DNA of 64,000 nucleotides. Origin: Tubulanus polymorphus. Lineage: Eukaryota > Animalia > Nemertea. The notes below the pieces were generated by a model. It worked only from the letters and a program-made list of their open reading frames with translations, was not told where the DNA came from and did not search any database. Both the position numbers and the translations under genes were made by a program. Positions 1-64,000 of this stretch are shown in pieces. Positions within the stretch are counted from its first letter, which is position 1, and each line of letters opens with the position of its first letter. The DNA lies in contig NC_134030.1 in assembly GCF_964204645.1 (NCBI RefSeq), positions 14,198,110 to 14,262,109 of the forward strand. The letters are read 5' to 3'.

Positions 1-1101
1 TTCCAGAACCATGTAATGAATTATCCTCTGTTGTTCTAAAATCTAACCATAATGCATATTTATTACCGGTATAATAATCAATTTGATTAATGTTACAATT
101 TTCAGATGATTTTACTTTTTCATTCATAAAATGTTTTCTAATTTCTGGCCATTGATCATTCTCATTCCTTGACAAAATATTTTATTTGCTATTCCTTCGA
201 TAGTTATTTCTACTTTTGTTATTTCAGTATTATAATAATTATCAACATTTATTGCACCATTAGTATATGTTGCAATGGTAAAAAATATTAATATACCTTT
301 AATAGATCTTCTTGGGAAGTTAATATTCTCATTAATTATTTCATCATTTGCATTAATAGTTACAGTTTTAAATTTATCAATATAATCATATAATAATGAA
401 AATCCTTGATTGTATTTAGTTTGAATTATACTTGAAATATTTTCATCAGTTACTGTATCATATTCTAAACATATATTCGATAATTTATAACTCATATCTT
501 TATTAACGCTAGATATTACAATTTCATTTACAGGAGCAAATGTTATTTCGAATATAACGTCTTCTTGAATTGCGTATTTATATAAAGGTGCATTGTTATT
601 TATCAATTCAAAGTCTAATGGAATTTTATATTTGCTTCCATATATACTTTTTATCAATTTATCTATAGAATTAGTTAATATTGCATTATATGCTTCTGAT
701 CTTAATTTATTTTGGTTTTCTGATTGGATTCCTTGAAATATCATATTATTTCTATTTTCTTTAGTTAACCATAAATCTTTATAATGCATAAATAAATTAT
801 AATCATCTAATGTGAAAACTGTTTCTGGACCAATCTTTATAGTTAATTTTTTTATCAAATATCTTCCAACATTATCAACAACATAATTATTATTAATACC
901 GATTACTTTTATATCGGCTGATAAATAAATACTATTTGGAACATAAAAAGTATTTTGTGTTAATCGAGGAATTCTAACATATAAAGTTTCATCAGGATTA
1001 ATGTTAGAAGGATTATGTGTAATTATATGATGTGATCTTTTTGCTTTAATAGCATTAGATATTCTATGATTCTTAGAAGGATTGATATAACTCCCACTCA
1101 T
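1..1101 (-). pseudogene. Putative double jelly-roll major capsid protein, frameshifted near 155; continues beyond the window
   Basis: The 325-aa ORF (ITHNPSNINP..LYVRIPRL, NVGRYLIKKLTIKIG, KIPLDFELI, ICLEYDTV, KVEITIEG) resembles the capsid family of invertebrate Polinton-like elements. After GMRM a shifted frame reads DQWPEIRKHFMNEK...KYALWLDFRTTEDNSLHGSG, open to base 1. Confidence 0.7.
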
Positions 1102-1121
1102 TTATTTAACAAAAAAATTAA

Positions 1122-2679
1122 TTATTTATTTTTTATCATGTTTACTAAACCAAAAATAATTGCACTTACAACTGTAATTAAAAATAAAATAATATGTTCA
1201 GCAGCAAAGTTAATAATGTTTCCTGCAGATTTCAATATAAAACCAACAATTGATGCAATAACTCCTGGCAATGCTGCAGCAGATTTCTCATTTGATTTGC
1301 TTGATAGTTCCCATAAATATTTTGCTAATTTCTTTAAACCATCGTGTTTATTTGGAGTAGGAGTAGATTTTAAAGCATTTGATATTGCTAAACCAATTGT
1401 TGTAAATAACATAGTTACAGCTGTTAGAATTGAAAGAATTGTTATTCCTTCTAATTTAAATAATAACTTTATTCTATCTTTCAATGATATTTCAGAATTT
1501 TAGTTTAATCAACAAATCTTTAAAAATAACTTTTTTTCTATTAATATTATAATCATATGATTTTAATAATAACTTAATTTCTTCTTTTTGTAATTCTATG
1601 TTATATTCTAAATCATCTTTTTCTTTTTCTAAATATGCATTTCTTTTTTTAAATTCGATTTCTTCAATAACTTTATTATCTCTATCTAATTTTAGTTGTT
1701 CTATTTCTTTATTTTTATCAGTTAATTCTTTTTCTAAAGTTCTAATTTTAATATCTCTTTTACTTTTTTCATGCGAAATTTTATCAGCTGATTCTTGCAT
1801 ACCTTTAATTTCTCTACGTGTTTGTTCAGGAAATTGTTTTAATTCTTCATCAGTTAAATCAAGTAATCCTTTTTCTAGTAAAGATTGTATTTGATTTATT
1901 CCAGTTTCAGCACCAGCACCAGATGTATCTGGTATACTATTCATCTCTTCTGAATCTCTTAATCTATCAATTTGTTTTTCAAATGTTAATTGTAATTGAC
2001 TTGAATCATTATCAATTTGTTGAATATCTCTTCTCGATGTTTCGGGCGTTGAAGATCTTAATTTATCTAATCGATCTCTATACTCTTCCATTTCTGTTTC
2101 TGAATTTGTATTGATTATTTTTAATAAGTCATCAATTCTTTCACTAAATTCTGTTATATTATCATCTCTTTCTTCTTGTGTAACATCAGTTATTTCATTA
2201 TTAATACTTATTATTTTAATTCTATCTGGTTCTAATTTTCTCAAAGTTGATTCCGCTAATATTTTATTTAGTCTTGTCTTTTGATTAGTGATATCAATAT
2301 AATAATCACCATCCAAATGATAATAATATTTACCTTTAAAAAGTTTTAAATTTTCTGCTAAAAGTTCAGCATCTCTATCACTTATATTATACCCAGATCT
2401 TTCAAATACAGGTTTGAATTTATAAATAATTTTATTATATTCTAAATCTTGTCTTGATAAACCTTGATTTAAATTTTCAGGAGGTATTCTCGATCTAGTT
2501 CTTCTATCAAATTCATCTGTTGATGGGGCTTTAGAACCACTATCTGCTAAATTAGAATTATATGCTGATTCATTACCATCATCGATATTAGTTTCTGCAT
2601 CATTATAATCATCATCAATATATCCTTCATTATAATTTCCCATGCCTTCCATTTCATAATCTTCTCCACCTTCTGCCAT
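1122..2679 (-). pseudogene. Viral coiled-coil protein with C-terminal multi-pass membrane domain; one gene split by a frameshift at ~1495-1505
   Basis: ORF 1492-2679 (acidic N-terminus, long heptad coiled coil) abuts ORF 1122-1484 in another frame. The latter has no ATG or promoter of its own (TTG start) and encodes hydrophobic helices (ALPGVIASIVGFILKSAG). Confidence 0.65.
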
Positions 2680-2694
2680 TTACATAATAAAAAA

Positions 2695-4005
2695 TTAAAA
2701 TTTAAAAAATAATATTCCTCCGATTACAATTCCTATACAAGTTAAAGCTAATTTAGTATTTTCATAGGATTTTTTATCATCATTTAGTTTAATTATATCA
2801 TGTTGAATATTATCAGTTTTTATATTTTCTGATGTATTGTAATCTTTTATTTTAGAATCATTATTTAATTTGATATTATTAGTTTTAGTTTCAGTTGATT
2901 GAATGTGTTTTTTATTTTTTTCACCTTCCAATAATTTTGGAGCAGTGATAATCTTTTTATTTATATCATTTAATCCAAATGAATTATTTATTGTTGCAGT
3001 TTTAATTAGATTATTATAACCAATTAAACCAAATCCCGTCTTTAATACTAAATCATTAGAAATAATAAATAGATTAGGGCCCATACAATAATTTAATCTA
3101 ATATGTGATTTATCTAAATAATTTTGATATCTTACAATGTTTTCTGGAATCGATCCATTTTTATCATTATGAATTGAATCTTCAAATAATACTTTGAATT
3201 GTTTCTGCGCATCGAATGAAGTGTTATCATTTCCAACTATTGGTGATCTTGTTTCAACTTGCGCACCTAAAATACATATCAAATGAGTTCTAATAGATTG
3301 ATTTATTCTTTGTATTCCAGCTATAGTAAAACCTTCACCATTTTCTAAAATGAAATTAACCTAACCATTATTATTATCAATTTTATAATTATGATAAGCC
3401 CCAATTCTATGCATATAATCAATTCTTTTTATTTCATACTCTTCACCAACACCTTGCAATTTACCATGCGCTCTAAAATCGGAATTAATATTTATATTAA
3501 ATTCATTACATATTTTATAAAACTTAGATAGATTAATATTATTATCCAATTCTTTAAAATATTAAGACCCGGGTATAGGACATTCTAATTCATTTAATAT
3601 TATTCTGATTTGAAAATATGTGTGAAATCTAAATATTGTGTGAATTAATTTTAAATCAGAACACTTCAAATTTTTATCTAAGTTATTTAAATGATCATTC
3701 CAACTTATTCCACATCCTGTTGTTGCACAATAAGCAGCAAAATTTAATTGATTCTGCCAATATTTCATATTAGATTTTACTTTATATATATATATATGGT
3801 ATTCATCTCGAGTAAAAGTAACTTCATATGTATTAAATATATTTTCCATTTTAGAAATAAAAAACTGTGATTCAGTAACATAAATTTCTAAATTAGTTAA
3901 TGAATTTAAAACTACATTTCTATATGTAATATTTTTCTTAAAATCTATTGCAGGAATATTATATTTAATTGATTTATTATATTGGAAAGCTTTTGGAAAC
4001 CCCAT
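2695..4005 (-). pseudogene. Conserved Polinton-like-virus protein (~436 codons) with C-terminal TM helix and two premature stops
   Basis: ORFs 3562-4005, 3361-3549 and 2695-3282 are in the same frame, separated by stops at 3562-3564 (TAA) and 3361-3363 (TAG, probably from TGG). Read-through gives WQNQLNFAAYCATTGCG...FRFHTYFQIR...G*VNFILENGEGFT...RINQSIRTHLICILGAQ...FDAQKQF. Confidence 0.75.
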
Positions 4006-4024
4006 TTATATAATTAAAAAATTA

Positions 4025-4456
4025 TTAATTAACTAATTCTTTTAATGATTTATCTTGTTCTTCAACTGTTATATGGCCATTTAAACTTATTATATAATCT
4101 AGTGTATTCTTTAATTTATTAATTTCTTTTATATTAGTTTTAATTTTTTCTTTATTACTTTTAATATTTAATTTTGAACTTATACCAGTTAAAACACTTG
4201 AACTTAATCCTAATACGCCAATTGATATAGCTAAAGGTGTTAATGGACTGAATATTGCTAGAAATGTTATTACAGAACTAATTGTAACCGAACCACTTAT
4301 AATCAAATAATATATAATTTTAGATTTTAAATATTTTTTCTTTTTAACTTTTAAGTCACTTTCAAATTCTAATATTTGTTTTTCTAAATATATTTTTAAT
4401 TTAGTTTTATTTATATCATGAGGAATAATATCAATATTATCAATTTTATCTTCCAT
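4025..4456 (-). CDS. Viral coiled-coil, two-TM-helix protein (143 aa)
   Basis: Intact ORF with TAAATG start; basic coiled-coil segments flank a ~45-aa hydrophobic hairpin. Confidence 0.7.
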   Translation of the reverse strand: MEDKIDNIDIIPHDINKTKLKIYLEKQILEFESDLKVKKKKYLKSKIIYYLIISGSVTISSVITFLAIFSPLTPLAISIGVLGLSSSVLTGISSKLNIKSNKEKIKTNIKEINKLKNTLDYIISLNGHITVEEQDKSLKELVN

Positions 4457-4492
4457 TTATTTAGAAACAAGAAAATTAATTTTAGAAAATTA

Positions 4493-5648
4493 TTTGACGC
4501 CTGCGAAAAAAATGTATAATTTCTGGGCTAAGCTAATGTGGAATTGCAAATTTGAAATCGAAGTTTTAAAAAAATTTGGGGAATGATGAGATTTGGCGAT
4601 TGGGTAGATGATACAGCGGGTCTTCGACTCTAGTAGTGGTTTAAATTTTTTTATTGAAAATTCTCAATAATTGATCGCGAACTTGCGACCGACTTCATTT
4701 ACTTATGCCTCTAAGCTAGTCTGCAACTTCATTGCCTCCATGGTTGAAGAACGAGCTCTTCTGATGTCTGCTTCATCATGACTTCGAGCATATCGTGTGG
4801 CCTAGCCAGCCGGCCCGGGCCACGGGTTTGGCTGTCACTCGATATCCTAGAGTCTTGAGTCTGGGTGGGTTGAAGTAGACATTGTCACTTAAAATAACAT
4901 GCTTATGTTGTTCTGTATGAATTACCCGTGTGTCATGTATGTTGTATTAATTTATTTTAAAATTTGTATTTATTGAATTTGGGAATTATATCCCGAAATT
5001 TCAATGTAATAAGGATCAATAAAGAATTGAATTGAATTGTCACCTAATACACATGCCATCAGAGGACGCGGAGCCGTATATGATAGCTATGCTATTATAA
5101 ATTGCTAATCTCACGAAACCTGCATACTCCTAATATCAAACATATTTTCTAAAACGTTTGAATATTGAAATTATATGTTTACACATTTTCATATTGACCG
5201 CTTGTAGCCGCTGATGAAATTCACGCCGACCCTACACACATCGTAGATAGCTTCGTCATTCCACCGGCATGCCCACGTCAGGGTCTGACTTTTATATCAG
5301 ACTTCCAAATCGTGTATACATCAGCCATTTAACCGAATAATCCGATTTACTTATCATTTCTATTTATGCCTGCCGCTTCTGATATAATCATACATCCTTT
5401 ACTATTACAATACGTCTGCTAATGATATTCAATGCAATATAACATTTCGACGTTCAAATATAGGTCATTATATAATCACAGGAAGCCATTCTACATCTAT
5501 GTCAATAATATTTTGCTAGATAGCTTATTTGTGTACACATAGACCTGTGACGTTTTGCACATCGATTTACGGCTGTCGTTTGTAAAATGACGCTGAATGG
5601 TTAACATTGTTGAGGTTTCATAATGGTAACGTTTTATAAGGCGTCAAA
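4493..5648. mobile_element. 1156-bp insertion into the viral array, probably a non-autonomous DNA transposon
   Basis: GC-richer and non-coding. 10-bp inverted termini TTTGACGCCT (4493-4502) / AGGCGTCAAA (5639-5648). Flanked by GAAAATTA (4485-4492) and AAAAATTA (5649-5656). Contains a LINE-like AATAAA(GAATT)n tail at ~5018-5039. Confidence 0.55.
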
Positions 5649-5656
5649 AAAAATTA

Positions 5657-6070
5657 CTAATTAGTAAATTTATATGCTACAAATATAACAGTTCCACCTA
5701 AAATCCATATTATTTCATATATCTGTTGTTTACTTGGGGTATAATAATCTGATATTGTAGGTTTATGTAGATGTAATTTTGCTTTATTTGTTACCGCGTT
5801 ATATAAACTCATTGCATCATCAACTGATTGAAAATCTCTATGTGAAATCTTCTGATCATATAATTCTTTGTTAATATAATCCATATAGTTTTGTCGTTTT
5901 TCTCTATATATTTCAGCTGCTTTATTGTATTTCTCTAATGCTAAGTTATATCTTTTTTGTTCTGTTAATGAACCATTTTTATCAATATGTTTAAATAAAT
6001 ATCCACCACCAGTAAATGCTAAAGCGTTAACAATTGCCGATCCTATAATAGTTATAATTGCAGAAGCCAT
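5657..6070 (-). CDS. Viral membrane protein (N- and C-terminal hydrophobic helices, central coiled coil; 137 aa)
   Basis: Intact ORF MASAIITIIGSAIVNALAFTGGGYLF...EQKRYNLALEKY with TAAATG start; resembles a small protein family of invertebrate Polinton-like elements. Confidence 0.75.
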   Translation of the reverse strand: MASAIITIIGSAIVNALAFTGGGYLFKHIDKNGSLTEQKRYNLALEKYNKAAEIYREKRQNYMDYINKELYDQKISHRDFQSVDDAMSLYNAVTNKAKLHLHKPTISDYYTPSKQQIYEIIWILGGTVIFVAYKFTN

Positions 6071-6094
6071 TTATTTAGTAAAATAATTACGCAT

Positions 6095-6316
6095 TTATAT
6101 GGGAGGAATATATTTTTGTTTTTCCAAATAATCAATAGTTAAATTAGATAAAGTAACTGCTAATGTTAATTTTAAAATATCATTTATATCAAATCTATCA
6201 ACATTAACACTTCCCATTTTAAATACTTTTTTTAATACCATTGAATAACCAACAGTTCCAACTGATAGTAATGCTCCATTATATAATCCAGTTATTATCC
6301 ACTTATTATCACTCAT
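6095..6316 (-). CDS. Small hydrophobic viral protein (73 aa)
   Basis: Intact ORF with TAAATG start, two hydrophobic segments, C-terminal DYLEKQKYIP. Confidence 0.7.
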   Translation of the reverse strand: MSDNKWIITGLYNGALLSVGTVGYSMVLKKVFKMGSVNVDRFDINDILKLTLAVTLSNLTIDYLEKQKYIPPI

Positions 6317-6673
6317 TTATTTATCAAAAAAATTACTATCATCAAAATATTTAGTTATCTTATTTATGATTAATTCAACATTTATTTCATTACTAGTTTC
6401 ATTTGTATATATTTCATTTATTATTTTTTTAATATCATCGATGATAAAATCTTCATCTAATTCATAAAATCTTAAAGATTCTCTAATTAAATTAGTAATC
6501 TTATCTACATTTAAAGTTTCTTTATCTATTGTTGTTTCATACTGAAATGTCGTTTCATTAGAAAATGTAATATTTTTGATATGTGTAATTACATCATTAA
6601 CGTTAAATTTCATTTCTTTCTCATGTTTAAAATCAAACCCAAAACATATACTCGGCCCAACAGTTATATTCAT
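6317..6673 (-). CDS. Viral hypothetical protein (118 aa)
   Basis: Intact ORF with TAAATG start; its stop codon abuts the next gene's ATG (TAA-ATG). Confidence 0.6.
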   Translation of the reverse strand: MNITVGPSICFGFDFKHEKEMKFNVNDVITHIKNITFSNETTFQYETTIDKETLNVDKITNLIRESLRFYELDEDFIIDDIKKIINEIYTNETSNEINVELIINKITKYFDDSNFFDK

Positions 6674-6693
6674 TTATATAGTGAAAAAAATTA
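6671..6693 (-). promoter_or_regulatory. Representative viral late-type promoter TAATTTTTTTCACTATATAAATG; copies upstream of ATGs at 1101, 2679, 4005, 4456, 6070, 6316, 6673 and 31784(+)
   Basis: A TAATT-led T-run lies 18-23 nt before an ATG embedded in TAAATG at each gene; TAAATG alone occurs at 7446. Confidence 0.7.
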
Positions 6694-7446
6694 CTCTTTA
6701 CATCTTATAACTAATTCATATATCACAGGAAAGTTATTCAAATCAATTAAATAACCATTATGATTTCTTATTTCTAATTTAAAATTATTGAAATGTGGAA
6801 TACAAGGTTTGAAATCACATTCAGTTAAATTATAATTTATTTGAGTTCCAAATTGTTAAACATTTTTTAGCGGTAAAATATTTAGTATACTAGAACTACA
6901 AATCGTTTCTTTAGTTGCTTCGAAAGTTTTTGTAGGCTCGATTAAATTGCAATAAATATAAAAGTGTGTAAAAGGTATTATATTTGAGCTGCCTTCTGCG
7001 TTTCCAGTAACTGTAAGCGGTTTAATTCCTAACATTTTAGCCAGTGGTTTGTTTACCATAAATTTATGTTGTTCATTAGATATCTTTATTCTTATTTTAT
7101 TAGTACTATCAATTTTATTAAATTTAATTTCAAATACAGAAGTGCCCCCGATTTTCAACCGAGCTCTTCTATTAATTTCCTGCGCTAATGATTCTAAATT
7201 ATATAATCCTGGTTTTAAAAATATATGAAACCATTTATCTTTATTTCTCATATAAATCATAAACCCTCTATGTTCAAAAGTTTTATCCGATATATTATAA
7301 AAAGAATTACATAAACTTATATTTACTAATTTTAAATCTACACAATTCTTAAATTCTCTATCTAATTGTACTAGTAAATTATGAGATTTATAATTAGTAA
7401 GTTTTCTTGAATCAACAAATATTCTGTATTCTTTTAATTCTACCAT
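6691..7446 (-). pseudogene. Putative minor capsid (penton, single jelly-roll) protein with one premature stop at 6856-6858
   Basis: Penton-like motifs IFVDSR, LVNISLCNSFYNI, LKPGLYNLESL and FYIYCNLI. In-frame continuation past the stop reads QFGTQINY...FKLEIRNHNGYLIDLNNFPVIYELVIR to the stop at 6691. Confidence 0.7.
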
Positions 7447-7463
7447 TTATTTTACATATTTTC

Positions 7464-7817
7464 TTATTCGAAATCTATTTCATGGTGCCCCTTTTCATTC
7501 TTACCTTTGTATACGAAATAGAAATCTCCAGAACATAATTCTTCTAAGTCTTCACTTGATAATCTATGAAATCTATCCGGTAAATATGTTCTGAATTTAT
7601 ACGTATTTCCTTTTAATCCTTCATATTCTAAGTGTATAACTAATTTATCTCCATAGTTATTAGTAACTGTAACAATATCTGTAATTAGATATTTCTTATG
7701 GATTGTTAATTCTGTTAACTTTTTGAATTTATAATCTACAGATTTTACATTTGTGATATCTTTAATTCTATCTAGAAATAATTTGTTGTTCTCACTGTGC
7801 GCTTGTTTACTCTCCAT
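7464..7817 (-). CDS. Small Polinton-associated protein, possibly OB-fold/ssDNA-binding (117 aa)
   Basis: Pattern FKKLTEL...KKYLITDI..VTNNYGDKLVIHLE...YLPDRF...FVYKG; lies immediately downstream of polB. The function is inferred. Confidence 0.6.
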   Translation of the reverse strand: MESKQAHSENNKLFLDRIKDITNVKSVDYKFKKLTELTIHKKYLITDIVTVTNNYGDKLVIHLEYEGLKGNTYKFRTYLPDRFHRLSSEDLEELCSGDFYFVYKGKNEKGHHEIDFE

Positions 7818-7846
7818 TTTAATAACATATTTTTATTAAAATTTGA

Positions 7847-8305
7847 TTAACACGTTAGAATTCTTTTCATTATCTCGTTCTCTTTTGTTTCTTCTCTTTT
7901 AAATTTTAAGTATTCATCTAAATTACAACCATAAGCATCTGTATGAATTCCATCATCTAAAATATATCTTTTATCATCAAATGGGTTTAGACTTATCTTT
8001 TCAATTTCTTCAATAAACATTTCATAATCTTCAGATCTTAAACATCTCATCTTATGTTTTCTAACTTCTTCATTGAATATACAATTGATGTAATCTTTGA
8101 AATGAATATTCTTTTCTACTACACTTTTGGTTATTCCTTTTAACTTTTTAGCTTCATGTTCTTTAGTTTTATATGAATACATTTTAGATCTAATACCAAT
8201 GAATTCAATCATTTCTTCACCACCTAATTCATCTTTGAATTTACCGGGAACTTTTTTATTATCATTGCTAAACAATTCATGATCTTTAGGATAATTACTG
8301 AAATA
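7847..8305 (-). pseudogene. C-terminal fragment of protein-primed family B DNA polymerase (Polinton-type pPolB), 5'-truncated
   Basis: FSNYPKDHELFSNDNKKVPGKFKDE, EFIGIRSKMYSY, KKLKGITK and SLNPFDDKRYI...GIHT.AYG are characteristic of the Maverick/Polinton PolB C-terminus. Similarity ends at ~8305. Confidence 0.92.
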
Positions 8306-9886
8306 AAAAATGATGTTTTAATGTTTTTAAATCATCAGTTATGTTATCAGTTTTTATCTTTAATATGTAACTGTCGGTATCAAAATATAATATTTCTATA
8401 TGTTTTTCTCCAAAAAGTGGTTGTAATACATTATAATAGAATTCATACATTAGTGTATGAATTCTACAGAGTGTATACAGAGTGTGCTATAATAGCCTGT
8501 ACTCTACAATATACGAAAATATCCACACTTATGTTCTATGGAAACTTTAAGTTGTCAAATTCACTAGTTAAAAGCTTCAAACTTCGACAAAATCTCACCA
8601 GAATGCACAGTCCGGATGTTACGGCTCTTCCTTATGCGATTATTCCTAGGAAAACCAAATGTTCTTGTTCCCAAAAAGAAGTTTTTAGCTCCCGTGCCAA
8701 TGACACGACTCTACAGTCCGCCATGTTCAAAAAACATTTCTAAACCTGATGCTATTAAACCAAAAATGAATGTAACGAATACTTTGTAACTGCACTTAAG
8801 TTTTTGAACTTAATTATGCGGGTAAAGCTACAAAAATGACGTAATCGTGTATACAAGTAAGAAAGGTGGTAGCAAAATGGACTCAAACGAGCACGCCACC
8901 CGATGTTCCTCGAAAATCGAGTTAGTTCAAAAAGTTAACGTCATTATGGTAGCGGGTTTAAGGTATGGTCTGAGTATTTTGATCATGTAAATTATGACAG
9001 GCTAGTGCTTTTCACCGAATTAATATGTCAGTCTTGATTATGTTTCAATTTGGACTTATAAAGGGAAACTCAATCGCTCATCACGATTCCTTGAATAAAG
9101 ACAGATTACCTGGTAATATTCCAATTTATACCGACGCCGAGTGGCCAGGCTTGCAACTTAATAGGGGAATTGCAAACCACGCAATACCCCAACAAAAAAA
9201 CAACAAAAGTAAGTTCACGCCATGGATAAGGTGTATATATTTTATGTACAGATAGTTTATTGAGTTACAGAATATGATCATCACTCGATCGATTATTTTT
9301 GAAGTGAGGAAAAAGACGACAGGAACAATCTACAGTTTAAGGGAATTAACTCATATGCCGTCCCGTGCTGCTAACTATTGATAAAACTTGAAAGTAACAT
9401 CTGATTTTTAATTTGAATTGACTGCGTGACTTTTCAAACACGAACAATGAGTTTCCTGGCCATTTCGTGATGTCTTATTACTTCTGGCGAAAATCGAGTA
9501 CTTTCCAGCGATGAATTATGTAAGTCTTGAAATCATAGGTCGAGCCAGTCGATTTACTCTGCCAAAAGCTAACGAATTTGCCTCCATTCACTCGATTATA
9601 GACGTTCTTGTCATTTGATAAGCTGTTTTAAAGGGCTTGATAGAATAAAGTACTATTTTATATATGATTACGGTTTACGTGAACTTGCTTGAAATTTGTT
9701 AACAAAAAGTTTCCTTGTACTTCTCGAAAGTTTGATTACAATTGTTGTTCTTCAGTTGTGTCTGAAACAAAGCATAATCCACCAAACGTTTACGTGAGGC
9801 TGTATGTACATCCTTCCCAAGTGGCGCTGATCTGTATTGTCGGGAATTATTCCTACCATAAGTCGGCGTAGTACTAGTTTCGGGGA

Positions 9887-9914
9887 CTAGTGAAACGATG
9901 GCCGTCTGCGACGT
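9887..9914 (-). CDS. luqin: Possible luqin terminal coding exon (KRRRRPSFH*)
   Basis: If the donor AA|GTAAAT at 10335 is used, acceptor ttcctcacttcag at 9915 gives an in-phase basic tail and stop. Confidence 0.45.
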
Positions 9915-10331
9915 CTGAAGTGAGGAATACAACGGTAAAACAACAATCACCATCAATAAGAAAGCAATTACCTAATTAAGTAGCGCATTTTTGCTAATAT
10001 CGAAACCACCACATGATGATATTGAGCATGTAGTTTTAAAGATTTTGAATTCCTGTAAAACAACATTTACATATCTTGATTTTCTATGCTGATTTTTAAC
10101 TACATCTGTTTTCATAGATGAAATCGTTTTTTTACATCCTATGATTACCTCGTGCTACCAGCTAGACCACCAGATGGCGTACGTTTCTCTAGGAAATTCA
10201 GTTAATTTTCAATTAAACATTCATTCGGATTCTTCGCCTCCCCCTCATAAGAGATTTCACAATAAGCGTTCAGCAAATGTAGGATTCATTTCATTAGAAA
10301 GGTAATAGGGAAATAAATGAATTGAAGATAT

Positions 10332-10444
10332 TTACTTGACACACTTATATCTGCCTGTTGTATCGTCCCGGACACATATGCTATCTTTTGTAGCTATTAC
10401 TTGTGCTCTATCGCTAATACTTTTGTCTTTTTCCGTGTCATTAT
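10332..10444 (-). CDS. luqin: Luqin precursor, coding exon 2 (C-terminal two-cysteine domain)
   Basis: Acceptor tcttttcag at 10445. In phase 1 it reads DNDTEKDKSISDRAQVIATKDSICVRDDTTGRYKCVK*, containing the C-x10-C motif of luqin precursors. Confidence 0.85.
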
Positions 10445-12510
10445 CTGAAAAGAATATTCGTTATATTTGAATATAACGTTTGAAAGCTAGGCGTAAAGAG
10501 TAATGCAGAATCTCTTTTCCTGTATAGAAATAACTCCGAGACGAAGGAAAAATCATGAAATAAGAATCACCCCTTTGCGTATAAGTGATCGTCTAGGGAT
10601 AGATTGCGCATCTGCTATTGATTCAAAACAGACTAATTGAATAATTGATAATAACGTGCGATCATTAATTACATCAGAGTACAGATTGTTCAGGAGACGA
10701 GAATCGGTAAGCAGGTGTTTGTCTTACAGATAATTGGCTACAAACTTATGTTTCCCTTCGTTATCTATCGGTAATTAGCACGTTTTCTGTTGTGAGAGTG
10801 GCCGATTAATCCTTGTACACGTTGTTCGCTCGAAATCTACCGACAATTTACGGAATTTGCCTATAAAGGAGCGTTCGCGATAGTCTGCGTGAAGTTTATC
10901 TGCTTTCATTTAATCATCAAAGCAATGGTAAACATGGTCACAGGGTTCTTTAGATTTGCACGGTTCATCACAATTCTGGATTAAAATTGTAATAACGCTT
11001 TCGCCTGAGAAATTTTTTGCCGCGAATGTCCACGATCAAAGATAACTGCCCATTGAGTATACGACGATCACCGGCATTTAACAAACATGCACGAGTCACC
11101 CGATCCTTAAAACCTCGAGCCTTAATTATCTAATAGCAACACGTTTTTAGTGTGGCGAATAGGCTTAGGGATTATCCTCGTTTGATATGGAAAATGTATT
11201 ATCTAAACCGTGGAATACGAGAGTTGTTTTTTAGACAGTCTATCGTATGAAACCGTGTCTTTTGCCCACGAGTAGAAAATGTGTACAAGGTGTGAGATAA
11301 AATGCTTTCGAGCATCAGTAGAGACCTCGCATGAAGTTGGTATGCGGGAGTAGAATAAAACACACGATCTCCGTTATGCGAGTAGAATGCGTGTGGTGTC
11401 TCTTAAACTGGGCGTCTCTGTCAATTTAGGAAGACGATTAGGTCTATTACCTCTATTAAGTGTAAATTTATTAGCGATATTGAAACGATCAGTTTACTTT
11501 CATTCTTCGGTGATCAGTCCGGGACCAATTTACCGCTGGTGTAACCAAGCGTATTATTGCGCACGTTGTTCGTAACCGTGTTTAATAGTGACAGGGGTGC
11601 GGTAAAAGTAAGATGGATCACCAGCTCAATTCACAATATCAGCATAATACAATCTGATCATGTTTTACACTCGTCTAAAAACTTCAGGTAGCTCCATCTT
11701 TTAATATAGTCAAGCCGGATCGCGATGTGCCGAATTTGACGCATGGCGTATCGGTACTGTAGAAAACCGTTAATTCATTCAATAAAGCATAATAGGCTTT
11801 ATCATTACATATTTTTAGTGAAGCGGTTCGAATAATTCTCACTTTCGGGTAGGTTTCCATTCATTTGTTTGAATTAAGTCGTATCAAGATAATCTCAAAG
11901 TCTGATTGATTGATTTTTTGACTGGCATTTGCAGCTTCTGATGGACATCCCTACTGTCATGATTGTATTATTTCAATTTGAAATTCGTGGATTTCTTGGC
12001 ACGGCAAACAGGCACACATATAGAGTTGCGATTTTAATATAGGGTCTAATCGTTTTAAAACCCCACTGATAATGAATATCGTAACAATTGGTCCCATTTA
12101 AGTCGAATTTCACTTATCTAGTACAAAAATCTTTTTCCCACAGTTTTCTGGACATAACGATGGAACATGCACAAACATGACACATTGTTGACGCCGTTAC
12201 ATTGGACATCAAATGGCAATGAACGGTCACTTTTTTCATCAGTGTCCAGCTTACAGTGCCCCTCCAGTTGCACAATATGACACGCGTTTGTGACCTCTTG
12301 GACCTTCCACTTGGGACCAGTTTGAATGGATTCTTAGGATTCACTGTAACCTAAGATTTCTGATGCACACTCAAGGAATCAGTTACAAGTGGTGAAACCG
12401 ATGTCTGACGTATTACAGTCAAACCCCGTCATAACGACAACGGGTAGCGATTTAGAGCAAATCCCAAGCGGCTCCATCTGTCAAACGACGACTCGTGTCA
12501 ATTAACTCAC

Positions 12511-12661
12511 CTATCTCATCACTTAAATAATCGGGCTCTTCATCGGGATCTAATCGTTTTCCAAATCTGCCTTGGGGTCGCCACTGCTGTTCACTTTCTG
12601 TTACCAATATGAGAAGTATAAACACGGTTGCCAGGGCGTACAAATATCCAATCGGTTTCAT
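12511..12661 (-). CDS. luqin: Luqin neuropeptide precursor, coding exon 1 (signal peptide + QQWRPQGRF-GKR)
   Basis: MKPIGYLYALATVFILLILVTESEQQWRPQGRFGKR: signal peptide, luqin-type WRPQGRFamide and amidation/cleavage site. Upstream acceptor ttttacacag; phase-1 donor G|GTGAGT at 12510. Confidence 0.92.
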
Positions 12662-15600
12662 ATTCGCTGTGTAAAACAAAAAATAACAAAGTCCAATGTA
12701 AAATTTGTTCGAGATGATCAAGAGAGAATTCCCACAATAAATTCTGCCAAAAATGAAAACTTATTAAACTATATTAAAATGATATCTATATTTCGATCAA
12801 CGTTTCGGCTAAATACTATTAGCCATCATCTTCTCTCGTTATTCATCATACACGGATATTGTGTTTCTTCTGGTCTCATGATAAACATATACTTGTATTC
12901 TTCCATGTATATTTTTATACATATATGTTTATGAATTGAGTGTTTGTGATGGAATTTTAGTGTAGCCAAACATTGGTCGGTCATTCTACAGGTGATGACA
13001 TAAAATAATATACAACCATTATTCGATATAGTTTGACAAAATATTACAAAGCTGAACATGACACCACCCTTTCCATCGTATCAAAAGCAAAATCTATAAT
13101 AGATCGATATTCAGTAGCAGACGCGGCATTTTAGTGCCATTAATTAAGGCTTATCTCGATACTTCAAAATTAGAACGAAATGATACAGACAAACAAGGGT
13201 GTATCCACTAATTTCACAAATACCAGATATAAGACGAATTAACTCGTTCAATGTTTCATTCAAAAGTGATTTGGGCCTAGTTAGTGGTTTTTGAATAGTT
13301 CCTCTCGACAATCTACACAGTCGTTTTAGTCAATTCTCCCTCTTCCTCATCCGAGATTTTTCAGGTGAAAGCACGACATTTTTACAACTAGAAAGTGACG
13401 CAACGCCACGTATAGCATATTTAAAGATTTAAGTTAAGATTTTACCCCTGTTGAATTGTGGACAAGTAAAATATACTAACAAAGTTATTTTGATGCGTGT
13501 AGAGTGCTAACAAGGAATTCAAGATGTCTGCAATGGCAGGCATATTGTATAAGCAAGAACGTTGATTTCACTAGGTATACTCCACAAACCTACCCATTAC
13601 ACATACCAAGTTTAAAAGGAATCACACGTTATTTAATGGCAGAGAGCTTTGAAACATAAAAACCGATCAAAATTGTAGAATTAATGGACGCGCAGAAAAA
13701 AGAAATATCCTATAGTATACTCGTGTATACTGACGCACAACAATTATCAATTATACTCGCGTTTACAGCCAATCTTCGAACGGGTATTAGACACACCTAT
13801 GCGTAACACACAACTCAAGACAACCGATCAAGGCTGTACTTTTCGGCTGCAAATTGAATAGTTGTTACCATCTTTCTAATATTCACGTCCCTTGGCCGCG
13901 TTCTTACCGACGGTCTATCAATGCGCATAGCACTGACCGTTCGGTCGGGACGCATACACGGACCTAACTATGCACTTTATATTAAAACCACAAAACTGCT
14001 CCGTGTATAACTTTTACTTTTAGGTAAATTCAGCACTATATGAAGAACTACCAACTGCCTCCTTCCTTGACGGAGAAACTCATCCCCATCGGAGCTGCCC
14101 CCTCAATGTCAGACAATTTAACTACACTTCGGATACTAGGACCATACTCTCATCTGGATAATTTGCGTTTCGAAATGTGCTTCTCATCAATCTAGTCAAC
14201 ACTTAGAGGACTTCTATATCAAAATATCGGCCAAAAAAATCACAATTAACTATCGGGCTATAACGCGTGGAAAAAGACCAAAAATTGTAAAAATGTGAAA
14301 CATGATTTTCAAAACATGACCTTGTGATGTAGTTATTTCACGATGTATTAAATCAGCCAACAAATATGACCCCTCCCAGTCACTTGCCGGTTCAGGCTGA
14401 CCGTAAGGTTGTTCGAATGAACCGGAACCGATATTTCCAATTATCTACTTCGATTTAAACAGTATATTCTGTAAACTCGACCACCTATCATCCAACTGCG
14501 TAAATCTGTACTTCGATTTCCGATTTCACAATTAAACCCCTTATTTCGATCCCGGCAGGTGTGGTGGCTTTGTAAGGGACACCAAATTAAAAAAGATAAA
14601 CGAAATCTACCAATCAAATGTATAACAGGGTTAATCCCTATTTTAAGATTAATTAAAACAAGACATTTAAGATGCCGTGGTGGTTTTATTAGATGAGCGT
14701 GAAACCTAATTTTTGATAGGTTTCATCCATCGACCTACCCCATTACACATAAGTAGTTTAAAAGATATCGCACGTTGTTGAATTACTTGATGTGTGTTAA
14801 ATAATTATCAATATCATTATAACTTTCAAGAAAATCGCGGTAACGAGGGAAAGCGCACGACGTACGGTGTAGCCAGAGTTAAATAATTGTCACCCCGCCC
14901 TAGCGAGATGACAATCGCTAAAATGTGTTAGACGAAATGATGTCAGTGAAACGCATTTCGGTAAAAAATAGCGATGAATCATGCGATGAAAATCCGATAA
15001 CTGTTAGCCATCCTACTAAAAGTATTCGTTCAAAGGTTAATTCTACTTGAGTTTTATTAGCATTAGTGAATGTTGTTTTCCAATGAAGAAAGGATGACAT
15101 CGAGTGCAATAGCTATATTGTATAGAGGCCGTGCTCGTGGCATTATTGTTGCTTGAATGTCCATGTTTTGTGTGACAGTACAGTATACCATATCAAAGTT
15201 TCTCCTGGATCCATCAAATAGAGCACGGATCACAAGTATATATATACTGACACCGGCTGGCCGAATCGACCATGGTAAGTGAGGCTATCACAAAGGATTT
15301 GAAACTAATTACTCCATGCTTTGATTTATATTACACCTCGTATCATTATCGCGTGACGCCGACGTGAAAAGAAGACATCCTTAAATACTGTGGGTATTAT
15401 GACGTCTCAGTCGATTTTGAATCAGTCATGATTAACTAGCTGTAGTTAATGAGCCATGGTCGACATCGAAATTATCTGAATAACAGACCCAATGTGGGAC
15501 TTGTTTACGATTCATCGTGCTGACGTGTGATTGACGAAACCCACATCAATGTACCGTTTTCTTCACACCATTTGCGTGTTAATGGAATATTTCCAACACT

Positions 15601-15689
15601 ACTGTGGTAATCGAGCATTCCACTTATTGCAAGCAAGGATTCACCAGGTTCGCTAGTAGTTACAGTCGTATATTGAAAAACTTAATGTG

Positions 15690-16862
15690 AATTGTGACCA
15701 AAAACTACGGACTTTACTTTATTTATTCATTATCCTTTATGCGGATGACACGGTCATTCTTGCTGAAGATGGGAAATCTCTCCATTCGCATTTAGATACA
15801 CTTTTCGAATATTGCACAAACAAACAGACAACGGTCTCGCGGTGAATGTTAAAACTAAAATATTAGTCTTTGCTCGAAGAAAAAGTAGGATTAAACGAAT
15901 TTCTAAAATCATGTTCAGTAATCAGGAGTTAGAGATAGTTGAGGATTAGTGTATCTGGGAGTGAAATTGAAATTCAATTGGAATGGTAGTTTCGCTAAAG
16001 CAAAAAAAAAAATATCTATCATAAAGCTATGTATTCTATTATCCAAAAGTTCAGGCCTTTGAAACTTCAAGTACATGTAATGTTTGAATTATTTGACGTG
16101 TGTGTCGCTCCTGTCGCGTTGATAAGACTGCGAGTCAGGGGATATGAAAACCTTGATTTATTAGAAAGCCTCCACTGTCTATTTTGTAAAATTATCGTGA
16201 AAGTTCTCATAACCTACAAGAATAAGCGGAGTTAGAACGTTATCCTATGTATATGAGCGTAAAGCAAAGATGATTAAATTTTGGGTAAAAACGATTTCGC
16301 GCAAACAAACTAAACTTAGTTCAACTCTCTAGATATCTTTTAATTTGTATCTGAATGATAGATTATCATTTTCTCGCGTGACCAACACGTGCAAGAGACA
16401 GAATTTAGGCTACATTATAACCCCTTATACACCAATTTTAGGCAATATGAGAAGGAAATTTGAAAACTATATAAATCGGCTTGATGACGCGACTAGTTTA
16501 TTCCTGATCAGGATTGGGTCTTACCTTGGTAAATAGATTGTCAAATCTCCGTCTACCCAGAACCGAAAGATTATGCCCCACCAGTAATTTACTTACCGAA
16601 TTCCGTAACAACTACTTAACTTCAATTACCTTTCGGAACCTTCATGTTTTAATAAATCCAACTTTTAAACTGGCTAGATTTATCAAATTAGGTCTAGATG
16701 TATTAGATCCCTCCGGTAGTATGTAAATAACGTGTGTTATGTTTTCAAATACTTTATTTCCTGCGTTTGTAAATAATTGTTAATACGGATTTTCCTCCAT
16801 ATACCATGGAAATGGTCAGGTAATAAATATTCGTATTCCTATTCCTATTCGTATTCGTATTC
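15690..16862 (+). mobile_element. Degenerate 5'-truncated non-LTR retrotransposon (CR1/L2-group LINE), RT C-terminal part and 3' tail
   Basis: LFIILYADDTVILAE at ~15723-15767, then GLAVNV.KTKILVF and YLGVKL across frameshifts. Ends in AATAAA + (TATTCG/TATTCC)n at ~16822-16862. Confidence 0.85.
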
Positions 16863-17197
16863 TTCCACGTTCAACTTACTCTTAGTTTCAGTTAAATCGA
16901 ATGAAATGTTTTCGTGAATAAACCAAATATATAATTAATGATAACATATGGTGATACCCGAAAAGATTAACTGTATTGTTGATGGGTGCTGTGATGTTGT
17001 ATGGATCCGGGAGTATAAAAATCTGGTTCCAAGTTGATTGATAATATCAACGTAAGACAACTCATCTTGCGGGATAGTGGATGTTACGGTTTCACATCTA
17101 ATCGCGTTCTTTTCGCTTGCTATGCCTAATCATAGTTAGGTGAGTAAATATGTGTGAGTGTGATTGCAGTGAACTGATGTAAATCTCAGTGTAAAGT

Positions 17198-17405
17198 TAA
17201 CGAATAAAACCCACAGTTACTTCTGTAAAAACAGTTTATTGCCTTACAGTTTCGAGGTTCAAACTAAACCTCATCATCAGAGTAACAAAACTATAATGAA
17301 TTTATTGTATTTTTTGTTCCTCTGATGATGAGGCTTAGTTTGAACCTCGAAACTGCGAGGCAATAAACTGTTTTTTTCAGAAGTAACCGTGGGTTTTATT
17401 CGTTA
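17198..17405. repeat. Inverted repeat (~90-bp arms) of Penelope-like terminal repeat, each arm with a minimal hammerhead core
   Basis: 17198-17290 is the near-perfect reverse complement of 17312-17405; each arm has CTGATGA-T-GAGG..CCTC-GAAAC followed by AATAAA. Confidence 0.8.
17242..17283 (-). ncRNA. Minimal type I hammerhead ribozyme
   Basis: Minus strand reads act CTGATGA T GAGGTT tagtttg AACCTC GAAA CT GTA agg: catalytic core, 6-bp stem II, GUA triplet. Confidence 0.6.
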
Positions 17406-18636
17406 TGTGCGAGTGTGCGGCTGCGCGCGTGCGTGCGTGTGTGGCTGAGACCGATGCAGCGAAGTGAACTCGTGGACGTGAGGCTTATCTGTTTGACCAG
17501 TTTGACTAAACGTACATAAATCACGTTTTTACGCCATGTGACGCTAAATTTCAGCAACGAATCTCACATCATCGCTATCGTCATGTCCGCATATTTTAAT
17601 TAGAACTCGGCACGCAGACAAGTCACATCCGGGAATGTACCAGTATCAGTTAATAGGTTACGTGACTTTTCTGATGCTTAAAACATCTGTAATGGTTAAC
17701 ACGAAAATCACACCCGTCATCAAAAACTCGTCACCAAATCCTATTACTGGAGTCATAATTGAAAATGAAATTCGTCTGACGAAACGGCCATCAATTTTTA
17801 ATGGTGTCCATTCAGCTCTTGTTGATTCGGTCGATGTGCCAAAGTGGGAATATCGGGTAGAGCTTGTAATAAAATATTGTATCGCATTCAGTCGATAGAA
17901 AGCATTGATTAACAGTAAGTGTTTATTTCATTGGGAGTGTGTTCGCGTGTAAGCGTGTGTGTAGGAGTCACCCTGCGCTGATAACGTTCCCATACATACC
18001 CCACTGTGAATGTAGCCCACCGACTCTCAGATTAGAATGCCTCATACTGGATTCGCTTTTAAATTGCATGTTTCCTGTTTACCAAAAGGTCCATTTGAGC
18101 GTCGGTGGGCCGATTATACTCAGGCCTTCAACACTGTTTCAATTTGGGTGATTCAGAATCCAGTTGGACAGTTGTGAGGTTAGATCTGACACTGGATCCT
18201 CTATAGCAGTTGGTCTAATCTAACTCAATTAAAGTGGTGGTGTTCAATATACTAGTTTTGAACATGAAAGTGTGGTAGAGTAAGTCTACAAAGGTTATTT
18301 GGGCGTACCAGGTAGATTTGGAACTAGGTGCGTACCGTGGCTACAGTGAATGGCAGATAATATGATGTACATATGGGTGGTAGCGAGAAAATTTCAGACG
18401 AGGCCATCATATTATACGCTCGCAGAATCACAGAGAATTACCTTAAATCGGTGGTAATTTCCGGGGATTTTGTGATAGAAACATACACTCTGTGGAATCA
18501 TCTATTCTTAGAGAATTAATCAAATAAATATAGAGAATTAATCAAATAAATATAGGAAACTATACAATACCATATATGGTAGACTGTATATTTATGGTAA
18601 TTTGGTTGATTAGAATCATACATGGTACAATCCCCC

Positions 18637-18768
18637 GGTGGTTGTGGTGGTGGTGGTGGTGGTGGTGGTGGTGGTTATAGTGGTGGTGGTTATAGTGGTA
18701 GTGGTGGTAGTGGTGGTGGTGGTAGTGGTGGTGGCGGTGGCGGCGGCGGCGGCGGTGGTGGTGGTGGT
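18637..18768. repeat. (GGT/GGC)n microsatellite
   Basis: Directly visible trinucleotide run. Confidence 0.95.
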
Positions 18769-19069
18769 TTGTTCCTTAACCAGTGGTTAAATAATTTACC
18801 CACTGGTTAGCCTATTTTTTATTTACCCAGCCTCACTCTGAAATTGGTCACTCTCATGATGAAAAGACAATTAAAAAGCCAATTTTACAGAAAAAGATTG
18901 CAATGCCTGGTTGTAAGGTTTAAATTCTAGCGTGACTTTTATCTATGGCTCCTCGCCATATATAATGACTAAACGAGTTATTACGAATGACTAAATTGTC
19001 CTCGCAATGCTATATGTATAGATCACTTCCCTGGAATAACGGCTCAAAAAACAAAACGGTGTTCGTTCG

Positions 19070-19211
<142 letters not shown>

Positions 19212-20111
19212 TAATTCATACAGAGACCTCGAGTAGACTCGAGTCCTTTATTTTGCTGGTTTTGGAGGAAAGAAAGTGGAGAGAAGCTGACTGAGTAGTT
19301 AATAAGTGAGAGTTAATGTAAGGGGACAACGTGTTCATTTTCTAATCATAAACAATTGTAGTGAAGTATCAAGCGAATAGTAATCAAATCACATCCACAC
19401 GTTGGAGCCCGGTTAGAACATCGGAATCATATTCCTTCGTTATGAACCAGATGTAAAAACGTTGGTTTTAGGAGTTAGACACAACGCATCGCATCCAGCT
19501 TAGTGGTTATAAATTAAGATTTAACGTTGATTTGAAATCAGTTAATCATTTCCAAACTACTATATTGCCTAACAAACAATCGGGTGATTTGTCTACGGCC
19601 CCGGCTTGACTCAAAGGTGGATCTCAGGTTCTAAATAGATGATCCCGCCTCCAGTAAATTTCGAACTTTCTTCCCAATTTTAATAATCGGGATATATTCC
19701 GATGCTGGATCGATACGAAAATTTGAAAGCGAAACGCTTTCTGCAGATATAATTGCACGTTTGATGTGTGCATTTATAACGGATTTCATTGTTGCCCACC
19801 AGCCAGACGATCTCACGTTAATTAACCGATAGTTAACAGCATTGATTGGTAGATAATATCTAACTGCAGGCAGCCACTAACACCAATCAAAACTCACTAT
19901 CTCACTGCAGGCAACGACTTCCCACACATAAGGAGAATGAACCTTTAAGAATAATTTACTCTACGATTTCCGAAACGGACTTATACGAGATATGTGTTAG
20001 GGCCTCATGATCAATATTTGTGATACGTTTGATAAGAGCAAGTATCGGAAATTCATGATTAGCTACCTATCACGATTAGTTCCTAATAACCATCTTTCTA
20101 CCTCGCATAAA

Positions 20112-20208
20112 ATTTCTTCGACAATTCTTCTGATTGTCGGATTGTCAAAAGAAATTTTTCGACAATACTTCTGATTGTCGGATTGTCGAAGGGTATTTCT
20201 TCGACAAT
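20112..20208. repeat. Short tandem repeat (~42-bp unit, TTCGACAAT.CTTCTGATTGTCGGATTGTC)
   Basis: About 2.3 imperfect copies. Confidence 0.75.
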
Positions 20209-22260
20209 GCCCTTGGCGTATTAATCTGTACTGTTATTCGCCGCCTGAACTGCTTAACCAGAAAACGGAGTTTATTACAAATTTTCTGTTAAAAAAAACA
20301 ACCCTCTCATTTTCAGTGGTAATTTTGATACTGATCGTCTAGAATACGTGGGGGTTTGAAAAGTTCCTTCGTGGAGGTTTTTTTCCCCGGTTACTGGAAT
20401 TGTGTGATGCGGTTCATCGTCCACTCGGCCAGTAGTAGTCGGGAATACTTTATCATTCGACGATTATCTATTTTACTTCTGGAAAATACCGAAGATTTAA
20501 CTTACTTGAATTGTCGACAATTGCTACGATTTAAAATTGTCGACCTATTTTATCTTGACGTTTAAATCATTGGAATTATCGACAAGTATACGTACAGTAG
20601 GCCTAAACGAAAACGTGTCTTTAAGAAAGAAAATCTGTTGTCATGGACCACGAGCTCCGCCGTGGAGAAAGAAACTAAAAATCAAACATCAAAGCGAAAT
20701 CAAATTTATATCAGATCACCTGCCCGAGAGAAATGAAAAAAAACTGTGTAAGGCGAATAAAACAACAAAAGAATTCCCATCTAGTGGAGGCTTGGTGAGA
20801 AATTCTGCTGGCTATTAGAAGAGTGGAATTTTCCAATCTAGCAAAGTAATGTGATACTTTTGTCTTCTCATTTTCGAGCAATTTTCCGGGAACAATGACC
20901 GTAATTTGACTCCGAAACTACGACCTTGAAATCGAGTGAACTTCAAACAAATTCACTACGTTTGAACCGACCAAGGAATTTCGATTGTAGATTGGTCCTT
21001 TTTGCATAGAACTCCTCATTTGTTAGCCTCTATATCATATTCATTGCGCTGCGACTGACCAGCTACGGCGTTATGCTTTAACAATGTGACGTCAACAACT
21101 AGCGGTGACGTTTCAGTGTTGACTTGATATTACTTTACATGATCACGTTTGATAAATAAACCCATCCTTTCGAGACCTTAGAATGGCGTGTATTCATCAT
21201 ATTACATGCAATGAATTGAGTGCCGGTTTAACACTCGGAATTTGTTTACAGTCGTAATTAACCACTTAGAGGTAAAGACACAGACTATATTCTGATTCAA
21301 TTTAACCATACATCAAATCGACGCCCGAATCGAGGCTTTTACGTTAATGGCGTATGTTACACCTAACCACATTCAGTCCCTCGGCGGCACCTCCTACTGA
21401 GATTACCATGCGGAGATTTCTGCGAGTTTTTATTAGTGTTTTATCTAATTAAGATTGATCATTTATGTAATTATCGATACAGCATTGATAATGTTATTAA
21501 ACCTCGGGAGAAGGAGATAATATTGTGTGATTATAGACGAATCAAATAAACTTGTCACCGATATTATTTCACAGAGCCTACGTTACGGTTTTTATTCCGC
21601 CAATAGTAGTTGGGACAAATATTTCGCATTTAAATGTGTTGCATTTTGTCTAATTCATCTAGCTATACTATATGGGAACTGGCAATTTTCAAACCAGATC
21701 ACAGTCATACATTATACTACTGTATGCTATAAGGCCAAAATGATAAGCAAATGTGGAAAGTGCTTTGTCATAGATAAGCTATCGTTCGATGTTTATTTTC
21801 ATTATGATCATGGTTATTATTACAGGGAAGGGTATTCGTATATACATAGATAAATATGTTTTATGTTTGTTCTGACGACAAACCCTAATTGTAATTGTGT
21901 CAATCGAAAATGGCTTTCTTGACCCATAGAAAAAGATAAAGTAACGATATATGTGTGCGTGTGTGTCTTGGTCGCTTTTATTTGATCTACAGAGACGGAA
22001 ATATTCGCCCAAACTCACCACCGTGGAATATCATCACCGATATCTATACATAATGTGTCGAACTGATATTTATGATAGTTGAAATACGGTCTGATAAGAC
22101 ATTGAAACTGAAACGAGAATTGAAAGTGGAAACTAGAATTCTGGAACTGAAAAAACATCAAGAACTCAAGCTATTTTGGAATTTCAGAAGTTCGTGTGGA
22201 ACTATTAAGATTCCGCAATTCATTGCAGATCTTGTTTTGTGATACTACATAGAATACGTG

Positions 22261-24060
22261 ATGAAGTTGATTCAAATATTGTTCCCATTCGTGGCATTAT
22301 TTTCAGTGAATAGTGAGTACCAAAACTGTCCGCCGGAATGTGATTGCTATGACAAAACATTTGACTGTGTGGCACCGGAAAGTGATATTGTAAGCTCTGC
22401 TGACATTTTGGATCAGTGCCCTCAGGATGTAATAGGGATTTCCCTTTACAGTTTTAAATTCAACTTTAGCGAAAGTCTAGTTTTTTCGCGATTTCACCAG
22501 CTGGAATATTTGTACCTGGAAAACTGCAATTTGAATCGGTCTGAGGCTTTGCTTACATCAAAAAGCTTCGTCAACTTCGGTTACGTCTGTGACAGCTCGG
22601 AACAAATTTGCCAAACCGAAGAACAAGTAAAGACAATAATAAATCAGCTACCTCCACAGATAAGTTCATTACGGATCAGTAGCTGGAGGGTAAAATCGAT
22701 AAATGATTTAAACCTTTCTAGGTTTACTCAACTTATCGTATTGGATTTGAGCAAAAATTCCTTATCCACAATCGGTGCTACAAATGTATTTTTCGGCATG
22801 GGAAAACTCAGAGCTTTGCAGCTCAGTTTTAACAAACTGACATCGCTAATGCCGGGTGTGTTCAATGGACTGAGGGCATTAGGATCTCTGGATCTATCCC
22901 ACAACGAGATATACTCGTTGGAAGATGGCGTATTCGCACATTTGAACCAATTAACCGAACTTCGGCTAAAAGGAAATAACCTGACGAATGTATCGTCGAC
23001 CAATCTCACAGGATTGTCACCTTTGAGTTTGGTAACGATTGACTTTTCAGATAATAACCATTTCATGCCGAACTGGGATATGTTCAAAAATCTTCAACGG
23101 CTATCAATAATTTCATTATCTAATTGTTTCACGGATGTTAACCCCTTGCCCACAAACCTTTTTACCGGTTTACATAACATTGCCGCTCTGCACCTTGCCG
23201 GAAATAGACTTACGGCCATTCCGGCCAGTGTTCAGCTGATGGGGTCGCAGTTTCGCACGCTAGATATATCTCATAATTTACTTACTGCAATCAACATCAA
23301 GCTCAACACTCAAATTCCGTCGACCAAAAGCGTCACTTTAGATTTTAGTGATAACCGTATATCCAGAGTAGATAGCGACTCGTTCATAGGCAGTTTTCAC
23401 AAGATCAGTGCAGACGTGGATTTGAGACGAAATCTTCTCCAAGAAATCGATATGAGCGCCATAAAAAAATTAGGTAGAAACGTGCAATTAGATGCGCGTG
23501 ACAACCCGATCATATGTGGAGCCAATTTGTGCGCGTTAAAATGGTGGTCTAGTCAGAAAATGGGTGGCCCCATACTGGTTGACTGTATAAAACAACAGAA
23601 ACGTCGAAAAAGAGTTGACATGTCCGACCTGACCGACTCACAACTTGGATGTTTATACCCGACATTCGTAAAGTGCATCAACGATAAAGTGCGATTACAT
23701 GAAAAAGGCCGGCTTCATTTTACTGCAAAATCTTCCCCGGCGTTTATCGAATTCACCGACGTTCTGATAATTCGAGGAAATAAAACCGAAATGGTCGTAG
23801 AAAGATTAGAAAAATCCAGAATAAGAATTTCGATGTATTTCGACATCGTTTGGGGTGATTTTATCAGTTCGCTAGGTGAAGTCACTGTTGCCACTGCGAA
23901 AGTAACGGCATCTACTGAAATCGAAAATATCACATACAGTGCCACATGTACAAAATCGCTGTTATTTTCGTCCGTTGCAGCTAAGATGACTTGGGATTAT
24001 ACGATGTCGATTTTGATGACCGTTCTGATTATTAACGAAATATCAGAATATGGATCGTAG
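22261..24060 (+). CDS. Secreted/cell-surface leucine-rich-repeat protein (signal peptide, LRRNT, >10 LRRs, LRRCT, hydrophobic C-terminus), single coding exon, 599 aa
   Basis: Signal MKLIQILFPFVALFSVNS; LRRNT CPPECDC; repeats such as LIVLDLSKNSL, LRALQLSFNKL, LGSLDLSHNEI, LTELRLKGNNL; LRRCT-like DNPIICGANLCALKWW..C; C-terminal MSILMTVLII. Confidence 0.92.
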   Translation: MKLIQILFPFVALFSVNSEYQNCPPECDCYDKTFDCVAPESDIVSSADILDQCPQDVIGISLYSFKFNFSESLVFSRFHQLEYLYLENCNLNRSEALLTSKSFVNFGYVCDSSEQICQTEEQVKTIINQLPPQISSLRISSWRVKSINDLNLSRFTQLIVLDLSKNSLSTIGATNVFFGMGKLRALQLSFNKLTSLMPGVFNGLRALGSLDLSHNEIYSLEDGVFAHLNQLTELRLKGNNLTNVSSTNLTGLSPLSLVTIDFSDNNHFMPNWDMFKNLQRLSIISLSNCFTDVNPLPTNLFTGLHNIAALHLAGNRLTAIPASVQLMGSQFRTLDISHNLLTAINIKLNTQIPSTKSVTLDFSDNRISRVDSDSFIGSFHKISADVDLRRNLLQEIDMSAIKKLGRNVQLDARDNPIICGANLCALKWWSSQKMGGPILVDCIKQQKRRKRVDMSDLTDSQLGCLYPTFVKCINDKVRLHEKGRLHFTAKSSPAFIEFTDVLIIRGNKTEMVVERLEKSRIRISMYFDIVWGDFISSLGEVTVATAKVTASTEIENITYSATCTKSLLFSSVAAKMTWDYTMSILMTVLIINEISEYGS

Positions 24061-25411
24061 GTGGCATGTAGGGTTACCCGCAGACAATTGGAAACGATCT
24101 CTCAAGCTAATTTCTAAATCACATTGGCACACGATCAGAGAAGTTTTCTGCGTTTTTTTTCTAATCATCATATGCCTATTGTAATTATGCGAAAGGTGCG
24201 GGGCCCATTAAAATTTTGCCAATTTCGTGCATTGAGAAAAGACAAATTAATCGTGACGTCACGATTAATTTGTCTCTTTGCACGAAATTGGCAACGCCAC
24301 CTATCCTTTTTCCTTGGATTCCTGTTTAAGACATTCTGTATGTTCATGTTCAAGTGTGTGTGTATTACAGGTAGTGTGTGAGATGACCCAGTATTGTATA
24401 CATTTGCACCCAAATGGCAGCAATTTTTAACGAATATTTAAATTGCAACAATAATTGTTCACGAAATGTCTTCAATCATTCACATGGTTATATCAAAATT
24501 TTAAAAGAATAATTTGTACAATTCATATAAATCCAGAAAAGGAAGAGGTCGACGTGGACGTATATAATGATACAAAACACTGGCAACAATGTACCTATAT
24601 TTCTGAATGCCATTATGATAATTTATCAACTGTGAAAATAGAAATATGTGATACCGATCACGCGTGTTGATTTTTGCTCGAGTTTGAGATCTTATCGTGT
24701 ACTGCACTGTTTGATTTTGAGTAGTCATCGATTTGCACTGGGAAATAGAATGAATCAACTGTTACACAATCATGCTGCGATATTATCTCCCGAACATACC
24801 AAATAGCTAAACAAATAACATTTCAACTCAAATATTTCACTTTCCACCATGTGGGATTAATTCATTCTGAATTGATGGGCAGTTCGATGTTGGAATAACT
24901 GATCAAGTAAAGAGAAAGGCTTTCCCAAACTTTGTGAAATCCACCACAGACTTGAATAATAGAGCAGCACCGACGAGGAAGGATCTTATCATTGCTTCTA
25001 CACTACGTGTTGTGAGATATACGTTGTATATTAGTATGGTGCCGAATCCATAGATCAAGCGTATCATCATTCTTGTTATGATCTTATTCAATAGTTAGCT
25101 TACCCACATACCATTGAAAATTGTTATTTCCGGTAAACACTGAGCTGGGTTTGAAAAATTAATAACATATGCGCGAATTTTCCGAACACTCACTGACTAT
25201 ACTTGCTATTCATGTGACATTGCATCACATGGGCTTTACAATGAATAACACACTATGCACTGTACACACAAAATCAGTGTAAGTTTTTCCTAATCGATGC
25301 CGACTGAATTCATGATTAAGCATTGGAATTATCTCTATTTTCATCATAACTGTAATCATGTAAAAAAAATCAAGATATTACACAATTTTTTACCTAAAAT
25401 CAGTTTTATAG

Positions 25412-25572
<161 letters not shown>

Positions 25573-26121
25573 CTCATATGTAAATTTACTTTTGATTCTG
25601 GGTTCGATTGTCTATTTTTTTTAAATAAATGCTTTTCTCTCCTGTTGGGAAGTGAATCGGCCGGGCTTCGGCCAGAATGTTGATATAGAGAGAGCTACCT
25701 CACCAGATAAGTTTATTTAGTTAGATAGGTATCATATACTGATAGAAATCGGCAGGAAATTACGGTCGAGTCGATCTTCATTCAACACATAATGTTTATA
25801 TACATCAAATGTGCCTACCCGTACACAGGTAATTTCACTGTTTATTCTTCAAAATTACATCGTTTGCCTATGTAAAAGAGCGCAATTTGTGTTTTCAATG
25901 TAGGAAGTTATACATGCATAGTTTCGTAGCAACCCTACCTCGGTGAAAAATATTTTTTTTTCTTAACTTTCTGCTACTGACTGCTAAGAGCATATGCGAA
26001 AATGCACTGGCAAAATACAAAACTAGAGGTTTTAGGTCGGTAGGGTACAAGGTCTGGTTGATTATTGGAAGAGGTTAAGAACGCATTAAACTGCTTAATA
26101 AACAGATGAATAAAGCATCTA

Positions 26122-26300
26122 AACAAGAGGCCCTTAAAGTATTGGTAGATTATATTGTGTTGCGGTGTTTAACATCTGCTGGCAAACGCACATACATCGG
26201 TTGGTAGGACCACAGATCTAAGGTCAATTTGTCAGAATGAACGATTTTCATTCATGCAAGAAGTAAATTCATTTTTTCTGCTGAACAATTTAACCTACCC
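26122..26300 (+). repeat. Dispersed repeat, second copy at ~40966-41160
   Basis: Shared ACAAGAGGCCC...ATTGGTAGATTATA...GGACCACAGA..TAAGGTCAATTTGT. Confidence 0.75.
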
Positions 26301-27924
26301 GGTAAATTAATTGCTATGAATGCGCACACGTGTTACTTCCGTGTTAAATCCTAGGCTACCTGGAAAATGTCTAATGGCTCAAGCTCAAAATCAGCATATT
26401 TCTAACCCCGAAAAAAATATCTTTTTTTGTCTGTTGGATTGATGCCAACTGACTTTTTCTATTATCCTATCAATCTTTTGGCTATTTTTATGTTTCGTAT
26501 TCAGTAATCGATTGAACACAGTTCGAAAGATGTTAGTTGGCTATTTTGCTTTACTTTGAATTCGAGTCATTATTTCGGGACCAAAGACCCCCAATAATCG
26601 ATGTAAACCGGCTTTTTGAACGCGGAAATAAACACAGCGAAAAAACAGCGATGTTTTCATGAGTAGCTATTCTGTAACGTTAATTCTGAGTGGTCGGTTT
26701 GTTGCTAGGTTTCGATTGTCATCAAGAACAGGTTGATTTTTCGACCCGGAGGGTTCAAAGGGCTGATAAGTGTAAGAGTCATGGACTTTCTGTTGTTTGA
26801 ATAGTTTAATGATAGGATGTCTAAGGCATATCCCATAGGCCTATGCGATTATATGTAGATCAGATAGCTTTCAACGTCGACTTGAACTACTTTACTTATC
26901 AGATTAAAATTATGATTATTTGTTGCCAAGCGACGTACCTCATGCACAGATCTCGCTGAATAATAACAGGTGCTACCTGTTTACCGGTTTAGGAATTATT
27001 CGGGGGGACCCAAAATATGACAAATTTATGTTTGGACGTACTCTTGCCTCATATTTAAAATTTTGGTGATGCAAATCTTGCTGACGTTAAAAAAGTATCG
27101 AGGGGTATGTTGCTTTCCCCCTAAACCCGCACTCTAAATGACGAAAAATTCGTCTTACTAAAAGTCCATATGAAAATGATCTTGATTGTTATTGAAACAC
27201 AAATTATCGGCACAACGAATTTAGTACCCTTCATTGAATGACATTGAACATTCATATCCTGTTGCATACTTTAATTTTGGCGTTTGGTGGAAGCTGAAAT
27301 TCTAATTTCTAGAAACAATTAACGCATTTAAAACGATATCTTTCTGCAGGTTTATTCGCTCCTGCAAACAAAAATAACAGCCGCTTCAGACATCATGTAT
27401 GGACTGATAAAAAAAAGTATTTCAAAAGATGACACCAAATTATCGACCGTTTTAGTCACGTTGTTGTTTCTCCACATTTAATCATGTGCTTTCGAAATAC
27501 CATCCGCGATTTATTGATCTAATGTGAGTTTTGTCTCGTCACACGGCTAATATCATAGCTTAGCGGTCGGTCGGAAATTTGGGAGGTTTTAAGGTTTGAA
27601 ATTCGAGGCCCTTGGTATTAACTTTCGACTAAATGTAAGCTCCTAGAAGACCATCGATTTTCATCTTATTGCCAAATATTGTGGTACGTGTGATTGCAAT
27701 TTCTGTATGAAAGAAGTCCTCTCATAGATAGAAAGACGACTGCCTTCACAGATTAATCAGGTTTGTAGAGCAGCGAATTACCGTATGTACACTGTAAGTA
27801 AAATGCATCACTTTTCACGTAAAACGGCTCTTCACTCTTAAGTAATTTCTCGTTTGGAATTCTAAAACTCGTTACTTGTAGGTTCTAACAGTACATCAGT
27901 TAATCAAAAAAATGAAGATTGATC

Positions 27925-28165
27925 ACTAAAACTAGGAAATCAGCATATTGCTCCTGTTCTGAAAGACCTCCACTGGCTACCGATCGTTGTTAAGAGCTGA
28001 AATTGAAGTTGTTTTAACTGTATACGATGTACACGTAAATGTCCTAATAACGCTGCTCCGGATTACCTCAAGTCACTCCTCAATGTTTATGTACCTACAC
28101 GATTCCTTTGCTCTAGTCAATCAAAGCGACTAGTCAAGCCAACATCAAATCGCAATTTTGGTGAA
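27925..28165 (+). mobile_element. L2-clade LINE ORF2 3' fragment
   Basis: Translates HIAPVLKDLHWLPI...APDYLKSLLNVYVPTR.L.SS, the typical post-RT motif of L2-type LINEs. Confidence 0.8.
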
Positions 28166-29374
28166 TGGGCTTTTAGGATTGCTTGACCAAGTCTTTTTAA
28201 GCTTAGAATTACTTATTGCCAGACATGAAGCACCAGCGGAAATAGAGATCGGCAACAGGCATCTCTCTTCAGGTCTACCGTACTCCTGTATACCTATGGT
28301 ATTCCTGAAGGCACTTTTACCCATTAATGTGTCAAAGAGAGCATGCTCCGAGAATATCCAAACCTTCTCTGCACCTGTTCGCTTCAGTAACACAAGGCAT
28401 TTGACGGGATGACTAGCCACCCTATTCATCACCCTAGATCCACCCCTAGGAGGAGAAATTTAACGTATTATATCAGACCGTTCCTGGGATTTGGAGAAGC
28501 AGAGAAAGCCAAAATGGGTAGTAGAGTGGAACGCCGATATAACGATTATTCTTATAGGCTAATCGATTATGTTAGGCTTAAAACAAGATGCATGTTAGTC
28601 CCGAGTAAAGGATTCATTCATTAATTTTCTATAGGCTTTAACATTAATATTTCATTAGTACGTATAGATGTTTCACATTGGTTTTCTTATAACAGTGTAT
28701 GTCTGTATTTTCTTAGAATGTACAGAATTGTGGTGCAATTGCAATACAGAAAGATTATGCAAAAAGGGCATTGTATTCAACCTCTAGAAGGTCGGACCTT
28801 AATCCACATACATACACGTGTATGTTGAGGTCCATGGTCTAGTTTCCTTAATGTCATGTTTCATTAACCATCATAATTTGGTTTATTCAACCTCTCTCAG
28901 TAAAAAATCATACGAAGCAAAGACTGCTGTCTTCATGACATGAAACGTTGCAAGGTTTGTTTCACTTTTCCAAGTAGCCCAATTGTCATTTACATTGCGG
29001 AGTAATCTCTGTTCTGAGTTTTTTTGCGGTTTAAGAAGCTACCTGAATCTATGTTATTCGGATTTCACAAGCAAGCCTTTGATTTTCTCAAAGATAGAAG
29101 TTTCCATTGACAACCTATTTCTATTCGTGAAAGGAGTGAAATTATTTTTGAAATTCGATATTGTTCAGGCAACAGCAGTGTCAAAGAGAACTGTATCTGT
29201 GTCTACAGTTGCTGGTGCCGATGGCCTACCCGAATATGAATGTGTGTGGATGCTGAATTTGATATGCTCCTCGTGCGTCGATCTACACATGCACTTCAAA
29301 TCTCAATTTTAAAATGTCGCCTTCTCATGGATGTTACCGTTGATACACCCATGGCTTACCGTACCATTACTTAC

Positions 29375-29462
29375 AACGTGACGAGTAGTACAATATAGGT
29401 TAACTATTTAATTTGATGCACAAGCTTTCGGTACTTATGTATAGTAACTTTATCAGGTGAAT
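29375..29462 (-). repeat. Penelope-like terminal repeat with degenerate hammerhead (same family as 57490-57690)
   Basis: Minus strand reads cac CTGATAA ... GAAA gc tt gtg followed by catcaaat..atagttaacct...tactactcgtc, matching 57602-57680. Confidence 0.65.
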
Positions 29463-30689
29463 GAGTGACTAAGCCTAAGATTTATAAGTCACTTTAAGAA
29501 ATAATAACAAATATAGCACGAATACGCATAAAATGAATGTTTCGGCAGTTAGTTACATTTTGGATTTAAAAGAATTTTTTGACCATCCAGCAATTGATTG
29601 AAATGTTGAAAAGTAAAATTTGGTGACTACACATAAATAGTATGATTTGGAACTGTTTGTCAAGGTTTGTCAACATAATAGAATCATATAATGTTTGTAA
29701 AGTGTCGTATGATACTTTCATTTTCATGGCCAGCTGGTCATTAAAATCCGTGAATTCCGATGTTGAATTAATTAGCAAATCTGGGTTGGTTCCGCGACAT
29801 TTTCTAGCAATTCTATACGGATAAATGTCCAACCGGGGCATGTACGTTAACTATCAATGTTGCTTTTTCAAATTGGATATTTTTACGTTAGTGCCGTATC
29901 TGATATGCCAAAAAGGGCTGTCCACAAAAGACGTCCACATAGAATTTCGACCCCCTTCCCCATGTCCATCGAACAAAAAGCCTATTAGGGACATCAGACA
30001 TCCAGTCGTGCAAAAGATTTTTTTTTCATTCACTTAATCATTTGTTGTAAACCCGGGACTACATTTGTAATTCTATGAATCATCTTGAAAACATGGAAAT
30101 AGAAAATGTTTACATCTTACATATATTCAATTTTGAATTGGCGAATTCATGTACAAAATCGCTGAGATTGTTAATATTCTTAATTTTTAATATGCTAGGT
30201 CAAGCAAAAATAGGACCAATGTTATAGATAATTGAATTTGCTGGCCAAACGGACAGCATGCATTTTTTAGAATTATTTATGGATGTCGTTTAGTATCAGA
30301 AGTTCTTTTTCAAACAACATTACGGAATTGAAGAAACGGATCTATAAGGATAAATACGATACGTTATGAATAACAAGATAAAGATGTAAAACGCGTACAC
30401 AACGAGACACTTTTTTACATATAGATTTAATTTACCCGTGTCATGACAGTTTTTCGTCAGTAAATAGGTTGTATTTTCGAAGGGTCGAGTGAGTAAAAAA
30501 TAAAAATAAATTCTCGCACGCTCGAATTTATTTTTATTTTTCACTCACGCACCCCTTCAACCTTTGGCCTGAACCAACACTTTCCTATCTACTCTTATAA
30601 TTTCATGTTTTAAACGTGAAAGTAAAAACTGTTAGCATAACAATCTAGAAAAATAAGATCAAATATAGATTTCGAATAATAAAAAATCA

Positions 30690-30945
30690 ATTTTCAATAT
30701 AGAAAGTCTGAGTAAAGTGTGAGTGAAATAATTCATATTTAAAACAGTGAATATTTATATTTATATGTGTTAAATTCTTATTTTCAAACATAAAAAGTGT
30801 GAGTAAAGTGTGAGTGAAATAATTTATATTTAAAACAGTGAATATTTATATTTATATGTGTTAAATTCTTATTTTTAAACATATAAAATGTGAGTAAGGT
30901 GTGAGTGAAATAATTTATATCTAAAACAGTGAATATTTATATTTT
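30690..30945. repeat. 91-bp subterminal tandem repeat (~2.7 copies)
   Basis: GAGTAA(A/G)GTGTGAGTGAAATAATT recurs at 30710, 30801 and 30892. Confidence 0.95.
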
Positions 30946-30946
30946 A

Positions 30947-31612
30947 ATGAGTTTTGATAAAAGTTTTGTTATAAAAATTAAGAAAGAAGAAGAACCTGAA
31001 TTCAAAATCGAAATAAAAGAAACCAATAAATTATTTTCACAGTTTAACATTAAAATTTATATCTCAGCAACAAACTTAGTGTATGAGAGACAATATAAAA
31101 TTGATAATATTACTGGAATTAATCAAATATTATTAAATGTAACATATTTGATTACTGAACTAATTGACACTTTTGATTATGGCGCTAAAAATCCTAAAAT
31201 ATTCAATACAGTTTTAAATTGTAAAGGTAATTTAGATGAAAACATAATAAATATACTTCAAACTCCTTTTAATGAAAGAGATAGTGATTAAATACTTTCT
31301 AAAGGTTGCAATGATTTGATTAACGTAAGAATTGAAAAAAGACAATTATATTATTTCAATTTTGATAATAAACAAATTATCTATAATGAAAATTCATCAA
31401 ATATTGGAATTCAATGTGAATCAGTTAATAATAATTCTTATAAAGATATCGGAATTCAATGTTATTTAGATGATGAATTTAGAAAGTTTAATACTAATGA
31501 GAAAGTGTATTGTGATTGTGGAGGTAAATATTTAAGATCACATAAATCAAAACATTATCAAACAGTTAAACATATCGAATATGAACAGAATAATAAATAT
31601 ATACTGAAATAA
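30947..31612 (+). pseudogene. Element protein with C-terminal C2H2-like zinc finger; one premature stop at 31289-31291
   Basis: ORFs 30929-31291 and 31316-31612 are in the same frame with 8 sense codons between them. The C-terminus EKVYCDCGGKYLRSHKSKHYQTVKH is a Zn-finger type common in Polintons and large DNA viruses. Confidence 0.65.
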
Positions 31613-31783
31613 GATTAAGCTGTATGTTTCAAATAAAAAGTAGTTAAAGCATTGAGAAATTAATTAATGAATAACTGTTAGGTAGTAAGTTTAATTGTTA
31701 TTTGATTTGAAACATATAAAAGTTTAATATTTCTAAAATATTAAATATTTATCAATTTATTAATTTTTTTCTTAAATAAATAA

Positions 31784-32005
31784 ATGTATGATTTCAACAT
31801 TCCAACCGGAAGTAGTGATTTGAAACATTATTTAGTTGCTGGAGGTTTAATATTGGCTGCGCTTTACTTTTACTATGAGAATATTAGTAAAGATCTAATG
31901 GATGAAAATATGAAATTGAGTAAAAAGTTAAAGAAGTTAAATGGAAACAATCACAGAAAAAATAACAATAAAAAAGTTAATGTAGAAAATGATTTAGAGG
32001 ATTAA
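31784..32005 (+). CDS. Small single-TM protein (73 aa)
   Basis: Preceded by TAATTTTTTTCTTAAATAAATAAATG; TM segment YLVAGGLILAALYFYY followed by a basic coiled coil. Confidence 0.65.
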   Translation: MYDFNIPTGSSDLKHYLVAGGLILAALYFYYENISKDLMDENMKLSKKLKKLNGNNHRKNNNKKVNVENDLED

Positions 32006-32046
32006 AACAGCATCTTTAATTTATTTTATATATTTTAACTACAAAA

Positions 32047-32352
32047 ATGAGTGAGAGTAAGGTTTTAGAAATATTACATCTAATATATAAAAATCAACAG
32101 AATATTAAATCAATTATTATGCTTACAGCATTAGTTTCATTTTCATTTTGTAGTATAAAACAGTTGTTAGAATTCTATGATAATTGCAAAATTAGATACG
32201 CTGAATTAAAAGATAATATCAATTATCTATCAGATAGGATTAATAATATTAAGTGTTGTGAAATATGTAATAAAAGATATAAAAATGAGAAATCATTAAA
32301 AACTCAGAGATATATTCATGAGCTTAATAATAAACTGTATAATTCAAATTAA
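32047..32352 (+). CDS. Small protein with hydrophobic segment and degenerate C2H2 zinc finger (101 aa)
   Basis: CEICNKRYKNEKSLKTQRYIH, with the first His replaced by Gln. Confidence 0.55.
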   Translation: MSESKVLEILHLIYKNQQNIKSIIMLTALVSFSFCSIKQLLEFYDNCKIRYAELKDNINYLSDRINNIKCCEICNKRYKNEKSLKTQRYIHELNNKLYNSN

Positions 32353-33741
32353 GTTTGAAAATAAAAAAGAATAATCTTTTTATAGAAATATTGTATAATT
32401 TATAATTGTATGAATGGTACGAGTATACGAATGATACGAATGGTACGAGTCTTCCAATTCGTCCACTCGTCCACTCATACACATTCTAAATTCTATAATA
32501 TTTCAAATAATTATTTTATTATAGAGTAATACAAGAGTGATACTAAGTTATTCAAGGTAAATTCTCGCACGCTCGAATTTATTTGTATTTTTTACTCACT
32601 AACCCCTTCAACCTTTGACCTGAACCAACACTTTCCTATTTACTTTCGTCAATTATAGCACCCATTTATAGTACGGACACGTTCAATATCTTGTTCACCG
32701 ATAAAAATCTTGGTATATCCAACAAAGGTTTTACCAAATATATAAAAGATTTACTTATATTGATTGATTAAGGGCAGAGCTGAGCAACCTTAAGTTCAGT
32801 ATGGACAACTCGAGATTGGGGGCTATGAGGAAAATATATAGGCGTGTGGATGTTTAATCACATCGATAATTTTCTTGACTATTTTCGCAGAAATCCTATG
32901 AATCCCAATACCTCTATGTTTGAAGAGAATTTTTGACTATATCATAAAATTCTTATTTGTTGGAAAAGCGTAGAAGTTCTCATAGTTGTTCGTCCTAAGT
33001 CATTGTTACGGTGGTTTATATAAAAGCTGTGATCAAATTTGCTAAGTGATGTCCAACATCAACAAAAAAGGAATTGAACACATTTGCGATGTTGAAATTA
33101 CCACTAACAGTTGAGTTATTTAACTTAGAACAACTTGGTTATTTTTCTTTAACAAAGAAACTTCCAATAACTGTTTATAGAATGATCCACGAGGCTTTTT
33201 TATTATTCTTGAAACGAAATAACTAAGTATCGTGATAATCTTTGGTATGGTAGTACCGTATAATAGTTTTAAATAGCAGAATAATAACCGCTTGCATTCT
33301 AGATAACGGGTCTTGAAAGCAATTATTGAATTATTCGCCCATTTTGATTATATAAGCGATGTTTACATTCATTAGAGTTTAACAAGGGTTAGCTTATTGG
33401 TTTTTGCATTCGAGCTTTTAATAAAAGGAAAAACATGCTCTAAATGAGTAATTAGAAATAACAATAAAGCATGCGACCTTTGTGGGTCATGATCATTAAA
33501 GCCGACCAATCTCATTCTATTAAGCTTCTATATGCTTCACTTAAAACTTTTTTACTTTTTATCTTATCATGATTATCCTCTATGCAATACAATCAGATAA
33601 AGTAAATGAATTGGCATTATTTTGTCCCTTTCAATTCAGATAAATTGTATCTTTTTTTTAAATCAGGGTATGAATGTTTAGGCCAGCTGTAGGCTGAGCC
33701 AATTACTATACGAATGGAGCAAATTTAAATGACATGGTTTC

Positions 33742-34382
33742 CAGAGCTAAGGCCCTTTGACTGTGCAACTGAGCATATATTCATACAGAACGTTCATTAA
33801 AGCATTATCCATTGTCCAAATCGTAGGGAGCTGAATTTTAAAAAAAATGCCTCGTTAAAATTCATATTAGCTTTTCACGAAAATCTGAGCTCAAAATATC
33901 GGTTTTAAAAGCCAATCAGAAAGCAAAGACTCCTCTATGATAGACGCAATAATCAGCAGGTGTTCACGTGAACCCGCGGTATCGTCTACTGTTTACTTCC
34001 GGGTTTTATTTAAAGATTTGAAATTGTATTTCAAGATCGATTTCTGTGAAATCGTTAGTTGATTTGGTTATTGGGAGGATTTTTTTATTTGCACTACAGA
34101 AAATATCATCGACAATGCAAAGTCCGGGAAAATAGCTTTTTCGGATGGATGACCTTGATATGCTAATTAAATCAAATTTTATCCTGGAAAAAAGATCAAA
34201 TCTAATTCAATTTTACTTTATTGAACAAACAAAACGTCGAGTTCAATTTTGTTTTATTGAGCAAATTTCAGAAATCCAATTCAAACCTATTCCGCTTTCA
34301 AATCAATAAGACCAAGGGAAACGATTGGTCTGAGGTATTTGTTGCTGTCCAGCTCGCTGTCTGTGCTTCTCTGTCTGTGCTA
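33742..34382 (+). repeat. Dispersed ~640-bp repeat, second copy at ~46916-47571
   Basis: Colinear from AGAGCTAAGGC.CTTTGACTGTGCAACTGAGCATAT to GCTGTCTGTGCT. Confidence 0.9.
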
Positions 34383-37300
34383 ACACGATTGTATTAATAG
34401 GTATTGACTCTAGCTGGTTTTTTAGAATTTGAATATATCGACGATTGATTGGACTCACCGGCAACCAGTCTAGCCCCAATATTAATGACGTAGTACATGT
34501 CCACTCAAACTCTATTATTGAATATCCATCAAACTTAACATTAATTGATAGTCATGAAATTTGATGGATCCAGAAATTAATGTAATGTCATCTCCGTGTA
34601 ACGCTAATATTGATGACTTGGTTCACATCGATTCAAGCATTACCCCTAAAATGACGCACAGTAGACCAAGTTATGAAAATAACATTATTGTTACAGGTTT
34701 TACGGCTTCAGAAAGTATGTTTGGTCAAATGTTTATATCTCGGTCATATTTCAACTAAAAAAAAATCATTGGCTACCGGGTGGGTCAATAATTCTACTTT
34801 TGAAATTGAATTTCCTGCTTTTATTTTTTTTTCGGGCTCCAGAATTTGGAGGAACAAGGTATCTTTTGTAGCCAAAGCTGTTGTGATCGATATATTCTTT
34901 GATTTGTTGTTAAGCATTCTCTCATTTGTTTACGTCACATAATGCCTCCACGTCGCCGTTGGATTTTTCTGTCATATGATGCCTTTATCTTTCTTCTATT
35001 TCATCTGTATTTCTATATTTTGTTTTATTGAACCTATTCTCAGCAACGTGGTATTATCTACATGCAGAAGTTAATTTAGCGTAGCTTTTGAAAAACTTTT
35101 CTCGAGGTCAGAGTAGATATTTGAAAAAGCATGGCTGATGATCTGAATTGATAGAAATGGATACATCTAATGTGGTGCCCGCACCACTACTGTAGCAATA
35201 TGACAGGCGAGAATCCGCCAGGTTCGCTAGTGGTTGCTCGGTTACCTTAATTTCTTACTACATTTTAATTAAATTCGTGTCAACTTTTCTCATTAGTAAA
35301 TCAATTTCTAATAATACTCTACCATACACTTACTGGGACCGTCAATATTTCATTTGGGTGCCTAAAAATCCAGTTCCAAGTTCATTGAAAATGAAGTAAT
35401 TTTCACTACGTATAACTGAGTGTATTGTAGCGCCATCTGGTCTGTGCCGAAACCACATTGAATCAATGAATAGAAAGATAGCTTACGGCAGAGCTTTTGC
35501 TCCTATTCCTAATTTTTTGCAGCACGCTTGCACAGCGGATGGTAAAAATGTATTGCTATGGAGTGAATTTAGGAAGGTCTAATCGAAACCTGGCATGCTG
35601 CCAGCTATTAACGACAGTTGGGTGCGGTCAACCCTCGGTGCATCAATCACTGGTAGATTAATTTCAAGGAGAATGTGTTTGTAAGTTTCACACTTTGAAC
35701 GAGGCAATGATCGGATCAATGCATGCGATTCGGACAACAATTTGCGTTATGGATAATATAACCGTTCGTTGAGTGTTAGGGCATATTACTATTAGGCATA
35801 AACCCCTTGATTATTGGGTTTCTGACCATTCGACAGAAAAACCCTATGGTACCTTACTGTCGAGACGTAAACATCATTTGCCCGCACTGAACTATCCATC
35901 ATTGTGATATTTGTGGCGTGTTCTTGCCGTTAATTTTTTTCTGCAAAACCATCTGAGCTACGGACTTCGATACGTACTAATGAATTCAATAATTTCCAAA
36001 AATCGCCTGCGTAATGGATTAATCGCTTTCAAGAAACAGAATCTTGAATGTACAAAACCATTGATCGCTGATTTGTAGCTATGTGTAACTGAATAAAAGT
36101 TTTTATGGGATTACCAATGAAGTTTAAATCATGCGCAGTTAGCATAATGAACAAATCAAGTTCTTGAAATTAGACAGAGATTCGCATGAGTTGTAAAAAC
36201 CTATGTGAATTAGACAGCTTCACTGTACAAAATGTGATTAGTAAATACCCGTTACATTTGGGTAAATTGAAAACTAATAATGGCTGCATGACTATCGGTG
36301 GACTATATCGGACTGTTTTTTTACATTACACCGCATTACCATTAGTCATTCGAAATTCATTTTTCTATCATAAAAACCGAATAAATCATTCTAAATTTAC
36401 TCAGATAATGAGTAATTAATGCGTCCCCGCGGAGTCTAACGATAGCGACACTACATACAGGAACCGTCGCACGAGGAAAAGGGGGAATGAAACCATATAT
36501 TAAGCAATTAGCGCCAGTGAGGGTCGAGTGAGGGGGATGGAGTAACGTGGGTTGGATGAAGGGAAAGGAAAATCTTCAAAATTTTGGACATTCGCAAATC
36601 CAGGTGGCGCCTTCCGAACCGATCGCAAGAGTTGGCCTATGAAATATTCTACGTAGGTCAGGTAAGAGACGCGAAGTAACGCTATTTCGGATATAATAGG
36701 GTTGTCGCTCACGGACGATTGTAGCATAAAACTAAAAGAATAATAATAATAATGAAATATAATAATAATAGAATAATAATCAATAATATCAATAATAATT
36801 AATTAATAATAAAAATAATTATTATTTCTTAATGTATGTTAGTTGTAGATTGTCGATAACAACAAGCACTAAATCAATCGATTAATCATTAATGGAATTG
36901 GTCGGGGGCTCGGGCTGCTGTACAATGTTGATAATAGCTTTTTCAGCCCACCAAATCGACAACGATAAAAAACGATAGGCAACATAAGTATGAGAATCAA
37001 ATCTCTTCTACTTGTTAAAGTTTCTATTGCCTTACAAATGTCACTCTCAGTACCAGAATTACAGTATCTGAATCGAACATAAGTGGTGTTCTCTCCACTA
37101 ATATTTGCAGAACCTGGTTTACATTGTAATATCATCAATCTCAAATCCCCTTTTACAAATTGTCAGAAATTTTTCAAGATTTGTTCGTTACAATAGTTGT
37201 AGGATTATTTACGGTGAGTTTCAGTTACTATAAAATCCACATAAGTACACATTGAACTATCTGATCTAGTCATTGCAAACCTATCACAGTCATGTCGATC

Positions 37301-39297
37301 ATGTTGAATCCTACGCGAATCGAACGAATGAAATCTTATGGCATGATGCGAGATCAAATAATTTCTCTTTCTGCACTGTGCTTGACCAAATCGCTCGATG
37401 ACACTAGAATCAGTATCAATCAACATTCATCGTGTGTTGTTTGGACTAAAAATATTTTAAAACATGAAAACCCATATACTGCAATATCAAGATTTTCAAC
37501 GATTTTTTTTTCTTGATATCGGCTATTCGAAAAACGTTAAGGCCCGTATAGATTTTAAACCGAGAAATAATAAAGGTCGACTTCGATGGGCCCTATTCAC
37601 CAGAATTGTATAATGCGTACAGTTGTACACTATCAGAGTAAAGTTTGGAGAAATTAGTACAATGAATGTACACAGGTCGACATACCTATTAGAACCGGGT
37701 CAAATCCTTTCTGTGTGAGCATGGATTAAGTAAGGTCTTAAGGGATAGAAAATAGTTATGTTCGGAGTAGGCTTATCGTACTCACGTAATAAGGTATTGG
37801 CTATTGGTAAGGCCTATTTCATCATTACACTGAATAACACGTAGGATTTTTCAGAATATCAAGATTGCCAAAAGTTTTCACCGATTTCATTCAGGAGAAA
37901 TTTAAAGTTAAATGTAATTCATCACCTAAAACAATACAAGTGGAACATTATCTATCATTTCTATCTAACTGAAGGTTTGATGATTCATTTACAGGCAAAA
38001 GATAGGACCCAATTCTAAATTCGAATAAGCTTATTACTAAGTCCTGTCAAGTTAACTAATATACCATTCTTATTTGATATCATTTTTGTATCGTATATAA
38101 TCGATGTATCGGATTAGCATCTATTGTGGAAATGGTATCTCGCAGATTGCGGGAATTCGATGATGTATTAGTAGTACTAAGGGATTGTCAATAGTCTATC
38201 TATTAGTCTGTCTAAGTCTATTTATACTTGAATTTGAAATTGAAAATTTATCCCATTAGACGGCCTTCTCATCTTAATATTCTCTAGCGACGGGAGCTGG
38301 AACACAAAGTATGAGGTAGAATCCAGTGGGGAAGTTTAAAATCGCTTTGACCAGTATTCTTTTTAACCATCGACAAGACGTAGGATTCGAGGGGCATTGT
38401 CGCTTTCGTCTGTCCTGGTGGGTGGGTGTACGTGTCTAGGAAGAGCTTGTTTTCGCTATACAGCTTATACACTTTTAAACATAACACGCATGGGGAATAT
38501 CTGAATTCTGGATGTGGGGATGAGCCCTATTGTTTTGTCTAAGGGGCCATCGATGTCCACAACCACTATATTTGTGTGTGAAATATACGTACACTTAATT
38601 GCCGCTCTGCAATCTGCATTTTTTGACCGATCTTCTTGTGACTATGAGTTATTGGTGGAACGAGAATGTGCCATATTGTTTTGGCATGTGTGACTTTAAA
38701 GATGACCATTGTAGGCACATGCTAAGGCAACATATGTATTTTGTTCTTTGTTCTGCTCTACAGTCTACGAGTTTGGACCAATTTTGTCATAGCTCGGTAC
38801 GTGGATTATGTATCAAATGACTCATGATATGGTCTTCATACACATACTTGTAAAACCTTGATATATTCCAATCGAGGGGTATTGCTAGCATACCTCTGGT
38901 TTGTATATTCGAAGCCTGATTCAAGTCTAGTATATTGCTCAGATCAAACATCTAGTAAAAGACCCAGACTTCGGCAATTGTTATCTTCTTAGAACAATTA
39001 TAAACAGATGCGGATCCGGAGAGAGGGTTTCAGTGGTCGTGACATCCCCCCCGTGCTCAGCTACCAAAAAATTTATTTATGGGAAACAATGAAAATAAAT
39101 GAAAAAATAATTCATTAGTGGCAGTAAATGGAATATGAAATAACTGCCATGTACTTAAGTTATGGTTGACGGGTTGTCACATCTCATCGTTTACTGTGTC
39201 GGCTGTCAACGGTCATTTGCTGTTAACACTAACCGCAGAACGCTAAACGCGCACCATGCCGTGAACTGACTTATCAAGTGAAATTCACTTTCGGATT

Positions 39298-39416
<119 letters not shown>

Positions 39417-41559
39417 TTTTATCATGCACATTGGTCTCTGTTACTCACTGGGATTTGAACTTGGAAGCACCATACCGATGATACGCAAAATAGAAGAAAC
39501 GTTGTGATGCATACAACGTGCATAGTCAAACAATTAACCATCCGGCTCAACTGATATAACTGTTTTACTCAACAATCATCTCTAATTCTAGTAGTGTTCT
39601 CTAGCTTTGATTTATCTGCGGAAGTGTGCTCCGTTGCCTAATGCTCGTTTTATTTCGTTCACGTTTTTGACATCGGGTCTACAACAGCGCGATATGTCAT
39701 TAGCTCTCATCGGACGGTCACGTGATCGTGTGCGCTGAAATACATAATTCTTCCACTTGCCGTGTAATTCGACTTAAATTCAAGTTAAGATAGACTTGGT
39801 TCTACATTACGTCCTGTGCCTTTTCTCTTAATCATTCACCATAAAAAGTTAATCGGAAATTTCGGTGAAAATGCATGTTTCGATTTTGGAACCCAGAACC
39901 TTGAGAGACAATGTATCTTATTTCTAAGTTAATGTAATCGATTTTCTCCCGCGCTATAATTGATATTCTCTCGATTATTATGGTTTGTAGAAATACCTGT
40001 TGCAATTCCCTATCACATTATCATTATTATTATCTGACCTAATGGCGTAGTTGGTCTCAGTTCCGCTTAGTTTTTTCGAGTGTGATGTAAATCGATGATC
40101 AATAGTCAATAATGAAAGATTGGGTAGGTCAAAGAAAATGTCGTCGAATATACAGTCGAGCCCACTTTAGTCGAATTAAATTGGCCCAGAGATCATATTG
40201 CGAAATAAGTCAAAATTCAACCTCGAAAATTTGCGTCTGGCTTTTTATGCGCGTATACCGTAAGTAAACGTTTAGTAAGTTGCGTTTAAATAAACGCAAA
40301 TAAATAGCTACGTGTACCTTGTTTTGGTTACCTTGTACCTTGAGGGATAATAGATCGCCAGATTAAAGTTTGTAAAGTTGATGGAATGACTGATATAACG
40401 AAGATAACTATGAAAGAACAAGTTGAGTTATTGAACATAATATGATTTAGCAATTTAAATATGGCTACAAATCAGGGATAGAGAGTTTCTGCAAATTGGC
40501 TTGAGTCATCATATGCTCTAAAATTCTAAATAATTGTAGGCTCGAAGGAAAAATGATTGATATTATTAATATTATAACATACTTTGTGGTAGGGAAAAGA
40601 TGATGGAGGGAATTTGATACAATTTTATAAGTATAATAACAAATATAAGTGGAATACAGGCATTTTATTGTAGTGCCTCCTAGTGGAAAATATATGAACT
40701 TAACTAATTTGGTATCGAGTTGTATCTAATGGGACTACCTGTATACCAGGTTTTATTATATGACCTTTTTTTCTAAAAGGACTACCTTGTTTGAAAAAGA
40801 TGCACCAGATTTGAATATCAATGGGATTTTTCCAAAAAAGTATCAAGATACCAGCTTTTGTAATGATAACTTAAGTTACCCCAGTACCACAGTAAAGGCG
40901 TTTTAATATTTCGCCCCTATTATGAACTAAATGTAATTTGATAGACCGTTTGATAGCCATTTCATAACAAGAGGCCCATGAGCCTTAAAGCATTGGTAGA
41001 TTATACTGTGTTAAGGTATTAAGTGAAATGTTTACATCTGCCGGCAAATGTTCTATGACGATGTTGATTGGGAGGACCACAGACTTAAGGTCAATTTGTG
41101 TTAGTACGATTTTCATTTATACTGAAAATGAATTTCATTTTTCTGCCGAACGATTTAGCCTAGGCTATTTGTACTGTTAAACCCCATTAATGCGATTCTG
41201 TTGAAAAGACGAAACTAGTTTATTCTAATTTTCTCCATCATGTCACAGCCAAGATATTTATATCAATCAAGATTTGGATCCAAAAACCATTTTTTTCGCC
41301 TGAACTGTGAGGCCCCACTGAATAATCATAACAAAAAGAAAACGATTTTTCTCAATGCAATAGCAAGATCCCCTGATGCGTGATAGGTATACGTAGATCA
41401 ACCGGTCAAACGTACGCATGCAAAACGTTGCACAGAGAACGATGACGGCGTTGGTGTCACTGAGGCCGGCTGATGATTGTTTGTTTGTCTTTTAGTTTCT
41501 TTGGATTTACGTTGTTTGGATCTTGGTTTCCCAAGACTAACCCTATTTGATTGTTTATT

Positions 41560-41699
41560 TAACCTCTCGGCGGTACGGCGTTTGAAGTGTTTCCTGCACA
41601 CTGTACGAAGCCAGCAGGACTCGAACCCATTTGTCGTCACTCAGTACTAAGCACTGGATTCAACAGCATCACGCACTATCTCACTGAGCTACCGAGGCC
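41560..41699 (-). mobile_element. tRNA-derived SINE head
   Basis: Minus strand has GGCCTCGGTAGCTCAGTGAG (A box) and GGGTTCGAGTCC (B box, ~41617-41628); no complete cloverleaf. Confidence 0.7.
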
Positions 41700-44600
41700 G
41701 GTCGATTCAATTCCAAAATAAACTACAGCAGTGGCAAATAACCATCGTAATGTTGCAATTTACGACAAACAACGTGTAAATTTAATCACTGTTATGGTGT
41801 TCAACGCATGGAAAAGATACAAGTTATTTTTCCCGGTGCGCATTACAAAGTGGATCTGGCCCAATTCGGATATAGCACAGTATAGTGCCTTGGCGTAGAG
41901 TTAATAAGTTGTGTGGTTAATGTATCAGCGCATAGATACATTGGCGCATGAATACATTGATAATTGGGTATTAATGCGCGGCAAAGGAACAGTTCATGTA
42001 CAGGTTGACCGACGACTAGTGACAGTTGACTACTGTTGGTTGTTTGTTGGTTGGCCCATGGGAGAGATGATAAAGTGCATATCTCATCCGCTGGTTGACG
42101 GTCGACGGATGACACGATGCAATTTTGTCGCCAATTTATGTACAAGGATCGTGGTGACAAAAATGAGAGACGATAGAGTGCATAGACCTATATGATCCGT
42201 TGGTTGACGGTCGACGGACGACACGTCGAAATGTTGTCGCCAATGTATGTACAGGGATCGTGGGTTGACTGGTTGACGGGTGACCACAAAACACAAACAA
42301 ACAAAAGAAGTAAATAAACAACGTATTAATGTATTAGGTTTTATTAACGAAATGATTACACAATGAAATTTAGTTATCAAAGTCCATTAGTTGGCCAGAC
42401 ACCCGGGTGGTATCCCAGAATTTCGCGGTATAAGTGTCCTGATTTATTCCGGCTCTTTTAAGCTGCGTCGCATCAGGTGCCAATGTCTCCGGTGCCGGTT
42501 TATAGAAAATGTGTCGAGAAGCGTTGCGCATTTTGCGGTTGGTATACTTACCTAATCCCGCACTCGCTTGTGCTTGTAGTTCAACTGAAATTGGAATAAC
42601 GCCGAAATAACGATACTGTGGTCAACATAATAATGTGGATTGCTTAGATTAATTGCGATTGTTGTAAAATGTAAAATAACATGGAATTAATTTGAAGTGA
42701 GCATAGCGTACCTACAATTTCTTGAGCTAGAGAGCCTTCTGTATGTCGCTGTATTTGGCGGCTGTCGACTAAAGGGCCTGGTAAGTGGCATATTGTCCTT
42801 ACAATGCGATCTCTAAAAGACTTAATTGGTGGAATACGGCATGACGATTTTCCTTGATCTCTTGATGTAGCTGTGGCGGCCTAAACGATAAGAATATATA
42901 GTAGAAATTGATAATGTATTTATTACACGACATAATGCAATAAATGTAAACGATTATTATGAAATACTTACGGAAATGAACAAAATCTTTTGTAGACACG
43001 TCGACATGTTGACACATGGAATGTTGGCCGGAGTGTTAACGGCTGGCGGTGTCACGGGGTTTTTCATGTGTTTGGTCACGTGGTGTGTTTGGTGTATGAG
43101 GTTAATAGATCGTTAATAGTTAATTTGTTGGTTGGTAGATACGTCCACACGTTGACACATGGAATGTTAAAGGCTGGCGATGTGAATATGTCGACATGAC
43201 AACTTTCTTTGGGATACACATAAACCGAACAACGCAGTAAGCATACGCGAAGGAACTATACTATGCAATACCCTACTTGAGCCGTCTATCTGCCGAGTGC
43301 GTAGGGGGCTGCTACCGCCTCGTGCGCAGGGGGCGGACAGAGCATCTTAAAGTGAAAACTTATCTTAGAATACAGCCGAACCGATGGAATTTTACAATAA
43401 ACTGTCAGTCAACTGATTGATGACACAACATGGTTGTTCTCGGCGTATTTAACAATGATATTTTCCTCCAATAAACAACTGAATAAGATGATCTATCTTT
43501 ATTGGTGATATCGTATCATGGTGTTAGCCTACCGTTTACCGTTTGTTGTTTCGTGTTATTATGAAGTGGTTTTAACTTTAGTAAAGGCGTTCCCGCGAGA
43601 TCAGATAACTTACCTAACTTACTTCAGTCACGAATAGGCCTGCCGTTCCATGCTCTGGAAATACGTATTCTGACGCTGAGAATAAATCCCAATTGATCCC
43701 ATGGCTACTGGCTACTGATAGTTGGAATAACAGGGATATTTAAACACCATGATATCTATAAATCGGAGGTACATACTTTCATGTTTTTTCTATTCAGAAG
43801 AGGCCGTTCCCCATTTTTTACTGCCAATGTCAATGCAGACATATCACTATGCGATTGCTTAACCCGCTCTCATCTACCAGATACCTAACGAGAAAATTGC
43901 GATAGAATAACTTTTTGGACCATTAAATCAGAAATCTGATGACGCTACGTTGTGGGGAATAATTTAAACATTATTTTGAGTCATTTTAAGCTGTTTCTAA
44001 TATTTTACGTGAACGGAGTTACAATTTGAAGTTACAATGGAAATGAAAAGAGTCGACGCAATTTTTTCGTACTACTATTTTAGATCCATTTTACTAGCAT
44101 TGGCATGACGTCATAGACGTTAACCAATGCTAGTAAGCTACCAAATTTAGTGGAAATGGTTGCATCCAATCTGTGTAGTAGGTATTGATTAAAAATGCGT
44201 TTAATGTATTGTAGATGGTGCCAATTGTTTCATTCTTTCAGGAATAGTCTGTATTGAGCAAAATGTTGTCTTGCCTATATCGAAAAATACCAAGCAAAGG
44301 TTTTCTTTTTAAGGTTTGATCTTGGCACCCAACGGTTCTAGCCGCAATCGCGCCTCTACCAACTGGAGTATAATTCAGACAGCGTAAATATTCTGTTAAC
44401 GCACTATACTCAATATATCACTGAATGATATATGTTCTATTTTCCTTCTCAGTTTCCATGATATTATTATATTTCTAGGCGATGCTCACAAAGAACCATC
44501 CGGGGGTAAGTAGTCAAGCGATAGATCCTAATGAAGCGTTTTTTGAGTCAGAGATGTAAGAGTACTTCCGGTTTTTGACGGAATACCGTTTTATTTTTTC

Positions 44601-46248
44601 AATTTCCTGGTAGAAAATGCTGTGAAATTGCATCTGAGAACACTTATGATCTGAGAACACTTACTTAAAACATCTCCTAGCTCCTTCAGTGTGGCGTTTG
44701 GATATCGAATATTTAGGGTTTCTGCTGCTCTAACAGAAACCCCTTATTAATTATGTTGATTATTAGGGTTTCTGCTACTTCGCAGAAACCGTCTTGTTAT
44801 TCTCGTGATTATTACCTTTTCCACTTTCCAGCCAACTTTTTTCATAAAATGTATCTCCTCTCAGATTCGACTACTAACAGCTTATAAACGCAATTTTAAA
44901 TTCTCAGAAATATAACTCAACGTCTGACCATTTCGAATTTGCGTATAGTAATTTATTATGACTTGATCTCGTGTTGTTACCTGGTCTAAACAGCGACAAG
45001 TATAACGCAAAGCATTATCATCCATTGATAAAAGTACATCCCGAAAAGCCTACAAATTACTGGACGACCTCGAGCGTCAACTTCAACCGTAAAACACGGA
45101 TTCAAACTTACAATCAGTCCAGATCCGTCATTTACCGCGAACAATATTCAGCCGTCAATCTCATCCCGTCATTATTTTTCATTGTCTTTCTTTGTTTTTT
45201 CTCTCTCTCTCTCTCTCTTCTTTTTTTTTGCTTTTCAAGGGTGCTTGCTATAGCGGCCTTTTGGCTTTTGCTTGGCCCTCAAAAGAAAGCCTTCTTAATT
45301 TTATTTTTGTTCTGTTTATCAATATTCTTATAACATGCTTTCTAATGAAATAATTTGAAATTGATATTGAATTGAGCCGGTACGCAACAAGTGTCTTATT
45401 AATGAAACAACATGGCGGATGGTTGAAATCATTTTCGGCTTCAATTTATCGCAAATTCATGGCGAGTTTTAGGACTTTAATGAACTATGATCCCTAAAAT
45501 GAATCAATTGATTAATTCTATTCGTAAATCAATTTACGTTAGCTACATTTCCTGAAGATTTCTGGCACAAATCAACGTAATATGGACAGAAATTTTAGGG
45601 ATTTTCGTATGGAATTTTACTTCCGCGTTCACTTGACGACTCGGATCGATAACAACGTCAGCAGAGTTTATGAAATTTAAGGTGAGAATCCATTAACCAG
45701 GGAATATTGGACATGATTTCTTGGTCTAACTACAATTAAGGTCCCCATTCCTCTGGGTGGTACAATGATATGAGTAAATGGTAGCTACCATCGTTGGCTA
45801 CCTACGTAATGCCTAGCTTTTTGGGGGGACACACCTAAAATAGATTTAGGCCCTTAATGTAGTGTGTAGAGCCAGTGGAAAGTAGTAAATTAAGGGGCTG
45901 GTTTACACTTGAGGTATATGACTACGGTATTTATTTCGATTACTTTCTTTCCAGCTATTATTCGTGGAATGAACTGGTTACTACGGTCTTCAATTCATTT
46001 GCGGATTCTTGCAGCTAGTGGGAATATATTCAAACCACAGTGCTGTCTCAGATGCTGTAAGTACTTGACGTTTTGTGTAATCTAATGCCATGTTTGAAAT
46101 ATTTGGATCAGTAATCCGTCGTGCTGACGTACATGCAGAATCGGATTCATTGTTATTATGGGATAATAATTCATGGGCATCAATAGTCCTACGATATACC
46201 CTTGATATGAAGCTATTTTTTTTCAGAGACTTGTTTTGTAGTAAACCG

Positions 46249-46904
46249 AATAGCCCTGTAAAGCTGCAGCAATAACGGTTTTTCTGACATTTTACATACA
46301 CGTGACCTGAAGGGATTCATTGCTTTGGATTCCATCAGATATTAATTTATAATAACATTGATAATAGTGCTTTATTGGCGATCTACAACTTTACATATGT
46401 ATGTATTCAAATATTTCAATAAAAAGATGTCTTTTATTGAAATAACAGATATATTTTCCTATCTCTGTTGAACGTCAACTCATCAGAATAAGATTGAGTT
46501 CTTGATAGAACAAATCAAGATCTTTAGTGAAGTGATATTATCAAAATGCTTCACGAATGCATGTTGAAATCAATTAGTATTTATTGAGTACAGGTGGTTT
46601 AATTCAGTTTCAAAGCTGTATCATATCAAAAACATGGTATAAGCACATATACACGTAAGTGCCATATGCCAACGGGTATAATTAGTTTATGCAAATCCCA
46701 ACGGAACTATGAAAGCGCCAGTCAATTAAGGAACATCAGTACTTTTTACGTGGTAGCCTTTGTGGATCCAAATATCGCGGATGTGTCGCGCTCCTTCAAA
46801 ATAGTTGCATGTTATACTGATAAGAATCATTTTGGTGAAATCTTTGGTGAATCACATTTAAACCAGCAAGGCAGAAACCCGTTGTCGCTGCTTTGCAGCT
46901 ATAT
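46249..46904. mobile_element. MITE-like dispersed repeat with imperfect TIRs, second copy at ~57991-58612
   Basis: Two colinear ~620-650-bp copies; termini ATAGC...GCAGCAATAAC.GGTTT.CTG and CAGAAACCCGTTGTCGCTGC...GCTAT are inverted. Confidence 0.8.
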
Positions 46905-47926
46905 TCATTATCTTTAGAGCTAAGGCTCTTTGACTGTGCAACTGAGCATATGTTCATGCAAATCATTCATTAGAGCATTATCCATTCTCCAACCCCTAAG
47001 AAGCTGAACTTTGAAAGAGTGCCTCGTTAAAATTCATATGAGCTTTTTCGCAAAAATCTGATCTAAAAAATATCTGTTTTTAAAAGCCAATCAGAAAGCA
47101 AAGACTCCTCTATGATTGGCCTAGCCACAGAGATCAGCAGGTACTCACGTGAACCCGCAGTATTGACGTCTACCGTTTTACTTCCGAGTTATATTTTGAG
47201 ATCTAAAATTATATTGCAATATCGATTTCTGTGAAATCTTTAGTTAAGTTGTTTTTGGGAGGAGTAATTTGTACCACACTAAATATCATTGACATTTGTG
47301 CATAAATAGCTTTTTCTTAAATCGGATGGATGACCTTGATATGCTAATTAGCCATGTGCTCAAACTGCAAATTCAATCAAATTTTATTCTGCAAGAAAAA
47401 TATCAAATCCAATTCAATTTTGCCCTATTGCACAAGGTAAAACAGCAAATCCAATTCAATTGAGCAAATTTCAGAAAATTCTATTCTATTCCGCATTCAA
47501 ATCACTAAGACCAAGGGAAAGGATTTATCTGAGGTGTTTGTCCCTGCCAGCTCCAGTCGCTGTCTGTGCTACTTATGAAAGTACGATTGAATTGTGTAAA
47601 TTATTTGCCTGGGTTTGACTAGTCTATCGAGCTGGGAGTGTATTTGGACAAATTTAACCCACATAATGCATCATTCGCCATCTTATGAAAAGCTGACAGG
47701 CTGGTCATAGCGCCCCTTTTGGTTCTTGTTATTATTACAATTTTTATTTCTTTTCCACTTTCCAGCCAAAAATTTTTCATTAAATCTTACTCCTCTCAGA
47801 TTCGACCACTAACAGCTTAAAACGTAGTTTTTTATTTCTGTCAGATATATTAACCAGCGTCTGACCATTTCGATTCTGCGTATTGTAATTCTCGTGATTA
47901 TTAACAGCTTATCAATGTAATTGTCA

Positions 47927-48756
47927 ATACAGGATATCGACAAATTCAAGTTCTGGAATTACTCGTTTGATGGCGCTTGTCAGAACCGGAAATTGGAACC
48001 TATATCCGCCATGTTCTAGTTCAGTTGCAATAAAAATCTCTCGCTTCAAGTTTTTAGTTAGCAATATTTTATTTACTATGATCGGCACGCGTAATCCTTT
48101 AAGTGTGATATCCTGACAACGTGTTGAATTCGATAAAACCTCACTTCGAACGCTAAATATCACTAAAAATGTCAAAAAATTACCAAGAATCACAAATTTA
48201 GCGAAGACGCTCGAAGCAGCTAACGGAAGTAAAGACTGGCGCCTGATGTCATCACTTTGTTGTTGAGTTCAAGACTCTAAGGTGAATTTATTGTGGGCTA
48301 CACTGATAAATATGAAATAATATTATGAAATAAAATTGATTTTTGAAGGACTACACTCGTAGATTCATAATAAAAATATGAAAAATACCAGGACTCGAAC
48401 CTAAAATCAAAATTGGGCTATCAAGTGCTGCCACCATGTGCTACCTGGCAACCAGTCTTTACATCGTCAGCTGTTGCAAAATGTTTTTTGATAATTTTAG
48501 GACATTTATAGTGATTTCTATTCTAGCCTTTACAGTGAGGTTTTATCATAACCAGCGTAACGGCAGGTTATCATATTTAAAGGATTACGCGTGAAGATAT
48601 ATAGTAAGTAGAATATCGCTGATTGAAAACTTGAAGCGAGAGATTTTCATGGCAAATGAACTAGAGCATGGCGGATTTAGGTTCCAATTTCCGGTTCTGC
48701 CTAGCGCCATCAAACGAGTAATTCAAGAACTTGAATTTGTCGATATCCCGTATTCT
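47927..48756. repeat. Foldback: ~310-bp inverted arms around a spacer containing a SINE-like piece, nested in a repeat also present at ~44755-45160
   Basis: The opposite-strand spurious ORFs 47924-48193 and 48631-48819 translate almost identically (REIF.A.ELEHGG.RFQFPVL). Confidence 0.85.
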
Positions 48757-49003
48757 GAGAGAAATATAACTCGGCGTCTGACCATTTCGAATTTGCGTAT
48801 AGTAATTTATTATGAATAAATCCCACGTAATTTCCGGGTCTAAACAGCGACAAGAATGTCGCAAAGAAGTTTCATCCGTTGATTGTGAAGTGCACCCAGA
48901 AAAAAAGACTAAAATTACCGGACGACCTTGAACGTCAACTCAACCGTCAATCGCGGATTCGGAAGCCATTCTGGTACATCAATACTTTTTACGTGGTAGC
49001 CCT

Positions 49004-49579
49004 GGGAGCGTTCATAAATTACGTACCTCCATTGGGGGAGGGGGGTTTACTGATTTTTGGTACAAAGTGGTACATGGGGGGAGGGGGGTCAGCAAAGAAG
49101 GTACGTACTTTGAGGGAGGGGGGTATTAATCAATCTTGGTACGTACTTACGTACTTTATGTACCAAACTCAAATGAAAATAGCCGTTGGTGTTTTATCGG
49201 CTTTTAGTACCGGGTATATAAAATCAATAAACAACAATACTTGATTAATTCTTTTGTTGCGTCATTTATTTAATATCGGAATTTTGTTCTAAACAAAATG
49301 TCGAGGTACCACTTGTAGTAGACTTCAACTGGGATTTACCCAATACCGGGTACCCGGTATCGATATTTCACGCACTTGTTGGTACATCATTAATGAAATC
49401 AGGTATTTATATATTTTTTTTGATTTGTGTTCTTTGCATCAATATAATTGGGGGGTGGTCATGGGTGCGATGGTACGTACCTAAGAGGGGGGTCAGTGAA
49501 TTTGGTACAAAGGTGGTACAAGGGGGAGGGTGGTCAGAAAAACGGGAGATTTTGAGGTACGTAATTTGTGAACGCTCCC
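49004..49579. mobile_element. MITE (PIF/Harbinger-like)
   Basis: TIRs GGGAGCGTTCATAAATTACGTACCTC / GAGGTACGTAATTTGTGAACGCTCCC. Confidence 0.88.
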
Positions 49580-49834
49580 TGTAGCTGGATCCACGTGTTG
49601 ACCCAGGTTGCGCTTCTTGGTCCTTTATGGACTGATCAGAATTATTTATGGATATGACATTGAATTGAACAAGCTCATTGATTATCATGTGTAAAGCGGT
49701 CTTAAATCTTTAGACTGGTCTTAAGTTGTTATATTGGCAATACAACTACGACGGTCTTAGACTGGTCTTAAGTCTGAGCCCTAACTATGGACTATTCCCG
49801 TTAGTTATTAAGGTCCTAGGCACCTAGTTTTGGG

Positions 49835-51570
49835 TACTCGCTGGGTCCGTACTGTTGAATTTTTTATTTAAATATTTACTGCGATAATGCGCGCTGGTGA
49901 AGTTGTAAACATTGATATCGTCTTTCCGCCGATAATTCAACTTGAATTATTGCTTTATCTCATTCAAAAGTTCGTTATTCTAACAACCTTTAATCTAAGT
50001 TTTCAGGATATCTAAATATCTTTATAATGTATCTATATAATAATCTATGTTTTTTACCGTTCTCAACGATCTTTATTAGTTTTCAAGTAATAGCGAGCCA
50101 AACTTCAAAAACACATTTTCTTGGGTCTCATGCGTGCATCTTTTGATAAGGAAATTTCAAAATTTTACTGGTCCCTACTTTGTTAGAGAATCCAAACTTT
50201 ATGAAAATAAGGGCACCTATATATCCGAAAAATGGTTAACACAGATATATTTTATCTAAGATTAGTCAAAATAAAAATAAACGAAATAATCCAGGTGTTA
50301 AGCCTAGCGCACATCGACACTGCGATTGGAGACAACTAGTTGCTACCGAACGATTACCCCGCGCACATCGAAATCTAGTTACAACCGGTCAGTTGCAGCA
50401 ACTGCATGGCGCGTGTCGATCGTCGAAATCCAGAGCGCGCACATTGACGGATATGACTGCGATTGAGTACAACCAGTTGCTCAAAAGTAGAACATGGGCA
50501 ACTGGCTGGAACTGGAGATAGATCGACGCTTACCAATCGTAAGCTCGCTCACATCGACACATTCAAGCAACTGATCGTATCCAGCCAGTTCCTCTCATGC
50601 GCCGAAAACTGCCTTGCAACTAGTTGTCTCCAATCGCAGTGTCGATGTGCGCTAGGCTTTACGCTCTAACCAGCTTCGTAGGTTCACTACAACAAAAATT
50701 GTCATTATTTCCTTCGTGCATGTGTCATTCGATTCCAAAACGACACGTAACGCAATATACCGTGAAACTTGATGTATAATATTGGCGGGAGACGAATGAA
50801 ACTTCAATGCCTGACACTAGAAAACCTATTTCTACATTTTTACTATCTTGGGAGAGGGTCCAGAAGGACATTCCGCGGATTAAGCCTACTATTATGGTTA
50901 TCCTCGGTGTCGAAACAAGTACATCCAAAATGATGTAATTTACAAGAGGATGATGGTTAGATTTGCAGGTTTTGACGGTCTTAATGGGAAGGCAGAAGTC
51001 AGGACTACCGACCCCCAACATCTAGATCTGTCCATTTTTTACTAGAACATATATCTTTATTTATCAATGTTCGGACGGATACCTAGGTGCCCTTGTTTCC
51101 ATAGTTACCGGAGATTTTGATTTCAACAAAGTATGGACCGGTAAAATTGTGAAATTTCGTCATGTAAAGATGTACGCATGGGGCCAAAGAAAACGTGTTT
51201 GGGAAGTTTGACTCGCTATTACTTAAAAACTAATGAAGAGAATTGAGAATGGTGAAATAAATTTTCAAAAAACTACATATAGATGTCTATTGTGCCTGAA
51301 AACTTCATGTACATTAAAATTTGTTAAAATTACGACGTTATGAAATTAGTGAACAACAATTCAAGCTGAATTATCAGGAAGACGATATAATTGTTTATCA
51401 GCGCGCATTGTTGCAATAACTTTAAGAATGGGTAATATCATTATTAGCCGAGTTCATCGATATTTTTATTTCGTTTCTATCTTGGTCCAATCCAGAAATG
51501 AACGAAACAAAACAATTAAACAAGGGAAAAAATAGGGACAAAAATTCAACAATTCGGACCCAGCAGGTAT
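49835..51570. mobile_element. Foldback-type element with ~400-500-bp degenerate inverted arms
   Basis: GCTGGGTCCG..TGTTGAATTTT (49840) vs AAAATTCAACA..CGGACCCAGC (51541-51564); further inverted blocks at 50085-50220 vs 51080-51225. Confidence 0.75.
50301..50658. mobile_element. PIF/Harbinger-type MITE with TTA target-site duplication
   Basis: Perfect ~43-bp TIRs AGCCTAGCGCACATCGACACTGCGATTGGAGACAACTAGTTGC; TTA at 50298-50300 and 50659-50661. Confidence 0.92.
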
Positions 51571-51718
51571 TCTTAAAACATGGCAAACCTGTTAAAAGAC
51601 TTATTGTTTCAACACCAAACCAGCTGGCCTATGGAATTCCCAGCAGGTATTCTTAAAACATGGCAAACCTGTTAAAAGACTTATTGCTTCAACACCAAAC
51701 CAGCTGGCCTATGGAATT
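51559..51718. repeat. 80-bp tandem duplication
   Basis: CCCAGCAGGTATTCTTAAAAC...ATGGAATT at 51559 and 51639, nearly identical. Confidence 0.95.
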
Positions 51719-52899
51719 CTTATCATGTTTATCACAGGGGCATGTGGGCATGTAGATGTGTAGACCTTTAGCGCTCCTAGGGATTGGTTGCGGTGGAGGC
51801 CTGCCAGGTATAGTTAATGTAATTAGATTATCAACACCTTAAAGTAGTCAGTTTTACTTAAGGACCGCGTCATTTGTAATTATAGTTGCTTCATCCTTTC
51901 TAAACCCGACATACTCCGGGGAAAAGCAATGTTTGTTTGTCCGTTAATTGAAGTGAACTGAAAAAAACTTTTGGTCAAATGAAAACATTCGATTGGCAAG
52001 CCCAAAAATATTTGTACCCTTCACTTTCCACCACCGAATTCAGAATTGGATACAGGATTCGGCGCTGCAGACGCAACGCCCAACGTCTGCGGTACTCCCC
52101 AGATAGATTTGTAAAAAAAGTGTTAAAACATATTCGGGTTGAGTCTTAAGTATAGGGCCTAGATTGTACTGTAACAGTAAGACAGTTCTAAGTGTTAATT
52201 TTATTGAACGTGGATATGAAAATTGGTAAATATAAACTTCTATGTTTGTTTATTATTCTTCATTTACGACTAAAATTACAACATTGAATAGGATTCGTCT
52301 CAGGTAAAAATCGTTTTAATCTATTAAACATACTGATACTCTTAGATGTCTCACGTTGAACATCATTGATGTGATTCATCCATGATAATTTATTGTCTGT
52401 ATTCATACCCAAAAGTATGTGCTATGATTCTGATCGATATTAATTCCGCTAATTTTAATCGAAGTGTTAAGTGGTGGTTTCTGGCCAAAATGCCATGCCA
52501 TACCTGGATAATTTATTAGCGTAATACCACGTGGCTAGTTTGTCAAGTTTGCTAGATACGGTCGAAGTAGTCTGGCACATGAAATCTAAAATTTGGCATT
52601 TCGTTTTCCAGAAATAATATATGGCTGGAATTTTTACAGGGGATGAAGAACGTTCAGGGGTGTATGAATCAGACATTCATTACCATGGCAACAATGGCAC
52701 TGTTGCTAAAATATGTTGTCATGGTTACTAAGTCTGTTTTCCAAATAATTTCTAAACCAGCGTAGAGCTTGACCTTTAATTCCATAGAAATCTAATCAAT
52801 CAGTTGAGAATCACAATATCCGTGGTATAAAGATGATGAGTTCACAACCCCTTAATCCTACTGACTCATCTTAGCCTCATAACAAAATTATAGTTTCTT

Positions 52900-53240
52900 T
52901 TGCCCCTTGTCTTGATAAATTCAAACCTACTCTTCGCCAATTTGATACCGATTTCATTGTAAAGTAAAAGAATAAGATTTACAATTATTGCTCCCAATCG
53001 TGAACCCTAAGGTTCATTGTGGAGTTTTTAAAATTAATTTTTCTGATTGTGACCTTTTCTATATCGGGGAAACTGGGAGAAATCTCAAGGATCGTATTAA
53101 GGAACATAAACGGGATGTTTTTATTCAGGTTAAACTAGAAAGAGGGGTTGCCCTTCATTCTTTGGAAACCGGACATAATTTTGATTTCCCTAGAGCCAAA
53201 ATAATTTTTCCTTACAGTTATCTCACGAAATGACATTTAC
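52900..53240 (+). mobile_element. Penelope-like retroelement GIY-YIG endonuclease fragment
   Basis: GVFKINFSDCDLFYIGETGRNLKDRIKEHKRD...VALHSLETGHNFDF..AKII. Confidence 0.9.
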
Positions 53241-56200
53241 TTTTTATTTGTTTGCATTTATGATAATATATTTATCACAATAAGACATTAATCTGTTATT
53301 CAAGATTTCTTCAAGAATTTTTTAAAAGCAAAGCAAAATTGAGATAAATTATTATGATTATTTATTGTCACCAATTTTATATAAATATCGGATTCTAGTG
53401 ATTTTTCAATATGTCTGGCACAATTCCAGTATCTGACATAGCTTTACTAATAGAAATATATTTCCCAATAATTCAAAATAATTCAAATTAACTCTCGAAA
53501 TGCTTATCACATGACCATCCGAGCCGGTTCAGTTGCCAGTAATCGTAACCGACATAAGCAGGGAAGCAACTGGGTGGATCTCATATCCCGCTAGTCGTCC
53601 TCAGTTGCTACGAATCGGAGCGCAGTCGACATAAGCTGGGCTGCGATCGCAGTTGCGTCGGTTGGAGTCGGTAAGCGTCGCGTTGCTTGTCGACATAAGC
53701 CAGCCTTAAGGCTTCATATAGTAACATAAATCATGACCTCGATTCAATCTCCAGCAAGTTCTGAGAGTAACAAATTGATTGAAGCGGAATAATGGAGGAA
53801 AACACCTGGGTTGGCCAGATGAGCACTATTTTGTGTTATAATTCAGGGGCTAGTTGTTCAAAAGTTGGTTGGAATATAGACTAGTAGTTTGAAACTGGAT
53901 TAACCAAATATTTTTTCCATTGTTAGAGTTAACTGGTGTGCAAACATCATGGTTACAATGCAATTTCGACCCGTCAACTTAAGGCAAGGCCCAGAGCGAA
54001 AGGCCCCTTTAGCGTAAACAGATATTGATTGACAGATTTCGCCGACAAGCACTTCTTTTTAATTTCTAAATCCAATAGAAATTGAAGTGGATAAATAAGG
54101 AGTAAAGATTGGACGCTTTGGGTTAAGGTACTGAAGTAAGGTCTAGGATCAAATAGGAATAAATGTCGCTGCCTAGTCTATGGAACTGAGTTTATATCAT
54201 ACGATGCATGGGAGTGGAAAGATGTAGAAACTCCCCGAGGACTCCTAATTACTATGATTATCAGCAAATTGCTCTGAGTGCTCGTAAAATTGTTAGCTGA
54301 CCATGAGACTAACTGAATGGCCATGTTAGAAGGAAAAAACCAGTGTGGATTATCATCACACTAGTAAATCGTCCCCCCATGTCAGAGTTTAATGTAGTAT
54401 GCTTTTTCTGGCGTGTCTACAGACCCTTGACTGCCTCCTTAGATCATAACTATTGCGTCAAAAATTTGGATATTAATTTAATAATATAATTATATTAATA
54501 ATATATTAATAATACCACGTAGTAAACAGCACTCCGCCATGAAAAAGATGGCCATATTTTCATTGTCCCCGCAATGACATCATAACTATTTCCAACTAAC
54601 TCCATTTATGAAACCATATGCTCCAGATTTAGCTGAAGCAATTTCCACACGAGTGGTAAGCTTTTAACGAAGTTCACCTTTGTAACTATAGCTTGATTTC
54701 TTTGTTTTGGTCGTCAATTGATTAAATTGAGTGTGCTTTCATAGATGCCTTAAAATACCTTAATTTTTGACAATGGAAATGGCCCCAGGAACTTTTGGTG
54801 ACAATTATCAATTATTACACAATGCAGCTATGAAACATGATTCAAATGTTATTGAAAGTATTGATTGGCAATACGCACACTGATAATTTTTATTTATAGT
54901 CAAAAGAAATAATCGATAGCTTTTCTTGCAATACCAATTATATGCATGTTTTAAGTGTCAGCGCTTCATTTCTAGAATTTTCAACAGCTTACCCGAAATA
55001 AATGAAAGAACAAAATCCATGAACTTCGAAGATATCTATGTATTACGTACGTAATTATTGTTATGGAAATGCTTCACAATATAGTATTAACCGGAAAGTG
55101 AAAGACAGACAGCCGTGAGGTTGATTATGCAGAAAGTTAAATACAAATCACCTATGCGTGAAATATAGAGCCATTATCGCTTTAGGTATTGATTCAACTG
55201 GGTGTTAGTATTATCATTGATACGACTTTCATAGATATCATCTCACATGCGGTGAACACCAAACACATTGTTATAACAGCGATTGTAAGGAAATATCATG
55301 ATGCATCTATGTAGGAATGTTTGCACTGGTAAGGTTGATGAATTGATAATAAAATATCGGATAGTTGAAACGACATTTATAAACAAAACTCTACACTTGC
55401 CTGGTTGTATTTTATTTCTTCTTTTATAAGAAATAAAGAAAATATCATGGAACTGATCCGGCCGACAAAGTTTTACTTCTCACTTTCCACTTACTGATTT
55501 GACCTCATTTTCTCACTGATGGCAAGCCTTTTGAAACATCGTTTCTGGAAAACCAACTTCCAATGTTTGCATAGGGTTTTAAACGCGTGTGCCAGTGCCA
55601 TCGAGTTCACGCATCACGCAAAGAGGCGCTATAAATGCTTATACTTAAAATCAATTCCTTTAATTAATTAATCCAAATGCCATTAGATAGAATTACGTTG
55701 AAACGGCTATTCGTAAAGAAGATCCTAGTGTTGGGGATGGTTTTAAACAAACAGAAGCCTGAAGCAGAAATAACTATGGTGAAACTCGGTACGTGGTATT
55801 AGACACAGCAGACTGAAAGCTCAGATACATGCTTTCACCAAAAGAAAGAAGCCGACGCAACCGTCAACCCCCAAAACTACCAATGCCACTCGACCAGGTT
55901 TCAGGTTATCGGGATGCTTTGATGGCAATGTGCTCAGTTTGTTGCTCGAACTCTCAGATAGCAATCTCATGATGGCAAAACGCGCATGATGTAACACCCT
56001 AAATAAGTATGTCATAACGCAAATTGCATAATTTATGAGTTTAACACTGATCATAAATCCTCCTAAACTTGGAGCTTCTATATTCAGGAGGTCTACTGAA
56101 GATGTGTAACTTAAGACACTGTGAAAACATGACAGCGACTTTTAACGTTATAAATCAGAATATTTTGCTCGGCATCCGGTAACACATTTCAGTACCACAA

Positions 56201-57491
56201 CGGATTCAAATTCTCTGTTTTTGTGAATACGTTACTTTACGATTAAATCAGCCAAATACGTTTATTCGTTAAACGACTTTTTCCGTTTCTAACCGTATGC
56301 ACACAAATATGAATTCTAATCAAACATCATCAAACTGCATCACACGTGTTTTCAACGTTTGTTTTTCAGCGTACGTACATCTACTTTCCGCTTTTCTTCA
56401 CCCAGTGCAACATTACGCATTTAGTCGACCATCGCCACGCTCTGGTATCCGCTTCAGGAAATATCAATATTTTGTTTTCATCCTTACAAAAACGCGTAAA
56501 AACAAATCTACCGCGCAAAAACTTGTTGCGTATCGGGAATTTTGCTGGATTCTGTGTATATGCAGTAGGTAGTCAAGTCTGCCCATGCACACATAAGGCT
56601 TTGAAAACCTAGAATCGGGTAACTAACAAGAAACTGCTGTTATTCCTCTTATTGTTATATTAATGTAAAATGTTTATGTTTTGTAAATACTATTTGTAAA
56701 TATCACTCAGTACATCTCGACCCGAAAGGGTGTAATAAGTACAATAAGAGATTATTGAATTGAATTGAATATTGAATTATAGTCTACCCATCTACTTGGA
56801 GAGGAACTTATTATCCTTGAGATTGCTTAAACCACATGATTGTCGATGACCTTGGGAAATGTTTTATACAGTTCCTTAGGTTATGTAATAATTAACTGTG
56901 AGTGGTTTGGTAATGAAAATAATATTGGCAACATCAATAAAATTTCAAGTGAATTGCATAACTAAGACTTGCAACATCAATAACTGGTATGTGATGGTTA
57001 ATCAAACAAGTTTTATTCGTTTTGCTATCGTAGGCTAATGGTGCATGATCGTGCATGTGTTGATATCAGTGAATTTGAAAATGCAGAGGCACCCGACACT
57101 TTATAACTGAATTCTGATTTGTTAATGTATAGTGAAGAACCCATATCTTGAAATACATTTGAAGTTGCTAATACCCTCATCTTCTCTGCAAATGGCTACT
57201 GATGAGATAGCAAACGTAAACCATATTTCATTGACATACCTAAAACAACTGCTTTTTATAAGCTTCAGAATCGTGAAATCGACGATTCAACTATTAATAT
57301 AACATACTTTCTTTCACTCCTCTATTATATTACATAACTGAGTATTTGTTACATTTGATTGCTTAATTACAGGTGAAATGAGGTCAGATGGCATGAAAAT
57401 CGACTGTGGCTGACTAGTAGATATACTAGAGCTGAAAGCATTCAGCAATTTAGGAAATCCTAGACTCATAATCAAATTTAAGTATTTAAGT

Positions 57492-57690
57492 GTAAGTACG
57501 AGACGAGTATAGGTTAACTATTTATTTGACGCTAATGAATAGAATGAATAGAATAGAATCTAATGAATAGAAGCTTCATCAGGTGAATAAGTATAGTCAA
57601 TCACCTGATGAAGCTTCTATTCATTAGAAGCGAAAGCTCGTGCGTCAAATATATAGTTAACCTTTACAGTACTACTCGTCTCGTTACTTA
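57492..57690. repeat. Inverted Penelope-like terminal repeats
   Basis: TAAGTACGAGACGAGTA..AGGTTAACTAT.TATTTGACGC...GAAGCTTCATCAGGTGA is mirrored by TCACCTGATGAAGCTTC...GCGTCAAATATATAGTTAACCT...TACTCGTCTCGTTACTTA. Confidence 0.8.
57602..57642 (+). ncRNA. Minimal type I hammerhead ribozyme, intact core
   Basis: CAC CTGATGA A GCTTCTA ttcat TAGAAGC GAAA GC TC GTG: stem I CAC/GTG, 7-bp stem II, palindromic AGCT stem III, CUC triplet. Confidence 0.8.
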
Positions 57691-59569
57691 TATTAAACCT
57701 GGTTAACACGGCTACTCTACGAATATTCTAATCAAATTCTGTGAAGTCAGTTAAGGTCTTTTGCTCGAATCAAGTTGAGGGCTCAGGTGCCTAAAATTCA
57801 ATTCCTCGATGTCCCTGTAATGCCGAGTACGATGGAGTTTACACACTGAAAAACATTGGGCTCAGTAAGTGAATAGGTGAGCAATATAATGACCACGCTG
57901 CAACTGAGACGAAAGCAAGTTAGACTGCATTGCTTCGATGCTTTAACAAACCGACTCCTAAGCAATGTGACCTTCAAAATCAAATGTAAAATATAGCTTT
58001 AGAGCAGCAATAACAGGTTTTCTGACATTTTACATACATTGCTTGGGATTCCATCAGTTATTATTTTATAATAATATTGATAATTAGTGCTTTATTGGCG
58101 ATCTACAACTTAACATATGTATGTATTCAAATATTTCAATAAAACACGTCTTTTATCGAATTAACATAGATATATTCTGATCTCTGTTTAACGTCAACTC
58201 ATCGGAATAAGATTTAGTTGTTGATAGAAGAAATCAAAATCTTTAATGATGTGATATTATCAAAATGCTTCACGAATGCATGTTAAAATCAATTAGCATT
58301 TATTGAGTACAGGTAGATAACACCAAAAAACATGGTATAAGTACATATACACAAGTGCCATATGCCAACGGGTACGATTAGTTCACGCAACTCCCAACGG
58401 AACTATGAAAGCGCCAAACAATTAAGGTACATCAGTACTTTTTACGTGGTAGCCCTTGTGAATCCACATATCCCGGATATGTGTCGCGCTCCTTCAAAAC
58501 AGTCGTATGTTATAAACTGATAAGAATTATTTTGGTGAAATTATTTGTGTGCTTCCCTGTGGGACATTTAAACCAGCAAGACAGAAACCCGTTGTCGCTG
58601 CTTTGCAGCTATTTTTTGTATTACATTCCTTTGAAAGATACATTATTATCTACTGAGTGATTCATCTGTTATGGAGCAATTTTAGAATCCAGGAGTCGGT
58701 AATAAATCAAGCCTTACTTGAAGATTTTCATGATGGTTTATGATTCAAAAGGAATGCTTTTTTCGATGATCCACTGTCGTTTCAAATCATTCTTTATCTT
58801 TAACTTTGGTAAACCACTTATCTCAAACGGAGTTCCAAGCATCATTATGAGTCCCGAAAATCAGCGAGACAACAAGGGAAATTTTTAGCTTTTAAATTAG
58901 CGTACATTAGAATAAAATCTTTCAGTATGAGGGGTCGTTTTATGTGTTTGAAAGTATTTTATTTTGTTTAAGTCACTGGGAATGATATATGCGTAATACA
59001 TGCAACTTGCTCGGTTATCCTTATCTCTATCTGTTATCATTTTCTGTAATTTAAACACACTTGAGGTTTCGTTTCCGCGCACGTATAACTTGACAGAAAA
59101 AATATAAATTCCTATTGCCAAAATCATGAAATGTTTTTTATTTGAATACTTGAACGGAATGTACGTTAAAAACGCTAAATATGGATAAAAACCTTGACAC
59201 ACAGAGTCAGGATATTCAAGAAAATAGATATTCGGTTTATTTGGCTACCGATTTTTGTTAAACGGAAATAACTTTTATAGCGTGGGTTGAAGAGTGGTTT
59301 TGTCATTTGATCCATACAGCTGACAAACTTGATAAAATCAAATAATGTTCTTACTCGACTTTTGCATACAAACGAAAACTTTGGCCCAAGTCCGATATAC
59401 GACATTATAGTGCAACGTGTAGAGATACTTTTGGAGTAAATCGGGGAATTAATGCGCAAGCTGAAATATAAAAGCGTAGTAATATGGAACTAAAAGAAGT
59501 TCCATGAAAATAGATCCTTGATGGGGATCATATTTTACAGCTGATGACACGCGACACCTTACATACTAG

Positions 59570-59762
59570 AGTGATGACTCTAAATGACGGTGACGACTCC
59601 ACAGGACGGCTGACAGCTGACACCCTACATAACAGTTAGGTGATGACTGCACAGGACGGTTGACAGGTAGACACCCTACACAACAGTTAGGTGATGATCG
59701 CACAGGATGGATGACAGGTAGACACCCTCAGTAAGGTGATAACTGTACCGGACGGTTAACGA
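59570..59762. repeat. Minisatellite, ~50-bp unit (GTGATGACTGCACAGGACGGTTGACAGGTAGACACCC...)
   Basis: 3-4 imperfect copies. Confidence 0.85.
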
Positions 59763-60949
59763 CTGGCCTCTCACCTAGATTCCGTGTGAACGCGTATACT
59801 AATCGTCTAGTCTTCTGTTTCGAGGACATCTTCCTAATTAATTATTCCCAAAAATCAATTGATATAATATTTTATATATCATTTAATTATATACTAGCAG
59901 GAAACTTGTCTTCGATAGGTTGGTTGATGTGCAGACATACACGATCAGTGGAGACATACAGCAGCGTCACATGTCTATAATATTAAATGATATATTCATG
60001 TTCCTTAACAGAGAAACAGTATCCCAACTGCCAATGGTATAGTTCACTGATTTTTGAATTGAAGCCTCATAGTAACCCTTAACTCTAAACCTAACCCGAA
60101 CCCTAACCCTAATCATTCACATTTTAAACTATGCTAAAAACCTTCCCAAGGTTATTTAGGACCGACGATTTGTCAAATCAACATAAAAAACCACCCTTCC
60201 ACCAATTTTAATAGCTATCTAGATATATTATATTTGAATGTTATATATACATGCCTTTTTGTGTTTCGAAATGTTGATATCATCGCAACTTCATAACACG
60301 CAATGGATTTATGAGAGACAATGAAAATTATGAAGACAAATAGCAGTTAAAGGGGTGGAAAAACTGTTATACTTCAGTGCTGGATGACGGGTTGATAGGT
60401 TGCCACCTGTTCTCATAGTTTACTTTAGGTGTCGACTATCAACGGTCAACTGCTGTGAACACTGACCGAATTACGCAGTGTAACTCTACGCACGCACTAT
60501 AATGTCGTATACTGGACTAGCGCCAAAACTTTTTAGAGACCCATCTAAATAATTTAGGCAGAAATAACTGGCTACGTAAACGTATCATCCAATTCCGGAA
60601 ATAGAAACTGGTCTACATTACCGTCCCTTTAGTATTTCAATTCGACATAGAACAAGCGGATCAAGTACATTATAGCATTAAATAGTTCCAGTGGAGTCTA
60701 ATCACTTCGGACTATTTTAAATGAATCCGCCAATATTGGACTGATTTTAACGTCGACTGATTTTACTAATGGACAATGTCTACAATTATAAATGTCGGCC
60801 GATTTTACTCGTCGACAATGTCAACAATCCTGATCGTCGACTGATTGTACCCGTCGACAATGTCTACAATGCAAGCAAATTTCTTGAACTGTCAGAACAG
60901 TTTTCTGAATAGTACTGAATCCAGTCATTTATATAACGCTTAGAAAACG

Positions 60950-61165
60950 AATATTCCCCTCTTTAGAGTTATGGTGGGACCGTGGGGCGTAGACCGTTTC
61001 AAATATTCCCCGCCGTAGAATTGCTGGGATCGCAGTGCGTAAACTGTTTCAAATATTCCCCTCTGTAGAGTTGGCTGGGATCGTGGGGCGTAAACTATTT
61101 CAAATATTTCCCTCTGTAGAGTTGCTGGGATCGTGGGGCGTAAACTTTTTCAAATATTGCCCTCT
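60950..61165. repeat. Minisatellite, ~50-bp unit (TTTCAAATATTCCCCTCTGTAGAGTTGCTGGGATCGTGGGGCGTAAAC)
   Basis: About 4 imperfect copies. Confidence 0.9.
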
Positions 61166-61461
61166 GGCACTATTCCACGCTATACTGGACTTGAACATGC
61201 AGTTTAAATCAAACTCAGTGCAAGATGAAAACCATATAGTTCGAATTACTTAATCTATGAAAAAGAAGAGTCACTTAACTTAGCCGGGGCCAGTTTCAAG
61301 AAGGGTATTGATTATAACTCTTACATAAGCTTAAATCACTTGTCATATAGTACACAATATAGAGTAACTGTTAAAATAGGTTGTTATAGTATTTTAGAAA
61401 CCAAATTTCACGACGATCGGTTTAAAACGAACTGGAGGCGGATCCCCATTCATAAACGTAG

Positions 61462-61463
<2 letters not shown>

Positions 61464-61547
<84 letters not shown>
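61464..61547. repeat. (AT)n microsatellite
   Basis: Directly visible. Confidence 0.98.
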
Positions 61548-61549
<2 letters not shown>

Positions 61550-62716
61550 TCATTATGTTGGACTACTACACTTTTTATTAGTTTTTCTCTTAATACACTA
61601 TCATCATCAACAGTGGGGGTAAAAGAACGGTGGCTAGCATCATCAACTATGGGGGTCAAAGAACGGTGGCTAGCACTGGTTACGTTCATGTATATTAGTT
61701 TTATTGAATGAAAACAGAAATAAGCATGCATTTCGACTGATGTACGTGCGCACCTACATTTTGCCAGTACTTTTACAGCAAGCGATAAAAATATTCGAAT
61801 AAAAAACCGATAAATATCTAGTCAAATTATAAGTAGAGTGATGCGGAATTCAGCGGAGACTTTCAGCTATTCTATTTGACGAATATCATAAATCCACCTC
61901 AAATTGACCGTGAAAGGCTAATTTATTATTTCCATTCAGTACAATTCAAGAAATAATTATCATAACAAACTCGAATAATTCCTTTTGACGGCACTTGTCT
62001 GACATTTATTGAATTCTTTACCGAGTTAAATTGATAGTTTACGCGCTTTATCATTTTTGACATGTAGAAAACAGAAATGTGCCTCACCGATCATATTGTA
62101 ACGGCGCATAGTTACTAACACTCGGTTGCTAAGGTGTCATAAATGGAGATTACTTTTGATTGTTTGAAAGTTAACCGCGTAGTGAGAAAGTGCTGTGTTT
62201 GAAAAGTTACGATCTACCCGATAATATTCTATCAGTGGAAAGCAAAGACAGATCCTGGTGCGAGAGTTCATCATATTCATTCTGACCATTGAATTCGCTT
62301 TTGAACTCAAGTCATTGGCCACTTATAATGTTGGTATTGATGTGTCAGTCTGGAATTGGTAATTTACTAGTGCTGATTTGTTACGGATAGTGAGAAACAT
62401 TGATTAGTAAATTTTCATATACCATCTCGAGACGAGATAAAATAACGCATCTTGATTCACCGCTGAACTAATATCATAGAAATATAGATAATCAGTACAC
62501 CTAATGAATTAAGCAGTTTTGTTGTATCAAACATCTGGAATTTGGCGGTCGAATATTGACGAAAACATTTATGTAATAAAAATGTAATTTAATCGTGAAT
62601 CCTCGTATCAGAATGTCTGCACAATTATCTCATCTAAGTTAAATATTTTCTACAGTTCGATTAATTGCCTGAAATAGATTTTTGAGTTTTTCTTTTTTCG
62701 TGAAAATGTAGCCCTG

Positions 62717-62860
62717 GGGCTGGTTCAATAGTCGTGGCTATGACTTAAGACTATCCAGTCTTAGACTATCTTAGTTCTATAGCTAATCTAGCAGCTTAAG
62801 ACCAGTCTAAAGATTTCTAGACCACTTTTTGGACTTAAGTCACGACTATGGAACCGTCCC
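62717..62860. mobile_element. Short MITE; related partial copy at ~49695-49800
   Basis: TIRs GGGCTGGTTCAATAGTCGTG / CACGACTATGGAACCGTCCC with internal TAAGACCAGTCTAA repeats. Confidence 0.7.
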
Positions 62861-64000
62861 TGGGTTTTTTTCATGACCATGCCCATACGCCATTGGAAAA
62901 TATATTTTCCAATATATCATACATGTTATTGCGTTGTCGCATATTTGTTTTGAAATGAAATTCAAGGTTTATGTTACGATTTGATTAGTTAATAACGTTT
63001 GGTGGCGAATTCCAAGAACAAAATATCTTGCCATCATAAAAAGATGTACTAGTAGGAGGTTTCATGCGTTCTTGCTCAAAAGTATAATGAAATAATTCCC
63101 TGGAGGTATCCAACGGCGATGGCCTGTATTTAGTATGGTATGAATCTTTGTACTTTTTCAACACGGTGACACAAACATGTACAAATCAGTAGAAATGTTT
63201 TCCGAAGCATTGTCTCTGCATCGTTATGCAGTTATCAGGAGCATCGCTCAATGAGCACCATCACCATTCAGTATATGAAGTCCCTAAGCCTACCTTTTAT
63301 TGAGTATGTACAGAAAATAAATATTCTATACATTTTATCACCCGACCTTCCAACGGGATTGTCCTACTTCATTCTTGACCTTAACGTCAATCTTCAAAAT
63401 TAGACGCAACGGAACATGATTTCAGAATTTAGTTTCTAACGTGACTTCCCGTTTTTAGGGGAATTGGTCAATAAGCAGCTAAATTCAAACTGGGGTTTGT
63501 TGTCAAACTGGAGCCTATATAGTAAGAAAATTAATTGTAGAAAGATCGCAACTTACCTGCTTTACTCTATCCTAACGTAATCTGACAAAACCCTCGGCGA
63601 TCTCCGAGACTTCTCAGAAAGATTGAAGAAAAATACTGATCTACCCTGGTGACGAGACTAAAACTAATTGTGCCCGTTTCTCTAAGTACATATATTTATA
63701 TATTAGTCCGCTGTTATGCCGTCGTTACTCATGCAATATGACGAGAGATGCTTCATCAAAACATCAAGCTTTAGTTCCGCGCGCGTGCGAGCTCTCACTC
63801 AAACGAGTGACGTCACGCGTCCGATCGGCGGAACAGTTGATCACCTGATCGGAAACTGGGCGTATTTTACCAGTGAATGTTTTATGGAGTTGTTCGAACG
63901 AGGTTGTCGAGTATCAGCAAAGCCTGGTTGTTGATATCCCTCTATTCTTAAACTGAGTGCTCAAATGGCTCCATAAGTCTCCGTTCTCAATCATACTATA

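Follow-up and report, generated by a model that had tools for sequence, protein, structure and literature searches.

A poxvirus-late-like start signal, a T at -12 followed by TAAATG, is confined to one major capsid protein (MCP) clade of the Mavericks/Polintons that encode an integrase and a protein-primed DNA polymerase B (pPolB). The two parts of this signal and the spacing between them are those of poxvirus late genes, which makes it likely that the lineage multiplies with RNA polymerase borrowed from a poxvirus-like virus in the same cell. We think it probable that the late machinery of a poxvirus-type cytoplasmic virus reads the clade's genes and that the clade is thus a virophage-like parasite, and the best inference for the clade is that it would depend on a helper virus. 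The finding bears on the expression of animal Mavericks/Polintons and on their possible need of a helper; host nuclear transcription of these elements is generally assumed. Because the promoter is clade-specific and in register with poxvirus late promoters, the idea can be tested cheaply and directly. No report of a poxvirus-type late promoter in Polintons was found in literature searches, which took in the main text of PMC11296320.

The element in the window

The window is the whole 64,000-nucleotide stretch of DNA that was analysed. Its minus strand from 1 to ~8460 is a decayed Maverick/Polinton, a broken virus-like transposon of 23-25% GC, and a luqin-type gene 4 kb away identifies the host as an animal. 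The element is called from a double-jelly-roll (DJR) MCP and a pPolB remnant in the window, together with an integrase and an A32 packaging ATPase in collinear relatives. The integrase is of retroviral type (rve + chromo), encoded by both the collinear relative L001 and L023; the ATPase is encoded in L001 (Pox_A32, E 4.6e-11). Both are absent from the window and expected beyond its edge, the integrase by synteny past position 1. Proteins of L023 and L024 match PF03175 (protein-primed DNA polymerase B). No adenovirus-type cysteine protease was matched among the scanned ORFs of the incomplete clade loci, and neither terminal inverted repeats nor a target-site duplication was seen in 1-12000, one end of the element being off the window and the other truncated.

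All of the genes are on the minus strand. The MCP gene (1..1101; ORF 124-1101) has a frame break near 155, and its homology continues past the window edge. Its product is 75% identical to the L001/P0002 MCP, and the P0002 model (pLDDT 89) is matched by Foldseek to iridovirus and PBCV-1 capsids at E~1e-15, ranked above mavirus and Sputnik. By the predicted fold of this relative, the window MCP is a double-jelly-roll capsid protein. Given the nearness of the modelled MCP to PBCV-1 and iridovirus capsids, and with no protease matched, we do not file the clade under virophages proper (Lavidaviridae/Virophaviricetes).

Family 2 (1122..2679) is a coiled-coil protein with a hydrophobic C-terminus, divided by a frame break near 1500 into ORFs 1492-2679 and 1122-1412; it has a tblastn match to a 485-aa L001 protein and no Pfam match. 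Family 3 (2695..4005) is a conserved ~440-aa protein with a C-terminal hydrophobic tail (66% to L001) and in-frame stops at 3564 and 3363; its model (pLDDT 76) gave no significant BFVD or PDB fold match and no Atlas match. A 143-aa two-transmembrane protein (4025..4456) is weakly SLATT-like (Pfam SLATT_fungal, E 0.004; for the L001 orthologue, NCBIfam SLATT_4 at E 3.8e-5, below the cut-off). The ~1.15-kb non-coding insertion that follows (4495..5646, unstranded; 37% GC, 8-bp terminal inverted repeats) separates genes that lie ~100 nt apart in L001. Beyond it are family 5 (5657..6070), a 137-aa protein with hydrophobic ends conserved in both clades; family 7 (6095..6316), a 73-aa hydrophobic protein 90% identical to L001; and a 118-aa ORF (6317..6673) whose L001 match is limited to the N-terminus. 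The gene at 6697..7446 (in-frame stop at 6858; 44% to a 254-aa L001 protein; weak Pfam match to DUF5901, E 4e-4) probably encodes a minor, penton-like capsid protein, a single-jelly-roll candidate. A 117-aa ORF (7464..7817) and the C-terminal remnant of pPolB (7847..8456; frame break near 8300; tblastn match to pPolB of L007, L019 and L024) complete the map, no homology being found upstream of ~8460. Because frame breaks or in-frame stops disrupt five genes, the window copy is a decayed relic, unable to make particles on its own. As for wider relatives, none of the MCP was found in the viral contig collection, a pPolB scan was empty and the genome contig collection gave 2 short distant loci; a homologue of ORF 30947-31291 was searched for and not found.

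Eight consecutive genes, from the MCP to the penton-like candidate, start TAAATG. An earlier note had described them so, and every string that it quoted is present at its minus-strand start. The promoter-like elements lie on the minus strand at 1099..1120, 2677..2697, 4003..4024, 4454..4478, 6068..6089, 6314..6335, 6671..6693 and 7444..7466. T is found at -12 in 7/8, within a T-run in the first and in an A-rich variant in the last; at 4454..4478 alone a G replaces it. The spacing is indeed mostly 19 nt, as had been claimed: TAATT and ATG are 19 nt apart in 4/7 starts and 18, 20 and 22 nt apart in the others, the start at 7446 having no TAATT. The element at 6314..6335 does sit inside the upstream gene, its T-run occupying the last codons of ORF 6317-6673 and its TAA serving as the stop of that ORF. 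The next gene upstream (7817) starts with the variant TAAAATG, and its L001 orthologue with TAAATG.

Enrichment over AT-matched shuffles, on which the earlier note had staked its claim, is seen for the compound signal and is marginal for its core. TAAATG alone occurs 24 times in 1-8450 (shuffle mean 17.5; 22/300 AT-matched shuffles reach 24), whereas T-rich + TAAATG occurs 8 times in the same stretch against 2.4 in AT-matched shuffles (2/300), and TAATTN{9,14}TAAATG 9 times in the whole window against 2.03 (0/100 shuffles). The enrichment of TAAATG is positional, because of its 24 sites only the 8 gene starts open an ORF of >18 codons. The further claim, that the motif precedes every structural gene, stands for the TAAATG starts and is too narrow in the word structural: the MCP alone is shown to be structural, and in relatives the motif also precedes integrase, ATPase, deoxynucleoside kinase and zinc-finger genes.

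Distribution and register of the signal

At conserved-family gene starts, TAAATG is present in 61/78 in the window's MCP clade versus 2/292 in the sister clade, a count that excludes L015 (0/3), L065 (0/3), L067 (0/4) and L055 (1/2), includes near-duplicate loci uncollapsed and is not of independent items, because the loci, like the poxvirus orthologues considered below, are related to one another. Two of the L067 starts are TAAAAATG variants. L015 lacks the motif and yet lies on the same side of the MCP tree as the window; the order of motif gain and loss is not inferable because this is a quick, midpoint-rooted tree. The pPolB start in L023 is not visible, its frame being open to the contig edge. 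By way of reference, TAA precedes 47/1040 out-of-frame internal ATGs.

The upstream half of the signal is also tied to gene starts, with T at -12 in 69/75 clade starts versus 35/116 non-start TAAATG. TAAATG is used on both strands in 8/9 real head-to-head gene pairs, and 7 pairs have just 19-30 nt between ATGs. Purine at -3 is found at 194/261 sister-clade starts versus 13/75 in the window's clade, which instead has an anti-Kozak T there. Coding strands avoid the early terminator TTTTTNT, at z -3.8 against -1.7 for the sister clade, but T-runs in general are avoided as well (z -6.2 and -4.9, respectively), which confounds the difference. No clean split of gene families between late and intermediate promoter classes was established.

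Poxvirus late promoters consist of TAAAT(G) across the start codon and a conserved T ~10 nt upstream (PMC11980589); in vaccinia and other poxviruses, TAAATG overlaps the start codon in late and intermediate promoters alike (PMC11980589, PMC5294985, PMC4542343). The clade shares with late promoters this overlap, the conserved T in a T-run ~10 nt before the first A, A-rich variants further upstream and a favoured G at +4 (0.72 vs 0.70). Across 36 poxvirus loci, one of which was checked for identity (Pox_Rap94, E=0), T is most frequent at -13/-12 in the 289 unique upstream regions. The T profiles of the clade and of poxvirus post-replicative promoters correlate at r 0.74 at shift 0, 0.64 at +1 and <=0.46 elsewhere. 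Early genes in the poxvirus loci, named by order and size, seldom start TAAATG (7/181). The likeness to poxvirus late promoters that the earlier note proposed is thus upheld by the T at -12 in register, the restriction to one clade, the back-to-back use of both strands and the anti-Kozak T at -3. The differences are that the promoter-like signal here belongs to a Polinton in which no RNA polymerase was detected; that it stands on nearly all genes, integrase included; and that it varies less, T being at -12 in 92% against 62%. A motif scan of the viral contig collection was unspecific, with ~3400 stretches matched.

Alternative readings of the signal

It is very improbable that the motif is no promoter at all. 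In so AT-rich an element, where TAAATG alone barely exceeds shuffles, it might be a by-product of composition, but it is present at 0/41 starts in equally AT-rich sister loci (<38% GC) and is kept in clade members of 34-44% GC. Stop-start translational coupling has a true junction at 6316, but the TAA is an upstream stop in just 3/79 starts. The upstream gene's AATAAA polyadenylation signal is present in 30/79 starts but absent from 49/79, and in head-to-head pairs there is no transcript upstream that it could terminate. None of AT richness, coupling or polyadenylation accounts for a fixed T at -12. As identities for the motif, these three are largely refuted by the counts, and it is not a Kozak context.

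A nuclear, autonomous element also seems improbable to us. Host Pol II, perhaps with an element-encoded TBP-like factor, would then read an AT-rich box (TATAAA or TAAATA), the mRNAs would be nearly leaderless and the poxvirus likeness would have arisen by convergence or been retained from an earlier helper. Pol II, however, uses a TATA box placed ~30 nt ahead of the start site; here the box overlaps the ATG, and 19-30 nt is room enough for two opposed units. Among 50 clade ORFs there was no match to an RNA polymerase subunit, TBP or TFIIB, although a small factor of the element's own might have escaped notice because the loci are incomplete and many ORFs have no family; that several clade ORFs lack a family speaks for this account, as does the expression of coral polintovirus genes in host transcriptomes (PMC11131425). 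The clade does share pPolB, rve-chromo integrase, A32 ATPase, DJR MCP and integration in animal genomes with other animal Mavericks/Polintons, the adintoviruses and coral polintoviruses (PMC10120064, PMC11131425). However, the sister clade, which has these core genes too and uses ordinary purine(-3) contexts, fits host nuclear transcription and the window's clade does not. No protease was detected in the window's clade. The same mechanism with another helper, a non-poxvirus nucleocytovirus (for example asfu-, ego- or pitho/iridovirus-like) with T(-12)/TAAATG late promoters, we consider unlikely. In its favour, TAA stands before 15/68 starts, against 8.5% expected, in one unclassified giant-virus clade (L248, L261, L293, L309, L313 and two stretches of bin G002, from 71 RNA-polymerase-centred virus loci), and T is at -12 in 12/15 of these; literature searches also gave no paper on a mollusc or annelid poxvirus. 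Yet the commonest start context of that clade is AAA (21/68), the median TAAATG share across the 71 loci is 0 (67/811 overall) versus a poxvirus median of 0.51, and the published late motifs of ASFV/pacmanvirus (TATATA) and CroV (TCTA) differ. Because of this weaker signal in the unclassified lineage, the 'pox-like' of the earlier note cannot be narrowed to Poxviridae; the promoter match is to poxviruses as a class.

A probable poxvirus-type helper and its parallels

If the clade is read by a poxvirus-type virus, it would rest in animal genomes between infections until the helper's late machinery reads T(-12)/TAAATG. Transcription would start on AAA and slip, giving a 5' poly(A) leader, so that the mRNA would have A at -3. 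The helper's polymerase, late factors and capping enzyme would express all element genes at once; replication and packaging in the helper's factory would fall to the element's own pPolB, ATPase and capsid, and its integrase would insert it in the nucleus. Against this reading, no tblastn match joined 120 poxvirus proteins to the clade loci or the window, and a search with the L001 deoxynucleoside kinase gave no pox-like contig, reaching a non-pox locus without TAAATG starts and unnamed proteins.

Comparable arrangements are known. The mavirus and EMALE04 provirophages of Cafeteria burkhardae, for which integrase and polB are marker genes, are likewise integrating elements with a giant-virus-type late promoter; the promoter type varies between related element types, and the promoter match predicts reactivation by CroV (PMC10945749). 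There the helper is known, whereas here the likeness lies in promoter sequence, the host is an animal, the motif is pox-type rather than TCTA and no protease was found. PLVs are also present in entomopoxvirus occlusion bodies (PMC11296320, in whose main text neither 'promoter' nor 'motif' occurs). The entomopoxvirus-associated AHEV_PLV1/2, CBEV_PLV1 and Ca_PLV1 are Polinton-like and are proposed poxvirus hyperparasites, one being integrated in a beetle genome; unlike the window's clade they encode a cysteine protease, are without an rve integrase and have insect hosts. The yeast cytoplasmic linear plasmids pGKL1/2 are protein-primed and linear, and their initiator, TAAAN, resembles that of poxviruses and gives rise to 5' poly(A) leaders (PMC6211774). 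Their RNA polymerase and capping enzyme are plasmid-encoded, however, and neither was found in the window's clade.

A poxvirus-type helper, if real, would extend provirophage biology from protists to animals, predict a pox-type virus in WRPQGRF luqin-bearing spiralians, for which literature searches gave no such virus, and make promoter signatures usable to read helper identity from animal genomes. It is possible, though we hold it doubtful, that this widespread animal-integrating clade comprises provirophages of an undiscovered lineage of spiralian poxviruses, silent in the germ line, switched on through their late promoters in infected cells alone, and possibly an inherited antiviral system that has the SLATT-like membrane protein under that switch. 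On this reading the helper would also serve a second element of this genome, which is 2 kb long, high-copy and hairpin-bearing.

Motif-bearing starts in a decayed Polinton

The element at window 1 to about 8460 (minus strand) is of Maverick/Polinton type. Its 325-residue ORF has 87 homologues, one of which (P0002, 75% identical) gives a confident fold model (pLDDT 89) matching double-jelly-roll major capsid proteins (MCPs). A C-terminus at 7847–8456 is homologous to the protein-primed DNA polymerase B (pPolB) of relatives, present in L023 and L024. The comparison with metagenomes took in the best 80 of 144 loci. One of these, L001, is collinear with the window; past the shared part it encodes an integrase (rve-chromo), a packaging ATPase (A32) and a deoxynucleoside kinase. 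No protease was found in the scanned ORFs of the element and its relatives, whose loci are incomplete, and no element ends are visible in the window. Many MCP relatives (P0056–P0083, 37% identical) sit on contigs as long as 5.4 Mb and are thus multi-copy in some eukaryote assembly.

The window copy is decayed. Its pPolB gene is both truncated and broken. In-frame stops interrupt the penton-like gene (one) and the conserved family 3 gene (two), and the family 2 and MCP genes have one frame break apiece. A 1.15-kb insertion between two element genes (4495–5646), with 8-bp terminal inverted repeats, is probably a non-autonomous DNA transposon.

The earlier note had reported a T-run and TAAATG at eight minus-strand gene starts, and all eight strings are found in the sequence. 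Of 24 TAAATG sites in 1–8450, only these eight open an ORF of more than 18 codons. Enrichment over dinucleotide shuffles of 1–8450 is marginal for TAAATG alone (24 against a mean of 17.5; 22/300 shuffles reach 24), whereas it stands for T-rich sequence plus TAAATG (8 against 2.4; 2/300) and, across the whole window, for TAATT...TAAATG (9 against 2.03 expected; 0/100). The signal is therefore positional. Beyond the element, TAAATG begins only 2/86 window ORFs of at least 50 residues, one of them part of a second mobile element. It is a real, well-controlled feature.

Restriction of the motif to one clade

The motif follows the MCP phylogeny. In a quick IQ-TREE run on 56 MCPs, rooted by midpoint and with a more careful search incomplete, 18 of the 19 rows on the window's side fall in the motif group (the exception is L015), and the sister clade of 37 rows lacks the motif. 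In loci from the best 80 of 144, with L015, L055, L065 and L067 excluded and near-duplicates kept, 61/78 ORFs of conserved families begin with TAAATG in the clade, versus 2/292 in the sister clade. Base composition was covered too: sister loci below 38% GC, from the same 80, have TAAATG at 0/41 conserved-family starts, and clade members of 34–44% GC keep it. TAA directly precedes only 47/1040 internal out-of-frame ATGs. Real head-to-head gene pairs carry the motif on both strands in 8/9 cases, seven within 19–30 nt (five distinct pairs once near-duplicates are collapsed). Genes for integrase, ATPase, kinase and zinc-finger proteins have the motif in front of them too, so it is no mark of structural genes alone.

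It is very improbable that the motif is something other than a promoter. The TAA is the stop codon of an upstream gene in only 3/79 starts, and 30/79 contain AATAAA. A purine occupies –3 (counted from the ATG) in 194/261 sister-clade starts versus 13/75 motif-clade starts; T at –3 is a poor translation initiation context. These simple alternatives, upstream-stop overlap, AATAAA and –3 purine context, fail.

The sister clade has an upstream word of its own, TTGAA (56/261 starts versus 3/75 in the motif clade; regions of L017, L018, L024, L029, L032, L033, L053 and L056), often read as TTCAA close to the ATG of the opposite gene. The word may act as promoter or initiator in the sister clade.

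Poxvirus likeness and the candidate reader

The 75 aligned clade starts are A-rich from –18 to –16, followed by a T-run that peaks at –12 (92%). T occupies –12 in 69/75 of them and in 7/8 named window starts, versus 35/116 TAAATG sites that are not starts. In 36 poxvirus loci, with Rap94 confirmed on one, 289 unique TAAATG upstream regions, which are not independent because they are orthologues of about 14 genes, have their T peak at –13/–12. Correlation between the two profiles is highest without a shift (0.74, against 0.64 at +1), bearing out the earlier note's comparison with poxvirus late promoters. With genes named by order and size and expression classes taken from PMC11980589, only 7/181 poxvirus early genes start with TAAATG and most post-replicative genes do; T at –13/–12 is strongest in L3L, L5R, H4L, J1R and H3L. 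In poxvirus late promoters TAAAT follows a conserved T at a distance of about 10 nt (PMC11980589), and the layout is given as T core, 5–7 bp and TAAAT(G/A) (PMC5294985). 5' poly(A) leaders arise by slippage at TAAAT (PMC6211774), and salmon gill poxvirus has TAAATG at many genes (PMC4542343).

What reads the motif? On this sequence evidence we favour a pox-type helper virus as probable. In a cell infected by such a virus, its late polymerase complex would transcribe and cap all element genes from promoters of 20–30 bp each; transcripts would start inside the AAA with a poly(A) leader, placing A at mRNA –3. The element's pPolB would replicate it, its ATPase and capsid would package it and its integrase would return it to a genome.

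We weighed two other readers. TAAATG use is not general to giant viruses, since its median share is 0 across 71 virus loci built around an RNA polymerase gene, versus 0.51 in poxvirus loci. One unclassified giant-virus lineage (L248, L261, L293, L309, L313, L359 and L360) makes modest use of it, at 15/68 starts with T at –12 in 12/15, which leaves room for a non-pox helper. Within that lineage, L261 and L248 have a short largest-subunit RNA polymerase ORF (about 930–970 residues). We consider another nucleocytovirus an unlikely helper. Host Pol II, with or without a factor of the element's own, is less likely still. A scan of 50 clade ORFs, from incomplete loci, gave no hit to RNA polymerase subunits, to TBP or to TFIIB, and the conserved family 3 protein had no fold match. 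Neither 120 poxvirus proteins compared with clade loci and window nor relatives of the L001 kinase revealed shared genes that would tie the element to poxviruses. The L001 kinase (PF01712; 10340–10981, minus strand) has a TAAATG start. Deoxynucleoside kinases are typical genes of large DNA viruses.

Mavirus/EMALE04 and CroV are an established case of promoter mimicry (PMC10945749), which has also been proposed for the transpoviron of a pacmanvirus (PMC11788076). Entomopoxvirus occlusion bodies have yielded Polinton-like viruses (PMC11296320, whose main text does not mention promoters). A word search for 'promoter' gave no instance in 10.64898/2026.10.13.758929, 10.64898/2026.06.19.733378, PMC11131425, PMC10120064 and 10.1101/2024.03.23.586382, and a search mostly of literature outside subscription journals found no report of TAAATG in Polintons. 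What appears new is virophage-type promoter mimicry, of putative pox type, in an animal Polinton clade.

An antiviral benefit of the element is speculation. A SLATT-like two-transmembrane protein lies under a TAAATG promoter (window 4025–4456, minus strand; L001 2541–2975), with matches below cut-off; as a candidate antiviral gene it is only a lead. SLATT proteins of polisuviruses are described as possible abortive-infection effectors (10.64898/2026.10.13.758929).

Other features of the window

A second AT-rich element with short ORFs (30479–32644, 2.1 kb) has an 80-nt hairpin at its left, three 91-bp tandem repeats and, at each end, a direct repeat of 87 bp. In run X1, summed contig depth across most of the element ranges from thousands to tens of thousands, versus about 35 in the flanks, indicating a high-copy family. 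Its 73-residue ORF at 31784 has a T-run, T at –12 and a TAAATG start; divergent copies in runs X2 and X3 (one sample) keep the T-run and TAAATG there. The element may be a satellite, akin to a transpoviron, that uses the same helper.

A luqin-type neuropeptide exon (12452–12661, minus strand; signal peptide and QWRPQGRF-G-KR) places a WRPQGRF precursor 4 kb from the Polinton element. The amidated peptide is reported in molluscs, annelids, a brachiopod and a nemertean (PMC7041311), so the exon points to a spiralian animal as host. The window also holds a glycine-rich ORF (18622–18810) and long TA microsatellites at about 18990–19210 and 25400–25570.

Follow-up and report, generated by a model that had tools for sequence, protein, structure and literature searches.

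The AT-rich insertion described here, 2186 bp at positions 30459-32644 of the 64-kb stretch of Tubulanus polymorphus DNA that was analysed (the window), belongs to a family of small elements, present in many copies, that lack a replication, integration or capsid gene, and it was likely inserted by a helper. The family is probably non-autonomous and mobilised in trans by an integrase of Maverick type.

Boundaries of the insertion

The element is flanked on both sides by a perfect 6-bp target site duplication (TSD), TTCGTC, and reads AGTAAATAGG at its first letters and CCTATTTACT at its last, the tips forming a perfect inverted repeat of 10 bp (AGT...ACT). A 6-bp TSD together with AG/CT-type ends constitutes the Maverick signature (PMC8097293). 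The repeated end motifs (AGT)2 or (AG)3, which the same source describes for vertebrate Mavericks, are absent from the ends, which read AGTAAA; the host is not a vertebrate. With a GC content of 0.229, the element is poorer in G and C than its 1-kb flanks (0.329 and 0.314). In the window, the combination of a 10-bp inverted repeat starting with AG and a 6-bp duplication around it is found at a single place, the element itself, and 0 of 20 local shuffles contain it; when the ends are relaxed to 6 bp, the window holds 13 matches and the shuffles 4-14, so that the signal is carried by the 10-bp end length. In a public run (X1), which may come from the same sample as the window, one contig covers 29000-30506 with 0 differences and another covers 32610-33737; both junctions are therefore bridged, and the insertion is confirmed as real. 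The original prediction of a 2186-bp AT-rich insertion with a perfect TTCGTC duplication and AG...CT ends is thus borne out. It had not described the left fold-back with its right direct repeat, the related copies, the full frame of gene 1 or the array of three 91-bp units (Table 1).

Table 1. Features of the insertion, with positions in the window
Feature	Positions	Strand	Description
Left target duplication	30453..30458	.	TTCGTC
Left terminal fold-back unit	30459..30593	.	AGT...ACT, 135 nt; outer arm 30459-30513, 10-nt loop 30514-30523, inner arm 30524-30593
Tandem array	30680..30952	+	three 91-bp units; pairwise identity 75-83 of 91 letters
Gene 1	30947..31612	+	221-codon frame; C-terminal CxCGG..H..H zinc-finger-like motif
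Maverick-type upstream motif	31756..31786	+	T-run then TAAATG, before gene 2
Gene 2	31784..32005	+	73 aa; one mildly hydrophobic segment, basic tail
Gene 3	32047..32352	+	101 aa; hydrophobic segment, predicted long helix, C2H2-like C-terminal motif (below the Pfam cut-off)
Second imperfect hairpin	32385..32504	.	77% over about 120 nt
Right end	32558..32644	.	87-nt direct repeat of 30507-30593, 93%
Right target duplication	32645..32650	.	TTCGTC

Structure of the ends

The ends consist of a palindrome on the left and a direct repeat on the right, not of a simple inverted repeat. The left fold-back, whose outer arm is 15 nt shorter than its inner arm, gave stability z scores of -7.5 and -7.7 (0 of 200 shuffles). 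The right end repeats the loop and inner arm of the left unit and is made up of a 7-bp stem, a loop in the same orientation as on the left and an arm ending in ACT. The counterpart of the left unit's first 48 nt is missing, and the right end folds no better than shuffles (z -0.07 and -0.26). When the right end is compared with the left outer arm in inverted orientation, the match comprises the 10 perfect base pairs and then 81% over 52 nt with a 15-nt gap, which is weaker than the 93% direct repeat over 87 nt. The idea that the right end keeps an outer arm in decayed form was rejected, as 2823 of 5000 shuffles scored just as high. Duplex energies are -28 to -31 kcal/mol with the inner arm and -31 to -32 kcal/mol with the right end; since the left outer arm pairs about equally with either, it can be proposed that a helper polymerase starts at the ends to copy the element in its excised or single-stranded form.

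That the best end-to-end match is direct, that the left unit has inverted tips of its own and that the element shows no homology to Mavericks would all suit a non-Maverick origin, namely a non-autonomous LTR retroelement (TRIM/LARD type), with the 87-nt repeats as LTRs, or a composite-like DNA transposon; moreover, some LTR elements make 6-bp duplications. Such an origin nevertheless seems unlikely to us. TRIM and LARD elements are defined by two complete direct repeats with TG...CA ends, whereas here the right repeat is truncated, no remnant of the missing arm was found and the ends are AG...CT. Inspection of both strands revealed no TGG-type primer site or purine tract beside the repeats, and no Rfam family reached its gathering score over the element (the five matches with E no higher than 1 fell well short of it). 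The Maverick motif, the low GC3 and the zinc-finger genes (see below) would also be left unaccounted for. Inverted tips of this kind are likewise found in the long terminal direct repeats (LTDRs) of KolobokP, but these are described as about 450 or 660 bp long and as enclosing a transposase (PMC9587614).

Inward of the left unit, the 91-bp units have the hexamer GTGAGT in common with the terminal arms and may constitute a protein-binding array. The second hairpin, near the right end, is rare in the other copies seen.

Genes of the element

As originally predicted, the element carries three small genes, with ATG ORFs of 114, 73 and 101 aa, none of which resembles a polymerase, integrase or capsid. 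In this copy a single stop (31289-31291) interrupts the frame of gene 1, which then reads on to 31612; the stop is private, being absent in the other copies seen. No known relatives were found for the N-terminal part of gene 1, and with the stop read as X, 0 of 211 candidates passed. The 36 HMMER matches, none of which reaches E 1e-10, centre on the tail with the zinc finger, and the names of the 10 that were looked up were uninformative. A GIY-YIG-type motif is present in 14 of these 36 proteins. That gene 1 is itself a decayed GIY-YIG nuclease was ruled out, 244 of 1000 shuffles being equal, while a host GIY-YIG fragment used as a control gave 24 bits. Pfam matches of gene 1 to SL4P, Glyco_hydro_63 and Tox-MPTase4 all lie below the cut-off and were taken as chance. 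No homologue of gene 2 was found (0 of 8 stretches; best Atlas score 0.76). For gene 3, sequence searches gave no candidate (0 of 36 stretches), and in Atlas Nucleocytoviricota clusters account for 8 of 10 rows, all scoring under 0.9 and hence no more than leads; its single-sequence structural model, with two helices and a pTM of 0.32, is uninformative. The ORFs include no transposition or replication enzyme of the element's own. Specifically, no protein-primed PolB, rve integrase, capsid or packaging ATPase was found in the element, nor any tblastx match to rve-bearing loci.

Two features of these genes recall Mavericks. GC3 ranges from 0.11 to 0.27, compared with 0.06-0.22 in the viral array at the left of the window and 0.43 in a host LRR gene. 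In agreement with the claim that one gene carries the upstream TAAATG motif of that array, the ATG of gene 2 ranks 6 of 2428 by an upstream-motif profile trained on 38 ORFs from 7 outside Maverick loci, ahead of all 2000 host ATGs. The support is modest, as the score was reached by 37 of 2000 shuffles (about 0.02), and the motif is clear in one of the three genes only (gene 3 ranks 21 and gene 1 ranks 489).

The left hairpin and the gene content could also point to an independent satellite lineage with parvovirus-like flip/flop hairpin ends and fold-back priming, for which a Maverick or another large DNA virus would be the helper only. Hairpin ends can be resolved in flip and flop orientations, and an asymmetric loop that keeps the same orientation at both ends is what such resolution would give; in line with this, Maverick orthologues of the genes are lacking in the loci tested, the tails with zinc fingers are similar to the 36 proteins above, 14 of which carry the GIY-YIG-type motif, and the gene 3 leads are mostly to Nucleocytoviricota. 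We rate this possibility as quite improbable, however, given that the right end offers a mere 7-bp stem that folds like its shuffles, that the element has neither a nicking nor a Rep gene and no GIY-YIG nuclease can be detected in gene 1, and that a single template switch during copying could yield the direct repeat.

Related copies

Many diverged relatives of the element share its part-to-part layout. Depth in X1 is 717-34,834 over the 11 inner bins of the element and 32-37 in the unique flanks, where summed contig depth is not a copy number and all three runs (X1-X3) belong to one study; the family is also present in a second sample. Up to 35 X1 contigs differ in their letter at one ORF2 position. 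Contigs of other copies link the left unit to the array (30566 to 30779 and 30546 to 30792), the array to gene 1 (30760 to 30957), gene 1 to gene 2 (31574 to 31798 and 31739 to 31798), gene 2 to gene 3 (by a contig that covers 31798-32054 and differs at 28 letters) and gene 3 to the right end (32280 to 32522). These links are drawn from different contigs, so the full-length layout is pieced together and does not represent one other copy.

The layout bears on the second half of the original prediction, which had proposed a non-autonomous satellite or a deletion derivative. A one-off internal deletion of an integrated full-length Maverick from an unseen multi-copy family, leaving the accessory genes nearest its ends, would explain the ends, the TSD, the motif and the high depth with no satellite at all. 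The fall in depth at 32340-32506 (717 in X1, with only this copy's exact piece in X2 and X3) would fit a private junction, and small zinc-finger-like genes do occur in four related Mavericks (L001, L002, L003 and L005). Yet the junction between gene 3 and the right end, like each of the other adjacencies, is also seen in diverged contigs, and therefore the short layout is not private; the three genes, in addition, were found neither in the left array nor in the eight related Maverick loci (L001-L008). Deletion after integration is thus disfavoured, and we hold it to be quite unlikely, while the non-autonomous, multi-copy character and the Maverick-type ends stand.

Coverage falls towards the tips of the left unit. 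At 85% likeness, 30459-30473 is covered solely by this copy's own contig, and depth over the final 15 letters of the inner arm is about 420-480, compared with about 95,000 at the loop; the exact terminus is therefore not demonstrated family-wide. Near the left unit, contigs of single-copy depth continue into unlike sequence, with no readable pair of flanks. Neither a second TSD-bounded copy nor an empty site was seen in the run contigs, X2 and X3 having no piece over the junction flanks. Depth at the loop exceeds that of the body; solo 135-bp units were considered as its source and set aside, as the summed depth of short overlapping contigs cannot show them.

The left array and the putative helper

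The array at 1-8790 is a true Maverick, with a double-jelly-roll-type capsid fold and synteny with loci bearing rve integrase and A32 ATPase. Its segment 7847-8450, which we take to encode PolB from a YxDTDS motif, had no polymerase match in Pfam, NCBIfam or PDB sequence searches. The element was predicted to belong to the same viral lineage and to reveal the terminal structure missing from the array, and neither proposal found support. Against the array and the eight related loci, the element has no DNA or protein match beyond short AT-rich stretches; its terminal motifs are absent from all eight loci, and neither the array nor these loci show a terminus. The terminal and loop patterns had 0 matches in viral contigs, metagenome contigs and prokaryote genomes, and no Maverick with intact ends was found in the viral contigs or prokaryote genomes searched. 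Because no autonomous end, second TSD or empty site was seen, the claim that the element displays the ends of the array is unsupported and the helper is one that we infer.

Under the preferred reading of a family moved in trans, the helper integrase would recognise the outer ends and create the 6-bp duplication. Gene 2 might be switched on together with the structural genes of the helper through the common upstream motif, and the zinc-finger proteins could bind the GTGAGT-bearing arms and array. This copy appears to have decayed since its insertion, as the private stop in gene 1 and the shortened outer arm suggest. A more far-reaching version, in which the family is no deletion product but a gene-bearing lineage of satellites of animal Mavericks of about 2 kb, with flip/flop fold-back ends, zinc-finger proteins of its own that bind ends and array, and a small membrane protein whose expression follows the promoter motif of the helper, has an outside but real chance of being correct.

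We know of no tests of the replication mode of Mavericks or of the cis requirements of their integrase. A 2-kb family that spreads with no core genes would define minimal ends and provide a small natural substrate, and its mixed ends (inverted tips, left fold-back and direct repeat) could discriminate protein-primed copying from hairpin priming. Should the three genes prove to be conserved while no helper carries them, animal endogenous DNA viruses would have satellites of their own; if, on the other hand, a resident Maverick has identical ends and the genes are remnants, the element would be an ordinary miniature derivative. The satellite lineage, if true, would be a eukaryotic counterpart of phage satellites that parasitizes an endogenous virus.

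Comparison with known systems

With autonomous animal Mavericks (Polintons) the element shares the 6-bp TSD, the AG...CT-type ends and small, AT-rich, intronless genes (PMC8097293; PMC6431247), as well as the upstream motif seen in the Maverick genes of the window and in L001-L008. Autonomous elements measure about 15-25 kb (PMC8097293; PMC6431247), whereas the present element is 2.2 kb. It also differs in lacking polymerase, integrase, ATPase, protease and capsid, and in its ends, where a perfect inverted repeat of only 10 bp accompanies the left fold-back and the right direct repeat.

Non-autonomous Polinton derivatives have likewise lost core genes and likely depend on a helper integrase. 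Those known from the work of Kapitonov and Jurka in 2006 and from Repbase are reportedly several kb long and alignable to a parent, whereas no parent was found for this element and the loci tested contain no Maverick orthologue of its genes. Tlr1 is sometimes regarded as a non-autonomous polinton, although, with a gene set of its own, it is counted as a PLV (PMC5499653), and Polinton-N1A_NV carries a capsid gene (PMC11296320).

Transpovirons are also small, linear, capsid-less elements with terminal repeats, a zinc-binding gene and dependence on a larger DNA virus (PMC5499653). They are, however, described as about 7 kb long, equipped with an SF1 helicase and tied to mimiviruses (PMC5499653), while the present element has no helicase and resides in a host chromosome within a 6-bp duplication. 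KolobokP, finally, resembles it in having direct terminal repeats with inverted tips of their own, between which recombination could give solo units and multimers (PMC9587614); its LTDRs surround a transposase and a His-Me nuclease (PMC9587614), an arrangement and repeat length that the element does not share.

Structure of the insertion

The 2186-bp insertion with a perfect TTCGTC duplication put forward in the original prediction is borne out by a terminal scan and by junction contigs. A search of the window for 10-bp inverted ends that open with AG and are flanked by a 6-bp duplication matched the element alone, and each of 20 local shuffles gave none; the same scan with 6-bp ends returned 13 pairs in the window against 4-14 in shuffles, i.e., a chance-level yield. 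The other MITE-type palindromes and inverted-repeat pairs of the window (see table) all fail the AG-start, 10-bp, 6-bp-duplication scan. Contigs of a public sequencing run (X1) cross both junctions without differences (29000-30506 and 32610-33737), and the element is therefore not an assembly error; X1 is possibly the source sample, so this bridging does not represent a second individual. The GC content is 0.229 in the element and 0.329 and 0.314 in its flanks. Judging by the leucine-rich-repeat gene and the repeats of the window, the host is eukaryotic and probably an animal.

Features of the element, the window and related metagenome loci (L001, L002, L005)
Feature	Position	Description
Element	30459-32644	2186 bp; starts AGTAAATAGG, finishes CCTATTTACT; TTCGTC flanking each side
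Tandem array		Three 91-bp units behind the left unit
Gene 1	30947-31612	221-codon frame, single stop at 31289-31291
Second hairpin in element	32385-32504	Rare among aligned copies; may be a separate small insertion
MITE-type palindromes or inverted-repeat pairs	17198-17405, 24216-24294, 57559-57628, 47926-48754, 49876-51419	
Host repeats	29334-29500, 33676-34370	High aligned depth; 33743-34370 and 46916-47573 76% alike
Host repeats	46266-46905, 58004-58615	83% alike
GIY-YIG fragment	52976-53230	Pfam E 5e-4, slightly below cut-off; perhaps (a guess) a Penelope-like element remnant
Host gene	22261-24060	Intronless, leucine-rich repeats, 599 aa, likely signal peptide
Decayed Maverick fragment (left array)	1-8790	Largely minus strand; no recognisable terminus
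Capsid-like ORF	124-1101	325 aa, about 415 in relatives
Break in left array	4500-5650	GC-richer, ORF-poor, unmatched in L001; probable insertion of a host repeat
Polymerase-like pieces	7847-8450	Presumptive label from a YxDTDS motif
Deoxynucleoside kinase gene	L001:10343-10981	Pfam dNK, 110 bits; upstream motif near-identical to that of gene 2
Intergenic tandem repeats, 24-nt and 11-nt	L002:2341-2459 and 5708-5826; L005:6074-6260	

The initial 135 nt (the left unit) form a fold-back that starts with AGT, finishes with ACT and consists of an outer arm, a 10-nt loop and an inner arm; its stability (z -7.5 and -7.7) was matched by none of 200 shuffles. The element closes with an 87-nt direct repeat (93%) of loop plus inner arm (30507-30593); the inverted likeness of this stretch to the outer arm is just 81% over 52 nt. 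The asymmetric loop is oriented alike at the left and the right end. Additionally, 15 nt shared by the inner arm and the right end are missing from the outer arm, which pairs nearly equally well with the former (-28 to -31 kcal/mol) and the latter (-31 to -32 kcal/mol). Reading these direct-repeat ends as those of an LTR-type or composite element seems unlikely. Folded on its own, the right end is no better than shuffles, and a search ahead of it for an outer-arm remnant found none (2823 of 5000 shuffles score as well). An independent hairpin-primed satellite is the least probable of the alternatives. The motif GTGAGT is present in the 91-bp units and in the arms, with eight occurrences on both strands of the element, which are not independent, and 15 across the remaining window.

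A diverged family of copies

Contigs of three runs of one study (X1, and X2 and X3 from a second sample) were aligned to 29000-34000. Summed X1 depth in the 11 bins fully inside the element was 717-34,834 against 32-37 in unique flanks, and family depth in the second sample rose to about 950 and 300, where exact single pieces have 2-6, although summed depth is not copy number and is raised by short overlapping contigs. As many as 35 X1 contigs differ from this copy at a single gene 2 position, and the family is therefore read as comprising dozens to hundreds of copies. Aligned X1 contigs less than 95% alike number 1348 of 2216, host repeats of the stretch included.

In diverged contigs the left unit connects with the array (at least two, 30566>30779 and 30546>30792), the array with gene 1 (30760>30957), gene 1 with gene 2 (at least two, 31574>31798 and 31739>31798) and gene 3 with the right end (32280>32522); genes 2 and 3 are linked by a contig that covers 31798-32054 and differs at 28 letters. 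Each adjacency of the short layout recurs, which argues against a private deletion, although no other full-length copy is seen among the contigs listed. A one-off deletion, such as the internal loss after integration that had been entertained from the sequence, is thus disfavoured and rather improbable.

At 85% likeness, 30459-30473 is covered by this copy's own contig alone, and depth falls from about 95,000 at the loop to about 420-480 at the final letters of the inner arm; therefore, either the outermost letters differ among copies or the 15-nt gap interrupts the alignments. Twelve contigs show loose ends ahead of 30494 (median 255 letters, agreement 0.59), and a contig of 1495 nt, at single-copy depth, continues for 1340 unlike letters past 30479; this fits other insertion sites. 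Neither a second 6-bp duplication nor an empty site was readable in the aligned contigs of the three runs.

Gene content

As originally claimed, the ORFs of the element include no gene for a polymerase, integrase or capsid. At the stop codon of gene 1 every aligned contig is unlike this copy (10, 5 and 2 contigs in the three runs), so the frame break is private to it. With the stop read as X, none of 211 candidates was a full-length relative; HMMER matched 36 proteins at E <=0.001 and none at 1e-10, centred on a C-terminal CxCGG..H..H motif, and 14 of the 36 have a GIY-YIG-type motif. Assignment of the N-terminal part to a GIY-YIG nuclease was rejected, given that 244 of 1000 shuffles score as well. 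Genes 2 (73 aa) and 3 (101 aa) each encode one hydrophobic segment, and protein sequence and Atlas searches found no homologues of either. The C terminus of gene 3 has a C2H2-like motif under the Pfam cut-off; its Atlas neighbours are C2H2 proteins, and Nucleocytoviricota clusters occupy 8 of 10 rows, all below 0.9 and a lead only.

Relation to Mavericks

The left array is a Maverick. Among 1767 candidates, 87 are relatives of its 325-aa ORF at E <=1e-10, and 8 of 94 metagenome stretches (L001-L008) encode relatives. The structure predicted for this ORF (pLDDT 74) gave 81 structure matches at E <=0.001, with a best E of 4.9e-7, and these include vaccinia D13 and PBCV-1 capsid chains. One of these loci, L001, is syntenic with the array (five blocks 72-78% identical, gene order kept) and bears rve-chromo integrase and A32 ATPase genes.

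A T-run followed by TAAATG, which resembles the poxvirus late promoter, precedes most genes of this lineage in the eight loci and the array; a literature search on a TAAATG promoter in Polintons found nothing. A profile was built from the 27 nt before 38 ORFs of seven of the eight loci, L003 being dropped as a near-duplicate of L002. Over 2428 ATGs, left-array genes took ranks 1-5 and gene 2 rank 6, in keeping with the viral upstream motif noted earlier for one of the three genes; genes 3 and 1 ranked 21st and 489th. Gene 2 scored 8.9 bits, a level that 37 of 2000 shuffled versions of the element reach; the best of 2000 host ATGs scored 3.8. GC3 is 0.11-0.27 in the element's frames, 0.06-0.22 in six left-array genes and 0.43 in the host gene.

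Between the element and the left array plus eight loci, matches are confined to short AT-rich stretches, several at the upstream motif; tblastx gave nothing at E 0.01, and the element's terminal motifs are missing from all of them. Membership of the array's family and the idea that the element reveals the array's missing ends are therefore unsupported. The element appears to fall within the Maverick world and is most likely a multi-copy non-autonomous rider of Mavericks, the portion of the earlier interpretation that holds.

As such a rider, the element would have its AGT...ACT ends joined by a helper's retroviral-type integrase, leaving the 6-bp duplication, and would be copied by the helper's polymerase. 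Template switching at the end may have produced the extra inner arm or may be served by it. Gene 2 may follow the helper's expression programme, and zinc fingers may bind the arms and array. Taken jointly, these steps are moderately probable.

Comparison with known systems

Non-autonomous Polintons are catalogued in Repbase. The mostly open-access main texts searched yielded no 2-kb gene-bearing Maverick satellite. Mavericks are 15-25 kb long with PolB and integrase (PMC6431247); 6-bp duplications, (AGT)2 and (AG)3 end motifs in vertebrates, lengths of around 17 kb and copy numbers that are mostly low (median 8, maximum 287) are described (PMC8097293). Among smaller or dependent systems are transpovirons and Tlr1, sometimes seen as a non-autonomous polinton (PMC5499653), the capsid-bearing Polinton-N1A_NV (PMC11296320) and KolobokP (PMC9587614); mobile insect polintons with cargo are also reported, with no miniature form described in the accessible part of that preprint (bioRxiv 10.1101/2025.02.07.637071). 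The element fails membership of the autonomous Mavericks, and it is distinguished by its small size, its own gene set and its combination of fold-back and direct-repeat ends.

What the first reader, a model, noticed from the sequence alone, without database searches (positions are those of the whole stretch)
30459..30593. Palindromic termini in flip/flop configuration, a hairpin-telomere signature
Seen: the left 135 bp fold back on themselves. AGTAAATAGG pairs with CCTATCTACT, and a ~35-bp stem (30479-30513 / 30524-30558) closes the loop TCGCACGCTC. At the right end, 87 bp (32558-32644) are a DIRECT repeat of 30507-30593. Read inward from each end, the stems therefore match as TIRs but the loops are reverse complements (TCGCACGCTC vs GAGCGTGCGA). 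The inner flanks are inverted again (TACTCTTATAAT vs ATTATAGAGTA). Known: flip/flop isomers arise when imperfect terminal hairpins are resolved (poxviruses, ASFV, parvoviruses), whereas canonical Polintons have simple TIRs and protein priming. Inference: the free form may have hairpin ends or replicate by hairpin transfer, with integration at the AG/CT palindrome edges. I do not recognise this combination as described for Polintons.
Basis: partly seen in the sequence, partly recalled or inferred. Interest (0 to 1): 0.86.

Follow-up and report, generated by a model that had tools for sequence, protein, structure and literature searches.

The report
Mini-Polinton with one inside-out end
A 2.2-kb inserted piece of DNA, likely a shrunken Polinton (virus-like transposon), has a fold-back left end whose loop and inner half are repeated at the right end, likely through a one-off copying slip rather than poxvirus-style hairpin ends.

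Summary
The structure is real: 30459-32644 is a 2,186-bp AT-rich insertion with a 6-bp target duplication (TTCGTC) and AG..CT ends. The left 135 nt fold back (z = -7.5). 32558-32644 is a 93% direct repeat of 30507-30593, so the loop is inverted between the ends. The claimed inverted inner flanks are at chance level (242 of 1000 shuffles).

It is likely a non-autonomous Polinton derivative. One gene start fits the motif of a Polinton clade also present at window 1-8340. The loop holds CTCGCACG, which points inward at 6 of 48 ends of related contigs and never outward, so only the right end is anomalous.

Hairpin-telomere flip/flop is not shown. The right end lacks its inner arm, and its junction is single-copy in the one run found. 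Contig flanks lean to one orientation (17 vs 2 in the 6 of 56 rows shown). The PolB closest to the window's fragment keeps a terminal-protein fold and vOTU protease.

Likeliest route: priming at the palindrome's inner edge plus one template switch, then integration. The PolB's endonuclease VII-like insert keeps family-wide flip/flop alive at about 0.2.

The parts
30453..30458 (+). Left copy of 6-bp target site duplication TTCGTC
30459..32644 (.). 2,186-bp insertion, 23% GC against about 37% in the flanks, AG..CT ends, likely non-autonomous Polinton derivative
   Evidence: 1,607 contigs of run X1 lie on 30200-32900, with summed depth mostly in the thousands inside against 32-240 in the flanks
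30459..30513 (+). Outer arm of left palindrome (55 nt); its distal part (30459-30469) is covered only by this locus's own contig
30514..30523 (+). Asymmetric 10-nt loop; overlaps CTCGCACG (30513-30520), a motif found in the terminal regions of distant Polintons, pointing inward
30524..30593 (+). Inner arm of left palindrome (70 nt); its inner edge is an internal, outward-facing copy of the terminus (AGTAGATAGG on the minus strand)
30680..30952 (+). Three tandem 91-bp subterminal repeats
30947..31612 (+). ORF A, 221 codons, broken by an in-frame stop at 31289-31291; C-terminal zinc-finger-like motif; N-terminal part without relatives
31784..32005 (+). ORF C, 73 aa, no family; starts with the T-run/TAAATG motif of the Polinton clade
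32047..32352 (+). ORF D, 101 aa, weak C2H2 zinc finger (Pfam E 0.005; Atlas scores under 0.9, a lead only)
32385..32504 (.). Internal imperfect palindrome; relatives L002 and L004 have such palindromes between convergent genes, so this likely marks where the parent element went on
32558..32644 (+). Right end: 7 nt of stem, loop and 70-nt arm; direct repeat of 30507-30593 (81 of 87); loop motif points outward
   Evidence: a single-copy contig of run X1 carries this junction (record 7, inferred from its coordinates and 5 differences)
32645..32650 (+). Right copy of target site duplication TTCGTC
124..8317 (-). Context: fragment of a Polinton (double jelly-roll capsid gene cut short at 325 aa against 414-415 aa in relatives, PolB C-terminal piece, ten other ORFs); no terminus in the window

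Best explanation
The 2,186-bp insertion, bounded by a 6-bp target duplication and carrying a direct copy of its left loop and inner arm at its right end, is likely a non-autonomous deletion derivative of a Polinton whose odd right end likely arose once, by a copying slip. Shown: TSD, AG..CT ends, left palindrome, right-end direct repeat, broken and incomplete gene set. Inferred: the parent's terminal repeat is a long stem with an asymmetric loop, so its inner edge is a second copy of the terminus facing outward. The protein-primed PolB would start at that inner edge (30593) on the displaced strand, copy the 70-nt arm, the loop and 7 nt of the other arm, stall as the new strand folds back, and switch to a site about 2 kb inside the same template (32557). 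It would then copy on to the true left end. That single event gives the direct repeat, the inverted loop, the missing inner arm on the right and the loss of all core genes. Both ends still read AGTA, so the family's rve integrase, supplied in trans, would insert it with a 6-bp duplication. Use of the same inside edge by the integrase on a tandem or circular copy, followed by a deletion, gives the same product in two steps.
For: The right end stops exactly at the inner AG/CT edge and begins 7 nt before the loop, with no arm-like sequence before it. The loop motif CTCGCACG points inward at 6 of 48 ends of protein-selected contigs of 8 kb or more and outward at none (0.23 expected each); the left end agrees and the right end is the exception. 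All 4 related contigs with end-to-end repeats have them inverted; L104 has hairpins in its repeats with the same loop read inward at both ends. In run X1 the right junction lies on a single-copy contig (depth 34.6 against 32-36 for flanks; record 7, record 8). Of the 6 loose-end rows shown, long unique sequence lies upstream of the forward loop in 17 contigs and downstream in 2. PolB P0125, 83% identical to the window's PolB piece, has an N-terminal little-finger/PAD-like fold (Z 8.7, rmsd 2.9, 105 aligned) with Gly-Ser-Gly between the last helix and strand, followed by an OTU fold (Z 6.5, rmsd 3.7, 107 aligned) with Cys and His invariant in 40 of 40 sequences. This is the terminal protein plus vOTU layout of PMC11161782. 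ORF C's start outscores all 1,997 host ATGs on the clade's gene-start matrix. Relatives encode rve integrase, A32 ATPase and pPolB.
Against: No full-length parent with this terminus was found: 0 DNA matches of the loop 22-mer in viral and metagenome contigs, and no ORF of the element has a relative in the 104 loci then held. The Polinton link therefore rests on cis-features only, and ORF A's start does not fit the matrix. The 17-versus-2 count covers 6 of 56 rows, and unique upstream sequence need not be host DNA, as this locus's own right end shows. The three arms differ star-like (31 of 35 in each pair), so the right arm cannot be shown to be copied from the left inner arm. The switch point cannot be checked for microhomology because the parent's sequence is lost. 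Internal priming by a Polinton PolB is untested.
Confidence: 0.5

Rival explanations
1. Family-wide flip/flop: the free form has covalently closed or folded hairpin ends, or replicates by hairpin transfer. Junctions would be cut by the endonuclease VII-like domain inserted in PolB, opened ends of either isomer would be integrated, and this copy later lost its right inner arm and interior.
For: The geometry is that of flip and flop. The palindrome abuts the TSD. The closest PolBs carry an Endonuclease_7-like insert (E 2e-4 to 1e-2) with a C-x2-C...DHxH...G...RG...CN motif in 16 of 20 aligned sequences; the namesake T4 enzyme cuts cruciforms (recalled). Palindromes next to TSDs with a hairpin-priming model are proposed for endogenous virophages and PLVs (bioRxiv 10.64898/2026.07.28.741278). 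The hairpin core is the deepest part of the element in run X1.
Against: The nuclease insert is also in L025, which has ordinary inverted repeats, and in insect Mavericks (PMC5803895); PMC11161782 reads such inserts as homing endonuclease remnants. The terminal protein and vOTU are intact, whereas the preprint links palindromes to non-pPolB elements. The right end has no inner arm and no significant D-like flank. No T-run/TAAAT resolution-site-like motif flanks either hairpin (vaccinia site as printed in PMC8956199). Flanks lean 17 to 2 to one orientation in the rows shown.
Confidence: 0.2
2. Passive loop inversion plus an ordinary internal deletion: the right end was a normal inverted repeat whose 10-nt loop flipped by template switching or recombination between near-identical arms, and a separate deletion removed the interior and the inner arm.
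For: In run X1 most depth pairs at the positions where this copy's stem is mismatched (table 3), so the family stem is near perfect and the loop is the main asymmetry. Loop inversions by template switching are documented (PMC8794818, 69 cases in rRNA). The two outer ends share the same 10-mer and two stem positions against the left inner arm.
Against: It needs two events, one of which happens to end 7 nt from the loop. The documented inverted loops were mostly 4 nt and at most 7-8 nt. Two other stem positions group the right arm with the left inner arm.
Confidence: 0.2
3. Not a Polinton derivative or not a true locus: another integrase- or transposase-moved element (foldback type, LTR-like direct repeats), a nested insertion, or an assembly error at a palindrome.
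For: No core gene is in the element and no protein links it to Polintons. Run X1 may be the sample the window came from, so it is not independent.
Against: Both junctions lie on contigs of run X1 with 0 differences at flank depth (records 1 and 8). There is a perfect TSD. One contig joins the two flanks across the element (30431 to 32669, shorter side 25 nt; weak). The gene-start motif, composition (tetranucleotide correlation 0.96-0.97 with the Polinton fragment against 0.89-0.92 with host DNA) and loop motif all point to Polintons.
Confidence: 0.1

Closest known systems
Polintons/Mavericks (adintoviruses), animal group with pPolB2-like polymerase
   Same: 6-bp TSD (5-8 bp given in PMC10748475), AG..CT ends (recalled), low GC, gene-start and loop motifs shared with relatives that encode rve integrase, A32 ATPase, capsid and pPolB.
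   Different: 2.2 kb, no core genes, no 100-1,500-bp inverted repeat; ends related by an 87-bp direct repeat with an inverted loop.
Endogenous virophages and PLVs of Halocafeteria seosinensis with palindromes in the TIRs next to the TSD (bioRxiv 10.64898/2026.07.28.741278)
   Same: Terminal palindrome adjacent to a TSD in an rve-integrated element; hairpin priming proposed, with accidental annealing as the authors' alternative.
   Different: Those are protist elements mostly without pPolB. This one is tied to an animal-type clade whose PolB keeps a terminal protein. The preprint has no occurrence of 'flip'.
Poxvirus flip/flop hairpin telomeres (A22 resolvase, concatemer resolution site)
   Same: Imperfect palindrome whose two readings are inverted complements; subterminal tandem repeats (PMC8956199).
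   Different: Integrated with a TSD; no resolution-site-like motif beside the hairpin; no A22/RuvC hit in 68 ORFs of relatives (low sensitivity); only one end is a full palindrome.
Parvovirus/AAV rolling-hairpin ends (recalled)
   Same: An extended palindrome of similar length (135 nt) with flip at one end and flop at the other.
   Different: No HUH Rep hit in 68 ORFs of relatives; the D-like flank is at chance level; the right palindrome is incomplete.
Template-switch loop inversions in hairpins (PMC8794818)
   Same: An asymmetric loop between near-perfect arms found in inverted form.
   Different: Described for short rRNA loops; here the inversion coincides with a deletion breakpoint and an element end.

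Membership tests
Polinton/Maverick | 5-8-bp target site duplication | tested here: met
   TTCGTC on both sides; range from PMC10748475
Polinton/Maverick | AG..CT termini (recalled) | tested here: met
   AGTAAATAGG at both ends read inward
Polinton/Maverick | Terminal inverted repeats of 100-1,500 bp | tested here: not met
   10 bp perfect, then a 52-nt stretch at 81%; the long repeat is direct
Polinton/Maverick | Encodes pPolB and rve integrase (and capsid genes) | tested here: not met
   Only three small ORFs, none a core gene; so filed as a likely non-autonomous derivative, not as a Polinton
Polinton/Maverick (presumed parent clade) | pPolB with terminal-protein domain and active vOTU protease | tested here: met
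   Tested on P0125, the closest full-length relative of the window's PolB piece, not on a proven parent
Poxvirus/ASFV-type hairpin telomere | Covalently closed hairpin ends on the free genome | not testable with these tools
   Only assembled contigs of one run were available
Poxvirus/ASFV-type hairpin telomere | Both isomers at each end across molecules or copies | tested here: inconclusive
   17 versus 2 contigs in 6 of 56 rows shown lean to one orientation; host and interior flanks cannot be told apart
Poxvirus/ASFV-type hairpin telomere | Resolution site (T-run, spacer, TAAAT) beside the hairpin | tested here: not met
   0 matches of T{5,}N{6,10}YAAAW on either strand of 30459-30680 and 32450-32644
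Poxvirus/ASFV-type hairpin telomere | Junction resolvase | tested here: inconclusive
   No A22/RuvC-type hit in 68 ORFs, most of which have no Pfam hit at all; endonuclease VII-like insert in PolB, activity untested
Parvovirus-type rolling hairpin | HUH Rep/NS1 nickase | tested here: inconclusive
   No hit in 68 ORFs of six relatives at E 0.001; the true parent is not in hand
Parvovirus-type rolling hairpin | Complete palindrome plus shared inner (D-like) sequence at both ends | tested here: not met
   Right end lacks the inner arm; inner match at chance level

The most novel reading that the evidence does not exclude
An animal Polinton clade combines protein priming with a hairpin step: its palindromic termini exist as flip and flop isomers generated by the endonuclease VII-like domain of its own PolB (or by a poxvirus-like helper, whose late-promoter-like TAAATG starts the clade's genes carry), and either isomer is integrated. 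This would also answer how the terminal protein is removed before integration.
Probability: 0.18. Interest if true: 0.82.

Novelty: new variant of a known kind. Interest (0 to 1): 0.4.

Why it matters
If the best reading holds, the locus is a fossil of how protein-primed Polintons spawn mini-elements. It would show that the inner edge of a terminal palindrome works as an origin or integrase end, and that about 70-90 bp ending in AGTA suffice for integration. It also places terminal palindromes, so far reported mainly for protist elements without pPolB, in an animal-type pPolB clade, and points to a conserved CTCGCACG cis-element. If flip/flop is family-wide, Polinton replication would join adenovirus-type priming to poxvirus- or parvovirus-type hairpin handling. 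It would give the PolB nuclease insert a job and bear on the open question of how the terminal protein is removed before integration (stated as unclear in PMC11161782). One count of loop orientations in the assembly decides between these.

Tried and rejected
No whole genome is held, so termini could not be counted in the assembly.

DNA scans for the loop: 0 in viral contigs and 0 in metagenome contigs. A 17-mer gave 3 loci, rejected as chance because none continues into the stem. A gapped pattern gave 30 loci, none with capsid, PolB or integrase hits and at most 14 of 30 paired bases beyond the match.

Protein searches with the element's ORFs: ORF A found no relative, only zinc-finger-motif matches (36 hits), one weak giant-virus locus and an Atlas score of 0.75. 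Capsid queries found nothing in viral contigs.

Similarity of the 91-bp repeat to the arm: not significant (160 of 1000 shuffles). Rfam: 0 matches in 29500-33500. Earlier findings of the scan: nothing in three look-ups. The PDB sequence search with the PolB alignment gave only weak zinc-finger and Hpy99I matches.

The joint 30819 to 32558 (one contig, shorter side 21 nt) was not used: it may be a mis-split arm. Low depth over 30574-30629 and 32293-32565 was not read as absence. Endonuclease VII in PolB was considered as specific support for hairpin resolution and rejected as such, since it is general to this PolB group.

An earlier count said 7 of 10 gene starts; recounted it is 8 of 10.

Full report
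OBSERVATION. The sequence shows an AT-rich block from 30459 to 32644 (23% GC, flanks about 37%), bounded by TTCGTC on both sides and by a perfect 10-bp inverted repeat AGTAAATAGG. The left 135 nt form a palindrome with a 55-nt outer arm, a 10-nt loop and a 70-nt inner arm. The proximal 35 bp pair at 31 positions and the fold is far beyond shuffles (z = -7.5, 0 of 200). Two details fail. The inner-flank match is at chance level (242 of 1000 shuffles). The right end has only 7 nt of an inner arm, and the preceding 48 nt are unlike either arm.

ANATOMY. Inside lie three 91-bp tandem repeats, ORF A (broken by an in-frame stop, zinc-finger-like C-terminus), ORF C and ORF D (weak C2H2 finger). An internal palindrome at 32385-32504 (0 of 1000 shuffles) is of the kind that relatives L002 and L004 carry between convergent genes. 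No polymerase, integrase or capsid gene is present. The element looks like the first 2.1 kb of a larger element joined to a terminal loop and arm.

IS IT REAL AND REPEATED? No assembly is held. One run, X1, holds 48% of the sampled words and may be the source sample. Laid on 30200-32900, 1,607 contigs match. Both host junctions lie on contigs with 0 differences at depth 32-36, while the interior sums mostly to thousands or tens of thousands. The tool warns that this is no copy number, but it marks a high-copy, diverged family (609 of 1,607 contigs are 90-95% alike). One contig joins the flanks across the element (shorter side 25 nt; weak). On 30430-30669, 296 contigs match. The stem-loop core is deepest, and 30459-30469 is covered only by the locus's own contig. 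Most depth pairs where this copy's stem is mismatched, so the family stem is near perfect and the loop is the main asymmetry. Record 7 (147 nt, depth 34.6, 5 differences over 30507-30586) matches the locus's own right end by coordinates and difference count, so that junction is single-copy in this run. Six of 56 loose-end rows are shown. Loose sequence over 100 nt lies upstream of the forward loop in 17 contigs and downstream in 2; 23 further contigs have short downstream loose ends (medians 8-36 nt). If long unique sequence is host DNA, one orientation dominates, against the even split expected of terminal resolution. But 50 rows are hidden, and this locus's own right end has unique interior sequence on the upstream side, so the test is inconclusive.

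LINK TO POLINTONS. Window 124-8317 is a Polinton fragment. Its 325-aa ORF has 87 relatives and folds like double jelly-roll capsids (best Foldseek E 2.7e-7, PBCV-1). Contig L009 has hits to all 10 ORFs tested between the capsid and PolB genes and encodes rve-chromo integrase and A32 ATPase. Genes of this clade start with TAAATG (30 of 33 ORFs in five close loci, 14 of 17 in five middle loci, 5 of 119 in seven distant GC-richer loci, where many ORFs are spurious; 8 of 10 in the window). On a matrix from those 33 starts, ORF C scores above all 1,997 host ATGs and among the window's Polinton starts, ORF D is exceeded or matched by 5 of 1,997, and ORF A does not fit. The loop overlaps CTCGCACG, which lies near the ends of distant relatives L023, L025, L039 and L071: 6 of 48 ends of the 24 protein-selected contigs of 8 kb or more, all pointing inward, none outward, 0.23 expected. 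Most of those 48 contig ends are not element ends. In the element the left motif points inward and the right one outward. Four of the 24 contigs have end-to-end repeats, all inverted; L104, a distant integrase match, has hairpins inside its repeats with the same loop read inward at both ends. No protein or long DNA match ties the 2.2-kb element to any of 104 loci, so the link is by cis-features.

The window's PolB piece finds full-length proteins at 82-84% identity. A model of a 362-residue N-terminal stretch of P0125 (pLDDT 83) matches the little-finger/PAD domain of Y-family polymerases (no Foldseek match under E 0.001, best 3.5e-3; VIA Z 8.7, rmsd 2.9, 105 aligned) and then OTU proteases (Z 6.5, rmsd 3.7, 107 aligned). 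Gly-Ser-Gly, Cys and His are invariant in 40 of 40 sequences. This is the terminal-protein plus vOTU layout described in PMC11161782 (sections 6 and 8 read; passages). Protein priming is thus likely retained. The same PolBs carry an endonuclease VII-like insert (motif in 16 of 20), a candidate junction cutter. But L025 with ordinary repeats has it too, it is annotated in insect Mavericks (PMC5803895, passages), and HNH or VSR inserts are described for pPolB2 (PMC10748475, passages). No HUH Rep, RuvC/A22, protelomerase or tyrosine recombinase family was hit in 68 ORFs of six relatives, though most ORFs have no Pfam hit at all. No resolution-site-like motif flanks the hairpins.

MECHANISM. The inner edge of the left palindrome is an outward-facing copy of the terminus. 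A strand primed there would copy arm, loop and 7 nt of the far arm, fold on itself, and could resume about 2 kb inside the same template. The product has exactly the observed layout and two AGTA ends for the integrase. This is inference, chosen because one event explains four features (0.5). Passive loop inversion plus deletion needs two events but uses a documented process (PMC8794818, passages; 0.2). True flip/flop remains possible (0.2) because the family-wide count is missing and a nuclease is at hand. Arm differences do not decide: each pair of the three arms agrees at 31 of 35. Another element type or an artefact is least likely (0.1).

WHAT IS KNOWN. Palindromes inside the TIRs and next to the TSD, with a hairpin-priming model, are reported for endogenous virophages and PLVs of Halocafeteria, preferentially in elements without pPolB (bioRxiv 10.64898/2026.07.28.741278, passages only; its supplements were not seen and may bear on loop orientation). 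Searches listed no paper describing flip/flop ends for Polintons; the library lacks most subscription papers, and Kapitonov and Jurka 2006 was not read (recalled only). PMC8502044 has no occurrence of hairpin or palindrome. PMC11296320 discusses PLV ends related to entomopoxvirus terminal repeats (passages). Poxvirus facts are from PMC8956199 (passages).

VERDICT. A real and tidy oddity: a likely mini-Polinton with a palindromic left end and an inside-out right end. It is a new variant of a known kind, most likely a single rearrangement, with a one-in-five chance of exposing an undescribed hairpin step in Polinton replication. Interest 0.4.

Noticed in passing
window 124-8317; L002-L009, L016, L017: Genes of this AT-rich Polinton clade nearly all start with TAAATG, often after a T-run (30 of 33; 18 of 33 with T-run). 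This resembles the poxvirus late promoter initiator (recalled; vaccinia resolution site) and could mean dependence on a poxvirus-like helper for transcription. A paper search for TAAATG with polinton listed 3 papers, none on this by title.
   Followed up: partly
L023 339 and 13196, L025 126 and 14388, L039 12776, L071 8772: CTCGCACGAG near the ends of Polintons only 33-36% alike in capsid protein to the window's, always pointing inward: a candidate conserved origin or promoter element.
   Followed up: partly
L023 134-192: Perfect 24-bp hairpin with an 11-nt asymmetric loop inside the left terminal region of a near-complete Polinton; the matching right end is not in the contig.
   Followed up: partly
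L020 9970-13596: In the place of PolB, a 1,209-aa protein with AAA_30/AAA_19 helicase-type hits and no DNA_pol_B_2 hit: possible replicase replacement.
   Followed up: no
P0133: Related PolB (1,693 aa) with an intein and LAGLIDADG domain.
   Followed up: no
L009 10343-10981; L023 944-2218: Deoxynucleoside kinase in a close Polinton relative; T7 tail-fibre-like repeats in another.
   Followed up: no
window about 4500-5650: A GC-richer stretch of about 1.1 kb interrupts the Polinton fragment between two ORFs that are neighbours in L009: likely a later insertion.
   Followed up: no
window 22243-24060 (+): Single open frame of 605 codons with signal-peptide-like start, leucine-rich repeats and a hydrophobic end: a host LRR surface protein.
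   Followed up: no
window 17198-17405, 47926-48754, 50047-51262: Inverted-repeat pairs typical of MITEs or other DNA transposons.
   Followed up: no
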